From: Candidatus Latescibacterota bacterium
GTDB taxonomy: Bacteria; Latescibacterota; UBA2968; GCA-2709665
Reading direction: 5' to 3'
Assembly: GCA_965219455.1 (NCBI GenBank)
Contig: OZ244744.1
Coordinates: 5,472,001-5,536,000, forward strand
Length of the DNA: 64,000 nucleotides
Translations under genes and position numbers: made by a program
Notes under the pieces: generated by a model
Told to the model about the DNA's origin: nothing
Databases searched by the model: none
What the model saw: the letters and a program-made list of their open reading frames with translations, nothing else
Shown here: positions 1-64,000 of the stretch, piece by piece
How the letters are laid out: the number at the start of each line of letters is the position of its first letter
How positions within the stretch are numbered: position 1 is the first letter of the stretch

Positions 1-283
1 CCTTCTTGGCTTCCTGACGTTGTTTTTTCTGGGCGGACTTGCGTTTGATTTCCTGACGAGAGGCGTTCCGTTCCTCCTCGAATTTGCCCTGAATGCTTTC
101 AACCATCTCCGTTGTACATATAGCCATGTGGTTCTTGACATCGAACCCCAGACCTCTGACGACTTCGACCATCGCAACACTGGAGAGATTGAACTCCCGC
201 GCCACCTCATAGATGCGCCGTTTTTTGTCATCGGCGGTATCGGATTCCGCCGTAACGGTCTTTGCGGGCGCCTGTCTGATCAT
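1..283 (-). CDS. infB: Translation initiation factor IF-2, N-terminal part (runs off window)
   Basis: Manual translation from ATG at 283 gives KKRRIYEVAREFNLSSVAMVEVVRGLGFDVKNHM, an IF2_N-like motif. SD GGGAGGTG lies upstream. Directly downstream of nusA. Confidence 0.9.
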   Translation of the reverse strand, partial: MIRQAPAKTVTAESDTADDKKRRIYEVAREFNLSSVAMVEVVRGLGFDVKNHMAICTTEMVESIQGKFEEERNASRQEIKRKSAQKKQRQEAKK

Positions 284-291
284 GGTCCGAT

Positions 292-1785
292 TCACCTCCC
301 CTCAGATTCTGTTGGGCCGCCGACCTTATCGTCGTCCGATGCCGTCGCTTCGACCGCTTCGCTTTCTTCTGAAAGTTCAATTTCGTCGTCCATCACCGGC
401 TCACCACCCGATTCGTCCGCAGCTGCGGCTGCCGCTGCTGCGGCTTCTTCCTCGGCGATACGAGCCGCTTCCTCAGCGATACGAGCTGCTTCCTCAGCCC
501 GCTGCTTTTCGAGTTCCTCTCGGTAGGTCTGCACCTTGACGGATACGACCTTCTCCGCTGCGCCCTGGACCTTTTCACCGGTGGACTCACCGATTCCGGG
601 CACGTCGAGCAACCGGACAAGCGAGACATCCACAAGATCGTTGGCGGACAATATTCCCGCGGCCTCGAGACGTTCGAGCATCACTTTACCCACACCTGTG
701 ACTTCCGTTAACGGTACAAACGTCGCCGCCTTCTCCAACTGCAGTTCCTGGAACCGGGTCTCGGTGATAATATCTACCTTCCAGCCCGTCAGTTGCGCGG
801 CCAGGCGGGCGTTCTGCCCCGATTTGCCAATGGCGAGCGACAACTGGTCGTCTTCGACGATTGCCGTCATCGCTGTTTTGTTTCGGTCGACCACCACACG
901 CTTGACCGTGGCGGGACTGAGCCCACGGGACAGGAAGATGGCTTCGTCGTCGCTCCAGGGGACGATGTCGATCCGCTCGTTGCTCAATTCCCGCACCACC
1001 GCCTGGACCCGGGAACCTTTCATCCCGACGCAGGCGCCAACCGGATCGATACGGGCGTCGTTCGAATAGACCGCGATCTTCGCCCTTTCTCCCGGTTCAC
1101 GAGCAACCGCCTTAATTTCGATGATACCCTCATAGATTTCAGGGACTTCGAACTGGAAAAGCTTGACCAGAAACTGCGGGTGGGTCCGGGACAGGACCAC
1201 CTGCGGCCCCTTGGATGTGCGGAGAACGTTTACCAGATAGGCGCGGATGGGATCTCCCTGACGGTAGCGCTCTTTTCGAATCTGCTCCTTGAGGGGGATA
1301 ACCGCCTCCGTGCGGCCAAGGTTAATCAGAATATCGCCATGGCTGATCTGCTGGACGGTGCCGCTGATGATTTCTCCGAGTCGATTCTGGTAATCCTCGT
1401 AGATCTTCTCCCGTTCGGCTTCCCGAACTCGCTGGATCAGGATCTGTTTGGTAGACTGAATGGCATTCCGACCGAAATCGGCAAACCGGAGCAACTCCTT
1501 GATTTCGCCGTTGATTTTGACGTCGGGTTCGACCTCGCGGGCAGCCGTAAGTCCGATCTGCAAGGCAGGATCATCGACTTCGTCGTCATTGACGACGGAT
1601 TTGGTGGCGAAGACCTGGATATCGCCGGAATTGAGGTCGATGTCCACCTCGACGTTGTCCGACGTGCCGAACCGCCTCTTGGTTGCGGAGAGCAGCCCGA
1701 TTTCCAGGGTTTCGATCACCATCGCCTTGTCAACGTTCTTTTCCTGAGCAATCTGGCCCAGCGCCTCCAGGACTTCATAGTTCAA
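292..1785 (-). CDS. nusA: Transcription termination/antitermination factor NusA
   Basis: Motifs AREPGERAKIAV, DPVGACVGMKGSRVQAV and LSLAIGKSGQNARLAAQLTGWKVDI; rimP-nusA-infB synteny. Confidence 0.98.
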   Translation of the reverse strand: MNYEVLEALGQIAQEKNVDKAMVIETLEIGLLSATKRRFGTSDNVEVDIDLNSGDIQVFATKSVVNDDEVDDPALQIGLTAAREVEPDVKINGEIKELLRFADFGRNAIQSTKQILIQRVREAEREKIYEDYQNRLGEIISGTVQQISHGDILINLGRTEAVIPLKEQIRKERYRQGDPIRAYLVNVLRTSKGPQVVLSRTHPQFLVKLFQFEVPEIYEGIIEIKAVAREPGERAKIAVYSNDARIDPVGACVGMKGSRVQAVVRELSNERIDIVPWSDDEAIFLSRGLSPATVKRVVVDRNKTAMTAIVEDDQLSLAIGKSGQNARLAAQLTGWKVDIITETRFQELQLEKAATFVPLTEVTGVGKVMLERLEAAGILSANDLVDVSLVRLLDVPGIGESTGEKVQGAAEKVVSVKVQTYREELEKQRAEEAARIAEEAARIAEEEAAAAAAAAADESGGEPVMDDEIELSEESEAVEATASDDDKVGGPTESEGR

Positions 1786-1797
1786 AAGGACATCTCC

Positions 1798-2247
1798 TCA
1801 AAATTCGAAATGGAGGTTGGCTTTTCTGATTTCGGCGGCCGGAACGCCCCGGGGTTCACCATCTACCGTCAGTTCAAGCTCCGGCCCGTCGTATCGCGTC
1901 AACTGGCCAATCAGTACCCGCCCGCCTTCAAGTATTACCTTAACGGTCCGACCGAGAGCCCGTTTGTAGTCGCGATCGGACTTGAGGGGCCTGTCCAGCC
2001 CGGGCGAGGAGACCTCGAGGACGTATCGCCCGTCAATTGGATCGTGGGTATCCAGGACATCCGCGATCCCGCGGCTGAGGCGCGCGCATTCACCTACGGT
2101 GATTCCGTTGATACAATCCACGTCAATGCGCAGCATTCTGTTCCGGGGACTACCGGTGAACTGCAGGTCAACCAGATCCGCGCCCTGATCCTCCAGATAG
2201 AGCTCAATCAGCTTTTCGATGGATTCCTGCAGCGCCGGATCGTTCAT
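1798..2247 (-). CDS. rimP: Ribosome maturation factor RimP
   Basis: YVLEVSSPGLDRPL motif; upstream of nusA. Confidence 0.97.
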   Translation of the reverse strand: MNDPALQESIEKLIELYLEDQGADLVDLQFTGSPRNRMLRIDVDCINGITVGECARLSRGIADVLDTHDPIDGRYVLEVSSPGLDRPLKSDRDYKRALGRTVKVILEGGRVLIGQLTRYDGPELELTVDGEPRGVPAAEIRKANLHFEF

Positions 2248-2280
2248 AAACCAGGAACACGAATGGAGGTCCAGATATTC

Positions 2281-2304
2281 AAAAGAGCGGGCACCCGCCC
2301 ACTC
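2281..2304 (-). terminator. rimP leader hairpin / attenuator-like terminator
   Basis: Minus strand reads GAGTGGGC-GGGT-GCCCGCTC-TTTT in the 5' leader of rimP, resembling the conserved rimP leader terminator. Confidence 0.65.
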
Positions 2305-2322
2305 TCGCTGTTCAGAGCACTA

Positions 2323-2351
2323 AATATATGGTATTTCACGCTATAGCGCAA
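2323..2351 (-). promoter_or_regulatory. Putative sigma70 promoter of the rimP-nusA-infB operon
   Basis: TTGCGC-17 nt-TATATT on the minus strand, just upstream of the leader hairpin. Confidence 0.5.
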
Positions 2352-2377
2352 GGATAAATTTCCACCAGGGTACCCGC

Positions 2378-2740
2378 TTATCCACCTCCGTCGACAAGGT
2401 TCTTGAGTTCCCTGAGCATCTCGCGCATCTCCGAGACAACCTCATTCGGACCCGTCGGTAGATTCGATTCGGACGTCTCCGCTTCGATAGACAGGTCTCT
2501 CCACAGAGAGGGGTCTTCCTTAAGCCGATCGCGGGCGCCCTGAAGCGTGTACTTTTCACCCTGCCTCAGCCGCTTGATGGCCAGGACGATTCTGAGGTCC
2601 CGCTCCCGGTAGAGCCGATTTTTGGAGCGGCCCCGCCTCGGCCGGAGCATGGGAAATTCCTTTTCCCAATAGCGCAGTACCTGCGGTTCAATACCGGTTT
2701 TTTCAGCCACTTCCCGGATGGAAAAGTAGATCTTGTTCAT
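2378..2740 (-). CDS. MerR-family HTH transcriptional regulator
   Basis: YFSIREVAEKTGIEPQVLRYWEKEFPMLRP...RLY. Confidence 0.9.
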   Translation of the reverse strand: MNKIYFSIREVAEKTGIEPQVLRYWEKEFPMLRPRRGRSKNRLYRERDLRIVLAIKRLRQGEKYTLQGARDRLKEDPSLWRDLSIEAETSESNLPTGPNEVVSEMREMLRELKNLVDGGG

Positions 2741-2747
2741 TACGATG

Positions 2748-4067
2748 TCATCGCTTTTTTTTGAACATGACCCGTACCGGGGTCCCTTTCAGATCGAATC
2801 GCTCCCGCAAGCGGCGTTCGAGAAAACGTCGATAGTGTTCGGGCACGTCGCGTGGCCTGGTGGTAAAGAAAATCACCGTGGGCGGCTCGGCCATCGGTTG
2901 AACACAATAGTACATCTTTGACGCCCGGCCCCTCTTGGTGGGCGGCGGGTGTGACGCGTTGACTTCCTCCAGAAGGCGGTTCAAGGCGGAAGTGGCAACG
3001 CGCAAGCGTCGTTTGTCGTAAACCTCAAGCGCCGACTCCACCACCTTCCATGCGCGCTGACCGGATAGAGCCGATAGAAAAAAGATCGGAAAATCCCGTA
3101 ACGAGGGAAACCGACCGGTTATATCCTGCGTTTGCACAATTGCCGTCTTGTCGTCTTTCTCGATCAGATCCCACTTATTCATCGCCAGCAGCGCGCCCTT
3201 CCCCAATTCGGTCGCGTCGCCGAGTATCTTGACATCCTGAAGTGTGATCCCTTCGTCCGCGTCTGCAATGACAATGGCGACGTCGCAACGCTCCAGGCTT
3301 GTTCGGGTGCGCACGGTACTGTAATATTCGACCTGCTCTTTCACCTTCGTGCGCCTGCGAAGCCCCGCAGTATCGATCAGCAGGAAATCGCGGCCGTTTC
3401 GCTTCATCGGCAGATCGATCGCATCTCGCGTGGTGCCGGGAATCGGGCTGACCACCATCCGATTTTCACCTGACAGCCGATTGATAAATGTGGACTTTCC
3501 GACATTTGGCCTGCCCACCACCGCAATTCGCGGCGGACCGGCATCTTCTTCCGGGGCCGGATCGGTTTCCGGTATAAGCGAGACCACCTCATCCAGAAGA
3601 TCGCCTGCCATCCGCCCGCTCAGCGCCGACACGGGAACGGGCTCGCCGAGGGCCAGGCCGTAGAAACCGGCCACGTCCGGCACGTCGCGCTCCGAATCCA
3701 CTTTGTTGACAACCGGCAGGCACGGTGTCCCGTTCAGGCGTACCAGACGCGCGATGGCCGCGTCATCGTCGGTCGGACCGGTCTTGGCATCCAGGACCAG
3801 CAGGATCACATCCGCTTCGGCCACGGCCACCTCTATCTGATCCCCGACGGATTGCGCAATGCCCGCCCCCGGATTGAGCGTATAGCCGCCCGTGTCCACC
3901 AGCGTGAAGACCCGACGATTCCAGGCGACCTCCGCATAGTTTCGATCTCTGGTCACACCGGGCAAATCGTCTACGACGGCCCGGCGATATCCCAGAAACC
4001 GATTGAATAGGGTGGACTTCCCCACGTTGGGGCGCCCGACAATTGCAACGACTCGTCGCCTCGGCAA
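2748..4067 (-). CDS. der: Ribosome biogenesis GTPase Der/EngA
   Basis: Two GRPNVGKS P-loops, DTGG and DTAG, NKVD and NKWD, and a KH-like C-terminus. Confidence 0.97.
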   Translation of the reverse strand: MPRRRVVAIVGRPNVGKSTLFNRFLGYRRAVVDDLPGVTRDRNYAEVAWNRRVFTLVDTGGYTLNPGAGIAQSVGDQIEVAVAEADVILLVLDAKTGPTDDDAAIARLVRLNGTPCLPVVNKVDSERDVPDVAGFYGLALGEPVPVSALSGRMAGDLLDEVVSLIPETDPAPEEDAGPPRIAVVGRPNVGKSTFINRLSGENRMVVSPIPGTTRDAIDLPMKRNGRDFLLIDTAGLRRRTKVKEQVEYYSTVRTRTSLERCDVAIVIADADEGITLQDVKILGDATELGKGALLAMNKWDLIEKDDKTAIVQTQDITGRFPSLRDFPIFFLSALSGQRAWKVVESALEVYDKRRLRVATSALNRLLEEVNASHPPPTKRGRASKMYYCVQPMAEPPTVIFFTTRPRDVPEHYRRFLERRLRERFDLKGTPVRVMFKKKR

Positions 4068-4092
4068 GAAATGGTCTCCTGTGTATGCCGCG

Positions 4093-5508
4093 TCATGCCA
4101 CCTGATGCGGCAGTATATACGGATGCTGAGCGCTCACCTGATCGTCTTCCGCGCCCGTGCGGGTATCGCCGCGGGCGGCCCGCGCCGCCGTATCCGCAAG
4201 ATCGTAGGTTCCTATACAGACCTGGCGATTCAAGGCTTTTTCCAGATCCATGGGCGTCAGGTCGTCCAGAAACAGGCCGTGATGGCTCACGCAGTTGGGT
4301 GGCAGGATCACGAAATCGGTCTCCTGCCACTGCGTTTTCAGCGCGTCCAGCATATCCTGTCCGGTCAGCAGTCCCGAAACCGTGATACCCTCACCCAGAA
4401 AACGGTTTTTTACCTCCACGACATGCGCCGTCAACCAGGGGATGCGGTTCAGACGCTCCGCCATTGGCCGGATGAATTCCGCGCCGAGCACGCTTGTGAC
4501 CAGCGTCATCGAGACCGGTCGGCAATTCAGCGATTCGAGCGCGGGTACCCCCGCTTCGAAGCAATCCGTGAACCGGCGCACCATTCCCACACCGTTCTCT
4601 ACAAGCGGAAAGCCGTCGTAGTGGGCGGCCTCTGGGATTCTCCGGCCGGCCATCAGATAGAATTCGTCACCAAAATATACGAAGTTGACGCCGAACTTCC
4701 CTTGAAGACGACGCTGCCACTCCGCAGCCTGGTCCAGGCACTCGATGGCAACCTCCGGCGTTACCGGATCCAGGCGGGGCAGATTCCGGCGGAATCGGGT
4801 CAACCCCAGTGGAACAATGCCCACGGATTCTACGGATGGGTACCATCGGGCCAGATCGAACACCGTGCGCTTGACGTGCTCTCCGTCGTTAAGACCCGGG
4901 CACAGAACGACTTGCGCATGCATTTGAATGTTGTGGCTGGACAGGTAGCCGATGCGCTCCATTACATCCACCGGCTCCGTCCGTCCCAACAACGTTGCCC
5001 TGAGTTCCGGATCGGTCGCATGGACAGAAATGTACATAGGGCTTAGACGCTGTTCGACAATCCTCTGAAATTCCGCTTCCGACAGGTTCGTGAGCGTGAC
5101 GTATGCACCGTGGAGAAACGAAAGTCTGTAGTCGTCGTCCTGGTAGTAGAGGGTCTTTCGCATCTTCCTGGGCATCTGATGGAGAAAACAGAAGACGCAT
5201 TTGTTGTTGCATTTGATGATGGGCATGTCCGCCAAGGTCACGCCAAGGTCATCGTCCGTTTCCTTTTCAATATCCACCACAATGACGTCGTCTCCCCGCC
5301 GGAGAACGACCTCCACCGTCTCTTCGGCGACGTGGAAACGATAGTCGATGGGGTCGTGTACGGGTTCCCCGTTGATGGCCTCGATGACGTCTCCGGGCCG
5401 GATGCCAACGGCCTCTCCGATACCTCCGGAGACGACCTCCTCCACACCAAGACCCACCACCGCTTCGTCGACCTGAGGCAGCCCCTCTACCTGACCTGAT
5501 TTCTTCAT
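4093..5508 (-). CDS. PDZ + radical SAM-like Fe-S protein (DUF512 family)
   Basis: N-terminal PDZ-like segment, CNNKCVFC motif, DDDYRLSFL, and YDGFPLVENGVG. Confidence 0.88.
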   Translation of the reverse strand: MKKSGQVEGLPQVDEAVVGLGVEEVVSGGIGEAVGIRPGDVIEAINGEPVHDPIDYRFHVAEETVEVVLRRGDDVIVVDIEKETDDDLGVTLADMPIIKCNNKCVFCFLHQMPRKMRKTLYYQDDDYRLSFLHGAYVTLTNLSEAEFQRIVEQRLSPMYISVHATDPELRATLLGRTEPVDVMERIGYLSSHNIQMHAQVVLCPGLNDGEHVKRTVFDLARWYPSVESVGIVPLGLTRFRRNLPRLDPVTPEVAIECLDQAAEWQRRLQGKFGVNFVYFGDEFYLMAGRRIPEAAHYDGFPLVENGVGMVRRFTDCFEAGVPALESLNCRPVSMTLVTSVLGAEFIRPMAERLNRIPWLTAHVVEVKNRFLGEGITVSGLLTGQDMLDALKTQWQETDFVILPPNCVSHHGLFLDDLTPMDLEKALNRQVCIGTYDLADTAARAARGDTRTGAEDDQVSAQHPYILPHQVA

Positions 5509-5701
5509 ATGGTTTTATATGTTCCTGTTAGAGAATAAAGTGCAGAAAAAACTTATACCATCACTTTGAAGTTAAAACAAACGGTGAAAAGGTCAAGAAA
5601 AATGTGGAGATCCATTCGCGTTTCACGTTGGATCCGGCCAACAACCCGGGTATTCGCCAACAAGCTGCGCTTCAAATTCCGCTCGTACTGACCCGCCCCC
5701 C

Positions 5702-6034
5702 TCAATCAACCGGTGGAGCCAATAGCCCGGGTCTGGTGCCGGCGACCTCGTTGAGAATCAGCGGATCCAGGTCGATGACGCGATGCAGGGTCTGTGCGTG
5801 AAAAAGCTGTCGGGCCGTCAGCCCCTCCGCTCCCGTAAATGTGGTCCTGCAGAGGTTCGTATTGCGGAAAACGACGTCTTCCAGGTCCGTTTCCTTTAAG
5901 GAGCCTTCACTCAGATCGCAATCGGTGAAATCGGCGCCAGACAGATCGGGCGTGAGGTCGGGATTCTCGGCCCGCCAGCGATTCCATGTCTGAACGCTTT
6001 TCCCGATGATGCTCAAATGGGTTGGATTGGCCAT
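5702..6034 (-). CDS. Pentapeptide-repeat protein
   Basis: WNRWRAENP...DLSGADFTDCDLSEGSLKETDL. The ORF-track extension to 6112 runs through a MITE, so the start is placed at 6034. Confidence 0.75.
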   Translation of the reverse strand: MANPTHLSIIGKSVQTWNRWRAENPDLTPDLSGADFTDCDLSEGSLKETDLEDVVFRNTNLCRTTFTGAEGLTARQLFHAQTLHRVIDLDPLILNEVAGTRPGLLAPPVD

Positions 6035-6068
6035 TCTGTCGACTGCCTGAGGTAACGAAATCGATGTT

Positions 6069-6189
6069 GTGTCCCGTCCCGGAAATATGTCACCATTCAT
6101 CCGCCGATTCATCCCGTCTTGCTACGTCGCCTTGCCAGCCGGGCGACTCGACGGCCGAATTTCGGCAATCTATTTCCGGGACAGAACAC
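6069..6189. mobile_element. MITE-like element, 121 bp, 19-bp terminal inverted repeats
   Basis: GTGTCCCGTCCCGGAAATA ... TATTTCCGGGACAGAACAC. A near-identical inverted copy lies at 54064-54142. Confidence 0.85.
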
Positions 6190-6199
6190 TGCGGGACGT

Positions 6200-7099
6200 T
6201 TACGATGTGAGCGTGTTGACGAAATAGCCCAGAAAGCGCTCCGAGTCCACATCCACGCACACCTCTGCGTTGGCGTCGCGTTTATCGGATCTGATCGGAA
6301 CTGTTGCGCCGTTGAGCCTGTCGGAACGTGTTTCAACGTGGATGGCGTCGGGCCGTGTATCGCAGATCGCGGGGTTAAAAACCATCGCGACGGCGAGCGG
6401 ATCGTGGAGTACAGGATGCGCCCTTCCCGAGCCCTTGCTCCACAATTGGATGAGCTCGAAGCACAGACGGTTGATGGGTCGGTCCACCATTCCGATCGCC
6501 TGTACCTGGGCGGTGTTCAGACGGCATTTTTCCGTGACATCCAGGCCCACCATGGTGATCGGAGCCCCGGCGCCGAAAACCACGTGCGCCGCTTCGGGAT
6601 CGCACAGGATGTTCCACTCGGCCCTCATTTGACCCACACATCCGCCCATCAGACAGATTGTCGTCTTCTGTGCCAGGCGAGGCTCCATCGTGAAGGCCGC
6701 TGCGATATTCGTCAGTGGCCCTATCGGCACAAGCGTAATGTCGCCATCGCCGCGCATTACCGTATCGATGATGAAATCGACGGCGCGCCCGGCGGCGGGC
6801 GCGGACGTTCCCGGGTATCGCTGAATCGCCTCCATCTGCCGCGGTCGATGCGATTCTATGGCTGCCTTTCCCTTCGATGCGGGATCGAACAACGGTTTCC
6901 CGAGACCCGCGAATACGGGAACGTCGCCCCTTCCAAGCGCGTCCAGGACGCAACAGGCCAGTTCGGCACGACGGGCCGTATCGCGGAATACGGTCGTTAC
7001 GCCGACAATCTCAATCTCCCCGCAAAGCAGCGCGAAAGTCAGCGCAAGCGCGTCGTCGACATCGTCTCCGATATCGGTATCCAGGATGATCTTTTTCAT
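6200..7099 (-). CDS. Nucleoside hydrolase (IU-NH family)
   Basis: IILDTDIGDDVDDALAL, IGPLTNIA, AEWNILCDPEAA and LHDPLA. Confidence 0.93.
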   Translation of the reverse strand: MKKIILDTDIGDDVDDALALTFALLCGEIEIVGVTTVFRDTARRAELACCVLDALGRGDVPVFAGLGKPLFDPASKGKAAIESHRPRQMEAIQRYPGTSAPAAGRAVDFIIDTVMRGDGDITLVPIGPLTNIAAAFTMEPRLAQKTTICLMGGCVGQMRAEWNILCDPEAAHVVFGAGAPITMVGLDVTEKCRLNTAQVQAIGMVDRPINRLCFELIQLWSKGSGRAHPVLHDPLAVAMVFNPAICDTRPDAIHVETRSDRLNGATVPIRSDKRDANAEVCVDVDSERFLGYFVNTLTS

Positions 7100-7166
7100 T
7101 TTTTGCCTTTCACGCAAACCCTTTATTGTTGAAATTCTACCACCCCCTAACGTCCCCTATTCCCTT

Positions 7167-7199
7167 GCCCTTTTTCTTGCTTCGCCCAAGAAAAAGGGC
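7167..7199. repeat. Perfect 13-bp hairpin (repeat/terminator-like)
   Basis: GCCCTTTTTCTTG-cttcgcc-CAAGAAAAAGGGC. Confidence 0.7.
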
Positions 7200-7701
7200 G
7201 AAAAAGAAGGGCGCCGCTCGGCGCGGGGCCGGTTTTTCCACGAATCTCGTAGGCGGTGTTGGCTGAAGCGTGTGCCCTACGAACGAATCCGGCCTCACGG
7301 TGTTACAATGCTAAACGGATCAGCGTGGAAAAACCCCCCACCCCACAACCGTACGCTCGATAGGCCTGCTTGAGGTCCTGTACGATAGTGACGTTGTACG
7401 ATAGAGCGCGGAACCAACCTCCACCCGCTTAGCGGGTGACCTGTTGTTCCCGGGTTTATGCGGAACAACAGGGGACGCCTGGTTCCGGCGTTCGAGGTTG
7501 CTGGTGAGCGGCACGCCTTATGCCGCGAACAACAGCCCCCTCCACCCGGACCGGACGCGTTAGAGGTGATGCACTTTGCAGGGCATGGAAAACCCCCACT
7601 TCCCTGGTGGTCCTGGACCGAAAATATATTACTACTCTTCCGCCAATTCATCCCGCCTCGAGGCGTAGTGTTCGTTGCCTGCGCTGCTTGCCTTGCGTGT
7701 G

Positions 7702-7767
7702 CTGAGCCTGTCGAAGCAAACTTGTCGATACAATCCAGTCGAAATGTGGACGCTGAGCTTGTCGAAG
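7702..7767. repeat. Two copies of the CTGAGCYTGTCGAAG interspersed repeat
   Basis: Copies at 7702-7716 and 7753-7767; an exact reverse complement of the second lies at 29331-29345. Confidence 0.7.
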
Positions 7768-7841
7768 CGCCCACGGTTCGCTACCGTTCGCTCTTCAGTG
7801 CCCTTCGCCATCGCACCAGTAGCCATTTCAGGTCCTGACAG

Positions 7842-8474
7842 TTACCCCATCAAGTCCACCGGATTCTCGGCGTCCACATGCCGCGCGCCGAAGTTGATGA
7901 GGTGCGCATTGTCATCGGAAGCCAACGCGAACACCGGTTTACCGCGTGTGAGCGCCTCCCGGCACAGCGCCTCAGTCTTGCCTCCCTTTTCCGCATGGGC
8001 GATCAAGACGGAATCCGCAAGCTCAGCGACGTATGCATTTCGCGCGGCCACCGTTGTTGCCGTGGCGCGGCGAATGTTGTCATTGAAAAAGGAGAGTAGC
8101 ATAAGTCTCCCCTCTCCAAGCGGGCGCTTCCAATACTTGGAGATCCGCATCCTGCCAAGTCCCCGCGCCGGACAGACAACGACACGGGCGGAACCCCGCA
8201 ACAGCAGGTCCAGAAATTCCCTTTCCATCGGGGACTGAAAACCCCCCACAACCGTCACGTCCGCATCCCGAAGCGCGCGTGCCAGATCAAAGGTCTTCAA
8301 GATTGCATCTCCGGGACAACGCACTGAACAGAAGAAACCGATCAACCGTCCCTCGAGTATCCCGGGATCCCCCAAAAGCGCAACCGGCGCCTCTCCCCCG
8401 GCGCCGGTGCATCGCCTAAGCACCGCCGGCATACCCGGCTCGATTGATTTGTAGCGTTTAATCATTCGAGGCAT
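7842..8474 (-). CDS. DprA/Smf-like SLOG-superfamily protein
   Basis: GFFCSVRCPG, VVGGFQSPME and ARNAYVAELADSVLIAHAEKGGKT. Confidence 0.8.
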   Translation of the reverse strand: MPRMIKRYKSIEPGMPAVLRRCTGAGGEAPVALLGDPGILEGRLIGFFCSVRCPGDAILKTFDLARALRDADVTVVGGFQSPMEREFLDLLLRGSARVVVCPARGLGRMRISKYWKRPLGEGRLMLLSFFNDNIRRATATTVAARNAYVAELADSVLIAHAEKGGKTEALCREALTRGKPVFALASDDNAHLINFGARHVDAENPVDLMG

Positions 8475-8502
8475 CTGTCCAGTCGTTAGAAATCGAAGCC
8501 GT

Positions 8503-8892
8503 CTACCGAAGGTGCTGTTTTACGGTCTCACGTATATTTCGAGCCAGTCGGTACATCCTTTGAGCAATTTCAATGGGTGGCTTCCCGGCGGGCAGGAGGC
8601 CCGACTCTACCGGATACCTCGAATCTGTGTACAGCTCATTCAGTTGAATAAGGAGATCCAATTCTACGTCGAGTCTGGCGTAATCTTGCGTGTGGCTATG
8701 GAGCATAATGAGATCATGTGTTCTCGGTGGTGTCTGTTCATGTTCTTCAAGAACGGCTTTGAACGATTTTTCGATAGCTTGCTGGCAGTGAAAAGCGACC
8801 ATGTGCGTTAATTCATCACGATGGATGATTTCCGCAACGACGGTCAGGTCATCGCCAGCCGATTCAAGCCACACTTTCGCTTGACTTTTCAT
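8503..8892 (-). CDS. HEPN domain protein (HEPN/MNT pair)
   Basis: FHCQQAIEKSFKA, PRTHDL and YTDSRYP; overlaps the upstream MNT gene. Confidence 0.92.
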   Translation of the reverse strand: MKSQAKVWLESAGDDLTVVAEIIHRDELTHMVAFHCQQAIEKSFKAVLEEHEQTPPRTHDLIMLHSHTQDYARLDVELDLLIQLNELYTDSRYPVESGLLPAGKPPIEIAQRMYRLARNIRETVKQHLR

Positions 8893-9223
8893 ATAACGTC
8901 TTCCCGGAACTTTCTATCCCGCTGAGAAACGAAGCGCCCTGCTCCCTTAGAAGCTCGTACTCGGCCCTTGTGTATACAACAAGATCGATCGGAAGCCTCC
9001 TGTTTATCTCGCGGATACAATCCCTTACTGCGATTCTTGCCGCCATCCGTTCGCCGTAGGTGCGCGGGACCGCCTGAGAGTCCAAGATGACCAGCAAATC
9101 GATATCGCTATCCACATCACGCTCCCCCAACGCGGCGGATCCAAAGAGCACAATCCTGTAGGGATCGACGCTCCGAAGGCGCGATACGATGTCATCGAGG
9201 TCGTTTACTGTTCTTGTATCCAT
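8864..9223 (-). CDS. Minimal nucleotidyltransferase (MNT)
   Basis: IVLFGSAALGERDVDSDIDLLVI and PIDLVVYT. Confidence 0.92.
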   Translation of the reverse strand: MDTRTVNDLDDIVSRLRSVDPYRIVLFGSAALGERDVDSDIDLLVILDSQAVPRTYGERMAARIAVRDCIREINRRLPIDLVVYTRAEYELLREQGASFLSGIESSGKTLYEKSSESVA

Positions 9224-9341
9224 ATAGTCCCCTCTCGGCGCTAACAGCGCGTTCGTTCAGATCAAAAGTCACGCCGTGAGCGCCCCGTTCCACTCACCGT
9301 GAGTGGTCATCAGATGAGGGATCAAGGAAGAGGCGTAGATC

Positions 9342-9566
9342 TTACGCGAACTCATAGAGCGGCACTGTCGTTGCCTGCTGGCGGTCCTCCTCCAGCAGGC
9401 GTTCAATCCTTCGAACCGTGTCGAGATTCAGCAGCACATCGCCGCAAAAGGAACAGACTTCAGCAGGTACATGGTCGATGACGATCACTTGACCACGGCG
9501 CCGTACGGTGTGCATGATTGATTTCGCTTCGTATTCTCCGGGGCATCCGTCGATGCTGCGTTTCAT
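9342..9566 (-). CDS. YgiT-type zinc finger protein (MqsA-like; first Cys apparently lost)
   Basis: IVIDHVPAEVCSFCGD. The N-terminus MKRSIDGC lacks the first Cys. Confidence 0.8.
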   Translation of the reverse strand: MKRSIDGCPGEYEAKSIMHTVRRRGQVIVIDHVPAEVCSFCGDVLLNLDTVRRIERLLEEDRQQATTVPLYEFA

Positions 9567-9856
9567 ACGTAAAGCGCTTCCTCTTCAATGCGTTGAACGA
9601 AGGCAGTCTGGAGATTCTCACTTAGTCGGAGGATATCCACCTTGCAATCAAGGGCTTGCTCGATAAAGATGTAAAGTCCGACGAGATCGTCGAATCTTGG
9701 CTCTTTCAGCTCTACCACCAGGTCGACATCGCTCTTTTCATGTTGCATCCCAAAAGCATACGACCCATAGAGTCCGATCCGCTGGACGTCGAATCGACGT
9801 TTCAACTCAGGTTTGCTGTGGGCGAGAAAGCTGAGAATGTCCTGTCTCGATTTCAT
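9563..9856 (-). CDS. MNT nucleotidyltransferase (MntA-like), no HepT/DUF86 partner
   Basis: RIGLYGSYAFGMQHEKSDVDLVVE and LDCKVDI. Confidence 0.88.
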   Translation of the reverse strand: MKSRQDILSFLAHSKPELKRRFDVQRIGLYGSYAFGMQHEKSDVDLVVELKEPRFDDLVGLYIFIEQALDCKVDILRLSENLQTAFVQRIEEEALYV

Positions 9857-9911
9857 TGCCGCTTCTCAAATTATGGGTGAGTACGTTCAATGAAGGCATC
9901 AGAGGCGGTGG

Positions 9912-10081
9912 ACTACGAAATACGCGAAATATCGCGAAACAGGATTACGCGAAAGATGCTGTCTATAGTTCGTTTACGAAACGTTCGTATTCCAGTCCTG
10001 GATGATGTCCGAAATTGACGAGCAAGCCGAGTTTCACGCCTGTCGATCATAAATTTCGCGTTTTTTCGCGACTTTCGTAGT
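9912..10081 (-). mobile_element. Internally deleted copy of the IR-bounded GxxExxY element (170 bp)
   Basis: Inverted repeats at 9912-9939 and 10054-10081. 9963-10046 encodes STGVKLGLLVNFGHHPGLEYERFVNEL*, identical in protein to the C-terminus of 19967-20353. Followed by a helicase-tail copy (RIICPMGLIN) at 10082-10109. Confidence 0.85.
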
Positions 10082-10128
10082 TAATCAATCCCATAGGGCA
10101 AATGATCCGCTCTCCTGCCAAAACTTCA

Positions 10129-10326
10129 TCAGTCTGCCACGTCAGACCGAAGAATCGCCTGATTATCCAACCTCTTCCCTGCGTCGAGGATTTCAACGCC
10201 CGCGATCTGGCCGGCTTCATCGTAGTCCAGCGCGATTCCTTCCTCAATGAGGTCCGTCGTCACCGTTGTATCCTTAAGGCGAATGTATAGGGCATCCACC
10301 TTATGATCGTAAGAGATCTTCACCAT
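10129..10326 (-). CDS. DUF2283 family protein
   Basis: KISYDHKVDALYIRL...LDYDEAGQIAGVEILDA. Confidence 0.85.
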   Translation of the reverse strand: MVKISYDHKVDALYIRLKDTTVTTDLIEEGIALDYDEAGQIAGVEILDAGKRLDNQAILRSDVAD

Positions 10327-10379
10327 CGCCGCCTCATATTTCGATCTGGAGCGCAATCTCGCATGCTCACAGAGACCGC

Positions 10380-13300
10380 TCAGTCTAATACACTGAAATA
10401 GCCCCTACGTAGTAAATTTTCCCGCGCCTGTCGAGCGTTCTCACGAACTCGTTCGTCTTCGTGTTCAAGCCCGGCTGTCAGGATGGCCTTTGCATCGTCG
10501 GTTGGAATGACGAACCTGCCGCTTGTAGGCACGGCATTGATAAGCTTTTTAAAGCATTCGACCACCAGATGTGTATGAGTCGGGATCAGCGCTGGCATCA
10601 ATCGCGTAACCTCAAAAGGGAACGATGTTCTTCGGTGATCAACTCGACCCTCATCGAGAGTACCAGTTTCGTCGAGTATATTGTCAACGTCCAAAATCTC
10701 TGATAAAGCGTTCAGGCGCCACTCGACATCCAGGCACTCGGCTTTCAGCCATACGGCGACTTCTCGAAGTTCCATCGGTTCACGGGCGTCAATTCGCCAC
10801 TCGAAAAAGGCAATGATCTTGTCCTGTAAGCCTTCTTCTAGCGGATGGCCAGTATTTTGCAATGAATGCCCTACATAATTAAATAACGTCGCCCAATGCC
10901 TGTGTTCATCTTCGGTCTTCAGGTAAAAGCGTTCCAGCAGACTTTGGTCTCCATTCAGTGGATATACGCCCCACAGATAATACGTAAACAAATGTTGACC
11001 TAGCTTTGAGATCAACTCCCGTCCGATTCCCATTTGCTCGTTCAGGGAATGCAATTGTCCCAGCGCAAACTCGAAGTCGTCTCGAAATCTATAAAAAATA
11101 CGCTCGTAGGGGCGCGACCAGCGAAGGAAATTCCCAAACGCCGCCCGCCATGCGTAATTATCGCTTGTCGGAAAAATAGTGGATTTTTGGGTTATAGCCC
11201 ATTTCTCTTCGAGATTGAATATCCAACCATATAGCCGTCCGAGAATGGCATATTCGGGAATAGTCAGAGAATGCTCTGCCCGGGTCCCGCTCCGGCATTC
11301 AATGATCGCCTTCATTTCCGAAACTTCTGCTTTTTCGTCGTGTCTGCGCAACCAGAATCCAAAATTGACCAGAATCTCCAGAGCACGACCGCGGGTCGTG
11401 TTAATAGCATCAGTCAGCGGGTCTTCTCTATCCAATATGGTCTGACTGCCTTGATCCAGATCGGAATCATATTGCGTGCATAGCAACTTAAGGAGCCTGC
11501 CCAGCTGTCCGCGGACTACGATTGGCACGTTCACATCCCGTTTGACACAGGCTTCGACAAAGTCGCAGACAGCTCGCCGCGAGGAATGCCAACTAGGAGA
11601 CTCCCGTGATTCATCTGCAAATCGCGACCTTCTAGTACCTTCCTTACTCTCCGCTTCGGGACGGGTAAGTGTCCAGACGCAAAACCCTAACCATTGTTCA
11701 AGCTCGTCGAAATTCTTGGCACTCACATGGTCCCGCATTTCATCAACCATTGCCCGTACATAGATGGGCCGCAGTATGTTATCACGATTATTCATCCAAA
11801 ACTGTAGTCTATCTTTGTTCGGAATGATAGAATCCTTGAAAACCTCTTTGAAAGAAGCGGTCAGCGCTTCAATACTGATCTGAGTGAGCCCATTTTCTCG
11901 GTCCCAGTGTTCGTCGTCCCAGGCGTTTATGTAAGTGAGTAGATCCTCATCTGAAAAGCGCGCGAGCTCTTCGGGAGGTATCGGGCTGCGAAAGGTAGTA
12001 ACTCTATCTTCTGCAGAAAAGCTGACGGACGAGTAGCTCTCATCTGTGATTTCTTCTGCGGTTTCATCGGCTTCCAAGCTACGGAAGTAGTCCTCATATT
12101 TCCCAAAGAGCACTGGTGCGAACGGCCTGAGTTGCTGGCGATGGAAATACCTTCTCCGCTGCTCGAAACCAGTCTCAGTGAATTGCTCACTTGTCCATTC
12201 GTGAAATTCTTCCTCTGGAGGCCCGCATAGAATCTTATCGAAGATTTGTGTTCGTTCGGCAATCGAAAGCAACTCATCTCCGAAATGCTCACACGCCAGA
12301 CGTATCATCCGCTGAAACTCATACTGGTGTTCCCGTGTCGCATAATTCCCATGTCCGATCATTGACTCTTGAATCCACGGCTTAGTTTGCTCATTTGGGT
12401 GCAGCGAGTAAAGATGCTGTCGAACACGCTTGAAGACATCCCAGCGTCCATTCCTCAAGGCGTTATCCAAAGTTTCAATTGCCTCGCTAGTTTTGTCAAA
12501 AACCATTTCGCAGGCAAAGGTAAGTGTACGGACAAGGGTTTCTCGATGGTCATGATAGGCACGGCTTTGCCTGTCGAGTCTCGGACACCAGATTTCCGAT
12601 GAATCCCGACTCGACCCAACTTCGAGGAAGTCTTGACCGTGCTCATAACGAATCATGCTCGCTGCCGCATCGATAAGTATACGGGCAACCCGATATGGCT
12701 CTTTCTCGGCTATCGGGCGAATGCCATTTTCAAGGATAGCCCGATAATTCTCGTGAAATCGTGGTGCTGGATTCGGCAATGCCAACATAGATGTCACTTG
12801 ATCTTCGATGGAGGACGTTTGATCCTCCTCGATCTCCCGATGACGGTTCTGTTTTTCTTCGGCATCTGGGTCCGGGACAAACTGAATGAGTATATTTGCG
12901 AATTCCAACGCAGCGTCTGTTTGGCACGTGTCAGTCCAATGTGCTAGCAACTCGGGATATTGAAACGGGAAGAATTGGTGTTCAAGGTTGGCGTATTCGA
13001 GCATCTTGGGCTTCAGGCGTACGGACTGTTCACCGCCAAGTGCCAATGCTATGTCCAAAATAGCAGAATAAACCCTTGGATTATCGACTGCCGGAAGCTG
13101 CAAGACAATTCGAATAGTCTCAGAGACAATTTCCATTGAGGCGTCTTTGCACAAATTCTTTAGATATTCAAGCTCAGGCCAGAAAGGAAATTGAATTTGA
13201 CCGTCTGCCGATTCGACCACATTTGGTGGATCTCTGAAATAGCCATTTTGATGAAGAGGGTCCAGCCATATGTGATTAGTGGTGTTAAGAAAGAAATACC

Positions 13301-14052
13301 TGTAGTTCTCACCACGGCTATGAAGCAGCTTTAGCGCTCGATTTATTTCAATGGATGTGGGAGCGCTTCCCCTACCTAATATCGCCTTAAGTTCGGTGAG
13401 ATCTTCAGTGACAATTGGCACGGTCGGGTCGATGGGTTCCTCAATGAAGTCATCCGAGGTTAGCGCCGGTTTAAACGCTTCGACGTATTCTATCAAAGTG
13501 CCGTAGTAGGCGATGAATGGCCGCAATTTACATGCCAGTGAGAAATCCCCATCAGCACTCACGACCGCGATACTCGCTTTGTGCCTCTCGTGGTAGTCAT
13601 CCAACGCACTAAGAACAAAGGCATCCGGAAATTCCTTTGGCTTTTTCTTTGAAAACGGTGCCTCGATGGAAAAATACCAGTTCACTACATCGTTCAAATC
13701 TCCAACCAGCGGCAGTTGTTCAACGGTAAAATGCTCCTTGAAGACTTCCCACTGGTGCTCCAGTTCTGTCAGGCACTTTTCCTCCAACTTAATTCTTGGA
13801 GGTAAATCGCCTAACGAAAGTTCGCTAATCGGATGAGTATTATGGGCTTTATCCACGGCAGCAGCGGAATCTCTCGCTCTTTTTTTTATAGTGACGCAAG
13901 AGTTCTCGCTCCATCATTTCGGGTACTAATAGCCGAAGCCCACCCTTAACAAAAGTATCCTTTAGGATCTTAAACTCAGACGTATCCAGCTTGAGACCAT
14001 TCCTCACGAAGAATTCTGTATCGATATACAGTGATGTCGGTACGTGTCTCAT
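10380..14052 (-). pseudogene. Large PIN-like domain protein (~1223 aa if restored), frameshifted at an A8 tract
   Basis: The N-terminal part has LYIDTEFF...LLVPEMMEREL. The C-terminal part has APFSKKKPKEFPDAFV and VVSADGDF (PIN acidic motifs) followed by a long helical region. Removing one A at 13880-13887 joins 13849-14052 to 10380-13856. Confidence 0.8.
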
Positions 14053-14334
14053 GTGCACAAATCGGGATATCCAGATAAACGGACAAAATTCGAGAATTGA
14101 CCGACGAATTCGATTGAAATCGGTCCGGGGTCCAATAGCATCTAATGGGTCACACAGACACTCAGAAATCGAAGACCGTCGGGCCAATTGATTGGGTGCG
14201 ACTATTATTATCTAATTCTTCGATGTAATCATGAGAATTGAATTCACCACACCACTCTGTGCGGGATTCACATTGAGAGCTGATGAGGTAACTTGGTCCT
14301 TATTGATAATGCGAACTCCGCCATGTTCGCATCC

Positions 14335-15321
14335 CTAAACCCCGACACCTCGTAATTCGTTTCCGAGGATGAGGTTTTCTGGGGCGGGAACCCAATTATC
14401 ATCAGTGGGAAGGAGTAGTTGAGCTCTAAGTTGCCGCTTGTACCGTTGGAGTCCATCTGCCCTCCCCATATTTCGCAAATGTGTGGACCTTGCAGAATTC
14501 AAATGAATCGAATAGTCGCCGTTGACGTACAGTAGGCCCGTGTCGTACGATCGATGATGTAGAGCGCAAAGGGCCAAGCCATTGCTGACTGCATCGAGGC
14601 CTTTTGGATGGGCATGAGGAACAATGTGGGCCGCATCCACAAGATCCAATTGAATCCCGCACATTGCACACGTATGGGCATATCCATCCAGTACCATTTG
14701 CCTGAACTGAGCGCTTCGAGGATATGCAATGCGGGTTATAGTGACTCTTTGTCGGTTTACCTCAACCGGTCGGTGAAGGGGCTGTCCGAGTGGGGTTTTA
14801 CAATGAACTTCAAACAGCTCTTGGAGCTCTTCGTCGGCGGCTTGATGAAGCACTGATGAGTTTTCAACATACAAACCGATGAGGTCAGGCCGGAAGTTGA
14901 TCACGTTTTGCCCGTCTGAATCGATATACGTAGAGAATCCCTTTGTCATTGCCGTACGCATTGATGATACACGAGTATAAACGGAAAACCGCTGGGCTCG
15001 TGGATTGCGATCAAGGAATCTATCTGGATCCCATGCGCTAAACGCCTTTACATCTGCGGAAAAACCTAAGACCAATACTGTGTCGCCGGATTGCTTGTCG
15101 TTTTTTAGTTTCGTAGGCAGATGGCCTGGGCATTGGATCCGATATTCATCTGGATCAGTGCGTATAGCAAAATGGATGTTGCCAATGAATACCGAAAGAT
15201 ACCGTCCTTTATAGTAAAATCGGTACGGGTTAACTCCACCGGCGAAGTAGACAGCAGGCGTTTGCTGGCGGAGGGCGTCGAATAACGCATGAAAAAGGTC
15301 GGTCTTGTCGAGTAGCGCCAT
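14335..15321 (-). CDS. HNH endonuclease with uncharacterised N-terminal domain
   Basis: CAMCG...VDAAHIVPH...NGLALCALHHRSYD; directly downstream of the methyltransferase. Confidence 0.9.
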   Translation of the reverse strand: MALLDKTDLFHALFDALRQQTPAVYFAGGVNPYRFYYKGRYLSVFIGNIHFAIRTDPDEYRIQCPGHLPTKLKNDKQSGDTVLVLGFSADVKAFSAWDPDRFLDRNPRAQRFSVYTRVSSMRTAMTKGFSTYIDSDGQNVINFRPDLIGLYVENSSVLHQAADEELQELFEVHCKTPLGQPLHRPVEVNRQRVTITRIAYPRSAQFRQMVLDGYAHTCAMCGIQLDLVDAAHIVPHAHPKGLDAVSNGLALCALHHRSYDTGLLYVNGDYSIHLNSARSTHLRNMGRADGLQRYKRQLRAQLLLPTDDNWVPAPENLILGNELRGVGV

Positions 15322-15340
15322 TTCCGATAAGCCTCGTTGA

Positions 15341-18300
15341 TCAAACTAAGGAAATCTTCTCGACGATTTGAAAATCAATCGAGTATGTCGACGATATCCA
15401 TTCATCAATTTCGCGCAAACGGCGATCGGAGGGCAAGTCAGTAAGGCTTGATGGCATGAATCTTTCCTTTATCGATGTAGGTATATTCTTCTCACCGGCA
15501 TCCTGGTTTATACCGCGCACGAGTGAAACGAATGAGAACAACTCTTTAAGATCATCCCAACTTGCACCAATTCCTGAAAGGAACACGAAGTCGGCCCTTC
15601 TCGTTAGCGACGATAGTCTTTGGTAGTTGAAATTGCCGATGTATTTGCCAGCGTTCTTCTTGAAGACAAGCGCAGAATATCTATAATTGTGCAGCACCTC
15701 TCCGATGATTGCCAATCGATGCAAATGATCCTTTGGAATCGAAGAGATCGGTGCAACGAGATCCTCAAGTAACCAATTTGTGACGTGGAATCCATCACCC
15801 CTAGTTAGCCAATACCAGAAACCCGCGTCGCCCCCTGTGATCGCGAGAGCGGCGAAGGCCTCCTCTTTCGAACCCAACGCAACCCAGCCGGATTGCGACG
15901 GAACATGAACACTTCGGTCATCGAGGTGCAATACTGGTGGCGGCTCAATATACGTGGAGATGAAATTGCGCGCGGTTGGCGAAAATCCTAACTTGACAGA
16001 TTCACCACGTAGACCATGGCCCGAAGTTAAAACTGAAGTAGAAAACTGATTATGCATTGCTAATAATTTCGCTCCAAAACGGTTCGTTAGGCGGGGAATG
16101 CCGAAAGTTTCGTTCGGCATCACGTCATCGACTTTGTTGTAGGATATATTGTCCAACAGATAATCACGATAGGCTGCGCGCCACCTGTATAGACGGGTAG
16201 CAAACGAACCGATTTTTCGCGCGGAGGAATTCAGCCAGATTGTGCATCTCTGGCTAACTCCAGAAAATAGTGCGGCCGGTATGTTATCGAACGAAGAAAA
16301 CCAGTGAGTCCCGGTGTTCGCCAAAAGTTCACGTAGACCTGAAAACTCAAAGCTAAATGTCGTTGAAAGAGGAACAATTAACCCACGGCGTCCGCACCGG
16401 CTTGTTATGTGGTGCGACTGTACGACCACGTAACCATATATGTCGGGGAATCTTAAGCTCGTGGTAGACCGTACTATATAACCAACCGACTTGCGGCTTA
16501 CATAGGGAGGATTTCCGACAATCACGTCAAATCCGCCCTGTCGCATGATGCCGTAGAATTCGACAAACCAATGGAATGGCTGGTGACTGTTACGCCATTG
16601 CTCATAGGTAGCCGTGTCGCTTTCTTGAACGCCGTACTCGCTCGCCAAATATCGATCCAATTGTCGCCGCAGATCATCTAATCGTCTTCGCAATACTAAC
16701 TTCGCATTGACGAAAGCACCGGCGTCCATGTTCAAGCCGGTCTGCATGGTGTGGAATATGCGAAAAGCTCGGTTCGCTAATTCGGCGCGTTCTTCGATGT
16801 CGGGAAGAGATTGTTCCTTAAACAAGTCGCCCCGTATAGCACGTCTCACATCGTGGAGAGACGTAAAGCCAATCAGTGTGTTGCCGGCGCGTATATTGAA
16901 ATCGATGTCGGGCAATGGCTCAATCTGTTCGTAGCTTTTCAGTTGCGCGATGAGTTTAAGAAAGAGGCGCAATTTGCAGATTTCTACGGCCTCTTCCATG
17001 ATGTCCACACCATAGAGATTGTTGATAATGATGGACTTGAGTATGAAATATCGTTCACTGGGATGGGACTCGACCTGTTTGAGTATCTGTCGGAAGTCGC
17101 TCATTTTCTCGGGGCGGTGTTTACGCTTAGAGCGCTTCAAATCGTCCAGTAGCCCCCGCATAACCTCGAGGCAGGCAATGTAGATGGGCTCCAGGATGTT
17201 GAGCGCCGCGAACAGGAACGCGCCAGAGCCGCAGGTTGGATCCAGAATCGAGACGCTGGTAAGCCCTTTCCAGAAAGCACGGATCAATTCGGGGCCCTCG
17301 CTCCCGCGGATGACGTCCTCCGCGAATTGCTCAATGTCAAGATTATACGTGATAAGGTCATTGATGGCTGCGACCTGACCCGAAGCCAGTTTGGCGTAGA
17401 TGTCCTCATAGTGACGTCGGCGGGCGACGTGTTCGCGCCAGGTTTCAGTTGGCAGGGCATAGTCGCTTGTCGCGGGTTCATTCCAGCCGGCGCGTTTCGA
17501 GACATCGTCCACTCCTGCTGCTATCTCCTTAGGCAGGTCACGTTTTTGCGCGAGGTCTTCCTTCTTGTGAATATCGTACGTAATCCCGTGGCGGACCGCC
17601 TCGTAGAAATACCGATCCGGATCGTCCCGTAACAGCCGCCATACCCCACCGTCGGGTTTGAATTCGATGGAACAAGCCTTCTTCGCCCGGTCGAAAAGAA
17701 ACGGGATGACGGTGTTGCGGCTGATGTATCCGGTGATATCCTCTTTGGTGTAGTACGCCCCCATCTGCTTCTGGTTGATGTACTTTTCGAAGATGTAACC
17801 GAGCACGTCCGGGTTGATTTCATTGTCGTTGCGTAGAGGCCGGTCGTCCAGGTGCCACGTATAGGCATCGAAGAAGTCGAAGATTCTCTCGAACGCTTCA
17901 TCCGGAATTTGGATATCCGGATTGTCCTGCTCCAGATCGTGTACGTCGAACAGGCCGCCATTTAGAAATGGCACCTTACCGAGCAACGCTGCCAACTCCG
18001 GGGGGCGATTCTCCTCCGGTTGCCCAAGACCGTCATGGAACAATTTCAATAAAAACAGCCGGTAGAACCTGTTGAATCGCCCGTTTCCATATTGCTGCCG
18101 CACCCTTTGGAGCCGGTCCCGGAGGTATTCGGTGTTGTTGTCGAGGAACCCGCGTTTTTGAATGAAGTAGATGAACATCATTCGATTCAACATCAGCGAA
18201 GCATACCACTCTCGGTCCGCCCGTTCTCCGATTCCCTCGATGAAACCCAGAAAGTCCTGTTGTTCCTTCTTAAAGCGGTCGTAGAACCGTTTTGTGACCT

Positions 18301-18790
18301 TTTCTACGTCGAAGGCCGCGCGAACACGGCCGGATACGTCGACGATGGTAAGGTCATCTTCTTCGTCCAGTGTAAAGGCGAGATTCTCCAGCTTTTGGAT
18401 CAGTCGCTCTCCTGAATCCTCCTGGCGGAAGGACTCGGACCGGTGGCGGTCGGGCTGACCGGGTTCCCGCTTTACCCATTGCCATGCTTGTCCGGTTCGG
18501 TCGTGGGTGGCGTAAACGATGATGTGTTCGCGGACCTCTTTGGAGACAGCTGTTTCGATTTTCCGTCGAGTGGCATGTTCGGGAAACGTCGTCTCGGAGT
18601 CAGCAACACATTGGTAGGCGACCATGCCGCGTTTGTGGGCGACGGCCTCGAGGGCGAACGACTGCTCACCTACTTCAATAGCGGTATCGGCACCGCCATG
18701 GTCCCAGCCGAGTTCTTCGATAAAGAGCGTGCGGAGGTCGAATTTCTCAAGATGCGACCTGACTTTGTTTCTGTCTAGAATTAAGGGCAC
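15341..18790 (-). CDS. Large N6-adenine DNA methyltransferase (Eco57I/type IIG-like) with C-terminal target recognition region
   Basis: ILDPTCGSGAFL (motif I), YGVDI, FDVIVGNPPY (motif IV), FLNGGLF and GAYYT. Confidence 0.93.
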   Translation of the reverse strand: MPLILDRNKVRSHLEKFDLRTLFIEELGWDHGGADTAIEVGEQSFALEAVAHKRGMVAYQCVADSETTFPEHATRRKIETAVSKEVREHIIVYATHDRTGQAWQWVKREPGQPDRHRSESFRQEDSGERLIQKLENLAFTLDEEDDLTIVDVSGRVRAAFDVEKVTKRFYDRFKKEQQDFLGFIEGIGERADREWYASLMLNRMMFIYFIQKRGFLDNNTEYLRDRLQRVRQQYGNGRFNRFYRLFLLKLFHDGLGQPEENRPPELAALLGKVPFLNGGLFDVHDLEQDNPDIQIPDEAFERIFDFFDAYTWHLDDRPLRNDNEINPDVLGYIFEKYINQKQMGAYYTKEDITGYISRNTVIPFLFDRAKKACSIEFKPDGGVWRLLRDDPDRYFYEAVRHGITYDIHKKEDLAQKRDLPKEIAAGVDDVSKRAGWNEPATSDYALPTETWREHVARRRHYEDIYAKLASGQVAAINDLITYNLDIEQFAEDVIRGSEGPELIRAFWKGLTSVSILDPTCGSGAFLFAALNILEPIYIACLEVMRGLLDDLKRSKRKHRPEKMSDFRQILKQVESHPSERYFILKSIIINNLYGVDIMEEAVEICKLRLFLKLIAQLKSYEQIEPLPDIDFNIRAGNTLIGFTSLHDVRRAIRGDLFKEQSLPDIEERAELANRAFRIFHTMQTGLNMDAGAFVNAKLVLRRRLDDLRRQLDRYLASEYGVQESDTATYEQWRNSHQPFHWFVEFYGIMRQGGFDVIVGNPPYVSRKSVGYIVRSTTSLRFPDIYGYVVVQSHHITSRCGRRGLIVPLSTTFSFEFSGLRELLANTGTHWFSSFDNIPAALFSGVSQRCTIWLNSSARKIGSFATRLYRWRAAYRDYLLDNISYNKVDDVMPNETFGIPRLTNRFGAKLLAMHNQFSTSVLTSGHGLRGESVKLGFSPTARNFISTYIEPPPVLHLDDRSVHVPSQSGWVALGSKEEAFAALAITGGDAGFWYWLTRGDGFHVTNWLLEDLVAPISSIPKDHLHRLAIIGEVLHNYRYSALVFKKNAGKYIGNFNYQRLSSLTRRADFVFLSGIGASWDDLKELFSFVSLVRGINQDAGEKNIPTSIKERFMPSSLTDLPSDRRLREIDEWISSTYSIDFQIVEKISLV

Positions 18791-18809
18791 TTGGAAGTTT
18801 CCTGACGCG

Positions 18810-19268
18810 TTATGCCCGAACGAGATCGATTAGCGAAACGGTGTCGATTTCGTCGAATCGCGCGAAGTCGTCGTGGTTCTGCGTTACCAACGTTCGGATG
18901 CCATGGGTTGCCATTGTGGCAACGATATTGGCGTCATGCAACCCTTTGCCTTGAAGGTCATATTTCAATGCAAGTTGGCGCAGTTTGCCAGCGACATCCT
19001 GGGTTTCGTCAAAGAGTTGAAGGTGACGACGGAGCTCATCCACGTTGCCAACGACATCGCGGACGTTTAGACCAAATCCATTTGCACGAATGGGACGCGA
19101 TGCGACCACCATGTATTCCCTCAGAATCTGCCCACTTCCGGCGAGGCGAAGACCGCGCCTAGTGGACTCAGCCAGTAACCTTGTTGCTTCACGGTGTTGG
19201 GGCCGCGATTCGTCTGTCGCCGTTAAGAGCACGTTGGTGTCCAGAAACAGAATATTACCGGCCATCAT
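18810..19268 (-). CDS. PIN-domain (VapC-like) toxin
   Basis: LFLDTNVLL, QILREY, LHDANIVATM and LVTQNHDDF. Confidence 0.9.
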   Translation of the reverse strand: MMAGNILFLDTNVLLTATDESRPQHREATRLLAESTRRGLRLAGSGQILREYMVVASRPIRANGFGLNVRDVVGNVDELRRHLQLFDETQDVAGKLRQLALKYDLQGKGLHDANIVATMATHGIRTLVTQNHDDFARFDEIDTVSLIDLVRA

Positions 19269-19527
19269 CGCCATAGATCTCATCCCGTTTCCAGGACGTC
19301 GTCCTTCCAGTCCTGACTGTCACTATTTCCACCATTGGGACATCCGCGTCTGTCGTACTTGCCCCGTCAAACTCATCAAGACCGGATTCATCATCCGACC
19401 TGGGACGAAGAACGAAGCCGTCAGGCGCTTTCAAAATCTCGAGATCGTCTCCTGGACCGACCCCCAGCATGTTTAGCACCCGATTTGGCAGGGTGACCTG
19501 ACGTTCTGAGCTTATCTTTACAATCAT
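19255..19527 (-). CDS. AbrB/MazE-type antitoxin
   Basis: VKISSERQVTLP...LGVGPGDDLE; GGAGG SD; overlaps the PIN gene. Confidence 0.85.
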   Translation of the reverse strand: MIVKISSERQVTLPNRVLNMLGVGPGDDLEILKAPDGFVLRPRSDDESGLDEFDGASTTDADVPMVEIVTVRTGRTTSWKRDEIYGDDGR

Positions 19528-19549
19528 GGAGACCTCCTTCAAACCAGAT

Positions 19550-19600
19550 GGTGAGTAATCGAACTAGCACTGACGTGTCAATCCCGAAGCGAAGGGTCAT
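19550..19600 (-). pseudogene. Truncated PIN toxin N-terminus
   Basis: MTLRFGIDTSVLVRLLT overlaps the stop of the upstream AbrB gene, then is replaced by the leader of the next AbrB gene. Confidence 0.7.
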
Positions 19601-19841
19601 ACGATTGCTCCCGGAAGTCCTGGAGATCAAACGTCCCCTGTCCGCGCCGGATCTTATCGTGCAGCGTCCCGAGCCGGGAATGATCAATGCGTCTGGGCCT
19701 CAGAACGAACCCGTCCGGCCCTTCTACGATTTCGAGTTGGTCACCCGGGCCAACACCAATAGCGTCCAGCACCCGCGCAGGAATGGTGACCTGGCGTTTT
19801 GAAGTAATTTTGACAATCAAGGGAAATCGGCTGAGAGTCAT
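19578..19841 (-). CDS. AbrB/MazE-type antitoxin (paralogue)
   Basis: VKITSKRQVTIPARVLDAIGVGPGDQLE. Confidence 0.87.
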   Translation of the reverse strand: MTLSRFPLIVKITSKRQVTIPARVLDAIGVGPGDQLEIVEGPDGFVLRPRRIDHSRLGTLHDKIRRGQGTFDLQDFREQSYDPSLRD

Positions 19842-19844
19842 TGG

Positions 19845-20384
19845 ACTACGAAATACGCGAAAAGACGCGAAACAGGGTTAGAGGTGGTGAACTACGAAAG
19901 ATACGAAATGACGCGAAAGGGGTGGTGTTGTATACGAAAAATACGAAAAAATGGGAAAGATGTGGTTTATAATTCGTTTACGAATCGTTCGTATTCCAGT
20001 CCTGGATGATGGCCGAAATTGACGAGCAGGCCGAGTTTCACTCCTGTTGATTTCACGTAGTTGATGACTTGTGCGCGATGTTCATCTTTCAATTGTTTCA
20101 CTGCCTTGATTTCCACAATAATTCTGTCGAAACAGAAAAAATCAGGCTGGTAAAACTGCTTCAACGCCTGTCCTTTGTAATGAAGTTTCAAATCTATTTT
20201 CTCCTTGTACGGGATCGCCGAAGAAGTGAATTCCATTGAAAGACACTCCTGGTAAACCGCTTCAAGAAAGCCGGCTCCTTTTTCTCTGTACACTTCAAAA
20301 CAGGCACCGATAATCCGATAGCTTTCCTCTTTGTAGACGATTTTTCCGGTCATACATTCCGCGCCCTTTCGCGACTTTCGTAGT
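19845..20384 (-). mobile_element. IR-bounded GxxExxY element (540 bp)
   Basis: ACTACGAAATACGCGAAAAGACGCGAAA at 19845-19872, with degenerate copies at 19890-19918 and ~19931-19952, and an inverted copy at 20357-20384, enclosing the GxxExxY gene. Confidence 0.7.
19967..20353 (-). CDS. GxxExxY protein (PD-(D/E)XK-like)
   Basis: GAGFLEAVYQECL, YQPDFFCFDRIIVEIKA, QVINY and GLLVNFG. Confidence 0.95.
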   Translation of the reverse strand: MTGKIVYKEESYRIIGACFEVYREKGAGFLEAVYQECLSMEFTSSAIPYKEKIDLKLHYKGQALKQFYQPDFFCFDRIIVEIKAVKQLKDEHRAQVINYVKSTGVKLGLLVNFGHHPGLEYERFVNEL

Positions 20385-20943
20385 TAATCAAGCCCATAGA
20401 GCAGATGATTCGGGGCTCCCGCGGTTCATCCTCCACCTCGAGAACGCGAGCCCCTCTTTACCGACGATTTTTCCAGTCATGCATTTCGCGTCTTTTCGCG
20501 ACTTTCGTAGTTAATCAAGCCCATCGAGCAGATGATTCGGGGCCCTACGTGGTTCATCCTCCACCTCGATAACGCAGACTCCTCTTTGCCGACGACTTTT
20601 CCAGTCATACATTTCGCGTCTTTTAGCAACTTTCGTAGTTAATCAAGCCCATCGAGCAGATGATTCGCGGCTCCTGCGGTTCATCCTCCACCTTGAGAAC
20701 GTGGACTCCTCTTTGCCGACGAGTTTTTCAGTCATGCATTTCGCGTCTTTTCGCGATTTTCGTAGTTAATCAAGCCCATGGAGCAGATGATTCGGGGCGC
20801 CCGCGGTTCATCCTCCACCTCGATAACGCGGTCTCCTCTTTGCCGACGATTTTTCCAGTCAAACATTCCGCGTCTTTTCGCGATTTTCGTAGTTAATCAA
20901 GCCCATCGAGCAGATGATTCGCGGTTCATCAGGTTCATCCTCA
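20326..20943. repeat. Tandem array of ~5 units, period 127/128 bp
   Basis: Units start at 20326, 20453, 20581, 20708 and 20835. The invariant core GTAGTTAATCAAGCCCAT starts at 20380, 20507, 20635, 20762 and 20889. Confidence 0.95.
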
Positions 20944-23900
20944 CCGTGGATGATGCAAAGCCGTCCATCCTCCCGCATTTCGATGACCAGTCCGGCGAGA
21001 TCATCGTCAGAGATTCCACTGCGCAATTGGCGGTTCAGCGTATCCACAGCGGATTGGCGCGGCGGATATCGGTATATCTCGCCCACTGCCCTGCGAAGTT
21101 GCTCTGTATCGAAGAGTGTGCCCTCGACCCTCTCGGCGTGATTCTTAAGCCGTTCATAGGTGCGGAAGCGCGCACCCGAGGGTCTTCCCAGTTGGCCCCC
21201 GACCTAATTCTCCTCCTTAGCTATGCGCTCAGCGGCTTTTCGTACAAGATCGTGATGGGTTTCGTGCCGGGGAAGCGCCGGTGTATTTGACTTGCATTCT
21301 GCTGCACGCAGAATTTCGAACTGGCTTTCCGTGACGCTGTACCCGTCCCGGTCCATCCACGCGAGGGCATCGTTGCCCTGTGTTGTACGCATGTATACAA
21401 GAACACCGTCCTGCCGGTCCTGTGTATGTACGCCGGATTTGGAGGAATGGACGACGTGAGGCATCTCCTCCACCTTTTTCTTCAGCGACGGATCAGCAGT
21501 CGTGGCGTTTCTCCAGATCTGGTAGGCATACGACGCAAGATCCACCTCGGAATCGTCATCGCCATCGAGGACTCCGGTCTGTTCGTTATATAGATCGACC
21601 ACCGCAAGAGTGTCCTCGTCCTCAAAAAAGGCTTCGTCGGTTCCCACCACTTCGGCGTTCTGTTCGAGGCGTTGCCGTACCCGGGCTCGCAGCCGAATCA
21701 GACGTTCGATGCCCTCCGCGGGTAGGAAGGAATAGCAGAGGATGTTCGGCGCCGATTGACCGATGCGGTCCACGCGTCCGGCTCTTTGGATCAGCCGGAT
21801 AATCGCCCACGGCAGGTCGTAATTTACGACAATGGCGCAGTCCTGAAGGTTCTGTCCCTCGCTCAACACATCCGTGGCAACCAGCACCCGGAGTTCCTCC
21901 TCCGGCGCGATCCGCCCACCTTTCTCGTTGCTTGTGGGACTGAATCGCCAGGCCAACCGCGTGGGATCCGTGGAGCCGCCAGTAACGCCCGAGAGACGTT
22001 CGACGCCTCCGTCCATTAATTGACGTTCCAGGTATTGCACCGTGTCCGCGAACTGCGTGAATACCAGAACCTTCTCACCTGGATGTTTATCCACAAGGAT
22101 CTTCTGCAGAGCGGCAAGCTTGGCGTCGTGTGACGGAATCCATTCACCGAAGTTCTCCAGCATTTCACGTAACGTTTTCGCATCCGACACCAGGGCTTGC
22201 CGAAGTGTCTCGTCGAAATGACGCGGGCTCAGCCAGCGAAATCGCCTTCTGTATCGTTCGCGGTAGGCATGGTAGACTCGTGCGGCGTGGCGCCGGAAAT
22301 CTTCTTCTGTTCTGAGAGATTTCCGAGCTGGAAATCCACCGTCCCCGTCTCCGTCGTCGTCAGAATCGTCGCCGGCAGCACCGTCCGAGTCCGCGTCGAA
22401 AGATTGAGGGTCCAGCAGCCCTGCGTCTGTCGTCCCGATCGGCAGATCCAGACCGTTTTCTATGGCATGGATAAAGATGAAATTCCTCAGTACGTGTCGC
22501 TCAACCGAGAGCTGGAACGAATGACCGCTGCTTTCAAGGCGTTTGAATAGGTTCGTCCGGCAGAATCCCATGAGGCGCCTGCCGGCGCGCGACAGGTCCT
22601 GCAGGATTCGATCCTCGGTCGACGATGGCGGCGGATCGGCCGCGGAGGTCAGGTAGTTTGCCAGACCGTAACGCGGGAGTTCTAACCCGTTAATGGCCGA
22701 TACCACATTGTCGTCAAAGAGCCGGGCGTATTGTTTGTCGATATCGAAGCCAACTGTCCTGGGAACGCGGACGGGGAAATAGGATCGCGTGCCGTCTTCG
22801 AATGTCAGATATCGTCGGCCATTAGCCGTATCCAGCGTGGCATAATTCTCCTGAATGAAGCTGCGAGTGCGTCGTACAAGGTACAGGCGCATCAATTCGC
22901 GCCAGTCGTCCGCATATTCAGATTGCTCGAATGCCGCGAGCGAACGGACGGGCGCCTGGTGGCGTCGGATGAACTCGGTTTCGCCGATCTCTCGCAACAG
23001 GCGTTCGGGACGAATGCCCAGGTCTTCATTCTCAGACACAAACAACCGGATCTGGTTTGAGAGATCCTGGTAGGTCTTGTTGTATGGCGTGGCGGAAAGC
23101 AGAATGCACTTGCTTTCATTCTCCGCGATGTATTCCTGGATTGCCCGGTATCGCTTGCCCTCACGGTTCCTTAGATTATGACTCTCGTCAATCACCACGA
23201 GGCGATACCGGCGCATGTCCGGAAGTTCGCGGGTCGCGCGGCTGATCGAAAGAACCCGGGCGCGCATCCGATACTCTTCGCGATAATCCTTCCACATCGG
23301 CACCAGGTTCTTGGGGCAGATAATCAGCGTTTCAACCCCATAATCATCTTCAAACACGCGCGCTAAAGCCGTGGCCATTAGCGTTTTACCGAGCCCAACG
23401 ACATCGCCAATAATGACGCCGCCGCGTTTGTTCAGGTGATGCGCGGCGATCTTCACGGCGGCCACATGGAAATCGAGAAGCTTATTCCCGAAATCTCTCG
23501 GTATACGGAATTCCGTCAGACCCGCTCGGGCTTCCTGGGACAGGTGATAAGCCATCTTCACGTAAATATGGTACGGTGGGATCAACCGCGGCCCCGCCCA
23601 ACTCTCGTCGATTATCTGCGCGAGTTCCTTAGAAATATCAACGCACCAGCGGTCCTGCCAGCGATCTTCAAACCATTTCGCGAGTTTCTCACAGGAATCG
23701 TGATCCAGAACATCCACGTTTAGTTCGCCCTGGCCGGAAAGACCGGATTGCGTAAGATTGCTGCTGCCCAGGTACCCCACTGAAGGGTTGACGGGATCCG
23801 GCCGGAACAGCATGTAGAGCTTGGCATGAAGCGGATGTCTGAGGAAGAGCTTGACCACGACCTTCTTGGCCTTGATTTGCCTCGACAACCTGCGGAGTCC

Positions 23901-24242
23901 TGCCTCGTCCACGTTGCTAGGTGCGCCCGTCGCCAATTGGTCCCTGAACTGTTCCGCGAGCTTTTTCTTTTCTTGATTGACCTTCTGATTGTCGAGTTCC
24001 TCATTTTTTGCAATCAAACTCCTTGTATTTCGAAACTGCTCGTGAGGCGATCCATGCATGCCTACAAGCAGGCGGCAGCAGTTTCCTTCCCCACCCTGCC
24101 ATCTCTCAACATATTCATCGATCGCCCGCCAACCTCGCAAATTGAAGTAGCCCACACAGAAATCTGCGCGGTCAGAAACCGCCATTGTTTCCGCCAAAGC
24201 CAGCAAGAGACGCTGTTCAATATTGTCGAAAATCCGTGGCAT
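20859..24242 (-). pseudogene. PLD-nuclease + SF2 (SNF2-like) helicase, interrupted by in-frame TAG at 21204-21206
   Basis: LHAKLY...GSSNLT (PLD), DVVGLGKT, IDESHN, LSATP, LSEGQNLQ and QRAGRVDRIG. The reading continues in frame as EEN*VGGQLGRPSGARFRTYERLK...RIICSMGLIN. Confidence 0.88.
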
Positions 24243-24301
24243 CAGGCCTTCTTTCTATAGTCTCAGGTCTGTATCGCATCTGACAGCCAGAATTCGGCAA
24301 T

Positions 24302-24334
24302 ACCAGATATAGGCAAGTATCTGGTGTATGTCAA
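24302..24334 (-). promoter_or_regulatory. Putative sigma70 promoter with overlapping palindromic operator upstream of the helicase
   Basis: TTGACA (24329-24334)-17 nt-TATATC (24306-24311); inverted repeat ACCAGATA-N8-TATCTGGT at 24302-24325. Confidence 0.6.
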
Positions 24335-24677
24335 CCGGCCAGTGACAAGCCATTAAACCCAATCAACTATTAAATTCCTGATATCAATTCACTTAAAGTC
24401 AATTTCCGTGGCTTACTGGCCTGACAACGCGTCCATACTCACACACTATAGACCCTTGGGAAAACGTCGGCGCAGATTGCAAATGTTCGTCAGGCGCATA
24501 AAAAGAAACAGCCATTCAAACACGAATTTGAGTGGCTGTTGCCCGAGATCAAATACAATTGTGAGGGGCTGCTGGGGATGGGAGCGAAATCCGATAAGTC
24601 AATTTAGCAGAGCAATCGTTACACCGGACGGGAGAGCGGTTTCAGTACCTGAAAATCCTATTGATACAACCATATCG

Positions 24678-25256
24678 TTAGCCATTGTTGCCCCTTTGCA
24701 GGAACTGGATCCCCGAATCACTTATCTCCCAAATTCCTCGACGGCTATCACTGCGCAATAGACCTCTCTCTACCAACGTATTGCGTGCCCAAGCTGCGGT
24801 ATTACGCCAGCGCGGCATATCTGCGGTAGAAGCGAGGGGCTTGAAGTCAATGTCCCTCAGCGTATCCTTCATACGCTGGAGGACGCGCTCAAGTACTTCC
24901 GACATTGGCGCCGATCCACCCGAATCGTTGAGTGCTTCAAGTATGGGACGATAGTAACAATCCACTGGAGTACGCTTTCCTCGCGGAAGGCGGATCCGGC
25001 CTTCGACCGAGGTTCCCTTACTTGCCTTGCGCCGATCTCCGCGGAAGAGAGTCTCCCACTCGCCTCGTATAGTAGCGATCCTGTCGCGGAGGTTTTTGAT
25101 CTTTGCCGCACGCTCAAGAGCGTCTCTCGCCTTCTCGTATTCACCAACTTCGAAAGTGCGCGCGCCATCTTGGTTCACGAACTCTATCTCTGCTTCAATC
25201 TCTTCGAGTACAATGTCGAGCGCAGCCAGCACGTTAGTACGATTATCTTCGTTCAT
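24678..25256 (-). CDS. Mrr N-terminal winged-helix domain protein (no nuclease domain)
   Basis: YYRPILEALNDSGGSA...PRWRNTAAWARNTLVERGLLRSDSRRGIWEISDSG. Confidence 0.85.
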   Translation of the reverse strand: MNEDNRTNVLAALDIVLEEIEAEIEFVNQDGARTFEVGEYEKARDALERAAKIKNLRDRIATIRGEWETLFRGDRRKASKGTSVEGRIRLPRGKRTPVDCYYRPILEALNDSGGSAPMSEVLERVLQRMKDTLRDIDFKPLASTADMPRWRNTAAWARNTLVERGLLRSDSRRGIWEISDSGIQFLQRGNNG

Positions 25257-25315
25257 TGTCGCCTCCTTCTGATGGCGAACGCAAATTGCCGGAGGATACC
25301 ACTTCTCACTATAAC

Positions 25316-25525
25316 TTATTCAACAACAGGGACTTGAATCTCATATCGCATACCATTGTACACCACGTTATGATTGACAGGTAGAAAATTCTTGTCTTGC
25401 TCGACACCATCCTCAAGGGCCGCATGCGCCCTTGCAAGGTTCGGAAAGGACCAGGCTATTTGCTCACCGACTGTCCTGGGTACTGGTATGGCCGTTTTCG
25501 TCTCCATCCAATTTCTGTCAGACAA
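25316..25525 (-). CDS. Small hypothetical protein
   Basis: ORF co-oriented between neighbouring genes; no recognised motif. Confidence 0.3.
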   Translation of the reverse strand: MSDRNWMETKTAIPVPRTVGEQIAWSFPNLARAHAALEDGVEQDKNFLPVNHNVVYNGMRYEIQVPVVE

Positions 25526-25558
25526 CCGCCAATCCGTCAGTCCGGCCTATCCGTATCG

Positions 25559-26011
25559 TCAGCCGCTGCTTCTGTCAAACTCCAAGCTGCCGGCCTGTTG
25601 ATAGAGTTCGGCCAAAGCGTCTTCGGCTTTTTCATAAGTCTCTCGCAGCGTTCGGTCTTTCCTTATAAGTGGATGGCTGCCAATGAATTGATAGATGTAG
25701 TCCACCGCGACGGAGGCTCGATCCATGAGTTCGAAATAGTGGCCGTCGTTTATTGCGTTATCCGAATCTTCGGGAAAAAGGGTTGATCCACCGTCTGTTG
25801 TATTTTCTTCAAGTATCGGGAAGCGGAATGCCTGGAGAAAATACCTTATGTCTTCTCTTAATTCATGAGGGGTTTCCCCCATAGGTTCGACCGGTTCTTC
25901 CGTCCAGTTCTCTATGCTGCCGTCTTCGCCGTAATAAACCTCGTGGACACAATACGTCACCGAGTCGGTTTCGGTATGACGCTTCCTGATGACCCTGTAG
26001 TCCCACGTCAT
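25559..26011 (-). CDS. Hypothetical protein (WxYRV...HEVYY family)
   Basis: MTWDYRVIRK...VHEVYY...WTEEPVEP; AGGAG SD upstream. Confidence 0.75.
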   Translation of the reverse strand: MTWDYRVIRKRHTETDSVTYCVHEVYYGEDGSIENWTEEPVEPMGETPHELREDIRYFLQAFRFPILEENTTDGGSTLFPEDSDNAINDGHYFELMDRASVAVDYIYQFIGSHPLIRKDRTLRETYEKAEDALAELYQQAGSLEFDRSSG

Positions 26012-26138
26012 TTCTTTTCTCCTGTGGCGACCGGATTCACCGCCGGCGCCGAGGTAGACGTGCTACGCTTGACTGCACGGGTGACGACAACCCGGTTGAC
26101 CGTCTCCTTAGACGATGCTCTCGTCAGCGGCCGCGCCG

Positions 26139-27317
26139 CTACAGATCCGCCGGCATCTGGCCAGACGGGCGGTCCGGACCCGGGCGGAAGTCTGGAACCT
26201 TCATGAGCTTGCCGCCGTCTTCAATCGAATCGTACGCCCGGATGGCGGGCGCGATTGTCTCCATCGCCCTGTAGACATCCAGCGTTAGCGGCTTGCCCTC
26301 ACGAACGGCATCCCTGAAATGCGCGTGTACGTAGTAGTCGGCATCCCCGTGGCCGCTGCCCCGGGCCTCTGAAGGCGCATCCGTACGCTGATACTGCCAG
26401 TCCACCTCCGCCCAGTCGTTCATTTGCGTATCGGCGAACCACACCTTGGGCTTCTCCTGGAGCGACCGCCGCCATTCCATGCTGCCCTTCGTGCCGATGA
26501 ATTGCCACCAGTGGTGGTCGCCGTGCGGCCTGGGCTGCGTAAACCCGCACAGCATGCGAATCAACGTGTCCTTCTCCGTCTTCATCAATGCCACCTGAAT
26601 ATCGGGGCGGGAGATCTGTGGCCAGGCGTAGCTGGGCTGCTTCGTACTCATCCCCACCACCTCCACCACCCGATCGTCCAGAACTTTCAGCACCACGGAC
26701 ATATCGTGCGAACCGATACCTCCAACGATTACGGGGAGAGAGTGCAGCACCGTCGGTTCGGCTTCGGGATGGTCGGGCAGCGCCCCGACCGGATACTGCC
26801 TGCCGGTTTTGAAATCCTGGAAATACTGATGGGTGCCGTACCACCCCACATACTGGCCCTCGGCGTACGTAATCTTGCCCAGTCGTCCCTCTGCCACCTG
26901 GCGCCGCCAGCCTTCTACGACCCCCCAGAATCGCGTCTGCTCAGCCAGGCTGTACACCAGCCCCGTCCGCTCCACCTCGGTCACAATCCGCCAGCAGTCC
27001 GCCATTGTAAACGCCGCCGGCACCTCCGAGTTCACGTGTTTTCCCGCCTCCAGTGCCTGCGCCGCCATTGCCCCCACCTCCCTCTGCCTCACGCACAGGC
27101 CAACCGCTTCCATCCCATCGTAAGTCAGGAATTCCTCGTAATTCGCGAACGCCTTTACATCGTCGCCGTAGCGGATCGCCCCCAGCGACCGCTCCTGCAG
27201 CGGCTCAATCCAGTCGTAGATCGCGGTGATCCGGTAACCGGGGATCTCCTGCAACAATCGGATCCAGTTCAGGGCGCGATGGCCCAGCCCGGCAATTCCA
27301 ATGCGTATCTCGTCCAT
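26139..27317 (-). CDS. Gfo/Idh/MocA family oxidoreductase
   Basis: IRIGIAGLG, ALEAGKHVNSEVP and LGKITYAEGQY; GGAGG SD before ATG 27317. Confidence 0.9.
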   Translation of the reverse strand: MDEIRIGIAGLGHRALNWIRLLQEIPGYRITAIYDWIEPLQERSLGAIRYGDDVKAFANYEEFLTYDGMEAVGLCVRQREVGAMAAQALEAGKHVNSEVPAAFTMADCWRIVTEVERTGLVYSLAEQTRFWGVVEGWRRQVAEGRLGKITYAEGQYVGWYGTHQYFQDFKTGRQYPVGALPDHPEAEPTVLHSLPVIVGGIGSHDMSVVLKVLDDRVVEVVGMSTKQPSYAWPQISRPDIQVALMKTEKDTLIRMLCGFTQPRPHGDHHWWQFIGTKGSMEWRRSLQEKPKVWFADTQMNDWAEVDWQYQRTDAPSEARGSGHGDADYYVHAHFRDAVREGKPLTLDVYRAMETIAPAIRAYDSIEDGGKLMKVPDFRPGPDRPSGQMPADL

Positions 27318-27372
27318 CGTAGTCCCTCCGTCGCCATAGAGGCGCCCCGTGCCCCGGGACCTCGAGTGCGAA

Positions 27373-27870
27373 CTATTCCAGTTCACCCACGGAAAGCGAC
27401 CGGACTGTCACCGTCGATCCCCACGCCGGGCCAATACCCACCGGGCCCATCAGACCCCGGTAGTTGATCCGGTGAAATTCGTCCCCGGTCTCACCCGCGT
27501 TCGTATACCGAAGCTCATCGTCAACCATAACCTGCATGTGGTCCTCCCGGATCACCCACGTCACCCTCATCCATGTATCTTCTGGAATTCGACCCTGATC
27601 CTTCACGTGAAACGCATGGCCGTAAACCGGTTCGTAACACGCCATCTGCCCAGGCGAAGCCTCCCAGTTGAAGATAATATGACCCTTGGCAAAATGCAGT
27701 CGCAGGTTCGTCGAATCCGTCTTCGCCACCGCCACGATTCTCAGCGGCACGGTGTAAGTTCCCGGTGTCCGGGCATAACCGTATCCGGAAAGCCTGAGGT
27801 GTCCTCCATCCGAACTGACGCTGCATTCACTGACCGGCAACATTTCAGAAAGTAAGATCTCTGCCATCAC
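27373..27870 (-). CDS. Hypothetical beta-rich (ConA-like?) protein
   Basis: Co-oriented ORF with SD; beta-strand-like pattern. Confidence 0.6.
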   Translation of the reverse strand: MMAEILLSEMLPVSECSVSSDGGHLRLSGYGYARTPGTYTVPLRIVAVAKTDSTNLRLHFAKGHIIFNWEASPGQMACYEPVYGHAFHVKDQGRIPEDTWMRVTWVIREDHMQVMVDDELRYTNAGETGDEFHRINYRGLMGPVGIGPAWGSTVTVRSLSVGELE

Positions 27871-27949
27871 TGATTCCTTTAACCGTTTCTGCGCGAACGT
27901 CTTCAGTTTAACGGTTACAACCGGATGACCCTTTCACACCGATCCACCG

Positions 27950-29053
27950 TCACCCTGTCCCGGCTACCAGAACCGGACCGGCAAACAACGCTTCCGGAAG
28001 CAAGCTCGCCGTTGCGCTTGAATGGGCATGGTCGAAGCCATCGGTGGTGACCTGGGCCATCGCCGTGTAAAATGCGCCCTCTCCGCTGACTCCGCTGCGG
28101 TTTCCACCACTATGTCCCCGAAGCCACTTCGGATCGACCAACTGCTCGCCCTTCCACATTCCCTGTGTCGCCAGCAGATGCCCGAAACGGGCGATATCCG
28201 ACGGACTCATCACCACCCAGCCCGGACCGCTTCGCACCGGGTGTCCGTTGATTTCATAGGGCGGATCGAGATACGTATACGAATCCGGAATGTCCGGATA
28301 AAAGTACTTGCTTTCACTCATCGTCCTTCCCGTGTACCAGTCCCAACGTGCCGCCGGAATCCCGATCTTACCGAACAGCCGCTCATCCAGCACCTCTTTG
28401 AGGTCCCGGCCCCAAACAAAGGTCAGGGCCTGGCCCAGCCGCCAGAACCCGGCGCTGCTATAGCGTTCAACAGTGCCGGGTACCACGTGGGAATAGATGT
28501 CGTAGAAAGGGTCCCCGGTCCAGGTCGCCCACGCAGGCCACCATTTGTCCGACTCCTCTCCGGGGCGACCCTCACGTCCCTTGGCCCATTCGTTTCCCAG
28601 TTCCATGGGAAACCCTCCCTCGTGCGTGCCCCCTTCCTTCGGGCCGATGAGATGGCGCCACGTGAGCGTTTCGTGGTGTCCCCGGTTAAGAATCTTGTGC
28701 GGATGTGAAAGCTCACCTTCACCGGTCCAGGTCCTGTGGATCGGCTCATCAGGGTGCAGCATCCCCTCTTCCACCGCAAATCCGATCAGCACCCACATAA
28801 ACGCCTTGCCCATCGAGGCCGTCTGGAACCGGTAATGCCGGTCACCCCAGGCATGCACCAGGTACCCTCCGCGCGTGAGCATGGTCCCCCATTTGTTCCC
28901 GGTATGGTCCTCGCCGCCAAAGGACGCGCCCTTTATGTCCAATCCTGAGAGGAAGCGGTCGAATTTCTCCTCATCCAGCCCGGCTTCAGCGGGCGTAATC
29001 GCGATCCAGTCGTCCTGCGGATAGGTCACCCATTCAGGGATCTCACGTCCCAC
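27950..29053 (-). CDS. Serine hydrolase, beta-lactamase-like
   Basis: ASMGK (SxxK), YSS, MSPSDIARFGHL and GHSGG. Confidence 0.8.
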   Translation of the reverse strand: MGREIPEWVTYPQDDWIAITPAEAGLDEEKFDRFLSGLDIKGASFGGEDHTGNKWGTMLTRGGYLVHAWGDRHYRFQTASMGKAFMWVLIGFAVEEGMLHPDEPIHRTWTGEGELSHPHKILNRGHHETLTWRHLIGPKEGGTHEGGFPMELGNEWAKGREGRPGEESDKWWPAWATWTGDPFYDIYSHVVPGTVERYSSAGFWRLGQALTFVWGRDLKEVLDERLFGKIGIPAARWDWYTGRTMSESKYFYPDIPDSYTYLDPPYEINGHPVRSGPGWVVMSPSDIARFGHLLATQGMWKGEQLVDPKWLRGHSGGNRSGVSGEGAFYTAMAQVTTDGFDHAHSSATASLLPEALFAGPVLVAGTG

Positions 29054-29473
29054 GTTATTGTCCCCTCCCGTTGAGCTTCACAAAAGTCGGTCTATCAATG
29101 GTGGCGATTCCTCCATCGGGCAACATATATGCCCTCACCAGAAATCTGATGTAAAGCGTGATTCAGGGCGAAGCGGCTCAGGATTGCGTTCAACCGATTG
29201 AAATTCACTCATTCCTTCGATCCTAAGGTAGAAACTCCCGAGATCCACTCTACGCAATCAGCAGTCACGCTCGAAGCAAGCCTGTCGAAATGCCTGCGCC
29301 TCGGGACACTTTGATAACCCTGTTCCGACCCTTCGACAAGCTCAGGGAGCGGCCCAGGGTGCACGCAGCCATCCGTAAATGCCGCCGCCTGACGAGGGAC
29401 CGGACATGCTGCCTGTCAGGCCGATCCCAGTGAGAGAGGCCTGGACATCATCCAAGGCTACAATCCGCCCATC

Positions 29474-29511
29474 AAAAGAAACGGCCATTTATACACGAAT
29501 GTCAAATGGCC
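29474..29511 (-). terminator. Intrinsic terminator downstream of tRNA-Gly
   Basis: GGCCATTT...AAATGGCC followed by GTTTCTTTT on the minus strand. Confidence 0.55.
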
Positions 29512-29542
29512 ATTTATTGCATTGTAAACGCGGGATTTAAAG

Positions 29543-29618
29543 TGGAGCGGGAAACGGGACTCGAACCCGCGACATCAAGCTTGGGAAGCTTGTGCTCTAC
29601 CTACTGAGCTATTCCCGC
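29543..29618 (-). tRNA. tRNA-Gly (CCC)
   Basis: GCGGGAATAGCTCAGTAGGTAGAGCACAAGCTTCCCAAGCTTGATGTCGCGGGTTCGAGTCCCGTTTCCCGCTCCA folds as a 76-nt cloverleaf with anticodon CCC and encoded CCA. Confidence 0.97.
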
Positions 29619-29647
29619 CCCATATATATCGGAATCTACCAACTCCC

Positions 29648-30589
29648 TCAAAGCGTGTCAAGAATTTTGAGAATGGCATCCGGCGCATCGTTCGGGCCCG
29701 CATCGACCCACCTCACGCGCCGCTCCTTTCGAAACCACGTAAGTTGGCGTTTGGCATAGCGCCTTGTACCCGTCTTGATCTGCGCTGCGGTTTCAGACAG
29801 ACCCAATTTGCCGTCCAGATGATCGAAAACCTCGCGATATCCGAACGTATTCAGCGCATTGAGTTCACGGCCATAACCAAGACGTTTCAACGCCCTGACC
29901 TCGTCGACGAGCCCCGAAGCAAACATCCTGTCCACCCGTTCTTCAATCCTCCGGTACAGAAGCCCCCGGTCCATCCCCAGCCCGAACCACTCCGTACGCC
30001 AGTTTCTCGCCCGTTGCGCGGGTTGCTCGTGAAGCACCGAAAGCGGCGTCCCGGTCAGTTCGAAAACCTCCAGTGCGCGTACAACGCGTTTGGTATCGTT
30101 GGCGTGCAACCGTTCGGCCGCCACAGGGTCGACGTCGCGCAGCCTGGCGAAGATTCCGCCGGGGTCCTTCGTTGCTTCGGCCAGAAGACGACCGCGTACG
30201 GCCCCGGTGGTACGTGGAAGCGGTGAGAAGCCGTCGAGAACCGCTTTGAGATAGAGACCCGACCCCCCCACCAGGACCGGAACGCGATTCCGTTCCAGAA
30301 TAGACTCGATTGCCCTGGATGCGTCGCTCGCGTAATGCCCTGCGCTATAATGCTCATCCGGGCTCACAACGTCGATCATATGGTGTTTCGCGAGGGCACG
30401 CTCTTCCAACGTGGGTTTGGCCGTGCCAATGTCCATAGACCGATAGACCTGCCGCGCGTCGGCGGAGACTACTTCACCGCCAAGCGCCCTCGCCAGGGCG
30501 ATGCCGACCCGGGTCTTGCCCGATGCGGTCGGGCCCACGAGTGCCAATACCCGGTGCGGCCTATCTGCTGAATTGCCGGTCGATTTCAT
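29648..30589 (-). CDS. miaA: tRNA dimethylallyltransferase
   Basis: VGPTASGKT, SADARQVY, VGGSGLY and TRRYAKRQLTWF; follows mutL. Confidence 0.97.
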   Translation of the reverse strand: MKSTGNSADRPHRVLALVGPTASGKTRVGIALARALGGEVVSADARQVYRSMDIGTAKPTLEERALAKHHMIDVVSPDEHYSAGHYASDASRAIESILERNRVPVLVGGSGLYLKAVLDGFSPLPRTTGAVRGRLLAEATKDPGGIFARLRDVDPVAAERLHANDTKRVVRALEVFELTGTPLSVLHEQPAQRARNWRTEWFGLGMDRGLLYRRIEERVDRMFASGLVDEVRALKRLGYGRELNALNTFGYREVFDHLDGKLGLSETAAQIKTGTRRYAKRQLTWFRKERRVRWVDAGPNDAPDAILKILDTL

Positions 30590-32393
30590 CCAGGGGCATC
30601 TTTACCACGGTTGGCCTGCCCTGCGGGCAGACGAACGGTTCCCGGGTGGCAAACAGGCGATCGATCAGCGCCCGCATCTCCCTTGGCGAGAGCTTCTCTC
30701 CCGTTGGGATGGCCGTGTGCCGGGCATAGGCGGCCGCCAATCGATGCTCAAGCGGAGAAACGACGTTCTGGCGGCTGACCGGGACCGAGGAACGGCGCTC
30801 TTTGTCGGTCAAATCACCTACGATCTCTCGAAGAAGCCGCCCGTCTTCCCATACTTTAAGTTCCACGGGAATGGCATCCACGACCACGGTATTACCGCCA
30901 AAATCCCGTACTCCGAAGCCGATCGCTTCCAACAGCGGCATTGCCTCCCGCACCGTCTGGATCTGCCGCAAGCCAAAGTCAAGCGTGACCGGAAACAGAA
31001 GTCGCTGGCCCAAGCCGGCGTTAGCTTTAAAGCAATCCAGTGTCTGTTCGTAGATCATCCGCTGGTGGGCCAGGTGCTGATCGACAAAAATCAGGCCATT
31101 CTTGATATGCGCCAGGACATATCTGTCGTGCACCTGCCAGACGGAAACCTGATCGACCGTTTCCTCGTCAGTCAGTTCCGCATCGTCCTCCGCGCCCGCG
31201 TGCTTTTCGCGGCTCTCGGCCTTTTTGTTGACGGTCAGGGCAAGCGCCATTTGCACGTCTTCCAGGCCCAGGGGATCTGAAAGATAGGCCTCGCGTTCCA
31301 CGGGCGCGTCCGCAACGCCACCGGCAGGATCCGGCTTAGCGGAAGTGGCCCCGTTTGTAAGGATCGCGGGTTCGGCAAAGCCACTGCCCACTTCCGGAAC
31401 CAGATCCTCCTCCCTCAACCCCGCGCGAACGACTTCGGCAACCGCATCGTAAACCGAGGCCTCGTCCGAAAAACGCACTTCACGTTTGGTGGGGTGCACA
31501 TTGACGTCCAGACGGGAGGGATCCAGTTCCAGTAGAAGCGCAAAGGTGGGATGGAAGCCCTTCACGAGCAGTCCGCCAAATCCATCGTGCACGGCGTGCG
31601 TCACCGCCCGGTCGCGTACCCAGCGCCCGTTGACGACCATCGCCTGTTGTGCGCCCGATTTACGAGCCAGTTCCGGCCGTCCTGCAAACCCCCAAACCCG
31701 GATACCGTGCCGTTCACCGTCCAGGAAAACGGCGTCCCGGCCCAGTTGAACGCCAAATATCGCCTCCAGGCGATGTTGGCGTTCGGACCTCCCCAGGTTC
31801 AGAATTTCGCGCCCGTTGTGAGAAAGCAAAAAGGCAATGGCGGGATAGGCCAAAGCCAGGCCGGTCAGAGCGTCCGCCACGTGTCTGAATTCGGTCTCGA
31901 CACCCTTCAGGAATTTCCGCCTTGCGGGTACATTGAAAAACAGGCCGTGAACGGCGATGGTTGTTCCCCGGTCCCGGCCTGTGGACGTGACATCGCGCAC
32001 CCGACCGCTTTCGACGCGCACGCGAGTGCCCTGAATTTCTTCGGCGTGGCGGGTCTCGATAGCCATTCTGGACACCGCCGCGATACTCGGTAGCGCCTCC
32101 CCGCGAAACCCCAGCGTACGCAGCGTGCACAGATCGGAGAGATCGGCGATCTTGCTCGTGGCGTGCCGTTCAAGAGCCAGCAAAGCGTCGTCACGAGACA
32201 TCCCGCAGCCGTTATCGCTGACCCGTATAGTCTCTTTGCCGCCGCCGGCCACTTCAGCGACAATCCGGTCCGCACCTGCATCGATGGCGTTTTCCACCAG
32301 TTCCTTCACCACGGAGCCCGGCCGCTCCACGGCTTCACCTGCAGCGATACGATTGGCGATTTCGTCGGGTAGAATGCGGATCCGGTTGGGCAT
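30561..32393 (-). CDS. mutL: DNA mismatch repair protein MutL
   Basis: NRIAAGEAVERP...VKELVENAIDAGA, GFRGEAL, DVNVHPTKREVRF and clamp motif QRLLFP. Confidence 0.97.
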   Translation of the reverse strand: MPNRIRILPDEIANRIAAGEAVERPGSVVKELVENAIDAGADRIVAEVAGGGKETIRVSDNGCGMSRDDALLALERHATSKIADLSDLCTLRTLGFRGEALPSIAAVSRMAIETRHAEEIQGTRVRVESGRVRDVTSTGRDRGTTIAVHGLFFNVPARRKFLKGVETEFRHVADALTGLALAYPAIAFLLSHNGREILNLGRSERQHRLEAIFGVQLGRDAVFLDGERHGIRVWGFAGRPELARKSGAQQAMVVNGRWVRDRAVTHAVHDGFGGLLVKGFHPTFALLLELDPSRLDVNVHPTKREVRFSDEASVYDAVAEVVRAGLREEDLVPEVGSGFAEPAILTNGATSAKPDPAGGVADAPVEREAYLSDPLGLEDVQMALALTVNKKAESREKHAGAEDDAELTDEETVDQVSVWQVHDRYVLAHIKNGLIFVDQHLAHQRMIYEQTLDCFKANAGLGQRLLFPVTLDFGLRQIQTVREAMPLLEAIGFGVRDFGGNTVVVDAIPVELKVWEDGRLLREIVGDLTDKERRSSVPVSRQNVVSPLEHRLAAAYARHTAIPTGEKLSPREMRALIDRLFATREPFVCPQGRPTVVKMPLDEIDRQFSR

Positions 32394-32539
32394 GCCTAAA
32401 CGTCTGCCTTTGCTGCGGTGCCGGTAAACAAGCGAATTAGCGGGATTCAGATTTGCCCTCGCAGCATCCCTCAGAATCGTTACGAACACGAACCCGAAAG
32501 CCCCGATCCGTCTTACGAACGCGCATTTCTGCCCATGCC

Positions 32540-33904
32540 CTACAGGCCCTGGCGCTTCAATCGGTCCAGGGTGCGATCGAATGCGTCGACAACGTGATCC
32601 AGATCTTCTTCGGTATGCACGGATGCCGTTAACCCGGCCAATCCGTTCAGATCGACGCCTTCCAGTTGCATCGTGGCACGGAATGCATCCCTCATCGCCG
32701 GATCGGGCGTCTTCAGCCGGCGGTAGTCATAGGTTCCCCCGGCTATCGCTTCCAGGCTCTGTTCCATGGGTCCGCTATCGGGAAGGAATTTGATGCCGGA
32801 GAAGTCACCGTAGACAACCCAGTCCACGCCGTGGTCCGAGATGACACAGTTGAGACGGTTGCGCAGGATTTCGCCGTTCCGGTTTGCGCGTGCGATGTGT
32901 TTGCCGTCTTCGATAGCCTTCAGCGTGGCAATCCCGGCGGCCGCGGAAACCGGATTGGCGTTAAAGGTACCCTGGTGGGGCATTTTCCTGCACGTATCCC
33001 ACTCCCGGTCTCCCCGAAACGCCAGCAGATCCATGATATCCTGCCGACCGGTCAGACAGCCTCCGGGGAGTCCGCCCGCCAAAATCTTCGCCAACGACGT
33101 GAGATCGGGCTTGACGTTGAAGTGGGCCTGGGCGCCTCCGGGCGAGCATCGAAAGCCGGTGACCACTTCGTCGAAGATCAAAAGCACGTTGTGCCGAAGC
33201 GTTACGCGTCGCAATTCTTCCAGGAAACCCGGACGGAGGGGTGCCACGCCGAAAATGGCTCCGGTAGGCTCCAGAATGACACAGGCAATATCGTCGTCCC
33301 GGTCAAGAATAGCCTCAACCTGATCGATTTGGTTCGGCGGGCACAGGCAGACGGTATCCGCAACTTCGCGAAGAACGCCGGCGGGCACGGGTTCGTCGAA
33401 GGGCGGCAGCACGCCCACGTTGAGGTTGTCGTGCCAGCCATGAAAGTGGCCGAAAAACTTGAGCACCTTTCGCTTTCCGGTAAAGGTCCGCGCCAGCCGG
33501 AGCGCCATCAGCGTCGCCTCGGTGCCCGAGCTTGTAAATCGAACGCGTTCGGCGGAGGGGATCAACTTCATGACCCGCTCTCCCCACTCCACTTCCAACT
33601 CGTGACACGCACCATAGTGGGTACCACGCGCCACCTGTTCCGAAACGGCTGCCACCATATCCGGGTAACAATGCCCGAGCATCAGTGCCCCGTGCCCCAT
33701 CCATAGATCCACATATTCCCGGCCGTCCACGTCCCATTTACGCCCTGCCTTGGCACGACTTGCGTAAATGGGAAATGGCGTACAATAGCGAGAATCGTGG
33801 GTAACGCCGCTGGGAAAGATCCGCGACGCTTTTTCGTAGAGCGCCAGAGACCGGTTCAGCGCATCCCGGAATTCTGCATTAATTCCATTAACTAATTCTT
33901 CCAC
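32540..33904 (-). CDS. Class III PLP aminotransferase (glutamate-1-semialdehyde aminomutase-like)
   Basis: SSGTEAT, HFHGWHD, LIFDEVVTGF, AKILAGGLP and GTFNANP. Confidence 0.88.
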   Translation of the reverse strand: MEELVNGINAEFRDALNRSLALYEKASRIFPSGVTHDSRYCTPFPIYASRAKAGRKWDVDGREYVDLWMGHGALMLGHCYPDMVAAVSEQVARGTHYGACHELEVEWGERVMKLIPSAERVRFTSSGTEATLMALRLARTFTGKRKVLKFFGHFHGWHDNLNVGVLPPFDEPVPAGVLREVADTVCLCPPNQIDQVEAILDRDDDIACVILEPTGAIFGVAPLRPGFLEELRRVTLRHNVLLIFDEVVTGFRCSPGGAQAHFNVKPDLTSLAKILAGGLPGGCLTGRQDIMDLLAFRGDREWDTCRKMPHQGTFNANPVSAAAGIATLKAIEDGKHIARANRNGEILRNRLNCVISDHGVDWVVYGDFSGIKFLPDSGPMEQSLEAIAGGTYDYRRLKTPDPAMRDAFRATMQLEGVDLNGLAGLTASVHTEEDLDHVVDAFDRTLDRLKRQGL

Positions 33905-34028
33905 AGTTGGTTATCCCTCTTCTTTAACGTGATCACTCAGAAGGCCCGGAAACGTTTCATGCCCGCCACGAGCCGTAAGTGGGAAAAATAACGAACAGGT
34001 AGAAAAAAGCAACCGGCAAAATGCGCTG

Positions 34029-36062
34029 TTATGCTTGTCTCGGCAGGGGGTAAGAAAACGTGCGATCAGCCTCGACGCCTGAGAAATCCGATGCATCTTC
34101 CGACATGACCCAGAGATGTTGTTCGGTCCCCGCCTGCACCCTGAATCCACCGGTCTCTCCGGGGCCGCCCGAACCGGCCGCTTCCACCCGACGGACCACG
34201 GGGACCGCGTCCCAGTGATGCGCGAGCGCGACAAAGGTTGTCTCCCGGGCAATCCTCCGGCGGATGAGCACATCGCCGGTTTCCGACGCGGGCTGAAGCG
34301 GCGCTTTTCCAATGATTATTTGCGCCCCCGTGTCTTCCGGGAGGAATGCCCCCACCCCACCCTTCGGCAAGCCCCACTGCAACGAAACCATTTCCTCCGG
34401 TACGAATTCGATCGGCTGCCGGATGTGGTCATATCCGTCGCCGGAAAGCGCAATCGACCCGCGACACGACAGACCGGTCTGCATGCAACGATCGGCCGGA
34501 TACCGGCAGACCCAATCCATCTGGCATTCCTGTGGCGCCTTAACGTGGAACACATCCCAGAAGTACGAATCCGTCCACAAAATCACCCGACGCATTTCAA
34601 CTCCCGAATAGGGGGCTTGCTCCCAGGAAACGCTGGCGTCGACCACCTCGAACCCATCCGCGCGCCGTACATCGAAATTCACCAGCCGCCCTTCCGCCGG
34701 AGGCTGGGAATGGCCGTCTACCATCACGGTGTTATGGCTGATTGTCTGCCGATACCAGGTCTCGTTCAGGTCGACGCCATACCCCGGCGTACCCAGGTCC
34801 GCAGCAACCGGGCACCCGCGCGCGTAGAACGAAATCGAGAGTTTGTCGGGATGTCCGTGCCCGCCGCCGTGCGGACCGTACTTCAGCAGCACGCAGCTTT
34901 GCCTATCCAGCGCCTCGCCCGACCTCAAGATGGCCATTCCCGACGGTTTCAGCACGGCGCTCTCCACGACGAGTCTGCCGCCGGAATCGGGCAGATCTTC
35001 ACCGTACAGAAGCGCCTCCACGGACATTCGGGGCCGGCCGGAATAGTTGCGTTCGAGTATCCGGGCGAAGACGGGATCTCTATACCACCCGTACGCCACC
35101 TCGTAAAAGGACTCCGATGGCGGCACTCCGTGGCAGACGTCGGACAACAACGAAGAAAAATACCAGCAATCGTTGGTGGCGGGCAGCCTGAAATCGGGAA
35201 ACGCCAGCGACACCGGGGCGCGGAACATCGCCCTCAACCGGTCGTTGTCATGCAGGTCCGCACCGCTGTTCTCCGACACCTGGATCTGAGCAATCAACGC
35301 GGCGAGGGTATAAAAATGGTAACTGGAAGATCCCTCCCACCACAATCCGTCGTCCAGAACACCCTCCCGCAACTGGTGGAAAAACCCGAAATTGTCCTCC
35401 AGGGCAACCTTCTGAAATTTCGCGTCGTTCAGGCAGATTCCAACGGCCGCTAAAGCAGCATTGTGCCAGCATTCGATGTTGTGTATGCGGTGGAACTTCT
35501 GGCTCTGAATGTGCTCCGCCGCCACAACGAGCAGGTTCGTTTCTATAAACGTCCGCTGGATGGGGGTGAGGGCTTCCCGGATAAGATCGTAGGCCTTTGC
35601 GATGGGGATCAACCACACCGCCTCGTCCAGTGAATGGTTTGCCACCTTGCCCCAGCCATACGGCAGTTCACGCTCGATCGGGTACCCCGGATAACGTTCT
35701 GCGTAGGCCAACAGAATCTCTCTGCATCTGGCCAGATATGCTCCGTTCGTATCCAATTGCCACATGAGCGCCAATCTGTATGCCATAGTGGACAGCCGAT
35801 TGTTGACGAACCAGCGCCATGCGGAATCGTATGGCTCGCCCGAAAAGACCCGTCCGTCCTTCGGACATCGATGGGCGTGCGGCGATCCGGCGTCGAATGC
35901 AAGCTCCACGGCGTGATCCGGGCAAAAGTAGTTGTGGTAGTACCCTGCCGGGCGGTCCTGAGGCTGCATTTCTTCGCCGAGGAAGGTCTTCGCCTCGGTC
36001 TCCAATCGACGGTAGGCATGGATGAATGCCGGATGGGTCCGCCGTTCCCTCGCCATCGCCAT
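34029..36062 (-). CDS. Heparinase II/III-like polysaccharide lyase
   Basis: HNIECWHN, DGLWWEGSSSYHFY, YGPHGGGHGHPDKL and HNTVMVDG. Confidence 0.88.
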   Translation of the reverse strand: MAMARERRTHPAFIHAYRRLETEAKTFLGEEMQPQDRPAGYYHNYFCPDHAVELAFDAGSPHAHRCPKDGRVFSGEPYDSAWRWFVNNRLSTMAYRLALMWQLDTNGAYLARCREILLAYAERYPGYPIERELPYGWGKVANHSLDEAVWLIPIAKAYDLIREALTPIQRTFIETNLLVVAAEHIQSQKFHRIHNIECWHNAALAAVGICLNDAKFQKVALEDNFGFFHQLREGVLDDGLWWEGSSSYHFYTLAALIAQIQVSENSGADLHDNDRLRAMFRAPVSLAFPDFRLPATNDCWYFSSLLSDVCHGVPPSESFYEVAYGWYRDPVFARILERNYSGRPRMSVEALLYGEDLPDSGGRLVVESAVLKPSGMAILRSGEALDRQSCVLLKYGPHGGGHGHPDKLSISFYARGCPVAADLGTPGYGVDLNETWYRQTISHNTVMVDGHSQPPAEGRLVNFDVRRADGFEVVDASVSWEQAPYSGVEMRRVILWTDSYFWDVFHVKAPQECQMDWVCRYPADRCMQTGLSCRGSIALSGDGYDHIRQPIEFVPEEMVSLQWGLPKGGVGAFLPEDTGAQIIIGKAPLQPASETGDVLIRRRIARETTFVALAHHWDAVPVVRRVEAAGSGGPGETGGFRVQAGTEQHLWVMSEDASDFSGVEADRTFSYPLPRQA

Positions 36063-36239
36063 ACGACGTTCGGTTATCAGCTTCAACACACGTCCCCCAC
36101 GTTAAAAACGGCCGGTTGCCACATTACGGGTCGGACCTTATCTTGTGAGGTTCCCGAGGCTTCGCACCGCACATGGGCCGGCCAAGCCACCGGATGCGTG
36201 CCGGCCACCTTTAAAATCGCGCCTTCACGGGGTTTCCCT

Positions 36240-36884
36240 ATGCCCGACACAATATCGGAGATTCTGATACCCGCCAATGAAATTCAGGAAAGGGTTCGTC
36301 AGTTGGGCGCCCGGATATCGTCGGACTTTCACTCGGACAACGCTGCCGGTACGGATAGCCCGACAGCATGGGAGGATCGACACGCGGACGACCTGTCTGC
36401 GCCGAATATCCGGCAGGCAGGGACACTGAGACCACTCATCCTTATGGGCGTTCTCAAAGGCGCCCTCTTCTTCCTCGCCGATCTGTCCCGGGAGATTTCG
36501 GTTCCCGTGGAGATCGAATATATGTCGGTATCCAGCTATGGTAAATCGACGCGGAGTTCCGGCGTTGTAAGGATCCTGAAGGATCTCGATCGCGACATCG
36601 CCGGCGCCGACGTGCTCCTTGTGGAGGATATCGTCGATACGGGCCTCACGCTGGACTATCTTCTGCGCATCCTCGAGCCAAGGCGTCCTCGAAGCCTGAA
36701 AGTCTGCAGCCTGCTGGAGAAACCCTCCCGTCGAAGGGTGTATGTGCCAATCGACTACGTCGGCTTCTCCATCCCGAACGAATTTGTCGTAGGATATGGC
36801 CTGGACTACGACCAGCAATACCGCAATCTTCCTTACATTGCGGCATTGAAGAATTCCGATGCGCCGCGCTCGCATTGCACCTGA
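36240..36884 (+). CDS. hpt: Hypoxanthine phosphoribosyltransferase
   Basis: GVLKGALFFLADL, VLLVEDIVDTGLTL and FVVGYGLDY. Confidence 0.95.
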   Translation: MPDTISEILIPANEIQERVRQLGARISSDFHSDNAAGTDSPTAWEDRHADDLSAPNIRQAGTLRPLILMGVLKGALFFLADLSREISVPVEIEYMSVSSYGKSTRSSGVVRILKDLDRDIAGADVLLVEDIVDTGLTLDYLLRILEPRRPRSLKVCSLLEKPSRRRVYVPIDYVGFSIPNEFVVGYGLDYDQQYRNLPYIAALKNSDAPRSHCT

Positions 36885-36954
36885 GCGAGACGACCTGCGG
36901 TAGAGACATTGTCAGATGTCGTGGATAGCGGAGAGCGCGTCCTGAGTCGCCACC

Positions 36955-36980
36955 AGGGCGACCACAAGGGTCGCCCCTAC
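36955..36980 (-). repeat. GTAG-type REP-like palindrome
   Basis: Minus strand reads GTAG-GGGCGACC-CTTGT-GGTCGCCC, between the convergent hpt and UDG genes. Confidence 0.7.
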
Positions 36981-37037
36981 AAAAACAATATGGACGCGGA
37001 CATGCGGCGAATGGTGACATGTTTACGGGAAAGGGCA

Positions 37038-37781
37038 CTAAGTTCCCAGGCTCCCACCCGGTTCCGCCAACACGCGGTTCACGGTCTTGAACAGGCTCTC
37101 TACCATCTGCTCCGTGAGCGTTCCCGTATTTATATTGTAACGGCTGAAGTGATAACTGGCAACCAGAATCCGGGAATCGCGGCGGAAACGATAGGTCCTG
37201 CCGTGCACGAACCGGTAGTGCCCCACCCTTTCGATGATACCCTCCGCCCTCAAGAGGCGCAGATAGGCCTCAAACGCGTCTCTCCCCATTGACAGTACAA
37301 CCCGGATCCGCCTCAACTGCTTCGTTTCCATTCGCAGCCAGCCCAGGCAGGCGCGTTTCTCGCTACCGTTCGGCCTGTTTGCGGGCGGTACGCACTTTAC
37401 GGCGTTTGTAATGTAGACGTTATCGAGCTTCAGGCCATCGTTCGGGTGGGTGGATTTCGGTTGATTGCCGAACCCGTGACGGTATAGTGCCCCGTAGAGC
37501 ACCTGTCCGGCGTGGTCCCCGGTAAACGGCCTGCCGGTGCGGTTCGCCCCATGGGCGCCCGGTGCAAGACCGATAACGAGCAGTTCGCCGGACGCATCGC
37601 CGAAGCCCGGCACCGGTTTTGCCCAGTAGCCATCGACATTCTCCTTTTGATTGTCGGCGGAATCGAACGTGGCGCGGTAGTCAACCAGCCGCGCGCAACT
37701 GCCGCAGTCTGCAATCTGCTCAAAGAGCAGCCGTTCCGCTCCCGCCTCTTCCCACGTGACGCGCTGCGATCTGGCGCCCAT
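37038..37781 (-). CDS. Uracil-DNA glycosylase, family 5 (UdgB-like, Fe-S)
   Basis: CGSCARL, GLAPGAHGANRTGRPFTGD, NAVKCVPPANRP and SYHFSRYN. Confidence 0.92.
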   Translation of the reverse strand: MGARSQRVTWEEAGAERLLFEQIADCGSCARLVDYRATFDSADNQKENVDGYWAKPVPGFGDASGELLVIGLAPGAHGANRTGRPFTGDHAGQVLYGALYRHGFGNQPKSTHPNDGLKLDNVYITNAVKCVPPANRPNGSEKRACLGWLRMETKQLRRIRVVLSMGRDAFEAYLRLLRAEGIIERVGHYRFVHGRTYRFRRDSRILVASYHFSRYNINTGTLTEQMVESLFKTVNRVLAEPGGSLGT

Positions 37782-37985
37782 TGTGTCGGCTTCCGTTCGT
37801 TGCGTTCGCAGCCCTGAAAGGATGACGCATCAAGAAATGACAAGCAGCCGCGCTTCCTTCGGTAGATGCGCAACCCGATATCGGCACACCTGGCTGCCGT
37901 CAATGGCCGGCAGCCATCATCATCACGCCACCCGGGAATTTCCCGGGGATTCCGCATGCCTGGAAATCGTCCGTGACGCCTACGC

Positions 37986-38017
37986 AAAAGAGGCGGTCCC
38001 GTGGGGGCCGCCTCTTT
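37986..38017. terminator. Intrinsic (bidirectional) terminator
   Basis: AAAAGAGGCGGTCCC-gtg-GGGGCCGCCTCTTT downstream of the glutaredoxin gene. Confidence 0.75.
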
Positions 38018-38047
38018 AGAGATATCGATGTGTAACCGGATTCGCGG

Positions 38048-38410
38048 CTAGTTTCCCACCCTGTTGTTGAAAAATACCACCTGCCGCGACCGGGCCATGG
38101 CCTCGTGTTCCTCGTCGGTGCATGACCTGTCGGTGGGAACGTTGGGATCGGGACCCGCCGGCTGGTACCCGCTGCGGACCAGATAGGCTTCCAGATCCTC
38201 CCCGCTGATATCGGCCAGGATCTGCCCATCGAAATCCAGGGTCGGCTGCAGCGGCTGCCCGCTCTTGCGCACCATTTCTTCGTAATTTGCGGGATTGTTT
38301 ATGATGTCTTTGTCCTCGTATCTGAGTCCGTACTTGTCCAGCACCGCCCGTATGCCGCGGCTCCATCCACAGTGGGGTTTGAGATATGCGGTAATCGCGG
38401 GATTACCCAT
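38048..38410 (-). CDS. Monothiol glutaredoxin-like protein
   Basis: YLKPHCGWS and SGQPLQP. Confidence 0.82.
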   Translation of the reverse strand: MGNPAITAYLKPHCGWSRGIRAVLDKYGLRYEDKDIINNPANYEEMVRKSGQPLQPTLDFDGQILADISGEDLEAYLVRSGYQPAGPDPNVPTDRSCTDEEHEAMARSRQVVFFNNRVGN

Positions 38411-38750
38411 CGGAGATTCTCCTTTTCCTTGAATTAACCATCGAAACGCATGATTTCATCCCTGAACTAACATAACGAACTTTTCCGAGATTTGCAAGTC
38501 CAATCGCCATTCGTACGGACCGAATGGAATCTTTCGGGAGTCCGGAGTGGGAGGAATGTGACAACGGTTTTTCAACCTGGCCCCTGGCGGCCGCGAACAC
38601 GGATGGCAATATCCGCACATGTCGGGAAACCAGAGTCTCTCTCGATATCGGTTGGGGATAAATCGCGCCCGTGCGGGCTGTCGACACACCGCGAACCTCG
38701 CGCGGGCACGTAGAGTCGGGGCAATTCGCCGTCGTTTGGTGGCTTGCGGA

Positions 38751-39053
38751 TTATGCCGCCGCATTCACCGCATTGGCAAAATCGAGGTCGGCGCGGGTGA
38801 CGGCGTTTTCACTGTGAGTCGTCACCGTAACCGTGAGGGTCTTGCTCCTGCTGTCCAGGTTGATGTCCGAGTGATGGTTGTTGCTGTCCATTACCTGAGT
38901 CAGCGTGCGTACAAAGGCCATCGTGGGGACGAATTTCTGGAACTTCCATACCCTGTGAAGCGCCCTGGTTTCCCGGTCGTATTCCCAGCCCTCCAGATCC
39001 TTCAGCGCTTCCAGTATTTCCTCCTCGGTCACCCGGGTCTTATCCTCGTGCAT
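38751..39053 (-). CDS. Pterin-4-alpha-carbinolamine dehydratase
   Basis: NHHSDI and TTHSENAVTRADL; GGAGG SD before ATG 39053. Confidence 0.85.
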   Translation of the reverse strand: MHEDKTRVTEEEILEALKDLEGWEYDRETRALHRVWKFQKFVPTMAFVRTLTQVMDSNNHHSDINLDSRSKTLTVTVTTHSENAVTRADLDFANAVNAAA

Positions 39054-39203
39054 AGCTACCTCCCTTGAAAACGACAATATTGAATATGTCGAACCAAAAC
39101 CGCGCTCGTAGCCCGGGTTGGCGTGACTGCGTGGCGAACGACCACCGGGCCAGTGGGCGAAAACCGCGTCCCAAAGAGAATATACCAAGAATTCACAGGC
39201 TGA

Positions 39204-39815
39204 TCAATCCCCGCGGAGGATGCCTGCCGTCGCGAGCGCGTTTTCGTACTCCTCGGGGGTGTTGATATTTCGCAGAGATTCCAATTCAGGATCCACATCC
39301 CGTAAAACGGACCCGGGCACCCGGCAACAGCCGCAACGTTCCGTCAACATTGTTAGTTTGAGGGTGCCGGAATCCAGCATTTCCGAAATCACAGGGAGTA
39401 CGGACACGCGATAAACGGCCGCAAGCGGATGCAGCCTGCCACCTACGTATGGCACTGCGATATCGGCTTCGCCAACCAGATGCGCAAGGCGGCGTACAAA
39501 TCCGGAACGCAGGAAAGGCGCATCGCAACCACATACAAACGCGGCATCGGCTTGCCGGGAAATAGCTTCAAGACCTGCCGCCAGCCCCTGTAACGGGCCC
39601 CTGCCCGACACCTGATCCCGGATAATGTCCACGTTGTCGGGAAGGCGCGGCAGTCGTTGCCGGGGTGCGGAAACCACCAGCACGGTACCCAGCGCGCCGC
39701 TGAGCACACGAACCACACGCTGCAGCAGATATTCTTCCCCAAAGCGCAACCAAGCCTTGGACGACCCCATCCGTCGGCTTCGTCCGCCGCACAACACGAT
39801 GCCCCCGATTCTCAT
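39204..39815 (-). CDS. mobA: Molybdenum cofactor guanylyltransferase
   Basis: VLCGGRSRRMGSSKA, GPLQG, CDAPF and NINTPEEY. Confidence 0.9.
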   Translation of the reverse strand: MRIGGIVLCGGRSRRMGSSKAWLRFGEEYLLQRVVRVLSGALGTVLVVSAPRQRLPRLPDNVDIIRDQVSGRGPLQGLAAGLEAISRQADAAFVCGCDAPFLRSGFVRRLAHLVGEADIAVPYVGGRLHPLAAVYRVSVLPVISEMLDSGTLKLTMLTERCGCCRVPGSVLRDVDPELESLRNINTPEEYENALATAGILRGD

Positions 39816-39816
39816 T

Positions 39817-40248
39817 TCAGATATCCAGGACAACGAACGCCCGCCACCGTCCGTCGACGCGTTCCACGACAAACCGGTGGAGCGTGACGGCCTTCACGTC
39901 CACAACCAGATCGTGGCGTTCCATATCCAATTCCTCACCAACCAGTTCCCCCGACACATTGAAAGTGCCATCACGTTCTCCGGCGTGGACGTTTACCGGC
40001 CGCAGCAGAAGCCGTTCGGCATCCTTGTAAAATATTACCTCCTGCAGAAAGTCGAACAGCAGCAAGTCAAGCGCTTCCGCCTCAAGTTTCACGGATCGTC
40101 GGTCTTTTAGCGCCAGAGTATTCAGGTCGGCTACCATTACGTTCAGCGTGGCCTCGGCCGCCGCGGTAAAAAGAGCCCCAGGGTCTTCACCCCAGGCTTC
40201 GAAAGCCACGTCCGCAATGGCGATATCTTCGAGAAATCGATAGGACAA
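39817..40248 (-). CDS. Archease
   Basis: YRFLEDIAIADVAFEAWG...DVKAVTLH...VVLDI. Confidence 0.92.
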   Translation of the reverse strand: MSYRFLEDIAIADVAFEAWGEDPGALFTAAAEATLNVMVADLNTLALKDRRSVKLEAEALDLLLFDFLQEVIFYKDAERLLLRPVNVHAGERDGTFNVSGELVGEELDMERHDLVVDVKAVTLHRFVVERVDGRWRAFVVLDI

Positions 40249-40277
40249 TGTCGCATCCCTTTCCGGTACAAACAGTT

Positions 40278-41165
40278 CTACACCTGACACGCTGCGAGTT
40301 CCGATAGGACGCGCACGCGCGCATCCGCCGTGCCCCTGCCAATAAAGACGAGCTCTGTACGATCAGCACGGAAGGGTTCCAGCGCCCATCTTCCACCCGC
40401 GAAATTGAATAGATACGCCCCTTCGGCGCACCGCAGGAACCCCTTCGCGCGGTAGACGGCCTTCGGCATGTTTTCCGCGAGGCGTTCGAATCCTGTACGA
40501 TCCAAAAGCCTGTCGGAAACGAAATCAAAGCTGTCGATTTCCGTCCGGCCACTGTGCTCCGTTGCCGCGCGTACGGGTCGCTGCGCTCTGACTCCAAAGC
40601 CGAAAAGAAGTCCCGTGTCGACCGCGCATTTCAAGGTTCGAACGACCGAAGCGTCGGGATTCACCCGCCTCAGTTGCGCTTCTACCGCCTCAAGGTGGCA
40701 CGGTGTGACCAGATCCACTTTGTTCAACAGCAAGATATCCGCCGCTTCGAACTGAGTGGTTGTCACGTATCCCAGATCCGGAAACCGGACCATCAGGTCC
40801 GCGTCTGCGACGACGACCACGCTGTCCAGGCGAACCCCCGGCAGATTGTCCTCCACGTCGAAAATTACCGCATCCGGCTCCGCAACGCCGGTGGTCTCAA
40901 CCACAATCAGGTCCGGCCGCACCGTTTTCACGATCTCCTTTACTGCTTCCTCGAACTCCCCCGCCAGCGAACAACAGACACACCCTCCGGCCAATTCCGT
41001 CATCCGGATATGTTTACCCTCCACCACCTTGCTGTCGATGGCGATCTCTCCAAATTCGTTCATCAGAATCGCGACACGCCGGTCGGCACGCGCCACCAGG
41101 TGGCGCAACAGCGTGGTCTTGCCACTGCCCAACGAACCCGCAATCAGAATCATCGAGATCTTCAT
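40278..41165 (-). CDS. CobW/COG0523 G3E-family GTPase (metallochaperone)
   Basis: GSLGSGKTT, NEFGE, GGCVCC, ETTGVAEP, NKVD, YRAKG and LVFIG. Confidence 0.92.
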   Translation of the reverse strand: MKISMILIAGSLGSGKTTLLRHLVARADRRVAILMNEFGEIAIDSKVVEGKHIRMTELAGGCVCCSLAGEFEEAVKEIVKTVRPDLIVVETTGVAEPDAVIFDVEDNLPGVRLDSVVVVADADLMVRFPDLGYVTTTQFEAADILLLNKVDLVTPCHLEAVEAQLRRVNPDASVVRTLKCAVDTGLLFGFGVRAQRPVRAATEHSGRTEIDSFDFVSDRLLDRTGFERLAENMPKAVYRAKGFLRCAEGAYLFNFAGGRWALEPFRADRTELVFIGRGTADARVRVLSELAACQV

Positions 41166-41263
41166 CACCCGGTGTCCCCCATTCGGCCGTCCCTCGTCGG
41201 AACGGGACCAGGCGCCCGCCTGACGTTCAGAATCAGTGGTACCAGCCAGGTTTTCCGCCAGGG

Positions 41264-42724
41264 TTACCCCTTCACGTTTCCGATGGGCGAAAACCGGGCC
41301 ACCCGTCGACTCAGACCCGCCTGCTGTGTCGCTTCGATCACTTCGTCGATATCCTTGTATGCGCCTCCGGCCTCTTCGGCAAGGCCTGCAAAGGACACGG
41401 ACCGGACGTAGATTCCGCGCGCCTCCAGTTCCCTCTGAAGCCGCTTGCCGTGAAACCGTTTGCGAGCCTTCGTGCGGCTCATCGTCCGCCCGCTGCCATG
41501 GGCCGTGGAGAAAAACGCCTGGCCTCCATCTGGCGATCCCGCCAGCAGATAGGACCCGGTTTCCATGCTGCCACCAATAATCACCGGCTGCCCGTAGGGC
41601 TTGAAGCACTCCGGGACACCGTCCATACCCGGTCCGAAAGCCCGGGTTGCCCCCTTGCGGTGAACGAGTACCGTCCGTTCACGACCATCCACCGCGTGGC
41701 GTTCCAGCTTGGCGGTGTTGTGCGCCACGTCGTAGACCTGGCGCATCTCCATATCCTCCGGGCTGCGCCCCAGTACGTCGGAGAACACCTCCCGAATGCG
41801 ATGAAGAATGACCTGTCGGTTGGCAAACGACATGTTGATCGCACACTTCATCGCGGCGAAATAGTCCTGGCCCTCCCGGGAGTGAAAGGGCGCACATGCA
41901 AGTTCGCGATCGCGAATTGAGATCCCGTACTTTTTCTGCATCACCTTCAGAAACACCCGCAGATAGTCCGTAGCCACCTGGTGCCCGAAACCCCGACTTC
42001 CGCAGTGAAACATCACGACAACCTGGTTGGGAATGGTAATGCCGAACGCCGCGGCTGCCGCCTTGTCGAATACATGGTCGGGTCTTGCCACCTGAATTTC
42101 GAGATAGTGGTTTCCCGATCCCAGCGTGCCGATCTGGTTGAAGCCCCGCTCCACCGCCTTGCGGCTGATTTTCGTCGCGTCCGCGCCCGAAATGCAGCCA
42201 TCTTCTTCGGTCCGCTCCAAATCCTCCGGCCAGCCGTAATGGTTGCGCACGCACCAGCGCGCCCCCTCCTGTACGACCGTCCGAAACTCGTCGTGGGAGA
42301 TCTTCAGAAAACCCGAGCTGCCAACGCCCGCTGGCACGCGATCAAAAAGACGATCCACGAGCGTCTTCAGATGGGGCCTGACCTCGTCGTACGTCAGATT
42401 GGTGGTAACCAGGCGCATCCCGCAGTTGACGTCGAACCCGATGCCTCCTGGCGAGATCACGCCCTGTTCGGCGTCCATTGCGGCCACGCCGCCGATGGGA
42501 AACCCGTATCCCCAGTGCCCGTCGGGCATACAGAAGGCGTAGTTGAGGATGCCGGGCAGCGTGGCCACGTTGGTCACCTGCTCGATCACGCCGTGGTCCA
42601 TTTCCGACATCAGTTTTTGTGTCGCGTAAATACGCGCCGGGACGAGCATTCCTTTTTTGTACGAAGTCGGGATCTCCCAGACGGTCGGCGATACCCGGGT
42701 TGCCTCGGGCGGCGTGGCGGGCAT
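41264..42724 (-). CDS. rtcB: RNA 3'-phosphate/5'-OH ligase RtcB (archaeal/eukaryotic-like)
   Basis: MPDGHWGYGFPIG, GFDVNCG, GSGNHYLE, HCGSRG, HNTAK, STAHGSGR and EEAGGAYK. Confidence 0.96.
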   Translation of the reverse strand: MPATPPEATRVSPTVWEIPTSYKKGMLVPARIYATQKLMSEMDHGVIEQVTNVATLPGILNYAFCMPDGHWGYGFPIGGVAAMDAEQGVISPGGIGFDVNCGMRLVTTNLTYDEVRPHLKTLVDRLFDRVPAGVGSSGFLKISHDEFRTVVQEGARWCVRNHYGWPEDLERTEEDGCISGADATKISRKAVERGFNQIGTLGSGNHYLEIQVARPDHVFDKAAAAAFGITIPNQVVVMFHCGSRGFGHQVATDYLRVFLKVMQKKYGISIRDRELACAPFHSREGQDYFAAMKCAINMSFANRQVILHRIREVFSDVLGRSPEDMEMRQVYDVAHNTAKLERHAVDGRERTVLVHRKGATRAFGPGMDGVPECFKPYGQPVIIGGSMETGSYLLAGSPDGGQAFFSTAHGSGRTMSRTKARKRFHGKRLQRELEARGIYVRSVSFAGLAEEAGGAYKDIDEVIEATQQAGLSRRVARFSPIGNVKG

Positions 42725-42733
42725 GTCGTGCTC

Positions 42734-43678
42734 CTATGAATCGTGTTCGCAACTTGCATAGTGTTTCTGCAACGGATCAAGGCCGAAATCGTTCTCCAGG
42801 TCGCGCAGTACGGAGTGGATGTGGTTCGCGTCATTCTGGGTATTGTCGTATTCCACCAGATGGGTGGGGCCGTGGATCCGGTAGTAATGCTTCTCCCCCG
42901 GCCGGATCCCGCCAGCCCACGCGAAGTGGAGCCTGTCCACCCCGGCCTTTCGAATACGCTCCAGGTGCGCTTCGGCAAGGTCCGCCCGGAGGTTCGTTGC
43001 GTATAGCTCCAAAATCCGCAGCAACGCCTCCTTCTGCGACGGCGGCATTTCAGATACGGGCAGTCCCGTGGGGTCGCCGATCCGGGCGACCTTGCTGTTT
43101 CGGGTGAGGATATCGCTCGGCGCCTCCGCCTCGATCCGGACCACGGCCTGCAGATCCTCGGGCAACGCTTTCAGAAGCCCGCGCGCCATGTCCTCTTCAT
43201 TGCGCAGGACGCGCCAACCCTTGCGGTCGCCTGAAGGTACCCGCGCCGGGTTCGCACCCCAGAAGGCCGGTGTTGACGCCACCGTCTTTTCGCCGCCTGC
43301 AGAAAACGTTATCGACAGATGGTGGCCGTCGATCCGCCAGCCCCAGGTCCCCGAAGAAAGATCGCCGAAAAGTGTCAGGAAATACCCGTCGGAGTCCCTG
43401 CGGAAACGCGACGTCGTCTGAGCCTCGATCTGGCCGAGAATGCCCTCCAGGACCATGATATCCACCGCTTTCTGATATCCGGTATCGCTGAGCGCACTTT
43501 TCAATAGGACATGCGCCGCGTCCCGTTGCGCCTGCGACATTTCCCTGAAAGGCACGCCGTTTCGTTTAACGGGTACGTAGTTCCAGTTGAAACGTTCCTC
43601 GTGTTCGAACGCGTACAGAACCCGGTTCTGCTGGTCCGTACTCAGTTCGTTCATGAAATCCCGGGCTTCACGAAGCAT
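42734..43678 (-). CDS. DUF3500 family protein
   Basis: WGWRIDGHHLS, TPAFWGANP, YYRIHGP and NHIHSVLRDLENDFG. Confidence 0.88.
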   Translation of the reverse strand: MLREARDFMNELSTDQQNRVLYAFEHEERFNWNYVPVKRNGVPFREMSQAQRDAAHVLLKSALSDTGYQKAVDIMVLEGILGQIEAQTTSRFRRDSDGYFLTLFGDLSSGTWGWRIDGHHLSITFSAGGEKTVASTPAFWGANPARVPSGDRKGWRVLRNEEDMARGLLKALPEDLQAVVRIEAEAPSDILTRNSKVARIGDPTGLPVSEMPPSQKEALLRILELYATNLRADLAEAHLERIRKAGVDRLHFAWAGGIRPGEKHYYRIHGPTHLVEYDNTQNDANHIHSVLRDLENDFGLDPLQKHYASCEHDS

Positions 43679-43736
43679 GGGTTTCCTCCCCGTCAGGGTA
43701 CAGGTGGGTATGTATGCCTTCTGCGATTGAAAAACT

Positions 43737-45803
43737 CTAGTCGGACGAATCGCGCACCGCCGCGCGGAATTCCGCGACCGTCCGCTGGTTGTTCGTCGGT
43801 TCGCCCGCTTTCAGCGCAACCAGGATCGGGGCCGGATGCGACTCCGAAGCAGCCGACGAATCCACGGCCGCACCCGTCGTCGCATCCACCGACACCTCGT
43901 AGACATCGTCGGGCTTCCAGAAATCCCGCGATGCGCGGCCTGCTGTCACGCGGGACATAAACGCCGTCCAGATCGGCACGGCGTCGCGGCCGCCGGTTAT
44001 CCCTCGTTGTTTGCCGGTCTTCCGGTCGAATCCTACCCAGACACTCGTGGCGAGATCCGGAGTGAAGCCGGTAAACCAGGCATCCGTATGGTCGTTTGTC
44101 GTGCCCGTCTTCCCCGCCGCGGGCCGGACGAATCCCCGGGATCGAACGCCTCGGCCGGTACCTCGCAGGATAACGTTCCGAAGCAATCGAATCATGACGT
44201 AGGCATCCGCAGCACTGATGACGGGAACGGGTTGCACCCGGTGCGCGTACAAAACCCGCCCCCCTGAATCTTCAATCTGCCGCACAAAAGTCGGCTCCAC
44301 GCGCACGCCGTAGTTGGCGATGGTGGCATAGACCGAGGCCATCTCCAACGGTGTAACCTCGCTTGCGCCCAGCGCGATGCTCGGATATGCGTCCAGCGGA
44401 CTCCGGACACCCAGACGTCGGCCCATTTCCACAACCCGTTCCGGGCCGACCCTATCCATAACCTGCACACTTGCCGCATTTGCGGAATTCACCAGAGCCC
44501 ACGCCGCCGTCGTCAGACCGAGATATCGGTCTCGGAAATTTCCGGGCGACCATGGCTTTCCGTTTACGGTATAGGTCCGGGGCTCATCCACAAACAATGA
44601 CACGGGCGATATCGCGCCCGCCGCCAGGGCCGCCAGATATACAACCGGCTTGAAACCCGAACCCGGCTGGCGCCGTGCGGTTGTTGCCCGATTGAAGTAG
44701 CTGATGAAAATATCGCGGCCGCCCACCAATGCGCGCACGTATCCCGTGGCCGGTTCCACGCTGACCAGAGCCGCCTGGATGTATTCCCGCCGACCCTCTC
44801 TGCCGGCGCTCTCGTACACGCCAAATCCAAGCCGTACATCCACATCTGCAAGTCCTACCGCCACAGCCTTTACTGCAGATTTCTGCATGTGGAAGTCCAA
44901 CGTCGTATAGATATTCAACGCTCCAAAACTGAGCGCCGACCGTCCCCAGCGCCGCACGACCTCATCCTTGATGATCTCGACAAAGTACGGCGTCCGATTC
45001 CGGTTACGGAGTTGCGGCGCCAGATCCGGCGGTGCGGCGAGGGCCTGTTTCAGCGCGTCCTTTTCCAGGAAACCCGCCGCGTACATGCGCCGCAGCACGT
45101 GTGCGGTACGCGCTTCGGCTTGCCGCCCGCCGTCACGGAACGGATTCAACGCGCCGGGCGAATTGGGCAGCCCGGCCAACATGGCCGCTTCCGTCAGACT
45201 CAGGTCCGAGGCGGCCTTTCCGAAAAACGTCTGCGACGCATCCTCCACGCCGTAGGCATTGGTACCGAAGAAACTCCCGTTGATATAAATCTCAAGCAAT
45301 CTGTCCTTGGCCGCTTTCCCGTACAACCTTGCGAACATCGCCTCCAGCTGCACGGCCAGCAGCACCTCCCTCGCCTTCCGCAGATAGGTCTTCTCGCGGG
45401 TCAAGAACAGATTCTTGACGATCTGCTGGGTAATCGTGCTTCCACCTCTGACTTTTCGGAAGTGCGTCAGGTTTGCCAGGAACGCACCTGCGATGCCCTT
45501 CAGGCTTACGCCCCCGTGGTGGTAGAACGACTCATCTTCGGTTGCAATGACCGCCTTGATAAACCAGGGACTCACCTGGTCCAGCCGCACCTGCCTGACC
45601 CGGCGGTTGAACGTAAAGAGTAACTCCCCGGTATCCGCGAAGATATTCACGCCCGCCTGGCTGCGCAACGCGTCGGGATCGGGCGGAATTCGGGGAAGGG
45701 ACGTCGCGAGCCAGACGAAGCCGATGCCCGTGAGGAGGAACACGTCGGCGCCCAGAAGTATTCCTGTCCGGATCCAGTAATTCCGAATCGAGGTTCGGCG
45801 CAT
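43737..45803 (-). CDS. Class A penicillin-binding protein (PBP1A family)
   Basis: ATEDESFYHHGG, GGSTITQQ, RQPGSGFK, SAN and GKTGT. Confidence 0.93.
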   Translation of the reverse strand: MRRTSIRNYWIRTGILLGADVFLLTGIGFVWLATSLPRIPPDPDALRSQAGVNIFADTGELLFTFNRRVRQVRLDQVSPWFIKAVIATEDESFYHHGGVSLKGIAGAFLANLTHFRKVRGGSTITQQIVKNLFLTREKTYLRKAREVLLAVQLEAMFARLYGKAAKDRLLEIYINGSFFGTNAYGVEDASQTFFGKAASDLSLTEAAMLAGLPNSPGALNPFRDGGRQAEARTAHVLRRMYAAGFLEKDALKQALAAPPDLAPQLRNRNRTPYFVEIIKDEVVRRWGRSALSFGALNIYTTLDFHMQKSAVKAVAVGLADVDVRLGFGVYESAGREGRREYIQAALVSVEPATGYVRALVGGRDIFISYFNRATTARRQPGSGFKPVVYLAALAAGAISPVSLFVDEPRTYTVNGKPWSPGNFRDRYLGLTTAAWALVNSANAASVQVMDRVGPERVVEMGRRLGVRSPLDAYPSIALGASEVTPLEMASVYATIANYGVRVEPTFVRQIEDSGGRVLYAHRVQPVPVISAADAYVMIRLLRNVILRGTGRGVRSRGFVRPAAGKTGTTNDHTDAWFTGFTPDLATSVWVGFDRKTGKQRGITGGRDAVPIWTAFMSRVTAGRASRDFWKPDDVYEVSVDATTGAAVDSSAASESHPAPILVALKAGEPTNNQRTVAEFRAAVRDSSD

Positions 45804-46645
45804 CAGGGATGCCCTCCCTTGTCACCGAACAGGCCCTCGATTGCCCCGGGTTCCACTTCGAATTTGACCGAGGCGCGTTCCGGATCGACATAAACCAACT
45901 CACCGTGGTAAATGCCAAGTCCGCTCTGAATCAGAATCTGGCTCACAAGTCCGGATCGGTATTCTTCCAGCAAACGTTGCCGCTCATCGGACCGGAATTG
46001 TTCAATGAAACCCCTTGTCAGCCGTTCACGCACGTCCGCTCGGATCGAATCCGCAATGGCCATGGCGTCTGCTTCGGCGCGCCATTCGGACTCACCCGCT
46101 TGGCGATACAACGCGTCGACCCGCCTCCGTATCCGGGCCCGGTAACGGACGCCGGGGAGACTTGCCATCCTCAGAAGGGAAAGCCCCTTTTTGAAAGTAC
46201 TGACACTTCCAATCAGTTCCCGCGTTTCCCGGCTCGCGTTCTCCGAGAGTTCCGTACGCCAGACTGCGATAAAGGAGGGCATACCGGTCTCCGGCACGCG
46301 ATCCAGGTCGAAGCGGGCGTCCGCCACGGCCCTGGGCAGGCCTCCCGCCACGGGCGCTTCCACCGTCCGCAACGAATCCCTCATCTCTGCCCGGGCGTCC
46401 AGATGCTTCCATATGGCGCCCGTCCTGGCGCGCCTCTCGTTGTTTCTATCAAGCGCTTCCCCCACCCATCCGGCAATCCAGTTGTTCCGATATTCCAGAT
46501 ACGCCGAGAGCACGCCTGACATGGACAGCAACAGCACCACGGCGACGGGATACGCCAGGTTCCTGAATCTCAGCGGCGACCATCGTTCTTCAATCACCCT
46601 CCGGACGCGACTGGCGCCCCGGTTGATACGATGCGGGAGACTCAT
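45803..46645 (-). CDS. Hypothetical membrane-anchored protein
   Basis: N-terminal hydrophobic segment; stop overlaps the PBP start. Confidence 0.65.
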   Translation of the reverse strand: MSLPHRINRGASRVRRVIEERWSPLRFRNLAYPVAVVLLLSMSGVLSAYLEYRNNWIAGWVGEALDRNNERRARTGAIWKHLDARAEMRDSLRTVEAPVAGGLPRAVADARFDLDRVPETGMPSFIAVWRTELSENASRETRELIGSVSTFKKGLSLLRMASLPGVRYRARIRRRVDALYRQAGESEWRAEADAMAIADSIRADVRERLTRGFIEQFRSDERQRLLEEYRSGLVSQILIQSGLGIYHGELVYVDPERASVKFEVEPGAIEGLFGDKGGHP

Positions 46646-46727
46646 GGCCTTTGCATGTCGTCAAAAAAATCCCGGAACAACGCACCTGCTGCTGTTACGG
46701 GATCGGTGGGCGGAAAATTGGAGGAAA

Positions 46728-47750
46728 TCAGGCGGCAACGCCCTCCATCTCCGGAACATATCTGCCGTAGCGTGCGGCGCTGTTGCAGCTTGCCCTGTGA
46801 TAAAAAACCTTCTGCGCCGCCGCCACGTTGGCGGCCTGTCCTTTCCAGACGGCCCGGGCCGGATCCTGCAACGCCCTTCCGTACGAATAGCTGAGTTCCC
46901 ACGGGAAGCCGCCAATGCGGTTCATTGCGTTCAGGTGCAGTGTGGAAAGCTCCGGGCTCTGTCCTCCCGAAAGAAACACCACACCCGGAACCGACGCAGG
47001 AACCGTTCGCCGCAAGCACCGCACGGTCGCTTCAGCCACCTCCTGAACGCCCGCCTGTACCGGGCAACGGGCGCCGGACAGGACCATACTGGCTTTCAGC
47101 AGCGTGCCTTCCAGGATCACTCCGTGCTCTCCCAATTCCGAATACACGCTGCGCAACACCCCCTCCGTCACCGCTTCACAGCGCTCGATGGTATGATCAC
47201 CGTCCATCAGTACTTCCGGTTCCACAATGGGCACCAGCCCCACCTCCTGGCACCCGGCGGCGTAACGGGCAAGGGCGTGCGCGTTGGCATGGATGCACGC
47301 CCGTGTCGGAATCCCGTCGCCGATTGCAATGGCGGCCCGCCACTTGGCAAACCTGGCGCCTCTCCTGTAATACGCTTCCAACCGGCCCCGGAGCCCGTCC
47401 AGACCCTCGGTTACCTGTTCACCGGGAAAGCCGGCCAGTTGCACGAGCCCCGTATCCGCCTTGATGCCGGGAATCATCCCCCGGTCGGCCAACAGCCTGG
47501 GAAACGGCACGCCGCCATTCGCGGCCGTGTTCAGCGTCTCCTCGTACAGAATAACGCCGCTGACAAAGGCCGCCAGATCCGGGGTCGTGAACAACATTTC
47601 GCGATACGCACGTCGCGCTTCTGCCGTGGGTTCCGCGGCGATGTCCGCAAAACGCTTCGTGATCGTTCCCATACTCTCGTCCGCCGCCAGGATTCCTCTT
47701 CCCGCCGGTACAAGCGCGCAAGCCGTGGTCTCAAGTTCCACTCTTGACAT
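46728..47750 (-). CDS. Fructose-bisphosphate aldolase class I
   Basis: GILAADES, FAKWRA, VPIVEPEV, FLSGGQS and SYGRALQ. Confidence 0.95.
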   Translation of the reverse strand: MSRVELETTACALVPAGRGILAADESMGTITKRFADIAAEPTAEARRAYREMLFTTPDLAAFVSGVILYEETLNTAANGGVPFPRLLADRGMIPGIKADTGLVQLAGFPGEQVTEGLDGLRGRLEAYYRRGARFAKWRAAIAIGDGIPTRACIHANAHALARYAAGCQEVGLVPIVEPEVLMDGDHTIERCEAVTEGVLRSVYSELGEHGVILEGTLLKASMVLSGARCPVQAGVQEVAEATVRCLRRTVPASVPGVVFLSGGQSPELSTLHLNAMNRIGGFPWELSYSYGRALQDPARAVWKGQAANVAAAQKVFYHRASCNSAARYGRYVPEMEGVAA

Positions 47751-47842
47751 CTATTGCAACCTCATTTCTGGTGTCTGACGAAATACCGGTTTCAAATTAT
47801 AGAATATACGTTATAATCGGCTATTGTCCAACAGATTCCGGC

Positions 47843-49204
47843 CTATCTTCGAGGGTCACCTTCAGAATCCGCTGCCCGGATCCAGACCCGCACTTCCGCT
47901 GGTGAAGGCTTTCGTGCATCGGATTTCAACTCACTGATTCGCCCATAAAGCGCTTCTGCGTCCGCGCCAGCCAGGCCGGCAACACGATCGATGCCGGCCT
48001 TCTGAAGCAGCGTCGCCGCCCCGCAGCCCATTCCTTTATGGATAGCGAGTTCGGCGTGGCTGAAGGCGCGTTCCAGCCGCATGGCATCGACACCGGCGGC
48101 CTCGGCGAGAGTTGGGACTTCCAGAGTTCTGGCGGACTGGTAGAGTCGCTCCGGCGTGCAAATACCCGCGGCGCGGAGCCGTTGTCGATCCTGCGCTTCC
48201 AACCCGGCCAGTTCGGTCATCAGAGGTCGCCTGGACTTCAGCGTCTTCTTCTGCACCATCCGAAAAGTCCAGACGCTGAATAAAATCGCCAGGGCGACCG
48301 CAATCCAGTAGCGATATCTGCGAGCGGGCCGGGACGCGCTCCCGCCCTCCCATGTCCGCCCCTCCCTCAGGGTGTGACACAACAGCCCGTAGCAGGCAAA
48401 CCCGCTGACGGCCAGAACGGGAAACCCGAGGAATCCGGGCAGGGGCATTTCAAACAGCTTCCACGCTTCCAATCCGGGTACGGTGTAAATCCACTTGCAC
48501 CTCGCCCAGTAGTTGAATCCCTCCCAGATCACACCTGCCCATGCTCCCCCGCACAAAAGGCGCAGCAGCCGCGCCGGGCGCCCACGCTCCAGATCGCGCA
48601 ACAGCGAAGGTGCGCCCAGCCGGTAATTGACCGCCTCCGGAATCCCAAGAGTGGCTCCCCAGACCATCCAGAAGGCATACGGCGGCCAGATCAGCGGCAG
48701 AATCGCGCATGACGCACCCACACACCACAAGATCGCCTCTATCTTCCCGGTCGAGCGGAGACCACGCCATCGGATTGTGTTGAACCAGCCCTGGGCTTTC
48801 AGCCAGGCGGCGTGTGCGAAACAGGCGGGCAGCACGGTTGCAAAAGCCGCGGCCGAGAATACGAACCCCCAGGTATCGGACCGCAGCCCAAAGACGTAGT
48901 ACCAGTTTTCGATGACCAGGTTGTATGCCTCGTACACATACCAGAACGGTACCGACCAGAAAAGCAATGCGACCGTCTCTCTGCGACGGTCGCGCAAAAA
49001 CGAGTGGCCCTGAGTATGAAGCATTACCCCATCCAGAACCAGCAGATATCCATACCAGGCCGGCACGTACCAGATTGTATTCCAGATGGGGACATCGGCT
49101 GCCAACCACCACACGCCGGCCCCGAATACGCCGATGCCAACGTACACCCACCAGGGCAACGCCCGCCAGGATGAGGTATTCGATTCAGATCGGGTCAAAG
49201 CCAC
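47843..49204 (-). CDS. Integral membrane protein with C-terminal DUF4332-like helical domain
   Basis: Multiple transmembrane segments, WEGFNYWA..KWIY and KLFEMP; HhH-like C-terminus. Confidence 0.75.
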   Translation of the reverse strand: MALTRSESNTSSWRALPWWVYVGIGVFGAGVWWLAADVPIWNTIWYVPAWYGYLLVLDGVMLHTQGHSFLRDRRRETVALLFWSVPFWYVYEAYNLVIENWYYVFGLRSDTWGFVFSAAAFATVLPACFAHAAWLKAQGWFNTIRWRGLRSTGKIEAILWCVGASCAILPLIWPPYAFWMVWGATLGIPEAVNYRLGAPSLLRDLERGRPARLLRLLCGGAWAGVIWEGFNYWARCKWIYTVPGLEAWKLFEMPLPGFLGFPVLAVSGFACYGLLCHTLREGRTWEGGSASRPARRYRYWIAVALAILFSVWTFRMVQKKTLKSRRPLMTELAGLEAQDRQRLRAAGICTPERLYQSARTLEVPTLAEAAGVDAMRLERAFSHAELAIHKGMGCGAATLLQKAGIDRVAGLAGADAEALYGRISELKSDARKPSPAEVRVWIRAADSEGDPRR

Positions 49205-49215
49205 GAGAGGAAGCT

Positions 49216-50175
49216 TCAGGAGGCGTCCGCGAGGTCATCTGCGGCCACACTGGCTGGATCGGGTGTTTCAAGGGTCCAGACATCGTTGTAGACGACGCTA
49301 CCCGCGATGGATCCGCTGTACCCCCCGAGTAGCCAGATCCTCTGTCGAAAGTCGAGGCAGGGGAAGGCGTGACGCACCCCCCACGGCGCGGCGCGGTGAC
49401 AGCACTGCCACGTCCGGCCGTTGCCGGAACACCATAGGTCATTCATATTGATGGACGGTTCGATGGCCCCGCCGGCAATCCATATCCTGCCGGCGTGGAC
49501 AAAGGAACAGTGGAACCGTCGGGGGCCCCATCCGCCGTCCGACGCCACCAGTTCCCAGGTTATGCCGTCCGGTGAGCACCAGACATCGTTGTAATTGACG
49601 CCACGATCGTGGTAGTTTCCCCCTCCCAGAATCCACATCCTGTTTCTGTGTTCGACGGCGGGAAACATGGCGCGAGGCGCCCAAGGGGAGCGCTGCGCAG
49701 CCAGGTCCCACCGATGCCCGTCTTCCGAGCACCAGACGTCGCCGTAGTGCGCCTTTAGCTCCCAGTTGAGACCGCCGAGAACCCAGATCCGGTTATCGTA
49801 AACCAGGCTGCCGAAGGCGCCGCGACAACCCCAAGGGGCGCGATGCGTCACGCGGTCCCAATTTCGACCGTCGCTTGAACACCAGATGTCGCCGAGCGTA
49901 TGGACGCCGTCGAATCCGCCCATCAACCATATCCGGTCACGCAGGACCACACATCCCGCAAGATTTCGGGCGGGCCACGGCGCTTTCGGCAGCATGCATT
50001 CCCACGTCAGGCCGTCGTTAGAACACCAAACGTCGTTGAGGCGCGGGAAATTTTCCGGGCCCAGCATCTGCCAACCACCGAGCAACCAGACCTGATCCCT
50101 GAAAACCGCGGCGCCCGGCGAATCTCTGGGCGGCCAGGGCGCGCATTCGGTGATTCGGTTCCAATTCGCGGCCAT
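49216..50175 (-). CDS. Kelch-like beta-propeller repeat protein
   Basis: Six repeats of APW..R...IWxxGG...NDVWCSxDG; start placed at MAANWN. Confidence 0.82.
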   Translation of the reverse strand: MAANWNRITECAPWPPRDSPGAAVFRDQVWLLGGWQMLGPENFPRLNDVWCSNDGLTWECMLPKAPWPARNLAGCVVLRDRIWLMGGFDGVHTLGDIWCSSDGRNWDRVTHRAPWGCRGAFGSLVYDNRIWVLGGLNWELKAHYGDVWCSEDGHRWDLAAQRSPWAPRAMFPAVEHRNRMWILGGGNYHDRGVNYNDVWCSPDGITWELVASDGGWGPRRFHCSFVHAGRIWIAGGAIEPSINMNDLWCSGNGRTWQCCHRAAPWGVRHAFPCLDFRQRIWLLGGYSGSIAGSVVYNDVWTLETPDPASVAADDLADAS

Positions 50176-50316
50176 CTTGCACATGTACGGCGGGCAAACC
50201 CTCAGGTCTGCCCGTCTTCCCTTTTTTGTTTTCCAACTTTGCGCTTTTCCGATATATTTGACAACTGTTGCCACTAAAGTCTTAAACCGGAAAACCCCAG
50301 GCGGTGTCGCGATCCT

Positions 50317-51135
50317 ATGTACCGTACGCTCGTTTACCTCGTCTTCAGCCAACTCGCCGTTGGCGGGTTGTTGTCAATGCTGGTCGTCCCACTCGAAGCC
50401 GGCAAACGCTTTTTCCGATTCTGTACACTCGCGTGCCTGGTGTTTCTCCTGGTGGCGCTGCGGGTAGGCCCGTTCCCTATTCTAACGCCATTGGCGGATG
50501 GCGCGACCGACTCCACGCTGCCGCGACGGCTATTGTTGGCCAGCGCCCTGCTCGCTTTAATCTACCTTCTTGCGGTCGTCGCCGAACGCATAAAGCCCCA
50601 AAAACCGCTGCTTGCCGCCGCGGGTCTGACCGGTGCGGCCGGCCTTCTGTCGGACGGGTATCTTGCCTGTACGGCCTGTTCCCCTTTTGCAGCCGGCGTG
50701 TTTGCCGCCGCCAGTTACCTGACTTCCGCCCTGTTCCTGGGCAGCGTAATTTTCGCGATGATCCTGGGCCATTGGTACCTCGTGGTACCTGCGCTACACA
50801 TCCGGCCCCTGCGCGCCCTCACGCAATTGATGCTTGGCGCCACGCTGGCTAAAGCGATGCTGACCGCGCTCACGCTATACGTCTTCTGGGCGGACGGCGA
50901 CATTCAGACAAGGGAAACGCTTCGATCATTTTTGGGACTGGGCGGTCTTTTTCTCTGGGTACGCGTGCTCTTTGGCCTGATCGGTCCGCTCATCGTGTGT
51001 TTTATGGTCTGGCAAACCGTCAAGATTCACTCGACCCAGTCGGCGACCGGGCTGCTTTACGTGGCCACGATTTTTGTTTTGATCGGGGAATGCGTTTCCT
51101 GCTATATTTTTTATACGACAACCATACCGGTCTAA
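50317..51135 (+). CDS. Polytopic membrane protein (DmsC/NrfD-like?)
   Basis: About 8 transmembrane segments, MILGHWYL and QSATGLLY. Confidence 0.7.
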   Translation: MYRTLVYLVFSQLAVGGLLSMLVVPLEAGKRFFRFCTLACLVFLLVALRVGPFPILTPLADGATDSTLPRRLLLASALLALIYLLAVVAERIKPQKPLLAAAGLTGAAGLLSDGYLACTACSPFAAGVFAAASYLTSALFLGSVIFAMILGHWYLVVPALHIRPLRALTQLMLGATLAKAMLTALTLYVFWADGDIQTRETLRSFLGLGGLFLWVRVLFGLIGPLIVCFMVWQTVKIHSTQSATGLLYVATIFVLIGECVSCYIFYTTTIPV

Positions 51136-51154
51136 CAGCCCATTGAAAAAGTCC

Positions 51155-51601
51155 ATGGAAATCAGTTTTCGCTGTCCCGAATGTCAGTCCGTGAACCAGT
51201 TCCAGGCTTCCCGGACCGAAACATCCTGTACGGCCTGCGGCCTGAATTTTCCAATGGCCTTCTCGGACAAAATCGTACGTAGTAACCAGGTCGACGTCTG
51301 CCCCTGCTGTGGAAAGTCCGACTTTTACGTCCAGAGAGACTTCAATGGAAGAATCGGCCTGGCAATCGCCGTCCTGTTTGCCGTCGTCGGCCTGGTTTTC
51401 GTGGCGCTGGACCGCCCGATTTACTTCTATGCCAGCCTGGGGGCAGCCGCAATTATTGATCTCGCACTGTACCTGAGTCTGCCGGAAATCACGATTTGTT
51501 ACAGTTGCAAGACTGCCTTTCGGGGCGCCCGAAAGAACCCGCAGCATCAGCCATTCGACCTGCATACGGCAGACATGTACGACAATCGCGCCAAGGGCTG
51601 A
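51155..51601 (+). CDS. Zinc-ribbon membrane protein
   Basis: CPEC, CTAC, CPCC, two transmembrane segments and CYSC. Confidence 0.75.
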   Translation: MEISFRCPECQSVNQFQASRTETSCTACGLNFPMAFSDKIVRSNQVDVCPCCGKSDFYVQRDFNGRIGLAIAVLFAVVGLVFVALDRPIYFYASLGAAAIIDLALYLSLPEITICYSCKTAFRGARKNPQHQPFDLHTADMYDNRAKG

Positions 51602-51652
51602 CCCGCTGTCCGGAGCTGGGTTCGCCGGCGGGCATCCACGATTGTTCCGTCC

Positions 51653-52228
51653 TCAACCGACCCTTCGCCGTTGCAGCAATTCGAGAAACTCCTCGCGAGT
51701 TGTGCGGTCCTTGAAAACCCCCCGGACGGCGGAGGTGGTCGCCCAGGCACCCGGTTTTTCCACGCCTCGCATTTCCATACACAGGTGCCGGGCCTCAACC
51801 ACCACAATGGACCCTTTGGGTGCCAGTTCGCGTTCCAGATATTCTACGATCTGGTGGGTCATCCGCTCCTGAATCTGCGGCCGCCGGGCGTAATACTCCA
51901 CCATCCGCACCAATTTGCTCAACCCCACGATCTGGGCCGTTGGGATATAGCCCACGTGAACCCTGCCCAAGAAGGGCAATAAATGGTGTGCGCACATCGA
52001 GTAGAACGTGATATCGGTCATTGCCACCATATTGTCGAACCCGTCGTCATTGGGAAACATCGTGATGTCGGGTTCGTTGTCTTCGTCGAGCCCCTGAAAA
52101 ATCTCCAGGTACATCCGGGCGAAGCGTCGCGGCGTGTCCCTCAGGTTGGGATCCTTCATGTCCAGGTTGAGCACCTTCATGATTTCCGCGATATGATACC
52201 CGATCCGCTCGACTTTGTCTTCCGCCAT
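51653..52228 (-). CDS. folE: GTP cyclohydrolase I
   Basis: DTPRR, SMCAHHLLPF, GLSKL, RPQIQER and HLCMEMRG. Confidence 0.96.
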   Translation of the reverse strand: MAEDKVERIGYHIAEIMKVLNLDMKDPNLRDTPRRFARMYLEIFQGLDEDNEPDITMFPNDDGFDNMVAMTDITFYSMCAHHLLPFLGRVHVGYIPTAQIVGLSKLVRMVEYYARRPQIQERMTHQIVEYLERELAPKGSIVVVEARHLCMEMRGVEKPGAWATTSAVRGVFKDRTTREEFLELLQRRRVG

Positions 52229-52259
52229 GGCTGCTCCTCTATCTCGCGTATACACGGAC

Positions 52260-52832
52260 TCAGTCTGCAGCGCCAAAAGCCAGTCCCAGGCTGATCCGGA
52301 ACGAGGAGTCCGCTTCCTCGTCGGCGATCATCATCTTGAGTTCTCCGAACCATAGTACACCCGGGCCAACCCGTCTTCGGAATCCAAGTGGGATATTCAG
52401 GGTAACCTTCGTGTCCTCCGGGACAGCCAGGTTGATCGAGCCTCCCTGCCCACCGGGCTCGATAATGTCGAACCGCGTCAGGTGCACGCCGATTCCGCCG
52501 CCCACGTAGCCGACGGTGTTTCCCTGGCCGAAATTGAACTGCGCTTCTCCGTTCAGGGAATATATCTTCATATTGTCCTGAATAACCAGATCCACACCCG
52601 GAACGAGATGGAGACGCGGTATAAACATGGATCCGAAATCGACGTGCCCGCCAAGCGTCAGACGGACTGAGTCGAACTCGTACGCGGCGTAATAATTGTC
52701 CGACTCGCCACGGGTAAGGTCAATGCCGACCTTTACGCCAAGGCCGCGCAAGCCGAGCGCGTCGGCCCGGCAGTGACCCAGCACCAGGCAGGCCACAATC
52801 ACACCAAATGTCCAGCGTGTACATTTGCACAT
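52260..52832 (-). CDS. Outer-membrane beta-barrel-like protein
   Basis: Signal peptide, alternating beta strands and near-terminal Phe. Confidence 0.6.
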   Translation of the reverse strand: MCKCTRWTFGVIVACLVLGHCRADALGLRGLGVKVGIDLTRGESDNYYAAYEFDSVRLTLGGHVDFGSMFIPRLHLVPGVDLVIQDNMKIYSLNGEAQFNFGQGNTVGYVGGGIGVHLTRFDIIEPGGQGGSINLAVPEDTKVTLNIPLGFRRRVGPGVLWFGELKMMIADEEADSSFRISLGLAFGAAD

Positions 52833-52912
52833 AGGGTTACCCCCCAGTTTATGAGAGTGACCGGTCGTTGGCACCGTCCCGGCGATGCTTCACGCCGCCC
52901 GCCATCGTGCCA

Positions 52913-54004
52913 TCATACGTTGAAGAGGAATCGAATGACGTCGCCGTCCTGAACGGCGTAATGTCTGCCTTCCGCGCGCATCCTGCCCGTTTCACGCAAC
53001 CCTGCGATGCTGCCGGCAGCCAGGACGTCCTGGTAGGCGGCAACTTCCGCCCGGATGAACCCTCGCTCGATGTCCGAGTGAATCCTTCCCGCGGCGTCAG
53101 GAGCCCGCATTCCCTCAAGGACTTCCCAGGCCTGCAGTTTATCGTTTGCGGTGGTATAGAAAGTAATCAGCCCCAACAGGGCGTAGCCCGCACGAATCAG
53201 CAGGTTCACGCCGGGCTGTTTCAACCCCATGTCCGCAACAAAGGCCGTCCGGTCGGCGGGCGGTAACTCGGCCACCTCCGCCTCAATCTGCGCCGCCAGC
53301 GGAAGCACCCTGTCGGCGCCGACCAACGCCCGCAACCGGGCCGTTCGGACGCCCCCGTCCGGCAGGTCCGCCTCCGGAACGTTCGTTACGTACAAGACGG
53401 GTTTGGCGGTGAGAAAATTAAAGGGTCTCAGGGCCTCCAATTGCGCTTCCGGCAGGTCCTGTTCTCTTATTGGCAGAGACCGTCCCAGCCCTTCGATGGC
53501 TTTTCTCAAGGCTTCGTGTGCAAAGCGTTCCGGGGCGCGGGGATTTGAACGCAGAACTTTTTCGAGTCGGCGCGCGATCCCTTCCGCCGATTCGAGATCG
53601 GCCAATTCCAGTTCGGCTTCGACGGTTTTGACGTCCCGCACCGGATCCACGCCGCCTTCCACGTGCGGTACATTCTCGTTCTCGTAGCAGCGAACCACAT
53701 GAACCAGCGCGTCGACCTCCCGAATCCGCGCCAGAAACAGGTTGCCCAGGCCCTCGCCACGACTGGCGCCCCGAACCAGGCCGGCAATATCCACAAAGTG
53801 AACGAATGCGGGGACACAGGCCGCAGGTCCAAGCAGTTCATTCAGCCGTTGCAGGCGCTCGTCCGGTACTTCCACGACACCAACATTTGGTTCGACGGTA
53901 CAAAAGGGATAGTTCGACGCTTCGACACCGGCCAGGGTGAGCGCATTGAACAGGGTCGACTTGCCCACGTTTGGCAGGCCGATAATGCCGATATGCAGGG
54001 CCAT
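52913..54004 (-). CDS. ychF: Redox-regulated ATPase YchF
   Basis: GLPNVGKSTLFNALT, NYPFCT, DIAGLV, GFIRAE and VQDGD. Confidence 0.95.
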   Translation of the reverse strand: MALHIGIIGLPNVGKSTLFNALTLAGVEASNYPFCTVEPNVGVVEVPDERLQRLNELLGPAACVPAFVHFVDIAGLVRGASRGEGLGNLFLARIREVDALVHVVRCYENENVPHVEGGVDPVRDVKTVEAELELADLESAEGIARRLEKVLRSNPRAPERFAHEALRKAIEGLGRSLPIREQDLPEAQLEALRPFNFLTAKPVLYVTNVPEADLPDGGVRTARLRALVGADRVLPLAAQIEAEVAELPPADRTAFVADMGLKQPGVNLLIRAGYALLGLITFYTTANDKLQAWEVLEGMRAPDAAGRIHSDIERGFIRAEVAAYQDVLAAGSIAGLRETGRMRAEGRHYAVQDGDVIRFLFNV

Positions 54005-54063
54005 ACTTGCCGGCAGGTTACGTCAGACCTATGTGTGTCTGACAAAGAAACAGCCAGCGGCTC

Positions 54064-54142
54064 GTGTTCTGTCCCGGAAATAGACTGCCTGAATTCGGCC
54101 GACGAGTCGCCCGAATGGTGACATATTTCTGGGACGGGACAC
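54064..54142. mobile_element. Second MITE copy (79 bp, inverted, 42-bp internal deletion)
   Basis: The reverse complement matches 6069-6098 plus 6141-6189 with a few substitutions. Confidence 0.85.
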
Positions 54143-54184
54143 TAGAGGTAAACCGCTGGCCGACAGAGGCTTGACCAATAATAG

Positions 54185-54451
54185 TTAAAGGCCGCCGCTA
54201 ATGGCGGTGACAAAGTGGACCTCGCTCTCTCCCGCTACAAGCTGACGCATCCCGTCGTTGCTTACAACACCGTCGATGGCAACCGCCAGACCGGGCTTGA
54301 TGCGGCCTTCGTCGCAGATCCGCTCCTTGATTCCCGGAAACCTTGCCTCGAGGTTCTCGATAACCTCCCGAATCGTCTGTCCGGGTACGTGAACCTGCTC
54401 CTGACCGTTGGTCAGACGACGCATCAGCGACGGTATCCAGACCTCCGGCAT
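54185..54451 (-). CDS. MoaD/ThiS ubiquitin-like protein
   Basis: VWIPSLMR...LEARFPGI...FVTAISGGL. Confidence 0.88.
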   Translation of the reverse strand: MPEVWIPSLMRRLTNGQEQVHVPGQTIREVIENLEARFPGIKERICDEGRIKPGLAVAIDGVVSNDGMRQLVAGESEVHFVTAISGGL

Positions 54452-54454
54452 GGG

Positions 54455-56758
54455 TCACCCCCTCCCGTTGCCCCCGCCGTTGTTGTTAAAGAGTGTCTTC
54501 AGAACGCGCCCGGGAGACATGGGCAGGTCACGCAAACGCACCCCCACTGCGTGGTAGATCGCATTCGCCACAGCGGCAGGCGGCGGAACTATCGGCACCT
54601 CGCCCACACCTCGCACCCCGTACGGGTGTCCGGGGTTGGGCACCTCCACAATCAGTGTCTCGATCATCGGCAGATCCAGGCAGGTGGGCATCCGGTAGTC
54701 CAGCAGGCTGGCGTTAACCAGGTCGCCCTTGTCGTTGTAGTAGTATTCTTCGTTCAATGCCCATCCGATACCCTGCGCCACCCCTCCCTGCATCTGTCCT
54801 TCCACGTAGGCGGGATGTATGGCTTTGCCCGCATCCTGTACGATGGTGACCCTGAGAATGTCAACCTTGCCGGTTTCAGGATCGACTTCCACGTCCACGA
54901 CCATGACGGCGTAGGCCGGCCCCGCCTCCTTTCCCGACACTGCCGCACGCCCGACCACAGGACCGCCCGTCGCACCCAACTTACCCGCCAGTTCCGTGAA
55001 AGAAATTGCTTTTTCGGGGTCCGATCTGGATTTGAATTCACCGCCCTCAAAGACCACGTCGTCCTCTGATATCTCCCACAGTCTGGCCGCCCTGGCGACC
55101 ATCTGGCGTTTGGCGTCCTCCGCCGCCTCGTAACCGGCCCACCCCGTGGCAAAAGTCACGCGGCTCCCTCCGGTACCGTCCGTCTGCCCGATGGCATCGG
55201 TATCCACCACCATGGGTTTCACCTGCGCGGCGGGGATGCCAAGCACCTCGGCAACCTGCATCGCAATGGACGTCCGCGTGCCCCCGATATCGGGCGAACC
55301 CTCGACCAGACTGACCGTGCCGTCGGCATTGACGCTGACCACAACCGTGGAGGTGCCGCCCCCGTTGAACCAGAACCCGGAAGCCACACCGCGACCCCGA
55401 TTGGGCCCTTCGAGTGTGGATTGGTAATGTTCTGATGCCATAGCGGCCTTCACGCATTCATCGTGGCCGATCCTGGGAAAAACGGGACCGTCGGCCCGCC
55501 TGCTGCCTTCCATGGCGGAGTTCTTCAGGCGAAACTCGAGCGGATCCGTGTCTAGAATCTCGCAGATCTCGTCGATCACCGACTCTGCGGCGAAAGCGCC
55601 ATTGGTTGCCCCGGGGGCGCGGTATGCAGAGGTCTGTGGTTTGTTGACGACCACGTCGTACCCGTCGATGACCACGTTGGGAATGTCGTACGGAGAAAAG
55701 ATGCAGCCGGCGCCGGCGCCCACGGGTGATCCTGGATAGGCCCCGGCCTCGTAGGCCAGATACGCCTGCGCGGCAACCAGCTTGCCGTCGTTTGTGGCGC
55801 CCATCTTCACCTTCATATAGGAACCCGGAGTGGGGCCCGTCGCTTTTAAGACTTCGGTCCGGCTCATCACCATCTTTACGGGCTTGCCGGTCATTCGGGA
55901 CATCAACGCGGCCGTCGGTTCCTGGTAGACTCGGAACTTGCCCCCGAAACCACCGCCGATCTCTGCGGGTACCACCCGCACGTTCGAAGCGGGCACACCC
56001 ACCACGTCGGCAACCTGGCCGCGAACCTCGAACGTTCCCTGCGTGCTGGTCCAGATCGTGATCTGACCGTCCAGATTCCAGTGGGCGGTCACGTTGTGGG
56101 GTTCGATATAGCCCTGGTGCACCGTCTGGGTGCTGAACTCCCTCTCGACGACGACATCCGCTTCCTCGAATCCCCTATCGATGTTGCCCAGGGAATGCTG
56201 GAAATGACTGGCGATATTTCCCGGTTTATCGGTCGCTTGACCCAGGGACTTCATCTTCAACGACTCGTGCAGGAGGGGTGCGCCGGCTTCCATGGCGGGA
56301 CGGACGTCCATCACAGGATCCAAGACTTCGTATTCGACGTGGATAAGTGCGAGGGCCTCTTCGGCGATATGCGCAGACGTGGCGGCCACCGCCGCGACCG
56401 CATGGCCCTCGTAAAGTACCTTGCCGGAAGCCAATACATTTGTAACCAGGTGTGGCAGGCTAACGGACCCCTCCCCGATGTCGGCCACCTTGTCTTCGTA
56501 GTGTTGCGCGAGGTCGGCGCCCGTCATCACGGCCTTCACGCCCGCGAGGGCTTCGGCCGCGCGCGTATCGATGGACAGAATATGGGCGTGCGCGTGCGGG
56601 CTGCGGAGAGTCTTTCCGATCAACACGCCGGACGTGTGCGTATCCGCACCGTACTTCGCACGGCCCGTTACCTTATCCATGCCATCGTGGCGAATCGGTC
56701 GCGTTCCCACAACACGGTAGTTTTCAACGCCAAGATAGTCTTCGGTCTTTGTCGCCAT
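54455..56758 (-). CDS. Xanthine dehydrogenase-family molybdopterin-binding subunit (copy 2)
   Basis: DKVTGRA, LRSPHAHA, GGGFGGK, AYRAPG, EGQMQGG and GVGEVP. Confidence 0.93.
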   Translation of the reverse strand: MATKTEDYLGVENYRVVGTRPIRHDGMDKVTGRAKYGADTHTSGVLIGKTLRSPHAHAHILSIDTRAAEALAGVKAVMTGADLAQHYEDKVADIGEGSVSLPHLVTNVLASGKVLYEGHAVAAVAATSAHIAEEALALIHVEYEVLDPVMDVRPAMEAGAPLLHESLKMKSLGQATDKPGNIASHFQHSLGNIDRGFEEADVVVEREFSTQTVHQGYIEPHNVTAHWNLDGQITIWTSTQGTFEVRGQVADVVGVPASNVRVVPAEIGGGFGGKFRVYQEPTAALMSRMTGKPVKMVMSRTEVLKATGPTPGSYMKVKMGATNDGKLVAAQAYLAYEAGAYPGSPVGAGAGCIFSPYDIPNVVIDGYDVVVNKPQTSAYRAPGATNGAFAAESVIDEICEILDTDPLEFRLKNSAMEGSRRADGPVFPRIGHDECVKAAMASEHYQSTLEGPNRGRGVASGFWFNGGGTSTVVVSVNADGTVSLVEGSPDIGGTRTSIAMQVAEVLGIPAAQVKPMVVDTDAIGQTDGTGGSRVTFATGWAGYEAAEDAKRQMVARAARLWEISEDDVVFEGGEFKSRSDPEKAISFTELAGKLGATGGPVVGRAAVSGKEAGPAYAVMVVDVEVDPETGKVDILRVTIVQDAGKAIHPAYVEGQMQGGVAQGIGWALNEEYYYNDKGDLVNASLLDYRMPTCLDLPMIETLIVEVPNPGHPYGVRGVGEVPIVPPPAAVANAIYHAVGVRLRDLPMSPGRVLKTLFNNNGGGNGRG

Positions 56759-56820
56759 TTTGATCTGATCTCCGGAAATTAACGCGCGGCGTCGCTCTTT
56801 GGGCACGCGCACGGTGTCCC

Positions 56821-59100
56821 TTATGTACCATTTTTATTCCACATTGCCTTCAGGACGTTGCCTGGAGACATCGGCAACACGTTCATCCGAACGCCCGCAG
56901 CGCGGTAGATGGCATTGGCCAGCGCCGCCGGGGGCGGCACAATGGGCACCTCTCCGACGCCGCGCACCCCGTAGGGATGGCCGGGATTGGGCACTTCCAC
57001 AATGATGGTTTCGATCATGGGAAGGTCCAGGCAGGTCGGCATCCGGTAATCGAGAAGGCTGGCATTGGTCAACTCGCCCTTCTCGTTGTACCAGTACTCT
57101 TCGTTCAGTCCCCATCCGATTCCCTGAGCCGCGCCCCCCTGCATCTGGCCCTCGACGTAAGCGGGATGAATGGCCTTGCCGGCATCCTGCACCATGGTCA
57201 CCCTCTGAATATCGACTTTGCCCGTTTCCGGGTCGGTCTCTATGTCCGCAATCATCAGCGAGAAAGCCCCCCCAACCCCTTGCGGATCCACCGTCGCACG
57301 CCCGACAACCGGCCCACCCGTCTCGTTAAGATTCCCTGCCAATTCCTTGAACATCAGTGACTTTGATGGGTCGGACCTGGACTTGAACGTGCCATCCTCA
57401 AAAGCCACGTCGTCCGGGGAGATCTCCCAGTACTTCGCTGCTCGATCGACCATTTGCGCAACGATATCCTGCGCCGCGTTGTAGGCAGCCCAGCCCGTTG
57501 CGAACGTGACCCGGCTGCCGCCGGTCACGTCGGTCTCCCCCACGCCGTCGGTATCGGCCACGACGGGATTGACGTCTTCCGCCGGAATCCCCAGTGCCTC
57601 GGCGAGTTGCATGGCGACCGAGGTTCTCGTGCCGCCGATATCCGTGGAGCCTTCCACCAGGCTTACGGTGCCGTCGGTATTCACCGACGCGCACGCGCTG
57701 GACTTGAGCCCCACGTTGAACCAGAAGCCCGAGGCCACCCCCCGGCCCCGGTTTTTGCCCTTCAGAGGCGCGTTGTAGTGGTCGCTTTCCATCGCCGCCT
57801 TCAAGACCTCTACGTGGCCAATACGGGGAAACGTGGGTCCGTCCGCACGTCGTGTACCCTCTTTTGACGTGTTTTTCATTCGGAACTCGAGGGGGTCCTC
57901 GCCCAGCCTCTCGCAAAGCTCGTCTACAATGGTCTCGGAGGCGAAGGCCGCGTTCGTGGCCCCCGGGGCCCTATAGGCCATCGTCTGCGGCTTATTCACG
58001 ACGACATTGTACCCGTCGATGGTCACGTTTTCAATGTCGTATGGTGCGAAAATACACATCGCGCCGGGTTCGGCCCACGCTCCGGCGAATCCGCCGGACT
58101 CGTAGGCCAGGTAGGCCTCGGCGGCCACGAGTTTCCCGTCGTTCGTCGCCCCCATCTTCACCCGTATGTATGACCCGGGCGTCGGCCCCGTGGCCTTGAT
58201 TACCTCGTCGCGGCTCATGACCATTTTAACGGGCAGGCCCGATTTTCTGGACAGAATCGCGGCGACGGGCTCCAGGTAAACCCTGATTTTCCCGCCAAAA
58301 CCCCCGCCGATTTCGGTGGGGACCACCCGGACGTTCACGGGCGACATCTGCAGCAGGCCCGCCAGTTGCTCGCGCACCGTGAACGATCCCTGAGTGCTGC
58401 ACCAGACGATTAACCGGCCATCCGGGTTCCAGAGCGCCGTGGCATTCTGCGGTTCGATGTAACCCTGGTGTACGGTGTCCGTGAAAAACTCCTTCTCGAT
58501 CACCAAATCCGCCTCGGCGAAGCCCTTCTCGATGTCTCCCAGTTTATGCTGAAAGTGCGTGGCGATATTGCTCGGCGTGCCCGTATCTTCGCCCAACGAT
58601 TGCGTCGTCAGTGTGTCGTGCAGACGCGGGGACTCCGGCTTCATGGCCTCCCGCACGTCCAGCAGCGGCTCCAGGACTTCGTATTCCACTTCTATAAGCC
58701 CGAGCGCCTCCTCAGCAATGTGGGGACTCGTAGCCGCCACAGCAGCCACTGCATGGCCGTCGTAGACCACCTTACCATCGGCCAGCACGTTTGCCCGCAG
58801 GTCCAGCATATTGGCAGCGCCCTCACCAAGGTCCTCGACCTTGTCTTCCGGCACGGGTATATCGGCAACCGTGGCCACTGCCTTCACTCCGTGGAACGAT
58901 TCGGCCTTGACGGTGTCGATTGAGACAATGCGCGCGTGGGCGTGCGGACTTCGTAACACCTTGCCGTAGATCATGCCGGACATTTGTACATCGGCTCCGT
59001 AAATAGCCCGTCCGGTGACCTTGTCCACCCCATCGTGTCTGATGGGCCGCGTGCCGAGCACTTTGTACTCTTTAATGCCGAGAAAATCTTCGCCTGGCAT
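56821..59100 (-). CDS. Xanthine dehydrogenase-family molybdopterin-binding subunit (copy 1)
   Basis: Same motifs as 54455-56758. Confidence 0.93.
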   Translation of the reverse strand: MPGEDFLGIKEYKVLGTRPIRHDGVDKVTGRAIYGADVQMSGMIYGKVLRSPHAHARIVSIDTVKAESFHGVKAVATVADIPVPEDKVEDLGEGAANMLDLRANVLADGKVVYDGHAVAAVAATSPHIAEEALGLIEVEYEVLEPLLDVREAMKPESPRLHDTLTTQSLGEDTGTPSNIATHFQHKLGDIEKGFAEADLVIEKEFFTDTVHQGYIEPQNATALWNPDGRLIVWCSTQGSFTVREQLAGLLQMSPVNVRVVPTEIGGGFGGKIRVYLEPVAAILSRKSGLPVKMVMSRDEVIKATGPTPGSYIRVKMGATNDGKLVAAEAYLAYESGGFAGAWAEPGAMCIFAPYDIENVTIDGYNVVVNKPQTMAYRAPGATNAAFASETIVDELCERLGEDPLEFRMKNTSKEGTRRADGPTFPRIGHVEVLKAAMESDHYNAPLKGKNRGRGVASGFWFNVGLKSSACASVNTDGTVSLVEGSTDIGGTRTSVAMQLAEALGIPAEDVNPVVADTDGVGETDVTGGSRVTFATGWAAYNAAQDIVAQMVDRAAKYWEISPDDVAFEDGTFKSRSDPSKSLMFKELAGNLNETGGPVVGRATVDPQGVGGAFSLMIADIETDPETGKVDIQRVTMVQDAGKAIHPAYVEGQMQGGAAQGIGWGLNEEYWYNEKGELTNASLLDYRMPTCLDLPMIETIIVEVPNPGHPYGVRGVGEVPIVPPPAALANAIYRAAGVRMNVLPMSPGNVLKAMWNKNGT

Positions 59101-59582
59101 CAGACCTTCTCCTTCAACGTCCCCGCGGTGTCCATCACCGCTCTGACGATTTTATCGTATCCCGTGCACCGGCAAAGATTCCCCGCCAGCCACAGGCGAA
59201 TCCGGTGCTCGTCGGGTTCCGGTTCCCGGTCCAGCAGCGCCTTCGCCGCCACGATGAATCCGGGCGTACAAACCCCGCACTGAAGGGCCGCATGCTCCAG
59301 GAATTTCTGCTGTAGGGGATGCAGCCCCTCCGCGGTGGCCACCCCCTCGATCGTGGTGATGCCGCATCCCTCCGCCTCAACGCCCAGCGCCAGACAGGAG
59401 TTGATTACGCGACCGTCTACGATCACGCTGCAGGCGCCACAGTTGCCGTTGCCGCAACCCTCCTTGGAGCCGGTGAGACCCAGGTTGTCGCGAAGCACCT
59501 CCAGCAACGTATCCCGGGGTTCACACAGAAATTCCGTTTCTTCTCCGTTAATTGTTGTTGTCACATGAACTTTACCAGCCAT
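59100..59582 (-). CDS. 2Fe-2S small subunit (CoxS-like)
   Basis: GCGNGNCGAC, QCGVC and NLCRCTGY. Confidence 0.95.
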   Translation of the reverse strand: MAGKVHVTTTINGEETEFLCEPRDTLLEVLRDNLGLTGSKEGCGNGNCGACSVIVDGRVINSCLALGVEAEGCGITTIEGVATAEGLHPLQQKFLEHAALQCGVCTPGFIVAAKALLDREPEPDEHRIRLWLAGNLCRCTGYDKIVRAVMDTAGTLKEKV

Positions 59583-59634
59583 TGTATCCGGACTCCTTTT
59601 TTTCGTATGAGCAGGAGATTAAAGACCCGTAGAT

Positions 59635-60504
59635 TTATCTTGCGCGTTCAACCGCGCCGCGGACTGCACGCCGGGTCAATACCCCCGTCAGATGTTTCCG
59701 CTGCTCAATGGTCCCGCGCATATCCGTAATGGGTGTGGCGGATTGCCGAGCGATCTCGGCTGCCAATTCGATTGTTTGATCCGAGACCTCGTTACCGGCA
59801 AGGGCGGCCCCCGCGTCGGGCAGGTAAAGAGGGATGGGCGCCACCGCGCCCACGGCGATTCGGGCGGACTCGAACGCGTTCTTCTCGGCGTTCAACACCA
59901 CGGACGCCGCGGCGTTGACAACGGCGATATCCATTTCGTTCCGGGGAATGAAGCGGAGAAAATACGCCCCGGAGTTCGCTGCGGGAGGAGGAAAATGGAC
60001 GGACACCAGGAACTCGCCGTCCTGCAACACGGATTGCCCGGGAGCCGTGCAGAAGCCCTCCACATCGACCTCTCGACGACCGCCGGGTCCGGCGATTTTC
60101 GCGGTGGCCCCCAGGACGATCAGCGTGGGTATGGTGTCTGCCGCCGGGGACGCATTACACAGGTTTCCGCCGATGGTCGCCCGACCCTGGATCTGAATGG
60201 AGCCGATGAGTGCCGTCGAATCCACGAGCGCCGGGTAATTTGACGCCACATCCTCGTTTTCGTAGATGTCGCAACAGGACACCCCGGCGCCGATTGTCAA
60301 CCCGTGTTGAGAATCGAACGAGAGTTCGTTCGCCTCAAGTATTTTCTTGACGTCCACCAGCACTTTCACCTGGCGTCGTCCCTCTTTCATCTGTGCAATA
60401 ATGTCGGAACCGCCCGCCAGCATCCTGGCATGCGAGCCGTTTTCCGAAAGCACGGCGACGGCTTCGTCGACGGTTTGAGGCGCTACGTAATCGAACGCTT
60501 GCAA
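59635..60504 (-). CDS. FAD-binding medium subunit (CoxM-like)
   Basis: LAGGSD, ATIGGNLCNASPAAD and PITDMRG; TTG start with AGGAGG SD. Confidence 0.93.
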   Translation of the reverse strand: MQAFDYVAPQTVDEAVAVLSENGSHARMLAGGSDIIAQMKEGRRQVKVLVDVKKILEANELSFDSQHGLTIGAGVSCCDIYENEDVASNYPALVDSTALIGSIQIQGRATIGGNLCNASPAADTIPTLIVLGATAKIAGPGGRREVDVEGFCTAPGQSVLQDGEFLVSVHFPPPAANSGAYFLRFIPRNEMDIAVVNAAASVVLNAEKNAFESARIAVGAVAPIPLYLPDAGAALAGNEVSDQTIELAAEIARQSATPITDMRGTIEQRKHLTGVLTRRAVRGAVERAR

Positions 60505-60705
60505 GGTTCGTTCCTCCTGTACGATGTTGGGGGATCTCCCGGCAGCAAAATACAACCTGAATAGACCTTGGGATTGGGGGTAAGAATACGCTTTCGTCGG
60601 CGTGTTGTCAAGGGTTTTCGGGGTGCCTTCCGCATCCGCCTTGCCCCCCGCTTCCCCCCGCCCAAGACCCGTTTTTCGGCGCGACTCGATACGATCCGGG
60701 GCGCC

Positions 60706-61743
60706 TCAAGCCGCGGGGATATCCGCTTTCGGCCGCCTTGCGCACAGAACGGTGTATCCCTGACGGGATCCCAGCCGTTCCACCGTGCCGAACGACCGGT
60801 TCATCTGCTTACGGTACATGCCCGGACGCATGGCCACAACCACGAATCTTCCGTGGGATTCCAGATGTCGGGCGGCACCTTGAGTAAACAGCCTGGCCGT
60901 TGCGGTACCCTGATGGGTGGGCGCGTTGCACAGGATGAGATCAAAGGACCGTCCTGAAGTGGCTTCAAAACCGTCGCTGAGGGCGACCCGTGCGTTCACC
61001 AGGCGGTTGCGAGCGACGTTTCGCCTCGCGCATCGAACCGCCAGAAGGTCGGAATCCAGCAGCAGGACCGCGCGCGCGCGTTGCGCGGCCGCGATGCCGA
61101 TCGCACCGAACCCGCATCCCAGGTCGAGCACACGATCCTGCGCCTTGACGTCGGCCGTTTCAATCAGAAATCGAGTGCCGTGGTCGAGGCCACAGCTCGA
61201 GAATACGCCTGCGCACGACTCAAATGCGCCGGCGACTCCGCAAAGGTCGTTCACGACGAACGAATGCACCGGGTTTACCGGACCCGCGCCGGGTGCGGCG
61301 CACACCTTGTTCGACCGGTAGATCCGAAAACCCGATTTCGCCGTCACCTTCTCAACCCGCCCGAAAACCGCTTTCAACCGGTTCCGATAGCTCTTCACAC
61401 CGGCATCCAGCCGTCCCGCCATCAGAAACCGGCCGTGAATCGCCATTTTCTGAAACGCCGCGTCGATGAGTTGGAACACGCGTGCCTTGGCCTCCCACCG
61501 CGTGGGAGCGTAGAGCACGACGTTGACACAAGGGATGGTGACGTCTGCGGGCGAGGCCTCGAGCCAGGCGCACGCATTGCCCAACCTTCGGCGCCGGATG
61601 ATGTCCTCACATAATCTCACCGCCAGCAGATCGGAACTCACAAAGTGGATCCCGGCGGCGCTCAGGTCATGCCCTACGGGTACGCCGGCCATACCCAGGT
61701 CCAGAACACGTTCGTGTGTCCGGACCGCCGCGGCCGCCAGCAA
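60706..61743 (-). CDS. RsmC-like SAM-dependent methyltransferase (start uncertain)
   Basis: GVFSSCGLDHGT, VLDLGCGFG and ILCNAPTH; duplicated methyltransferase fold. Confidence 0.8.
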   Translation of the reverse strand: MLAAAAVRTHERVLDLGMAGVPVGHDLSAAGIHFVSSDLLAVRLCEDIIRRRRLGNACAWLEASPADVTIPCVNVVLYAPTRWEAKARVFQLIDAAFQKMAIHGRFLMAGRLDAGVKSYRNRLKAVFGRVEKVTAKSGFRIYRSNKVCAAPGAGPVNPVHSFVVNDLCGVAGAFESCAGVFSSCGLDHGTRFLIETADVKAQDRVLDLGCGFGAIGIAAAQRARAVLLLDSDLLAVRCARRNVARNRLVNARVALSDGFEATSGRSFDLILCNAPTHQGTATARLFTQGAARHLESHGRFVVVAMRPGMYRKQMNRSFGTVERLGSRQGYTVLCARRPKADIPAA

Positions 61744-61815
61744 CGCAGACGCTTCCCGACCATGGGGTTTGCGCGAACTTCCGATCAGTCTTTCCTTCCG
61801 AATTCGCTACACGAC

Positions 61816-61844
61816 TTGACAACAGGACGTGGGGCATTTACATT
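61816..61844 (+). promoter_or_regulatory. Putative sigma70 promoter of the phd-vapC pair
   Basis: TTGACA-17 nt-TACATT, followed by the imperfect palindrome CTAGACCGTCCAG. Confidence 0.55.
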
Positions 61845-61884
61845 AAGGCTAGACCGTCCAGATTGATACAGAGGAGGAAAGCCG

Positions 61885-62136
61885 ATGAGTGCAAGTTGGG
61901 CACTGCAGGATGCCAAGAATCGATTGAGCGAAGTGGTGAACAACGCTGTCCGTGAAGGCCCGCAGACGATCACACGCAGAGGCAAAGAAACGGCCGTGGT
62001 GATCTCCATGGAAGATTTTCGGCAACTGACGACCTCTCCGGGCTCTCTGGTCTCCTTTTTCCGCAAGTCCCCCCTGGCAGGAGTGGGCCTGGACCTGGAA
62101 AGGAATCAGGATGACGGCCGGGAGGTGATTCTATGA
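61885..62136 (+). CDS. Phd/YefM antitoxin
   Basis: WALQDAKNRLSEVV...GPQTITRRGKETAVVIS. Confidence 0.93.
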   Translation: MSASWALQDAKNRLSEVVNNAVREGPQTITRRGKETAVVISMEDFRQLTTSPGSLVSFFRKSPLAGVGLDLERNQDDGREVIL

Positions 62137-62549
62137 GATATCTGCTGGACACCTGCGTCATTTCGGAACTCGTTAAAAAAAGGCCCTCCAGTAAGGTCAC
62201 GCAATGGCTGGAACAACAGGAGGAGCTTTCACTGTTTCTGAGCGCCATTTCCTTCGGCGAGTTACATAAAGGGATCGGCCGATTGCAGGCGGGGCGGAAA
62301 CAGCGAGAACTTCATGAGTGGGTCGAAGGGCACCTGGGCAGGCGATTTACAGGACGAATTCTGGACATCGATCGGGAAGTTGCCGTCCGATGGGGCGAGA
62401 TTTCGGCAGCGGCGGAAGGTGCCGGGCGGGCCGTGCCCGTCCTCGACGGCCTGCTGGCAGCAACCGCCTTGATTTCAGGTCTGACATTTGTGACGCGAAA
62501 CACGGACCACGTTCAGGCAACCGGTGTTCCTCTGTTCAATCCCTGGTAG
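62133..62549 (+). CDS. VapC PIN toxin
   Basis: YLLDTCVISE, DGLLAATA and VTRN; ATGA overlap with the antitoxin. Confidence 0.93.
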   Translation: MRYLLDTCVISELVKKRPSSKVTQWLEQQEELSLFLSAISFGELHKGIGRLQAGRKQRELHEWVEGHLGRRFTGRILDIDREVAVRWGEISAAAEGAGRAVPVLDGLLAATALISGLTFVTRNTDHVQATGVPLFNPW

Positions 62550-62586
62550 ACGAAATGCATCCATCAGTGTGGGTCGGGCGGCAAGT

Positions 62587-63405
62587 TCACCCGCTGCGTT
62601 TCAGACGACCCGTCCGCTTGGCGTAGACCTCCGCGAGGTGAAAAACCCAGAGCCCCAGGGGGACCATGATTGCGCCCGACACCACCAGAATAATGAGATC
62701 GCCCTGCACGTCGGCCACGCTGGCGTTGTTCAGCAGGGCCGCCCGGATGGACCGAAGCGCATAGGTCCCGGGCGAAAAGGTCGATAGTGGCCGCAGCCAG
62801 TCGGGCAGAACCGATACATCGTAGTACACCCCTGAAATCAGCAGCACCAGCGTGCCGAATATATCGGTGGCCCGGGCACCTTTCTCCGGCGAAAGAAGCG
62901 GAAATACGGCCGCCATGAGCCCCATTCCCAGGAATGACAGACTGGCCGTGGCCAGGACGGTAACCGCCGTCGTCAGATTCGCATCCGAAAGGCTTAGATC
63001 GAAAAAAAACACCGCTGAAACGAGAACCACACCGGATCTGAGAAACCCGTAAATGATCGCATACACGCATTGACCGGCAAGGTGTGTCAGCCTGTAGACA
63101 GGTGACATAAATGTGTATTCGATGGTCCCTTCCCAACGCTCCCATGCGACGGCGTCGGCCACTTCGAAGAAGAGCAGTCGAAGAAAGTTCCACAGCACGG
63201 CACCCACGATCAGAAAAAGCACCGCCTCGCGTACCTTTACCGGGTCGTTTCCGCCCATATACACGCCGATCAAACCGATGGTAAGCGCATGCACCACGTT
63301 CCAGACCACGAAAATCAGTTCCCAGCTTGCATACCGCCTGGCCAGGTTGAAATTCCGCTCGATAAACGCTACCGACGCTCTGATCTCCGCGATCACCGAG
63401 TTCAT
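62587..63405 (-). CDS. ABC-2 type transporter permease
   Basis: WERWEGTIEY, SGVYY..SVLP.WL and six transmembrane segments. Confidence 0.9.
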   Translation of the reverse strand: MNSVIAEIRASVAFIERNFNLARRYASWELIFVVWNVVHALTIGLIGVYMGGNDPVKVREAVLFLIVGAVLWNFLRLLFFEVADAVAWERWEGTIEYTFMSPVYRLTHLAGQCVYAIIYGFLRSGVVLVSAVFFFDLSLSDANLTTAVTVLATASLSFLGMGLMAAVFPLLSPEKGARATDIFGTLVLLISGVYYDVSVLPDWLRPLSTFSPGTYALRSIRAALLNNASVADVQGDLIILVVSGAIMVPLGLWVFHLAEVYAKRTGRLKRSG

Positions 63406-64000
63406 TCTCCGTCTCCTTCCGTTTCGTCCTCCAGATCGGCATGGGCAAGATCCATTCCCGTCATCTTGAAAAACACATCCTCCAGACTGCCCCTCACGCA
63501 GCCGGCGCGGACCTTCAGTTCGTCGACGGTGCCCATGGCGATAAACCTGCCATGGTGGATAATCGAAACCCGGTTGCACACCCGTTCCGCCTCGTCCATG
63601 TCGTGGGTCGTTAACAAAACCGTCGCTTCATGGCGTTCGCGAATCCCCATGACATAATCCTGCACCTGGCGCTTTGATACCGGGTCCAATCCCGTCGTCG
63701 GCTCGTCCATCAGCAGTAGAACGGGCGACGTAAAAAGCGCTCGGGCCACTGCCACCTTCTGTTGCATTCCGCGCGAAAGGTCCTCCATAGGCTGGTCGAT
63801 CCGGTCGTCTCCGAAACCCATTTCCGCCAGAATCGCCTCGGCCTTCCTGCGCCCCTCACGCACCGGAACTCCGTACAACCTGGCCGCGTAACTCAGGTTC
63901 TCCCACGCCGAGAGTTTCTTGAAAAAGGCCGCGTCCACGGACACCCGATTTATGAGACGCTTCACCCGCATCGCATCCCGTTCGACGTGCAGCCCAAAAA
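63402..64000 (-). CDS. ABC transporter ATP-binding protein (5' end beyond window)
   Basis: LSRGMQQK, LLMDEPTTGLD and TTHDMDEAE. Confidence 0.92.
   Translation of the reverse strand, partial: FGLHVERDAMRVKRLINRVSVDAAFFKKLSAWENLSYAARLYGVPVREGRRKAEAILAEMGFGDDRIDQPMEDLSRGMQQKVAVARALFTSPVLLLMDEPTTGLDPVSKRQVQDYVMGIRERHEATVLLTTHDMDEAERVCNRVSIIHHGRFIAMGTVDELKVRAGCVRGSLEDVFFKMTGMDLAHADLEDETEGDGE

Follow-up and report, generated by a model that had tools for sequence, protein, structure and literature searches.

The 170-bp element at 9912..10081 of the window (the whole 64,000-nt stretch of DNA analysed) is probably what is left of a second GxxExxY cassette after a loss of 299 bp in place, the helicase tail beside it being a flank that the cassette carried along. 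The element is likely a product of ordinary decay and not a mini-transposon that jumps. An earlier note on this DNA had described it as a non-autonomous derivative of the MITE kind, inserted at a target motif in helicase sequence.

The 170-bp element and its setting

The window is a defence island, with genes for a PLD-SNF2 helicase, a type IIG-like methyltransferase, and HNH, PIN, AbrB, nucleotidyltransferase and HEPN proteins. Its source genome (5.84 Mb) is called G000 here; other G numbers denote relatives, L numbers loci, and X numbers sequencing runs with contigs. Two junctions are of concern. Site 1, between the helicase end and the methyltransferase gene, holds an intact cassette, and site 2, between a DUF2283 gene and the nucleotidyltransferase gene NT1, holds the 170-bp mini, 10 kb away and in the identical orientation. 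The features are as follows.

9563..9856, minus strand: NT1, a nucleotidyltransferase gene, to the right of site 2
9912..10081, minus strand: internally deleted GxxExxY cassette of 170 bp (the mini, 'allele B')
9912..9939, minus strand: 3' arm of the mini
9963..10046, minus strand: GxxExxY codons 102-128 plus stop (stop at 9963-9965)
10047..10050, minus strand: ATGA, in which the GxxExxY start codon overlaps the tail frame's stop codon (TGA); the deletion junction is at 10047/10046
10054..10081, minus strand: 5' arm, three units of ~9 nt with core ACTACGAAA; in frame, the end of the helicase tail (NYESREKTRN)
10082..10127, minus strand: helicase C-terminal tail as flank (ERIICPMGLI), similarity weak beyond 10109
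10129..10356, minus strand: DUF2283 gene, left neighbour of site 2
15341..18790, minus strand: type IIG-like restriction-methyltransferase, usual downstream partner of the helicase
19845..19918, minus strand: 3' arms of the intact cassette, two units
19967..20353, minus strand: intact GxxExxY gene at site 1 (PF13366 PDDEXK_3), predicted Cas4/lambda-exonuclease-like fold
20325..20942, minus strand: five tandem units of ~127 bp, each made of helicase tail, 5' arm and the first ~20-30 nt of GxxExxY
20859..24242, minus strand: PLD-SNF2 helicase, its 3' end forming site 1; TAG break at 21204-21206

The anatomy given in the earlier note holds up. Both inverted repeats are kept, as arms of 28 nt each that are 86% complementary and 114 nt apart. 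After the ATGA, the last 27 codons of GxxExxY encode the peptide STGVKLGLLVNFGHHPGLEYERFVNEL* (9966-10046), identical to that of the full copy, with six synonymous differences and no replacement. The alignment that the note proposed pairs 9951-10047 with 19955-20051 at 91% identity (BLAST E 4e-32). Gene positions +5 to +303 (299 nt) are absent, and with codons 2-101 the mini lacks the conserved residues G26, E31, Y34, D71, E81 and K83. Directly after the DUF2283 stop, the upstream frame reads EVLAGERIICPMGLINYESREKTRNL*; a helicase tail stands there with no helicase body, the tblastn match near the mini being confined to residues 95-114 of the helicase C-terminal piece. Homology of the tail is weak in the 60 nt further upstream, where the best of 16 comparisons stood at 7 of 500 shuffles and the others at 21 or more.

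The strand of the mini forms one long hairpin (as DNA, z −3.9 with 0/200 shuffles as good; as RNA, z −2.5 with 2/200), and an Rfam search returned no match of note. A contig from run X2, possibly the assembly's source study, covers 9702-10368 with 0 differences, and one from run X4, a different study, spans 9978-12011 with 2 differences. Since both contigs cross the junction, it is not an assembly slip.

BLAST and pattern scans of the 5.84-Mb genome, the search for further deleted derivatives that the earlier note suggested, turned up no second two-armed mini; the arm pairs are those of the mini and the full cassette only. There are 17 arm matches in the genome, of which 7 fall in the window, and the rest are unpaired; three lone 5' arms in a triplicated region are part of a different repeat. 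Elsewhere the genome has three distant GxxExxY genes (36-43% identical). No target-site duplication accompanies the mini, as its 31-nt flanks share only 4-5-mers, none of which abuts both ends. Given its solitary state and the missing duplication, the mini is not a dispersed MITE.

Several features of the island lie outside this question. The helicase is split by an in-frame TAG (21204-21206) in G000 only; six relatives have CAG or AAC there, which rules out the conserved read-through of the stop hinted at by tblastn breaks. The large PIN-domain gene has an apparent frameshift near 13850. At 18775-19549, another cassette of 448 nt replaces the AbrB2-PIN pair in strains from runs X2, X4 and X6. 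Cassette swapping between AbrB1 and the methyltransferase is ongoing.

Site 2 in relatives and the deletion alleles

A 1.4-kb query gave partial matches in 27 of 61 genomes, including all 14 congeners, and close GxxExxY relatives come from MAGs of Latescibacterota or Gemmatimonadota. We compared the islands of G000 and 10 relatives, and further a second G005 contig and the G026 locus. In 5 of the 11 islands (G000, G002, G004, G005, G006), NT1 has a cassette immediately in front of it. There is none at that position in G001, G009, G011, G013 and G019, and the G007 stretch shows no NT1. At the DUF2283-NT1 junction itself, G005 has a full gene, G000 has allele B, and G004 has another deletion (+18 to +263) together with an insert of ~1.2 kb, which may be IS630-like. 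No empty DUF2283-NT1 junction was found in the islands compared, and hence the cassette's arrival at site 2 was not observed. In G002 (L036) and G006 (L040), a deletion that removed the methyltransferase block has left the PIN gene with its first ~33 codons, now joined to the tail at site 2; G002 is additionally without the helicase body but keeps a tail remnant.

Run X11 bears on the state of site 2 before the deletion. One of its contigs, 1261 nt long, aligns with 10047-11098 and differs there in 13 letters. A joint, also at depth 2.05, leads from 10047 through 16 other letters to gene position +21. X11 appears to hold a ~99% identical strain with the 5' part of the gene behind the same DUF2283-tail-arm flank, as judged from ~190 nt of gene covered at low depth (2.05), with joint and long piece assigned to one contig by their equal depth. 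The start sequence of this site-2 gene is unlike that of site 1. Joints from 20340 to 10047 in runs X4, X6 and X11 (23-48 letters on the short side) are a separate matter: these are site-1 arms mapping onto the mini, the five-unit array being outside the stretch compared, and not recombination or circles. Among the contigs no excised circle of 10 kb came to light, though contigs could miss one.

The substitutions in the mini speak to the age of the loss. Under neutral decay, six synonymous changes with no replacement would have a probability of 2.5e-4 to 7e-4; about three of the six are private to the mini, and one (codon 102) is at the deletion junction. Other minis have decayed, with 8 replacement codons in G007 and 4 in G009. 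From the synonymous-only divergence and the X11 allele, it therefore follows that an intact second gene likely lost its middle recently and in place.

Deletion has recurred. Six genomes hold six deleted copies, which represent three alleles, and both arms are kept in every one. Allele A (+18 to +263 lost) occurs in G004, G005 and G006, allele B (+5 to +303) in G000, with a junction microhomology of just 1 nt, and allele C (about +21 to +294, joined at CTAC) in G007 and G009. All five two-copy genomes have one full and one deleted copy. Of those with a single copy, G001 and G013 carry it in full, while that of G002 is frameshifted and that of G007 is a mini. A single strong full-length GxxExxY match is found in each of 7 of the 14 congeners and in G000. 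Allele A occupies site 1 in both G005 and G006. In G004 it is found at site 2 instead, behind the DUF2283-arm join that also precedes the full copy of G005. This shared join and the changed junction point to exchange through the arms.

The arms on both sides differ in number and sequence in every genome. The five 127-bp units of G000 are 81-89% alike; G013 has two units, the second 98% like unit 5, and the arrays of G001, G005, G006 and G009 are built differently.

A separate, true MITE family, with ends CACACCTGTCCAA and TTGGACAGCAGTG and a length of 178-684 bp, has captured the cassette 5' arm along with other hairpin repeats. The captured arm is accompanied by a stretch of helicase tail 9-10 nt long and by ~18 nt from the start of GxxExxY. 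The family was found at L044-L073 in congeners and in G000 at C1:3596475, 3609897, 3611717, 1488807-1489089 and 4616060-4616303. Its left end is present in 28 of 30 loci, its right end in 16 within the sequence available, and an exact 7-9-bp duplication at 7 (6 independent); no transposase-like frame was recognised as an autonomous partner at three genomic places. Allele A minis hold a piece of this family's end. A lone arm-like unit also lies within another dispersed repeat of ~150 bp (G000:C1:3007196 and 3651903, L059, and the islands of G001 and G009), and at L075 (G026:C1:3591500-3594000) gene-less arm doublets in both orientations stand on the 3' side of a frameshifted cassette.

The helicase tail and the supposed target motif

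The earlier note took the sequence before the arms, GGNTTGATTA, for a target that the element tracks. The motif does precede all 5' arms of this family in the window. However, of 26 such sites in G000, an arm is present at 6 and 20 are empty, and two unrelated cassettes with the arm core ACTACGAA (L023, L025) follow the stop codons of other genes with the motif absent. GGNTTGATT encodes the conserved end of the helicase, and the motif is found in 80 of 80 metagenomic helicase loci, none of which has this cassette. Across the phylum, 30 helicase loci comprise 8 filled at this codon (7 congeneric and one from another genus) and 22 empty; of the latter, 8 have the exact ATGGGCTTGATT. The length of tail carried ranges from about 14 nt (G004) to 45-60 nt elsewhere, with joins at microhomologies; in G006, ATC(G/A)TCT joins the gene start and the tail. 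On these sequence comparisons, the motif is the native helicase C-terminus, likely carried along as flank, and a target motif of the kind stated in the earlier note is not supported.

Both flanks may be traced in G004: at its site 2, just as at site 1, the 3' arm is followed by CCAATGACTCT, the start of the methyltransferase. Hence both site-1 flanks travelled with the cassette, and recombination consequently fits better than target-directed insertion.

One observation is partly in favour of the earlier note: G026, of another genus, carries the cassette at the same helicase codon, and its helicase groups with empty alleles (90/99 support). Identity between G026 and G000 is 75-77% for GxxExxY, 72-80% for the helicase and 70% for the methyltransferase. 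With all three genes similarly diverged, two gains and old descent with losses are indistinguishable. The last ~15 nt in G026 are similar to the tails of genus-1 units. Taken together, allele A in different junctions and the second-genus cassette at one codon point to relocation mediated by the arms, as far as sequence comparison can tell.

The junction takes up other DNA as well. In the 80 metagenomic loci, the methyltransferase lies within 100 nt of the helicase in 61, other inserts are present in 11 (L101, L131, L130 and 8 others), and 8 have no methyltransferase in the available DNA. Two of the inserts have heptamer-like GATGAAG repeats and one a hairpin repeat. The helicase-methyltransferase junction is a general insertion hot spot.

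Origin of the element and comparison with known systems

The parent gene matches PF13366 (E 4.5e-40), and its GxxExxY and PD...ExK motifs are conserved in 16 aligned proteins. Folding from these 16 sequences gave pLDDT 94 in one of five models and 47-53 in the other four (38 from the single sequence). The predicted fold is nearest to Cas4 SSO0001, lambda exonuclease and RecE (E 2e-4 to 4e-3; TM about 0.4-0.55), and as modelled it is not that of a DDE or HUH transposase. It is possible that such an enzyme, if the model is right, resects at the arms and causes local deletions and duplications. Searches for a PDB sequence match and a PADLOC match gave none. In the literature searched (subscription journals and supplements being outside its scope), there are only passing mentions, one of them a sentence in which such a gene is taken for cas4 (10.1101/2021.01.26.428298), and the gene-plus-arms cassette seems to be undescribed.

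In the scheme that we favour, the tail before the mini would be flank brought from the older home of the cassette, the helicase-methyltransferase junction. The cassette would have reached site 2, and would move between island junctions, by recombination via arms, tail and microhomologies, not by target-directed transposition. The deletions could come from slippage at short homologies, or from gap repair, in the loop that the arms enclose, and would be tolerated thanks to the intact copy 10 kb off. Several observations run against this scheme. Plain drift would not call for the arms to be spared, yet both are present in all six deleted copies; the junction of allele B offers 1 nt of microhomology; and the cassette of G026 occupies the same codon on a separate helicase branch.

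An alternative that we hold to be unlikely is that the cassette is an active, nuclease-driven element. The Cas4/lambda-exonuclease-like protein would then act at the arms and re-enter the helicase 3' end with short co-conversion; minis and tail-arm arrays would be aborted repair products, which an intact copy can still shuffle between junctions. In its favour, the same codon is filled in seven congeneric alleles and one of another genus while sister alleles are empty, the G026 end resembles genus-1 unit tails, and the predicted fold resembles those of Cas4 SSO0001 and lambda exonuclease (E 2e-4 to 1e-3). Arms that vary genome by genome would fit as well, as would breakpoints of deletions, duplications and captured arms that cluster 4-28 nt into GxxExxY, two of the three deletion 3' breakpoints lying ~10 nt or less from an internal arm-like AACTACGTGAAA (a post hoc observation). 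The clustered breakpoints have microhomologies, however, and therefore need no enzyme to explain them. Old shared descent with losses accounts equally well for G026, and the cassette is missing from all 80 other helicase loci. The wider proposal built on this reading is likewise doubtful, namely that arm-bearing GxxExxY genes form an undescribed class of mobile element, in which the protein works on its own arms and, in this genus, re-enters the 3' end of a defence helicase, aborted repair yields tail-arm arrays and gutted copies, the arms become points of exchange by which toxin-antitoxin and restriction cassettes are shuffled around the island, and the intact copy moves the minis.

Mobilisation in trans of a MITE-like non-autonomous derivative to GGNTTGATTA, as the earlier note envisaged, is quite improbable. 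What remains of that description is that the ends are kept and the interior deleted, recurrently (three alleles), leaving a short element with terminal inverted repeats of at least 10 bp (the 28-bp arms), no intact enzyme gene and no coding capacity, and preceded by the motif like every 5' arm of its family in the window. A single copy without target-site duplication, at an inherited site where relatives have the gene whole or with another deletion, is not what such mobilisation predicts, nor are the 20 empty motif sites and a partner protein that lacks a transposase fold; dispersed same-size copies and a cognate transposase are missing as well. Least probable of all, and very much so, is that the site-1 junction was duplicated once in this lineage and the copy then decayed neutrally, a course of events that the earlier note had named as the case against its own reading. 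The two copies are indeed in direct orientation, 10 kb apart, with tail and arm in common. This alternative fails because the mini is free of replacement changes over 27 codons; moreover, site 2 is common to G002, G004, G005 and G006, and X11 has a 5'-intact allele with a start sequence of its own.

With the mini read as a decay product, its value lies in the natural experiment it offers on a protein family that is very large and whose function is unknown: a pre-deletion allele apparently survives in a near-identical strain, both arms were spared by three independent deletions, and one allele now sits at another junction. Should the nuclease be the driver, these events would represent a novel type of mobile element and a means by which cassettes are reshuffled within defence islands. 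Otherwise they would show that repeat arms are enough by themselves to create a hot spot of rearrangement, and why a gutted cassette can so readily pass for a MITE.

Free-standing homing endonuclease genes are optional nuclease genes at a fixed conserved junction, with filled and empty alleles and degenerate copies. The cassette resembles them in the filled (8) and empty (22) alleles of one helicase site and in its degenerate copies; it differs in its predicted exonuclease-like fold and its repeat arms, and in other bacteria the family uses many unrelated junctions.

The parent gene clearly belongs to the PDDEXK_3 family (PF13366, GxxExxY), for which a table row in PMC3424549 gives function unknown and multiple transfers; the passage there is silent on arms, insertion sites and deleted derivatives. 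Prokaryotic MITEs, as outlined in PMC11602168, are IS-derived elements of 50-800 bp, with terminal inverted repeats of at least 10-15 bp, that arise by internal deletion of a gene-bearing parent. The mini is like them in size, terminal inverted repeats and birth by internal deletion. Unlike them, it is single-copy, has neither target-site duplication nor transposase partner, occupies a site inherited from a full-length allele, and has arms made of tandem 9-nt units and not IS-type ends. With REPIN-RAYT systems, as portrayed in PMC3116915 and PMC3337134, the cassette shares hairpin repeat pairs tied to one small, vertically persisting enzyme gene. The partner here is a PD-(D/E)XK protein of predicted Cas4/lambda-exo-like fold, in contrast to the Y1 HUH transposase RAYT, and gene-less inverted doublets do not form a genome-wide population. 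A parallel in mechanism is homology-facilitated illegitimate recombination, in which integration that is homologous on one side and illegitimate on the other is an established route (summarised in PMC3240628). Homology at one end and microhomology at the other fit the variable tails and junctions seen here, although this is a general route and not an element, and site 2 requires non-homologous joins on both sides.

Follow-up and report, generated by a model that had tools for sequence, protein, structure and literature searches.

A GxxExxY nuclease gene framed by phased inverted arms in a Latescibacterota defence operon: likely one copy of a widespread repeat-plus-nuclease element

The nuclease gene, its arms and its neighbours

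The DNA analysed here (the window, 64,000 nt of contig OZ244744.1 from a Candidatus Latescibacterota bacterium) encodes a small GxxExxY/PDDEXK_3 protein within a defence/TA island; the gene, its neighbours and the surrounding repeats are compiled in Table 1. The protein matches PF13366 (E 4.5e-40, 137.1 bits against a curated cut-off of 22) and TIGR04256 (GxxExxY; E 2.7e-40, 137.3 bits against a curated cut-off of 35). All 78 aligned GxxExxY sequences have the PD-(D/E)XK catalytic residues D71, E81 and K83, dN/dS lies between 0.08 and 0.16 in seven gene pairs and the AF2 model (pLDDT 94.5) has a PD-(D/E)XK fold. Invariant triad, low dN/dS and confident fold model together argue for a functional protein. 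Foldseek returned Cas4 SSO0001 as best match of the model (E 6.5e-5, TM 0.50), and VIA-align 3ijm (Z 7.9, rmsd 3.6 over 99 residues); the BpuSI nuclease domain, Cas4, BglII and Hjc came next. Since the VIA-align Z values are all middling, we have placed the protein in no PD-(D/E)XK subfamily; a sequence search against the PDB gave nothing at E<=1. GxxExxY/PDDEXK_3 is a large family found across phyla, the function of which is entered as 'Unknown' in the accessible part of a superfamily survey (PMC3424549). A tblastn search yielded no match in 50,697 phage records, and GxxExxY occurs in 8 of 72,556 plasmid records, always less than 60% identical, so that the cassette has no obvious vehicle.

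Table 1. Coordinates of the cassette, its repeats and the adjoining genes in the window.
Feature	Position	Strand	Basis or remark
GxxExxY/PDDEXK_3 nuclease gene, 128 codons	19967..20353	-	Pfam, NCBIfam
PLD + SNF2 helicase of the defence operon, first 1012 codons	21204..24242	-	Pfam PLDc_2, SNF2-rel_dom, Helicase_C
In-frame continuation of the helicase, 114 codons + TGA	20859..21203	-	translation with TAG=X
Upstream arm, copy 1	20866..20893	-	encodes the helicase tail
Upstream arm, copy 2	20739..20766	-	28-mer match
Upstream arm, copy 3	20612..20639	-	28-mer match
Upstream arm, copy 4	20484..20511	-	26/28 complementary to 19845-19872
Upstream arm, copy 5, gene-proximal	20357..20384	-	GxxExxY ATG 3 nt further on
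127-bp tandem array, 4.9 copies, 87% matches	20325..20942	-	TRF
Downstream arm, innermost copy, degenerate (ATACGAAAA repeats)	about 19932..19958	+	sequence inspection, TRF
Downstream arm, middle copy	19891..19918	+	28-mer match
Downstream arm, outermost copy	19845..19872	+	outer end 3 nt from the next gene's ATG
AbrB/MazE-type antitoxin-like gene	19578..19841	-	Pfam
Eco57I/PglX-like DNA methyltransferase gene, the helicase's usual operon partner	15341..18790	-	Pfam, NCBIfam
Second, truncated cassette	9912..10118	-	arms 9912-9939 (+), 10054-10081 (-)

The 28-mer ACTACGAAAnnCGCGAAAAGACGCGAAA has nine matches in the window at no more than three mismatches and none in 100 shuffles. Five arm copies lie upstream of the GxxExxY gene, within the tandem array, and three downstream, so that the gene is bracketed by inverted 28-bp arms. 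The original prediction had described inverted copies in every array unit, among them one at 20484-20511 with 26/28 identity, and three CGAAA boxes per arm; both descriptions hold, with copies in all five units, a box spacing of 10 bp and 10 as the best internal period. The outermost downstream arm is complementary to upstream copies 2 and 4 at 26 of 28 positions each and to copy 5 at 23 of 28. No arm is self-complementary and a hairpin arises only between two arms; in the predicted RNA MFE structure of 19830-20400, a stem of the outermost downstream arm with copy 5 closes the whole cassette (-154.7 kcal/mol, z -2.5). When the helicase-tail side and the AbrB side were compared by eye, no inverted repeat extended past the 28-bp arms, and a search of window positions 9500-21500 against all Rfam families at a permissive threshold gave no match.

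According to the unit alignment, each array unit combines an arm with ~20 codons from the end of the helicase and ~11 from the start of GxxExxY. The array is a plain tandem duplication, the copy number of which varies among close relatives (five units here, two in L002), and the downstream 46-bp repeats are plain tandem duplications as well; coverage of the array in DNA runs consists of ~150-nt contigs only. The unit ORFs comprise 30, 30, 43 and 30 codons, and an ATGA overlap is found at the end of just one. A chain of coupled mini-ORFs across the array was considered and rejected, since in three of the four a TGA ends the frame 27 nt short of the next ATG. We likewise rejected a diversity-generating retroelement acting on the repeated helicase C-terminus, as variation among the five units also affects bases other than A and the scanned ORFs include no RT.

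The helicase shows weak, sub-threshold NCBIfam matches to DrmD and a PLD anti-phage protein. Its frame is interrupted by a TAG at 21204-21206, where homologues (1118-1127 aa) have Gln at codon 1013; X1 and X4 contigs both confirm the A at 21206, and run X5 includes a relative with G (CAG) instead. As had been proposed, the first upstream arm codes for the C-terminal 11 residues, NYENREKTRNV, and the C-termini of the 120 best homologues bear this out: in 98 of them ...ICS[ML]GL is followed by only a few unrelated residues, mostly 3-6, while an arm-encoded tail is long in 16 (e.g. INYENREKTRNx) and short in four. The helicase stop overlaps a TTG (TTGA) and the GxxExxY ATG overlaps a TGA (ATGA). 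An intact host gene translationally coupled to GxxExxY, also part of the original prediction, is realized in simple relatives such as L011, but not here, because of the in-frame TAG and the array-unit ORFs.

What remains of GxxExxY in the truncated cassette 10 kb away is the last 97 nt of the gene (9951-10047, 91% identical to 19955-20051); although there is no helicase at this place, the cassette also has a stretch of about 30-36 nt resembling the helicase tail (10082-10118). A joint 20051->20483, considered as a rearrangement event, was rejected since it represents this paralogous remnant. In the whole genome, 13 arm matches (<=5 mismatches) reside at six places and the copies are 85-91% alike, thus giving no sign of recent movement; the copy studied here is probably old and not moving now. 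In agreement with the prediction that no DDE, Y1 or tyrosine recombinase is encoded nearby, none of the 34 ORFs of window positions 1-42 kb matched a Pfam family of DDE, serine, tyrosine or HUH transposases or of integrases. The two PF01797 (Y1_Tnp) matches of the genome are located at 1.91-1.92 Mb, the one at 1922948 being flanked by a different palindrome. A Pfam scan of 119 ORFs beside other phased-box repeats of the genome revealed no consistent neighbour except two other PDDEXK_3 genes. Phased inverted boxes also surround a 23S_rRNA_IVP gene elsewhere in the same genome (PF05635, four-helix-bundle; 2594283-2594597).

Empty and occupied junctions in relatives

The reading of the locus as an insertion element, put forward in the original prediction, gains support from empty sites. 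Loci L001, L002, L004-L008 and L011 are occupied, and L003, L010 and 19 more distant loci are empty. In L003 (G057, same genus) and L010 (G060, same family) the helicase ends with ...GLIRRQT or ...GLI and is followed by a ~60-nt spacer and then by the AbrB/MazE gene, with neither arm nor GxxExxY; the 19 more distant loci have helicases ending with ...GLIGQ or a comparable sequence, behind which lies the methylase or other DNA. Among the helicases inspected, none had an arm-encoded tail without any cassette trace; L004, L007 and L008 combine the tail with decayed GxxExxY remains. Compared with the empty sites in congeners, the cassette is an insertion. Its left arm provides the upstream gene with a short C-terminal tail and a stop codon, and its right end provides the downstream gene with an ATG and first codons: the AbrB gene start ATGACTCTCAGC... 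arrives with the right end of the cassette in L001 and L002, whereas the gene begins with ATGATTGTC behind its own RBS spacer in L003 and L010.

Within the genus, the cassette is found at three or more different junctions of the helicase/TA/methylase operon. The helicase/AbrB junction of L009 is empty and the cassette resides between AbrB and methylase; in some relatives (L007, L009, L011) it is found directly in front of the methylase. The GxxExxY ATG is overlapped by the helicase stop in L011, and L007 has the same junction before a truncated gene. A recurrent deletion between ATCGTCTAC and ATCAACTAC has taken out most of the GxxExxY gene in L006 and L007. The arms flank the gene as originally claimed, but 10-36 nt of the helicase 3' end travel along with the cassette in this genus, and the moving unit is thus not delimited by the 28-bp arms alone. 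Target-site duplications were found neither at the helicase/AbrB and AbrB/methylase junctions nor at nine gene-less hairpins of another genus, and no fixed insertion rule was seen.

In contigs from four DNA runs, the match to a ~91% identical relative ends at the AbrB start; the relative's contigs rejoin the helicase end in X4 and X5 and continue into the empty-site spacer in X7. Same-strain DNA contigs from four runs, which drop rare variants, display no excision, inversion or new junction. RNA-library contigs of relatives cover the GxxExxY gene and its neighbours, those of one relative running through GxxExxY and both AbrB genes; this is weak evidence because DNA may be present in such libraries, and contigs reveal neither transcription nor RNA ends or processing.

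Arms across the GxxExxY family and arms without the gene

Inverted phased arms (inverted-repeat score >=12) were detected at 53 of 75 GxxExxY loci from many phyla, compared with 15/225 when flanks were paired with those of other loci, 0/75 for shuffled flanks and 1/67 for flanks displaced by 500 nt, as expected from the prediction that such loci would be enriched in these repeats. A self-period of 9-10 nt was best in 31 of 42 arms. Arms are private to their gene: cognate flank pairs scored >=12 in 11 of 19 cases and non-cognate pairs within the same genomes in none of 86. The proposal that a single host factor reads the boxes is disfavoured since paralogues in one genome have different boxes; in the window's genome, for example, the GxxExxY gene at 570 kb has an arm of CAGGAT boxes. 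An arm 6-mer is common to both members in 93.5% of the 31 protein pairs with at least 70% identity and in 9% of the 364 pairs with 20-40% (Spearman 0.45). Arm and protein sequences diverge together, a co-divergence that attests joint inheritance, not recognition.

Loci L049-L056, the proteins of which are 64-87% identical to that of the window, possess the same ACTACGAAA-type arms. They carry the labels Gemmatimonadota, Victivallales, Thiohalocapsa, Verrucomicrobiota, Kiritimatiellia and Hydrogenedentota, one being without a phylum name, and L050-L056 adjoin unrelated genes. By a crude ORF count, 28 of 46 cassettes sit between same-strand genes. The unit of gene plus arms recurs in many phyla, and its arm sequence varies along with that of the protein.

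Arms also occur without the gene. Among 41 genomes of a Phenylobacterium-labelled genus, 12 contain arms (40, 33, 24, 16, 10, 8, 8, 4, 4, 2, 2 and 1), and a reversed-pattern control found none in the same 41. The arms are nearly identical within a genome, with a spacer variant specific to each genome, and gene-less copies combine common arms with loops differing in length and sequence. A protein at least 55% identical to the cognate one is present in 8/9 genomes with at least four arms vs. 4/32 with fewer; the Fisher p of 4e-5 for this association is overstated because the genomes, all of one genus, are kin. For G198, with its 33 arms, no close homologue turned up in an assembly that is possibly incomplete, its contig numbers exceeding 500. 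In metagenomes, the arm type of the window is present in at least 132 stretches; a GxxExxY gene lies within 700 nt at 3 of 80 arm loci examined, and the helicase tail precedes none of 84 arms. In a second genus besides that of the window, a single site exists in empty, one-box-hairpin, occupied and oppositely oriented states. These patterns suggest that gene-less arm pairs multiply within genomes holding the cognate gene.

Interpretation, alternatives and comparison with known systems

We think it somewhat probable, on balance, that positions 19845-20384, extended to 20942 by arm and junction duplications, constitute an inserted gene-plus-repeat unit, likely REP/RAYT (REPtron)-like with a different enzyme. 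The cassette is likely one copy of a widespread selfish element made up of repeats and a nuclease, and this element is apparently undescribed: the main texts of the literature on GxxExxY, PDDEXK_3, IVS/S23p and REPtrons contain no link of GxxExxY genes to flanking repeats, and no paper found describes, in its main text, the unit of gene plus arms. In this model, several nuclease protomers would occupy each arm by recognizing the phased boxes of their own cassette. Cleavage would take place at the arms or close to them, after which recombination or repair by the host would copy arms, alone or together with the gene, to new places. Nuclease-triggered copying of this kind would explain why there are no target duplications, why the ends are ragged with 10-36 nt of helicase tail, why arms grow in tandem on both sides and why either orientation is found at one site. 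Ragged ends fit recombination as well as any enzyme-defined end. PD-(D/E)XK nucleases are not known for any strand-transfer chemistry, a point against this reading, and the copying step is an inference. Further points against it are the lack of a target duplication or fixed insertion rule, the lack of signs of recent movement in this genome and in the same-strain contigs, the arms of G198 and the origin of the association counts from kin genomes of one genus. A bolder version can only be offered as tentative and is rather doubtful: a lone 128-residue PD-(D/E)XK nuclease and two arms of 9-10-nt boxes would form a self-sufficient, phylum-crossing mobile element of ~0.5 kb that has neither transposase fold nor target duplication and moves by nuclease-triggered copying, seeds gene-less hairpins as RAYTs do with REPINs and lodges between coupled genes, donating stop and start.

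Other explanations have to be weighed against the nuclease-based unit. It is rather unlikely, though conceivable, that the arms work at the RNA level as in the 23S rRNA IVS, the ~28-bp stem being cut by RNase III or acting as an insulator, with spread by ordinary recombination and gene transfer and GxxExxY acting elsewhere. The predicted arm-arm stem that closes the cassette, the prevalence of same-strand neighbours in the crude count and, weakly given possible DNA in the library, the contigs spanning GxxExxY and both AbrB genes would suit this idea. So would the size and layout of the IVS with its S23p ORF (PF05635, four-helix-bundle), for which the accessible part of the source gives 428-444 nt, a ~28-bp terminal stem and RNase III excision (PMC4990558). 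A stem, however, requires only complementarity, which leaves the three phased boxes per arm unexplained, as it does the identical arms with unrelated loops that multiply in gene-holding genomes; the lack of an Rfam match also speaks against it. Movement or generation of the arms by other machinery, GxxExxY being a cargo or hitch-hiker lodged between them, e.g. a defence or addiction gene, is unlikely as well. The 77 of 80 metagenome loci lacking a nearby GxxExxY gene, the many arms of G198 in its possibly incomplete assembly, the phased boxes around the unrelated 23S_rRNA_IVP gene and the location in a defence/TA island all point in that direction, but a generic mover with interchangeable cargo predicts neither private arms nor co-divergence of arm and protein, arm abundance follows the cognate gene and the 34 ORFs scanned near the cassette include no candidate mover.

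Unlikely, too, is a free-standing homing endonuclease that cuts the empty helicase/methylase junction, upon which repair copies the gene and its flanks, the arms being incidental or protective. One operon junction does have empty and occupied alleles in one genus, and the helicase tail, possibly together with CTCA(A/G)C of the methylase start, travels along in a manner resembling co-conversion. Against homing stand close relatives (64-70% identical, L050-L056) at unrelated sites in other phyla, the lack of the helicase tail at metagenome arms and ectopic copies beside non-homologous genes (PIN, DUF2283); moreover, homing does not need inverted phased arms and leaves dozens of gene-less arm pairs per genome over. 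That the unit is not mobile at all, the repeats having arisen by duplication in place or serving a resident regulator-like protein as operators, and deletions alone having shaped the pattern in relatives, is very unlikely and largely refuted. It agrees with the old and local nature of the copies in this genome and with the tandem origin of array and 46-bp repeats, but not with the same protein lineage and arms at unrelated sites in several phyla, the three occupied junctions of one operon, the truncated ectopic copy or the four states at one site of the second genus.

Tying GxxExxY to phased inverted arms and families of gene-less hairpins gives the protein family a testable role, and the arms may account for a class of intergenic 'mosaic' repeats in many genomes. 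If the nuclease-based reading is correct, it adds a second, independent repeat-plus-dedicated-enzyme lifestyle beside REP/RAYT, on another catalytic fold. The loci form a natural series of states, from empty sites and simple stop/start overlaps to arrays, truncated derivatives and ectopic copies dragging host sequence, and they illustrate that cassettes can sit inside defence operons and alter the C-terminus of a defence helicase.

Known systems close to the cassette include REPtrons and TIRtrons, in which REP or terminal-inverted-repeat families are associated with RAYT/TIRYT (HUH Y1) genes (accessible parts of PMC3333891, PMC3116915 and PMC3733652). As in REPtrons, an enzyme gene is flanked by inverted repeat copies (at 53/75 loci in the GxxExxY family), several enzyme paralogues per genome each have their own repeat family, and repeats cluster with pieces of flanking DNA. 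Gene-less copies that are dispersed in a genome and outnumber the gene, another REPtron trait, are clear in the Phenylobacterium-labelled genus, a single genus of kin genomes; the genome studied here has only 13 arm matches at six places. On the complementary strand, the outer end of the window's arm (...CGTAGT) contains GTAG, by which one REP superfamily is tagged; REP tags are described as GTAG or CGTC with a GTGG variant, the repeat unit being a short stem-loop with a 5-13-bp stem (accessible part of PMC3733652). The cassette differs in that its enzyme is a 128-aa PD-(D/E)XK nuclease (PF13366) and not an HUH Y1 transposase (PF01797), in that its arm consists of three direct boxes in 9-10-nt phase without a palindrome or stem-loop of its own, and in that its arms touch or overlap the codons at which this gene and the adjoining genes start and stop.

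With the rRNA IVS, the cassette shares a length of 400-550 nt, ~28-bp terminal inverted repeats with a predicted stem around one small ORF, and a sporadic distribution suggestive of horizontal transfer; phased inverted boxes also surround the PF05635 gene found in this very genome. Yet it resides between helicase and AbrB-type genes and not in helix 25 or 45 of 23S rRNA, its ORF belongs to another family, its arms are internally phased repeats, and RNase III processing, described for the IVS, is hypothetical for the cassette. Terminal inverted repeats and deletion derivatives (L006, L007, 9912-10118) are reminiscent of MITEs and classical IS elements, from which the cassette is set apart by the lack of a DDE, serine, tyrosine or HUH transposase, by the lack of a target-site duplication and by the variable loops of gene-less copies. 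Small PD-(D/E)XK homing enzymes exist, and a small nuclease gene in or behind a host gene that is not destroyed, empty and occupied alleles and a carried host flank are common to homing endonucleases and the cassette. Free-standing or in-frame insertion of a homing endonuclease is exemplified by the HNH 'ShiLan' element in a phage methylase (accessible part of PMC11855218); the cassette is distinguished from such cases by its inverted phased arms, the many unrelated sites used by one protein lineage and the abundance of gene-less arm pairs.

The GxxExxY cassette and its host helicase

The repeat ACTACGAAAnnCGCGAAAAGACGCGAAA has nine matches in the window at up to three mismatches, as compared with none in 100 shuffles. 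Five copies lie upstream of the GxxExxY gene and two, plus a degenerate third, downstream; all of them read towards the gene, which is therefore bracketed by inverted arms, as the original prediction had correctly described. Each arm is composed of three CGAAA boxes with a period of 10, and the arm at 19845-19872 is complementary to 20484-20511 at 26/28 positions and to the proximal arm at 20357-20384 at 23/28. The outer arm terminus (e.g. 19845-19853 and 20376-20384) reads ...CGTAGT on the outward-running strand and thus ends in GTAG; the outer ends of other arm types are GTGG, GCGG or ATAG. The cassette is situated in a dense defence/TA island (window 7800-26000).

Features of the defence/TA island and of the GxxExxY cassette (window coordinates)
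Feature	Position	Strand	Remarks
HEPN/nucleotidyltransferase-type pairs (two)	8503-9223; 9342-9856
Truncated cassette copy	9912-10118		helicase tail of ~30 nt; adjoins DUF2283 gene
DUF2283	10129-10356
PIN_12 protein	10380-13856		1158 aa
MTaX1-HNH	14335-15321
Eco57I/PglX-like methylase			in the island
PIN gene and two AbrB-type genes	18810-19841
AbrB/MazE-type gene	19841-19578	minus	ATG 3 nt past downstream repeats
Downstream repeat copies (n=3)	19958-19845		3' of GxxExxY in minus-strand order
GxxExxY gene	20353-19967	minus	128 codons; PF13366 E 4.5e-40; TIGR04256 E 2.7e-40
Tandem array	20942-20325	minus	127 bp x 4.9 copies
Helicase C-terminal continuation	21203-20859	minus	in frame
PLD+SNF2 helicase	24242-21204	minus
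Mrr_N protein	24678-25256

Fragments aside, the 120 best-matching homologues found with the helicase C-terminus have lengths of 1118-1127 aa, and the 114 codons after 21204 therefore belong to the helicase protein. They are preceded by an in-frame TAG (21204-21206, helicase codon 1013) where homologues have Gln (CAG). The TAG is confirmed by contigs of two DNA sequencing runs (X1, X4), while a relative in a third (X5) has CAG. The helicase of the window strain is probably truncated or inactive, contrary to the proposed intact host gene. Most homologues (98/120) end in ...ICS[ML]GL followed by a short unrelated tail, mostly of 3-6 residues; a long arm-encoded tail INYE[NS]REKTRNx, with variants IDDKSREQTRKD and MNDEKRERTRKL, is found in 16 and a short arm-encoded tail in four, and the motif is absent in two. 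This comparison bears out that the inverted repeat encodes the last helicase residues: the arm replaces the natural ones and supplies the stop codon.

Each 127-bp unit of the array reproduces this junction: it comprises ~20 codons of the helicase end, the arm and ~11 codons of the GxxExxY start. There are two units in the close relative L002 and five in the window genome. Differences between units are not adenine-specific. ORFs within the units reach only 30-43 codons, so that the proposed coupling of GxxExxY translation to the helicase is broken here. We regard the array as a tandem duplication rather than a device. Tandem multiplication is also seen in the downstream arms, which number from 2 to at least 5 in relatives.

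Occupied and empty sites among relatives

A search of 168 genomes of the phylum recovered the helicase tail in 35, and 30 loci were read. Arms are present at the helicase end in eight (the window's own locus, L002, L004-L008 and L011) and missing in 22. In L003 (G057, same genus) and L010 (G060, same family), the helicase stop is followed by a spacer of ~60 nt with a ribosome-binding site and then by the same AbrB gene. These loci are empty sites, relative to which the cassette is an insertion. L009 (G046) has an empty helicase/AbrB junction and a full cassette between the AbrB gene and the methylase. In L007 and L011, helicase and methylase are separated by the cassette alone. Their helicase stops overlap an ATG, that of GxxExxY in L011 and that of a truncated GxxExxY in L007; L008 contains a second cassette copy behind a PIN gene. 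The right end is invariably ...TTTCGTAGTCCAATGACTCTCA(G/A)C. The next gene, whichever it is, receives its ATG and initial codons from this end in place of its native start region, and no target duplication was seen at the junctions. The change at the junction is a replacement, not a clean insertion.

The original prediction is supported, with three corrections: besides the helicase TAG and the broken coupling, host sequence travels with the cassette, and the 28-bp repeats alone do not bound the unit. In alignments, ectopic and tandem copies in the window's genus have a stretch of the helicase 3' end ahead of the arm. Apart from the window's truncated copy, this tail is ~30 nt long in L049/L008, where the copy lies behind the PIN gene, and ~31 nt long in L006, in the second, tandem copy; it measures ~13 nt in L009 and ~10 nt in the remnants at 3.596 and 3.612 Mb of the own genome. 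Copies in other phyla begin at AACTACGAAA and lack helicase-like sequence in front. The two remnants (G000:C1:3596448 and 3611690, minus strand) reside in a duplicated region, its copies ~15 kb apart. In each copy, a lone arm and the decayed start of a GxxExxY gene (ATGGAAAAATCGTCC) come after a Fic-like_C gene.

The helicase-proximal cassettes of L006 (G053) and L007 (G045) have lost most of GxxExxY through the same internal deletion, which lies between two 9-nt near-repeats, ATCGTCTAC and ATCAACTAC. Such a recurrent deletion in two species, of the microhomology type, shows one route from cassette to gene-less arm pair. In the decayed cassettes of L004 (G051) and L008 (G047), CGAAA boxes have turned into CGAAT on either side, indicating that the two arms evolved in concert.

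Recurrence of the gene-plus-arms unit and gene-less arms

We retrieved 80 GxxExxY loci from many phyla, 75 of them with enough flank, and scored ungapped inverted matches (score at least 12) between an upstream flank of 150 nt and a downstream flank of 200 nt. Such matches occur at 53/75 loci, as opposed to 15/225 when an upstream flank was compared with another locus's downstream flank, 0/75 after shuffling and 1/67 with flanks displaced by 500 nt. The anticipated enrichment is thus found, and an inserted gene-plus-arms unit recurs across phyla. The upstream arm usually abuts the GxxExxY ATG. The best self-period is 9 or 10 nt in 31/42 arms, a peak absent from control pieces taken from inside GxxExxY genes, and the box words vary between lineages (CGCGAAA, CACGAAA, CACGGAA, CACAGAT, CGCGAAT, CAGGAT, TGATT and others).

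Arms are private to each GxxExxY protein lineage. In four genomes with 3-9 GxxExxY copies (L148, tandem to L139, excluded), 11/19 genes have matching own arms, and 0/86 non-cognate pairs within the same genome match. The share of pairs with a common arm 6-mer, which are not independent, rises from 9% of 364 at 20-40% protein identity to 93.5% of 31 at 70% or more. Proteins 64-87% identical to the window's have the same ACTACGAAA-type arms on contigs labelled as several different phyla, and those at 64-70% (L050-L056) adjoin unrelated genes.

Gene-less arms appear to be tied to the gene in one genus, labelled Phenylobacterium. G172 contains one intact cassette and 40 arms, mostly in pairs 65 nt apart with identical arms and loops differing in length and sequence; target duplications are absent from these gene-less pairs. 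Arms are present in 12/41 genomes of the genus, each with its own spacer variant, and the reversed pattern gave 0 everywhere. A protein at least 55% identical to the cognate one is encoded in 8/9 genomes with at least four arms, the exception being a fragmented assembly, versus 4/32 with fewer, three of which hold fragments only; these are related genomes of one genus. The cassette site lies between convergent genes and, across species, is either empty (29 nt) or occupied by a one-box hairpin, other inserts or the cassette in either orientation. The one-box hairpin occurs in L159 (G176:C60; GGAACCACGAAccgcgTTCGTGGTTC), L157 (G210:C23) has the cassette opposite to that of G172, and in L164 one hairpin type is nested in the loop of another. 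The window's arm type is common in metagenome contigs, with at least 132 stretches. A GxxExxY gene lies within 700 nt at only 3/80 fetched loci, and a helicase tail precedes 0/84 arms in fetched loci.

The own genome features further repeats with the same phased three-box architecture and different words: GGATA/CAGGAT (G000:C1, about 567046, 572994, 1146527 and 4875751), GGACTRTGATT (~15 sites, e.g. 2369562-2369924 and 4395876-4416351) and CACAAAA (1489023, 3055773, 4616064). The remaining three PDDEXK_3 genes of this genome (570280, 2370085, 4892394) have a separate repeat type each. The one at 570 kb is directly 3' of a type I hsdR gene, and ~0.5 kb downstream of it a group II intron reverse transcriptase/maturase gene (about 571170-572540; L031:5670-7040, minus) sits between two GGATA-box arms. 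A composite repeat, CGAAA-box arm followed by CACAA boxes ~40 nt on (…GCCACAAGAGGCGCAAAACCACAA…), adjoins unrelated genes at 3007196 and 3651903 (plus). The only 23S_rRNA_IVP (four-helix-bundle) gene (2594283-2594597, minus) likewise has phased GGGAGAC boxes around it, in both orientations, so an unrelated small protein family has the same packaging.

Possible role of GxxExxY and related systems

D71, E81 and K83 are kept in 78/78 aligned sequences, giving a conserved nuclease active site, and dN/dS of 0.08-0.16 in seven pairs indicates purifying selection. The structure, predicted with high confidence (pLDDT 94.5), has a generic PD-(D/E)XK fold; the nearest structures, all with only middling scores, are Cas4, a Spirosoma structural-genomics protein, type II nuclease domains and Hjc. 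We lean, without great confidence, towards a REP/RAYT-like reading. The GxxExxY nuclease would read its own phased boxes and cut at the arms, and host repair would then copy these, either alone or together with the gene. Such a process would explain missing target duplications, ragged ends, tandem growth and either orientation. Several points count against it. The own genome, with 13 arms at six places and copies 85-91% alike, shows no trace of recent movement, and contigs of the same strain gave no variant junctions. The gene-arm association comes from related genomes of a single genus, and no strand-transfer chemistry is known for the PD-(D/E)XK fold.

It is unlikely that the complementary arms act as an RNA-level stem, as in rRNA intervening sequences. 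We consider it fairly improbable that the arms are moved by something else with the GxxExxY gene as passenger; the predicted lack of a transposase or recombinase nearby agrees with a Pfam scan of 34 ORFs (window 1-42 kb), which found no other mobility enzyme. Still less probable is a homing endonuclease, and a cassette that is not mobile seems highly improbable. With the REP/RAYT-like reading, GxxExxY, a function-less cross-phylum family, gains a directly testable role. Its function is given as unknown in the available part of a superfamily survey (PMC3424549), and we found no paper linking GxxExxY, PDDEXK_3/PF13366 or TIGR04256 genes to flanking repeats.

A RAYT-like Y1_Tnp gene of the own genome (G000:C1:1922948-1923169, minus; 246-codon frame) is flanked by palindromes of type CGAGGGCAGGATGCCCTCG, unlike the arms, and is an ordinary REPtron present alongside the families with phased arms. 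The GTAG tag that, with its GTGG variant, defines one REP superfamily in the available text of PMC3733652 resembles the outer end of the window arm, which may be coincidence. As far as the available accounts go, REPtrons and TIRtrons (PMC3733652, PMC3333891, PMC3116915) share the layout of the cassette but employ an HUH Y1 enzyme, which GxxExxY is not, and a palindromic repeat, whereas a single GxxExxY arm is not itself a palindrome. The same layout is described, in the part of PMC4990558 available, for 23S rRNA intervening sequences with an S23p ORF, which are located in rRNA, unlike the cassette. We class the cassette as a kind of system made up of a repeat and a dedicated enzyme, as is known from REPtrons.
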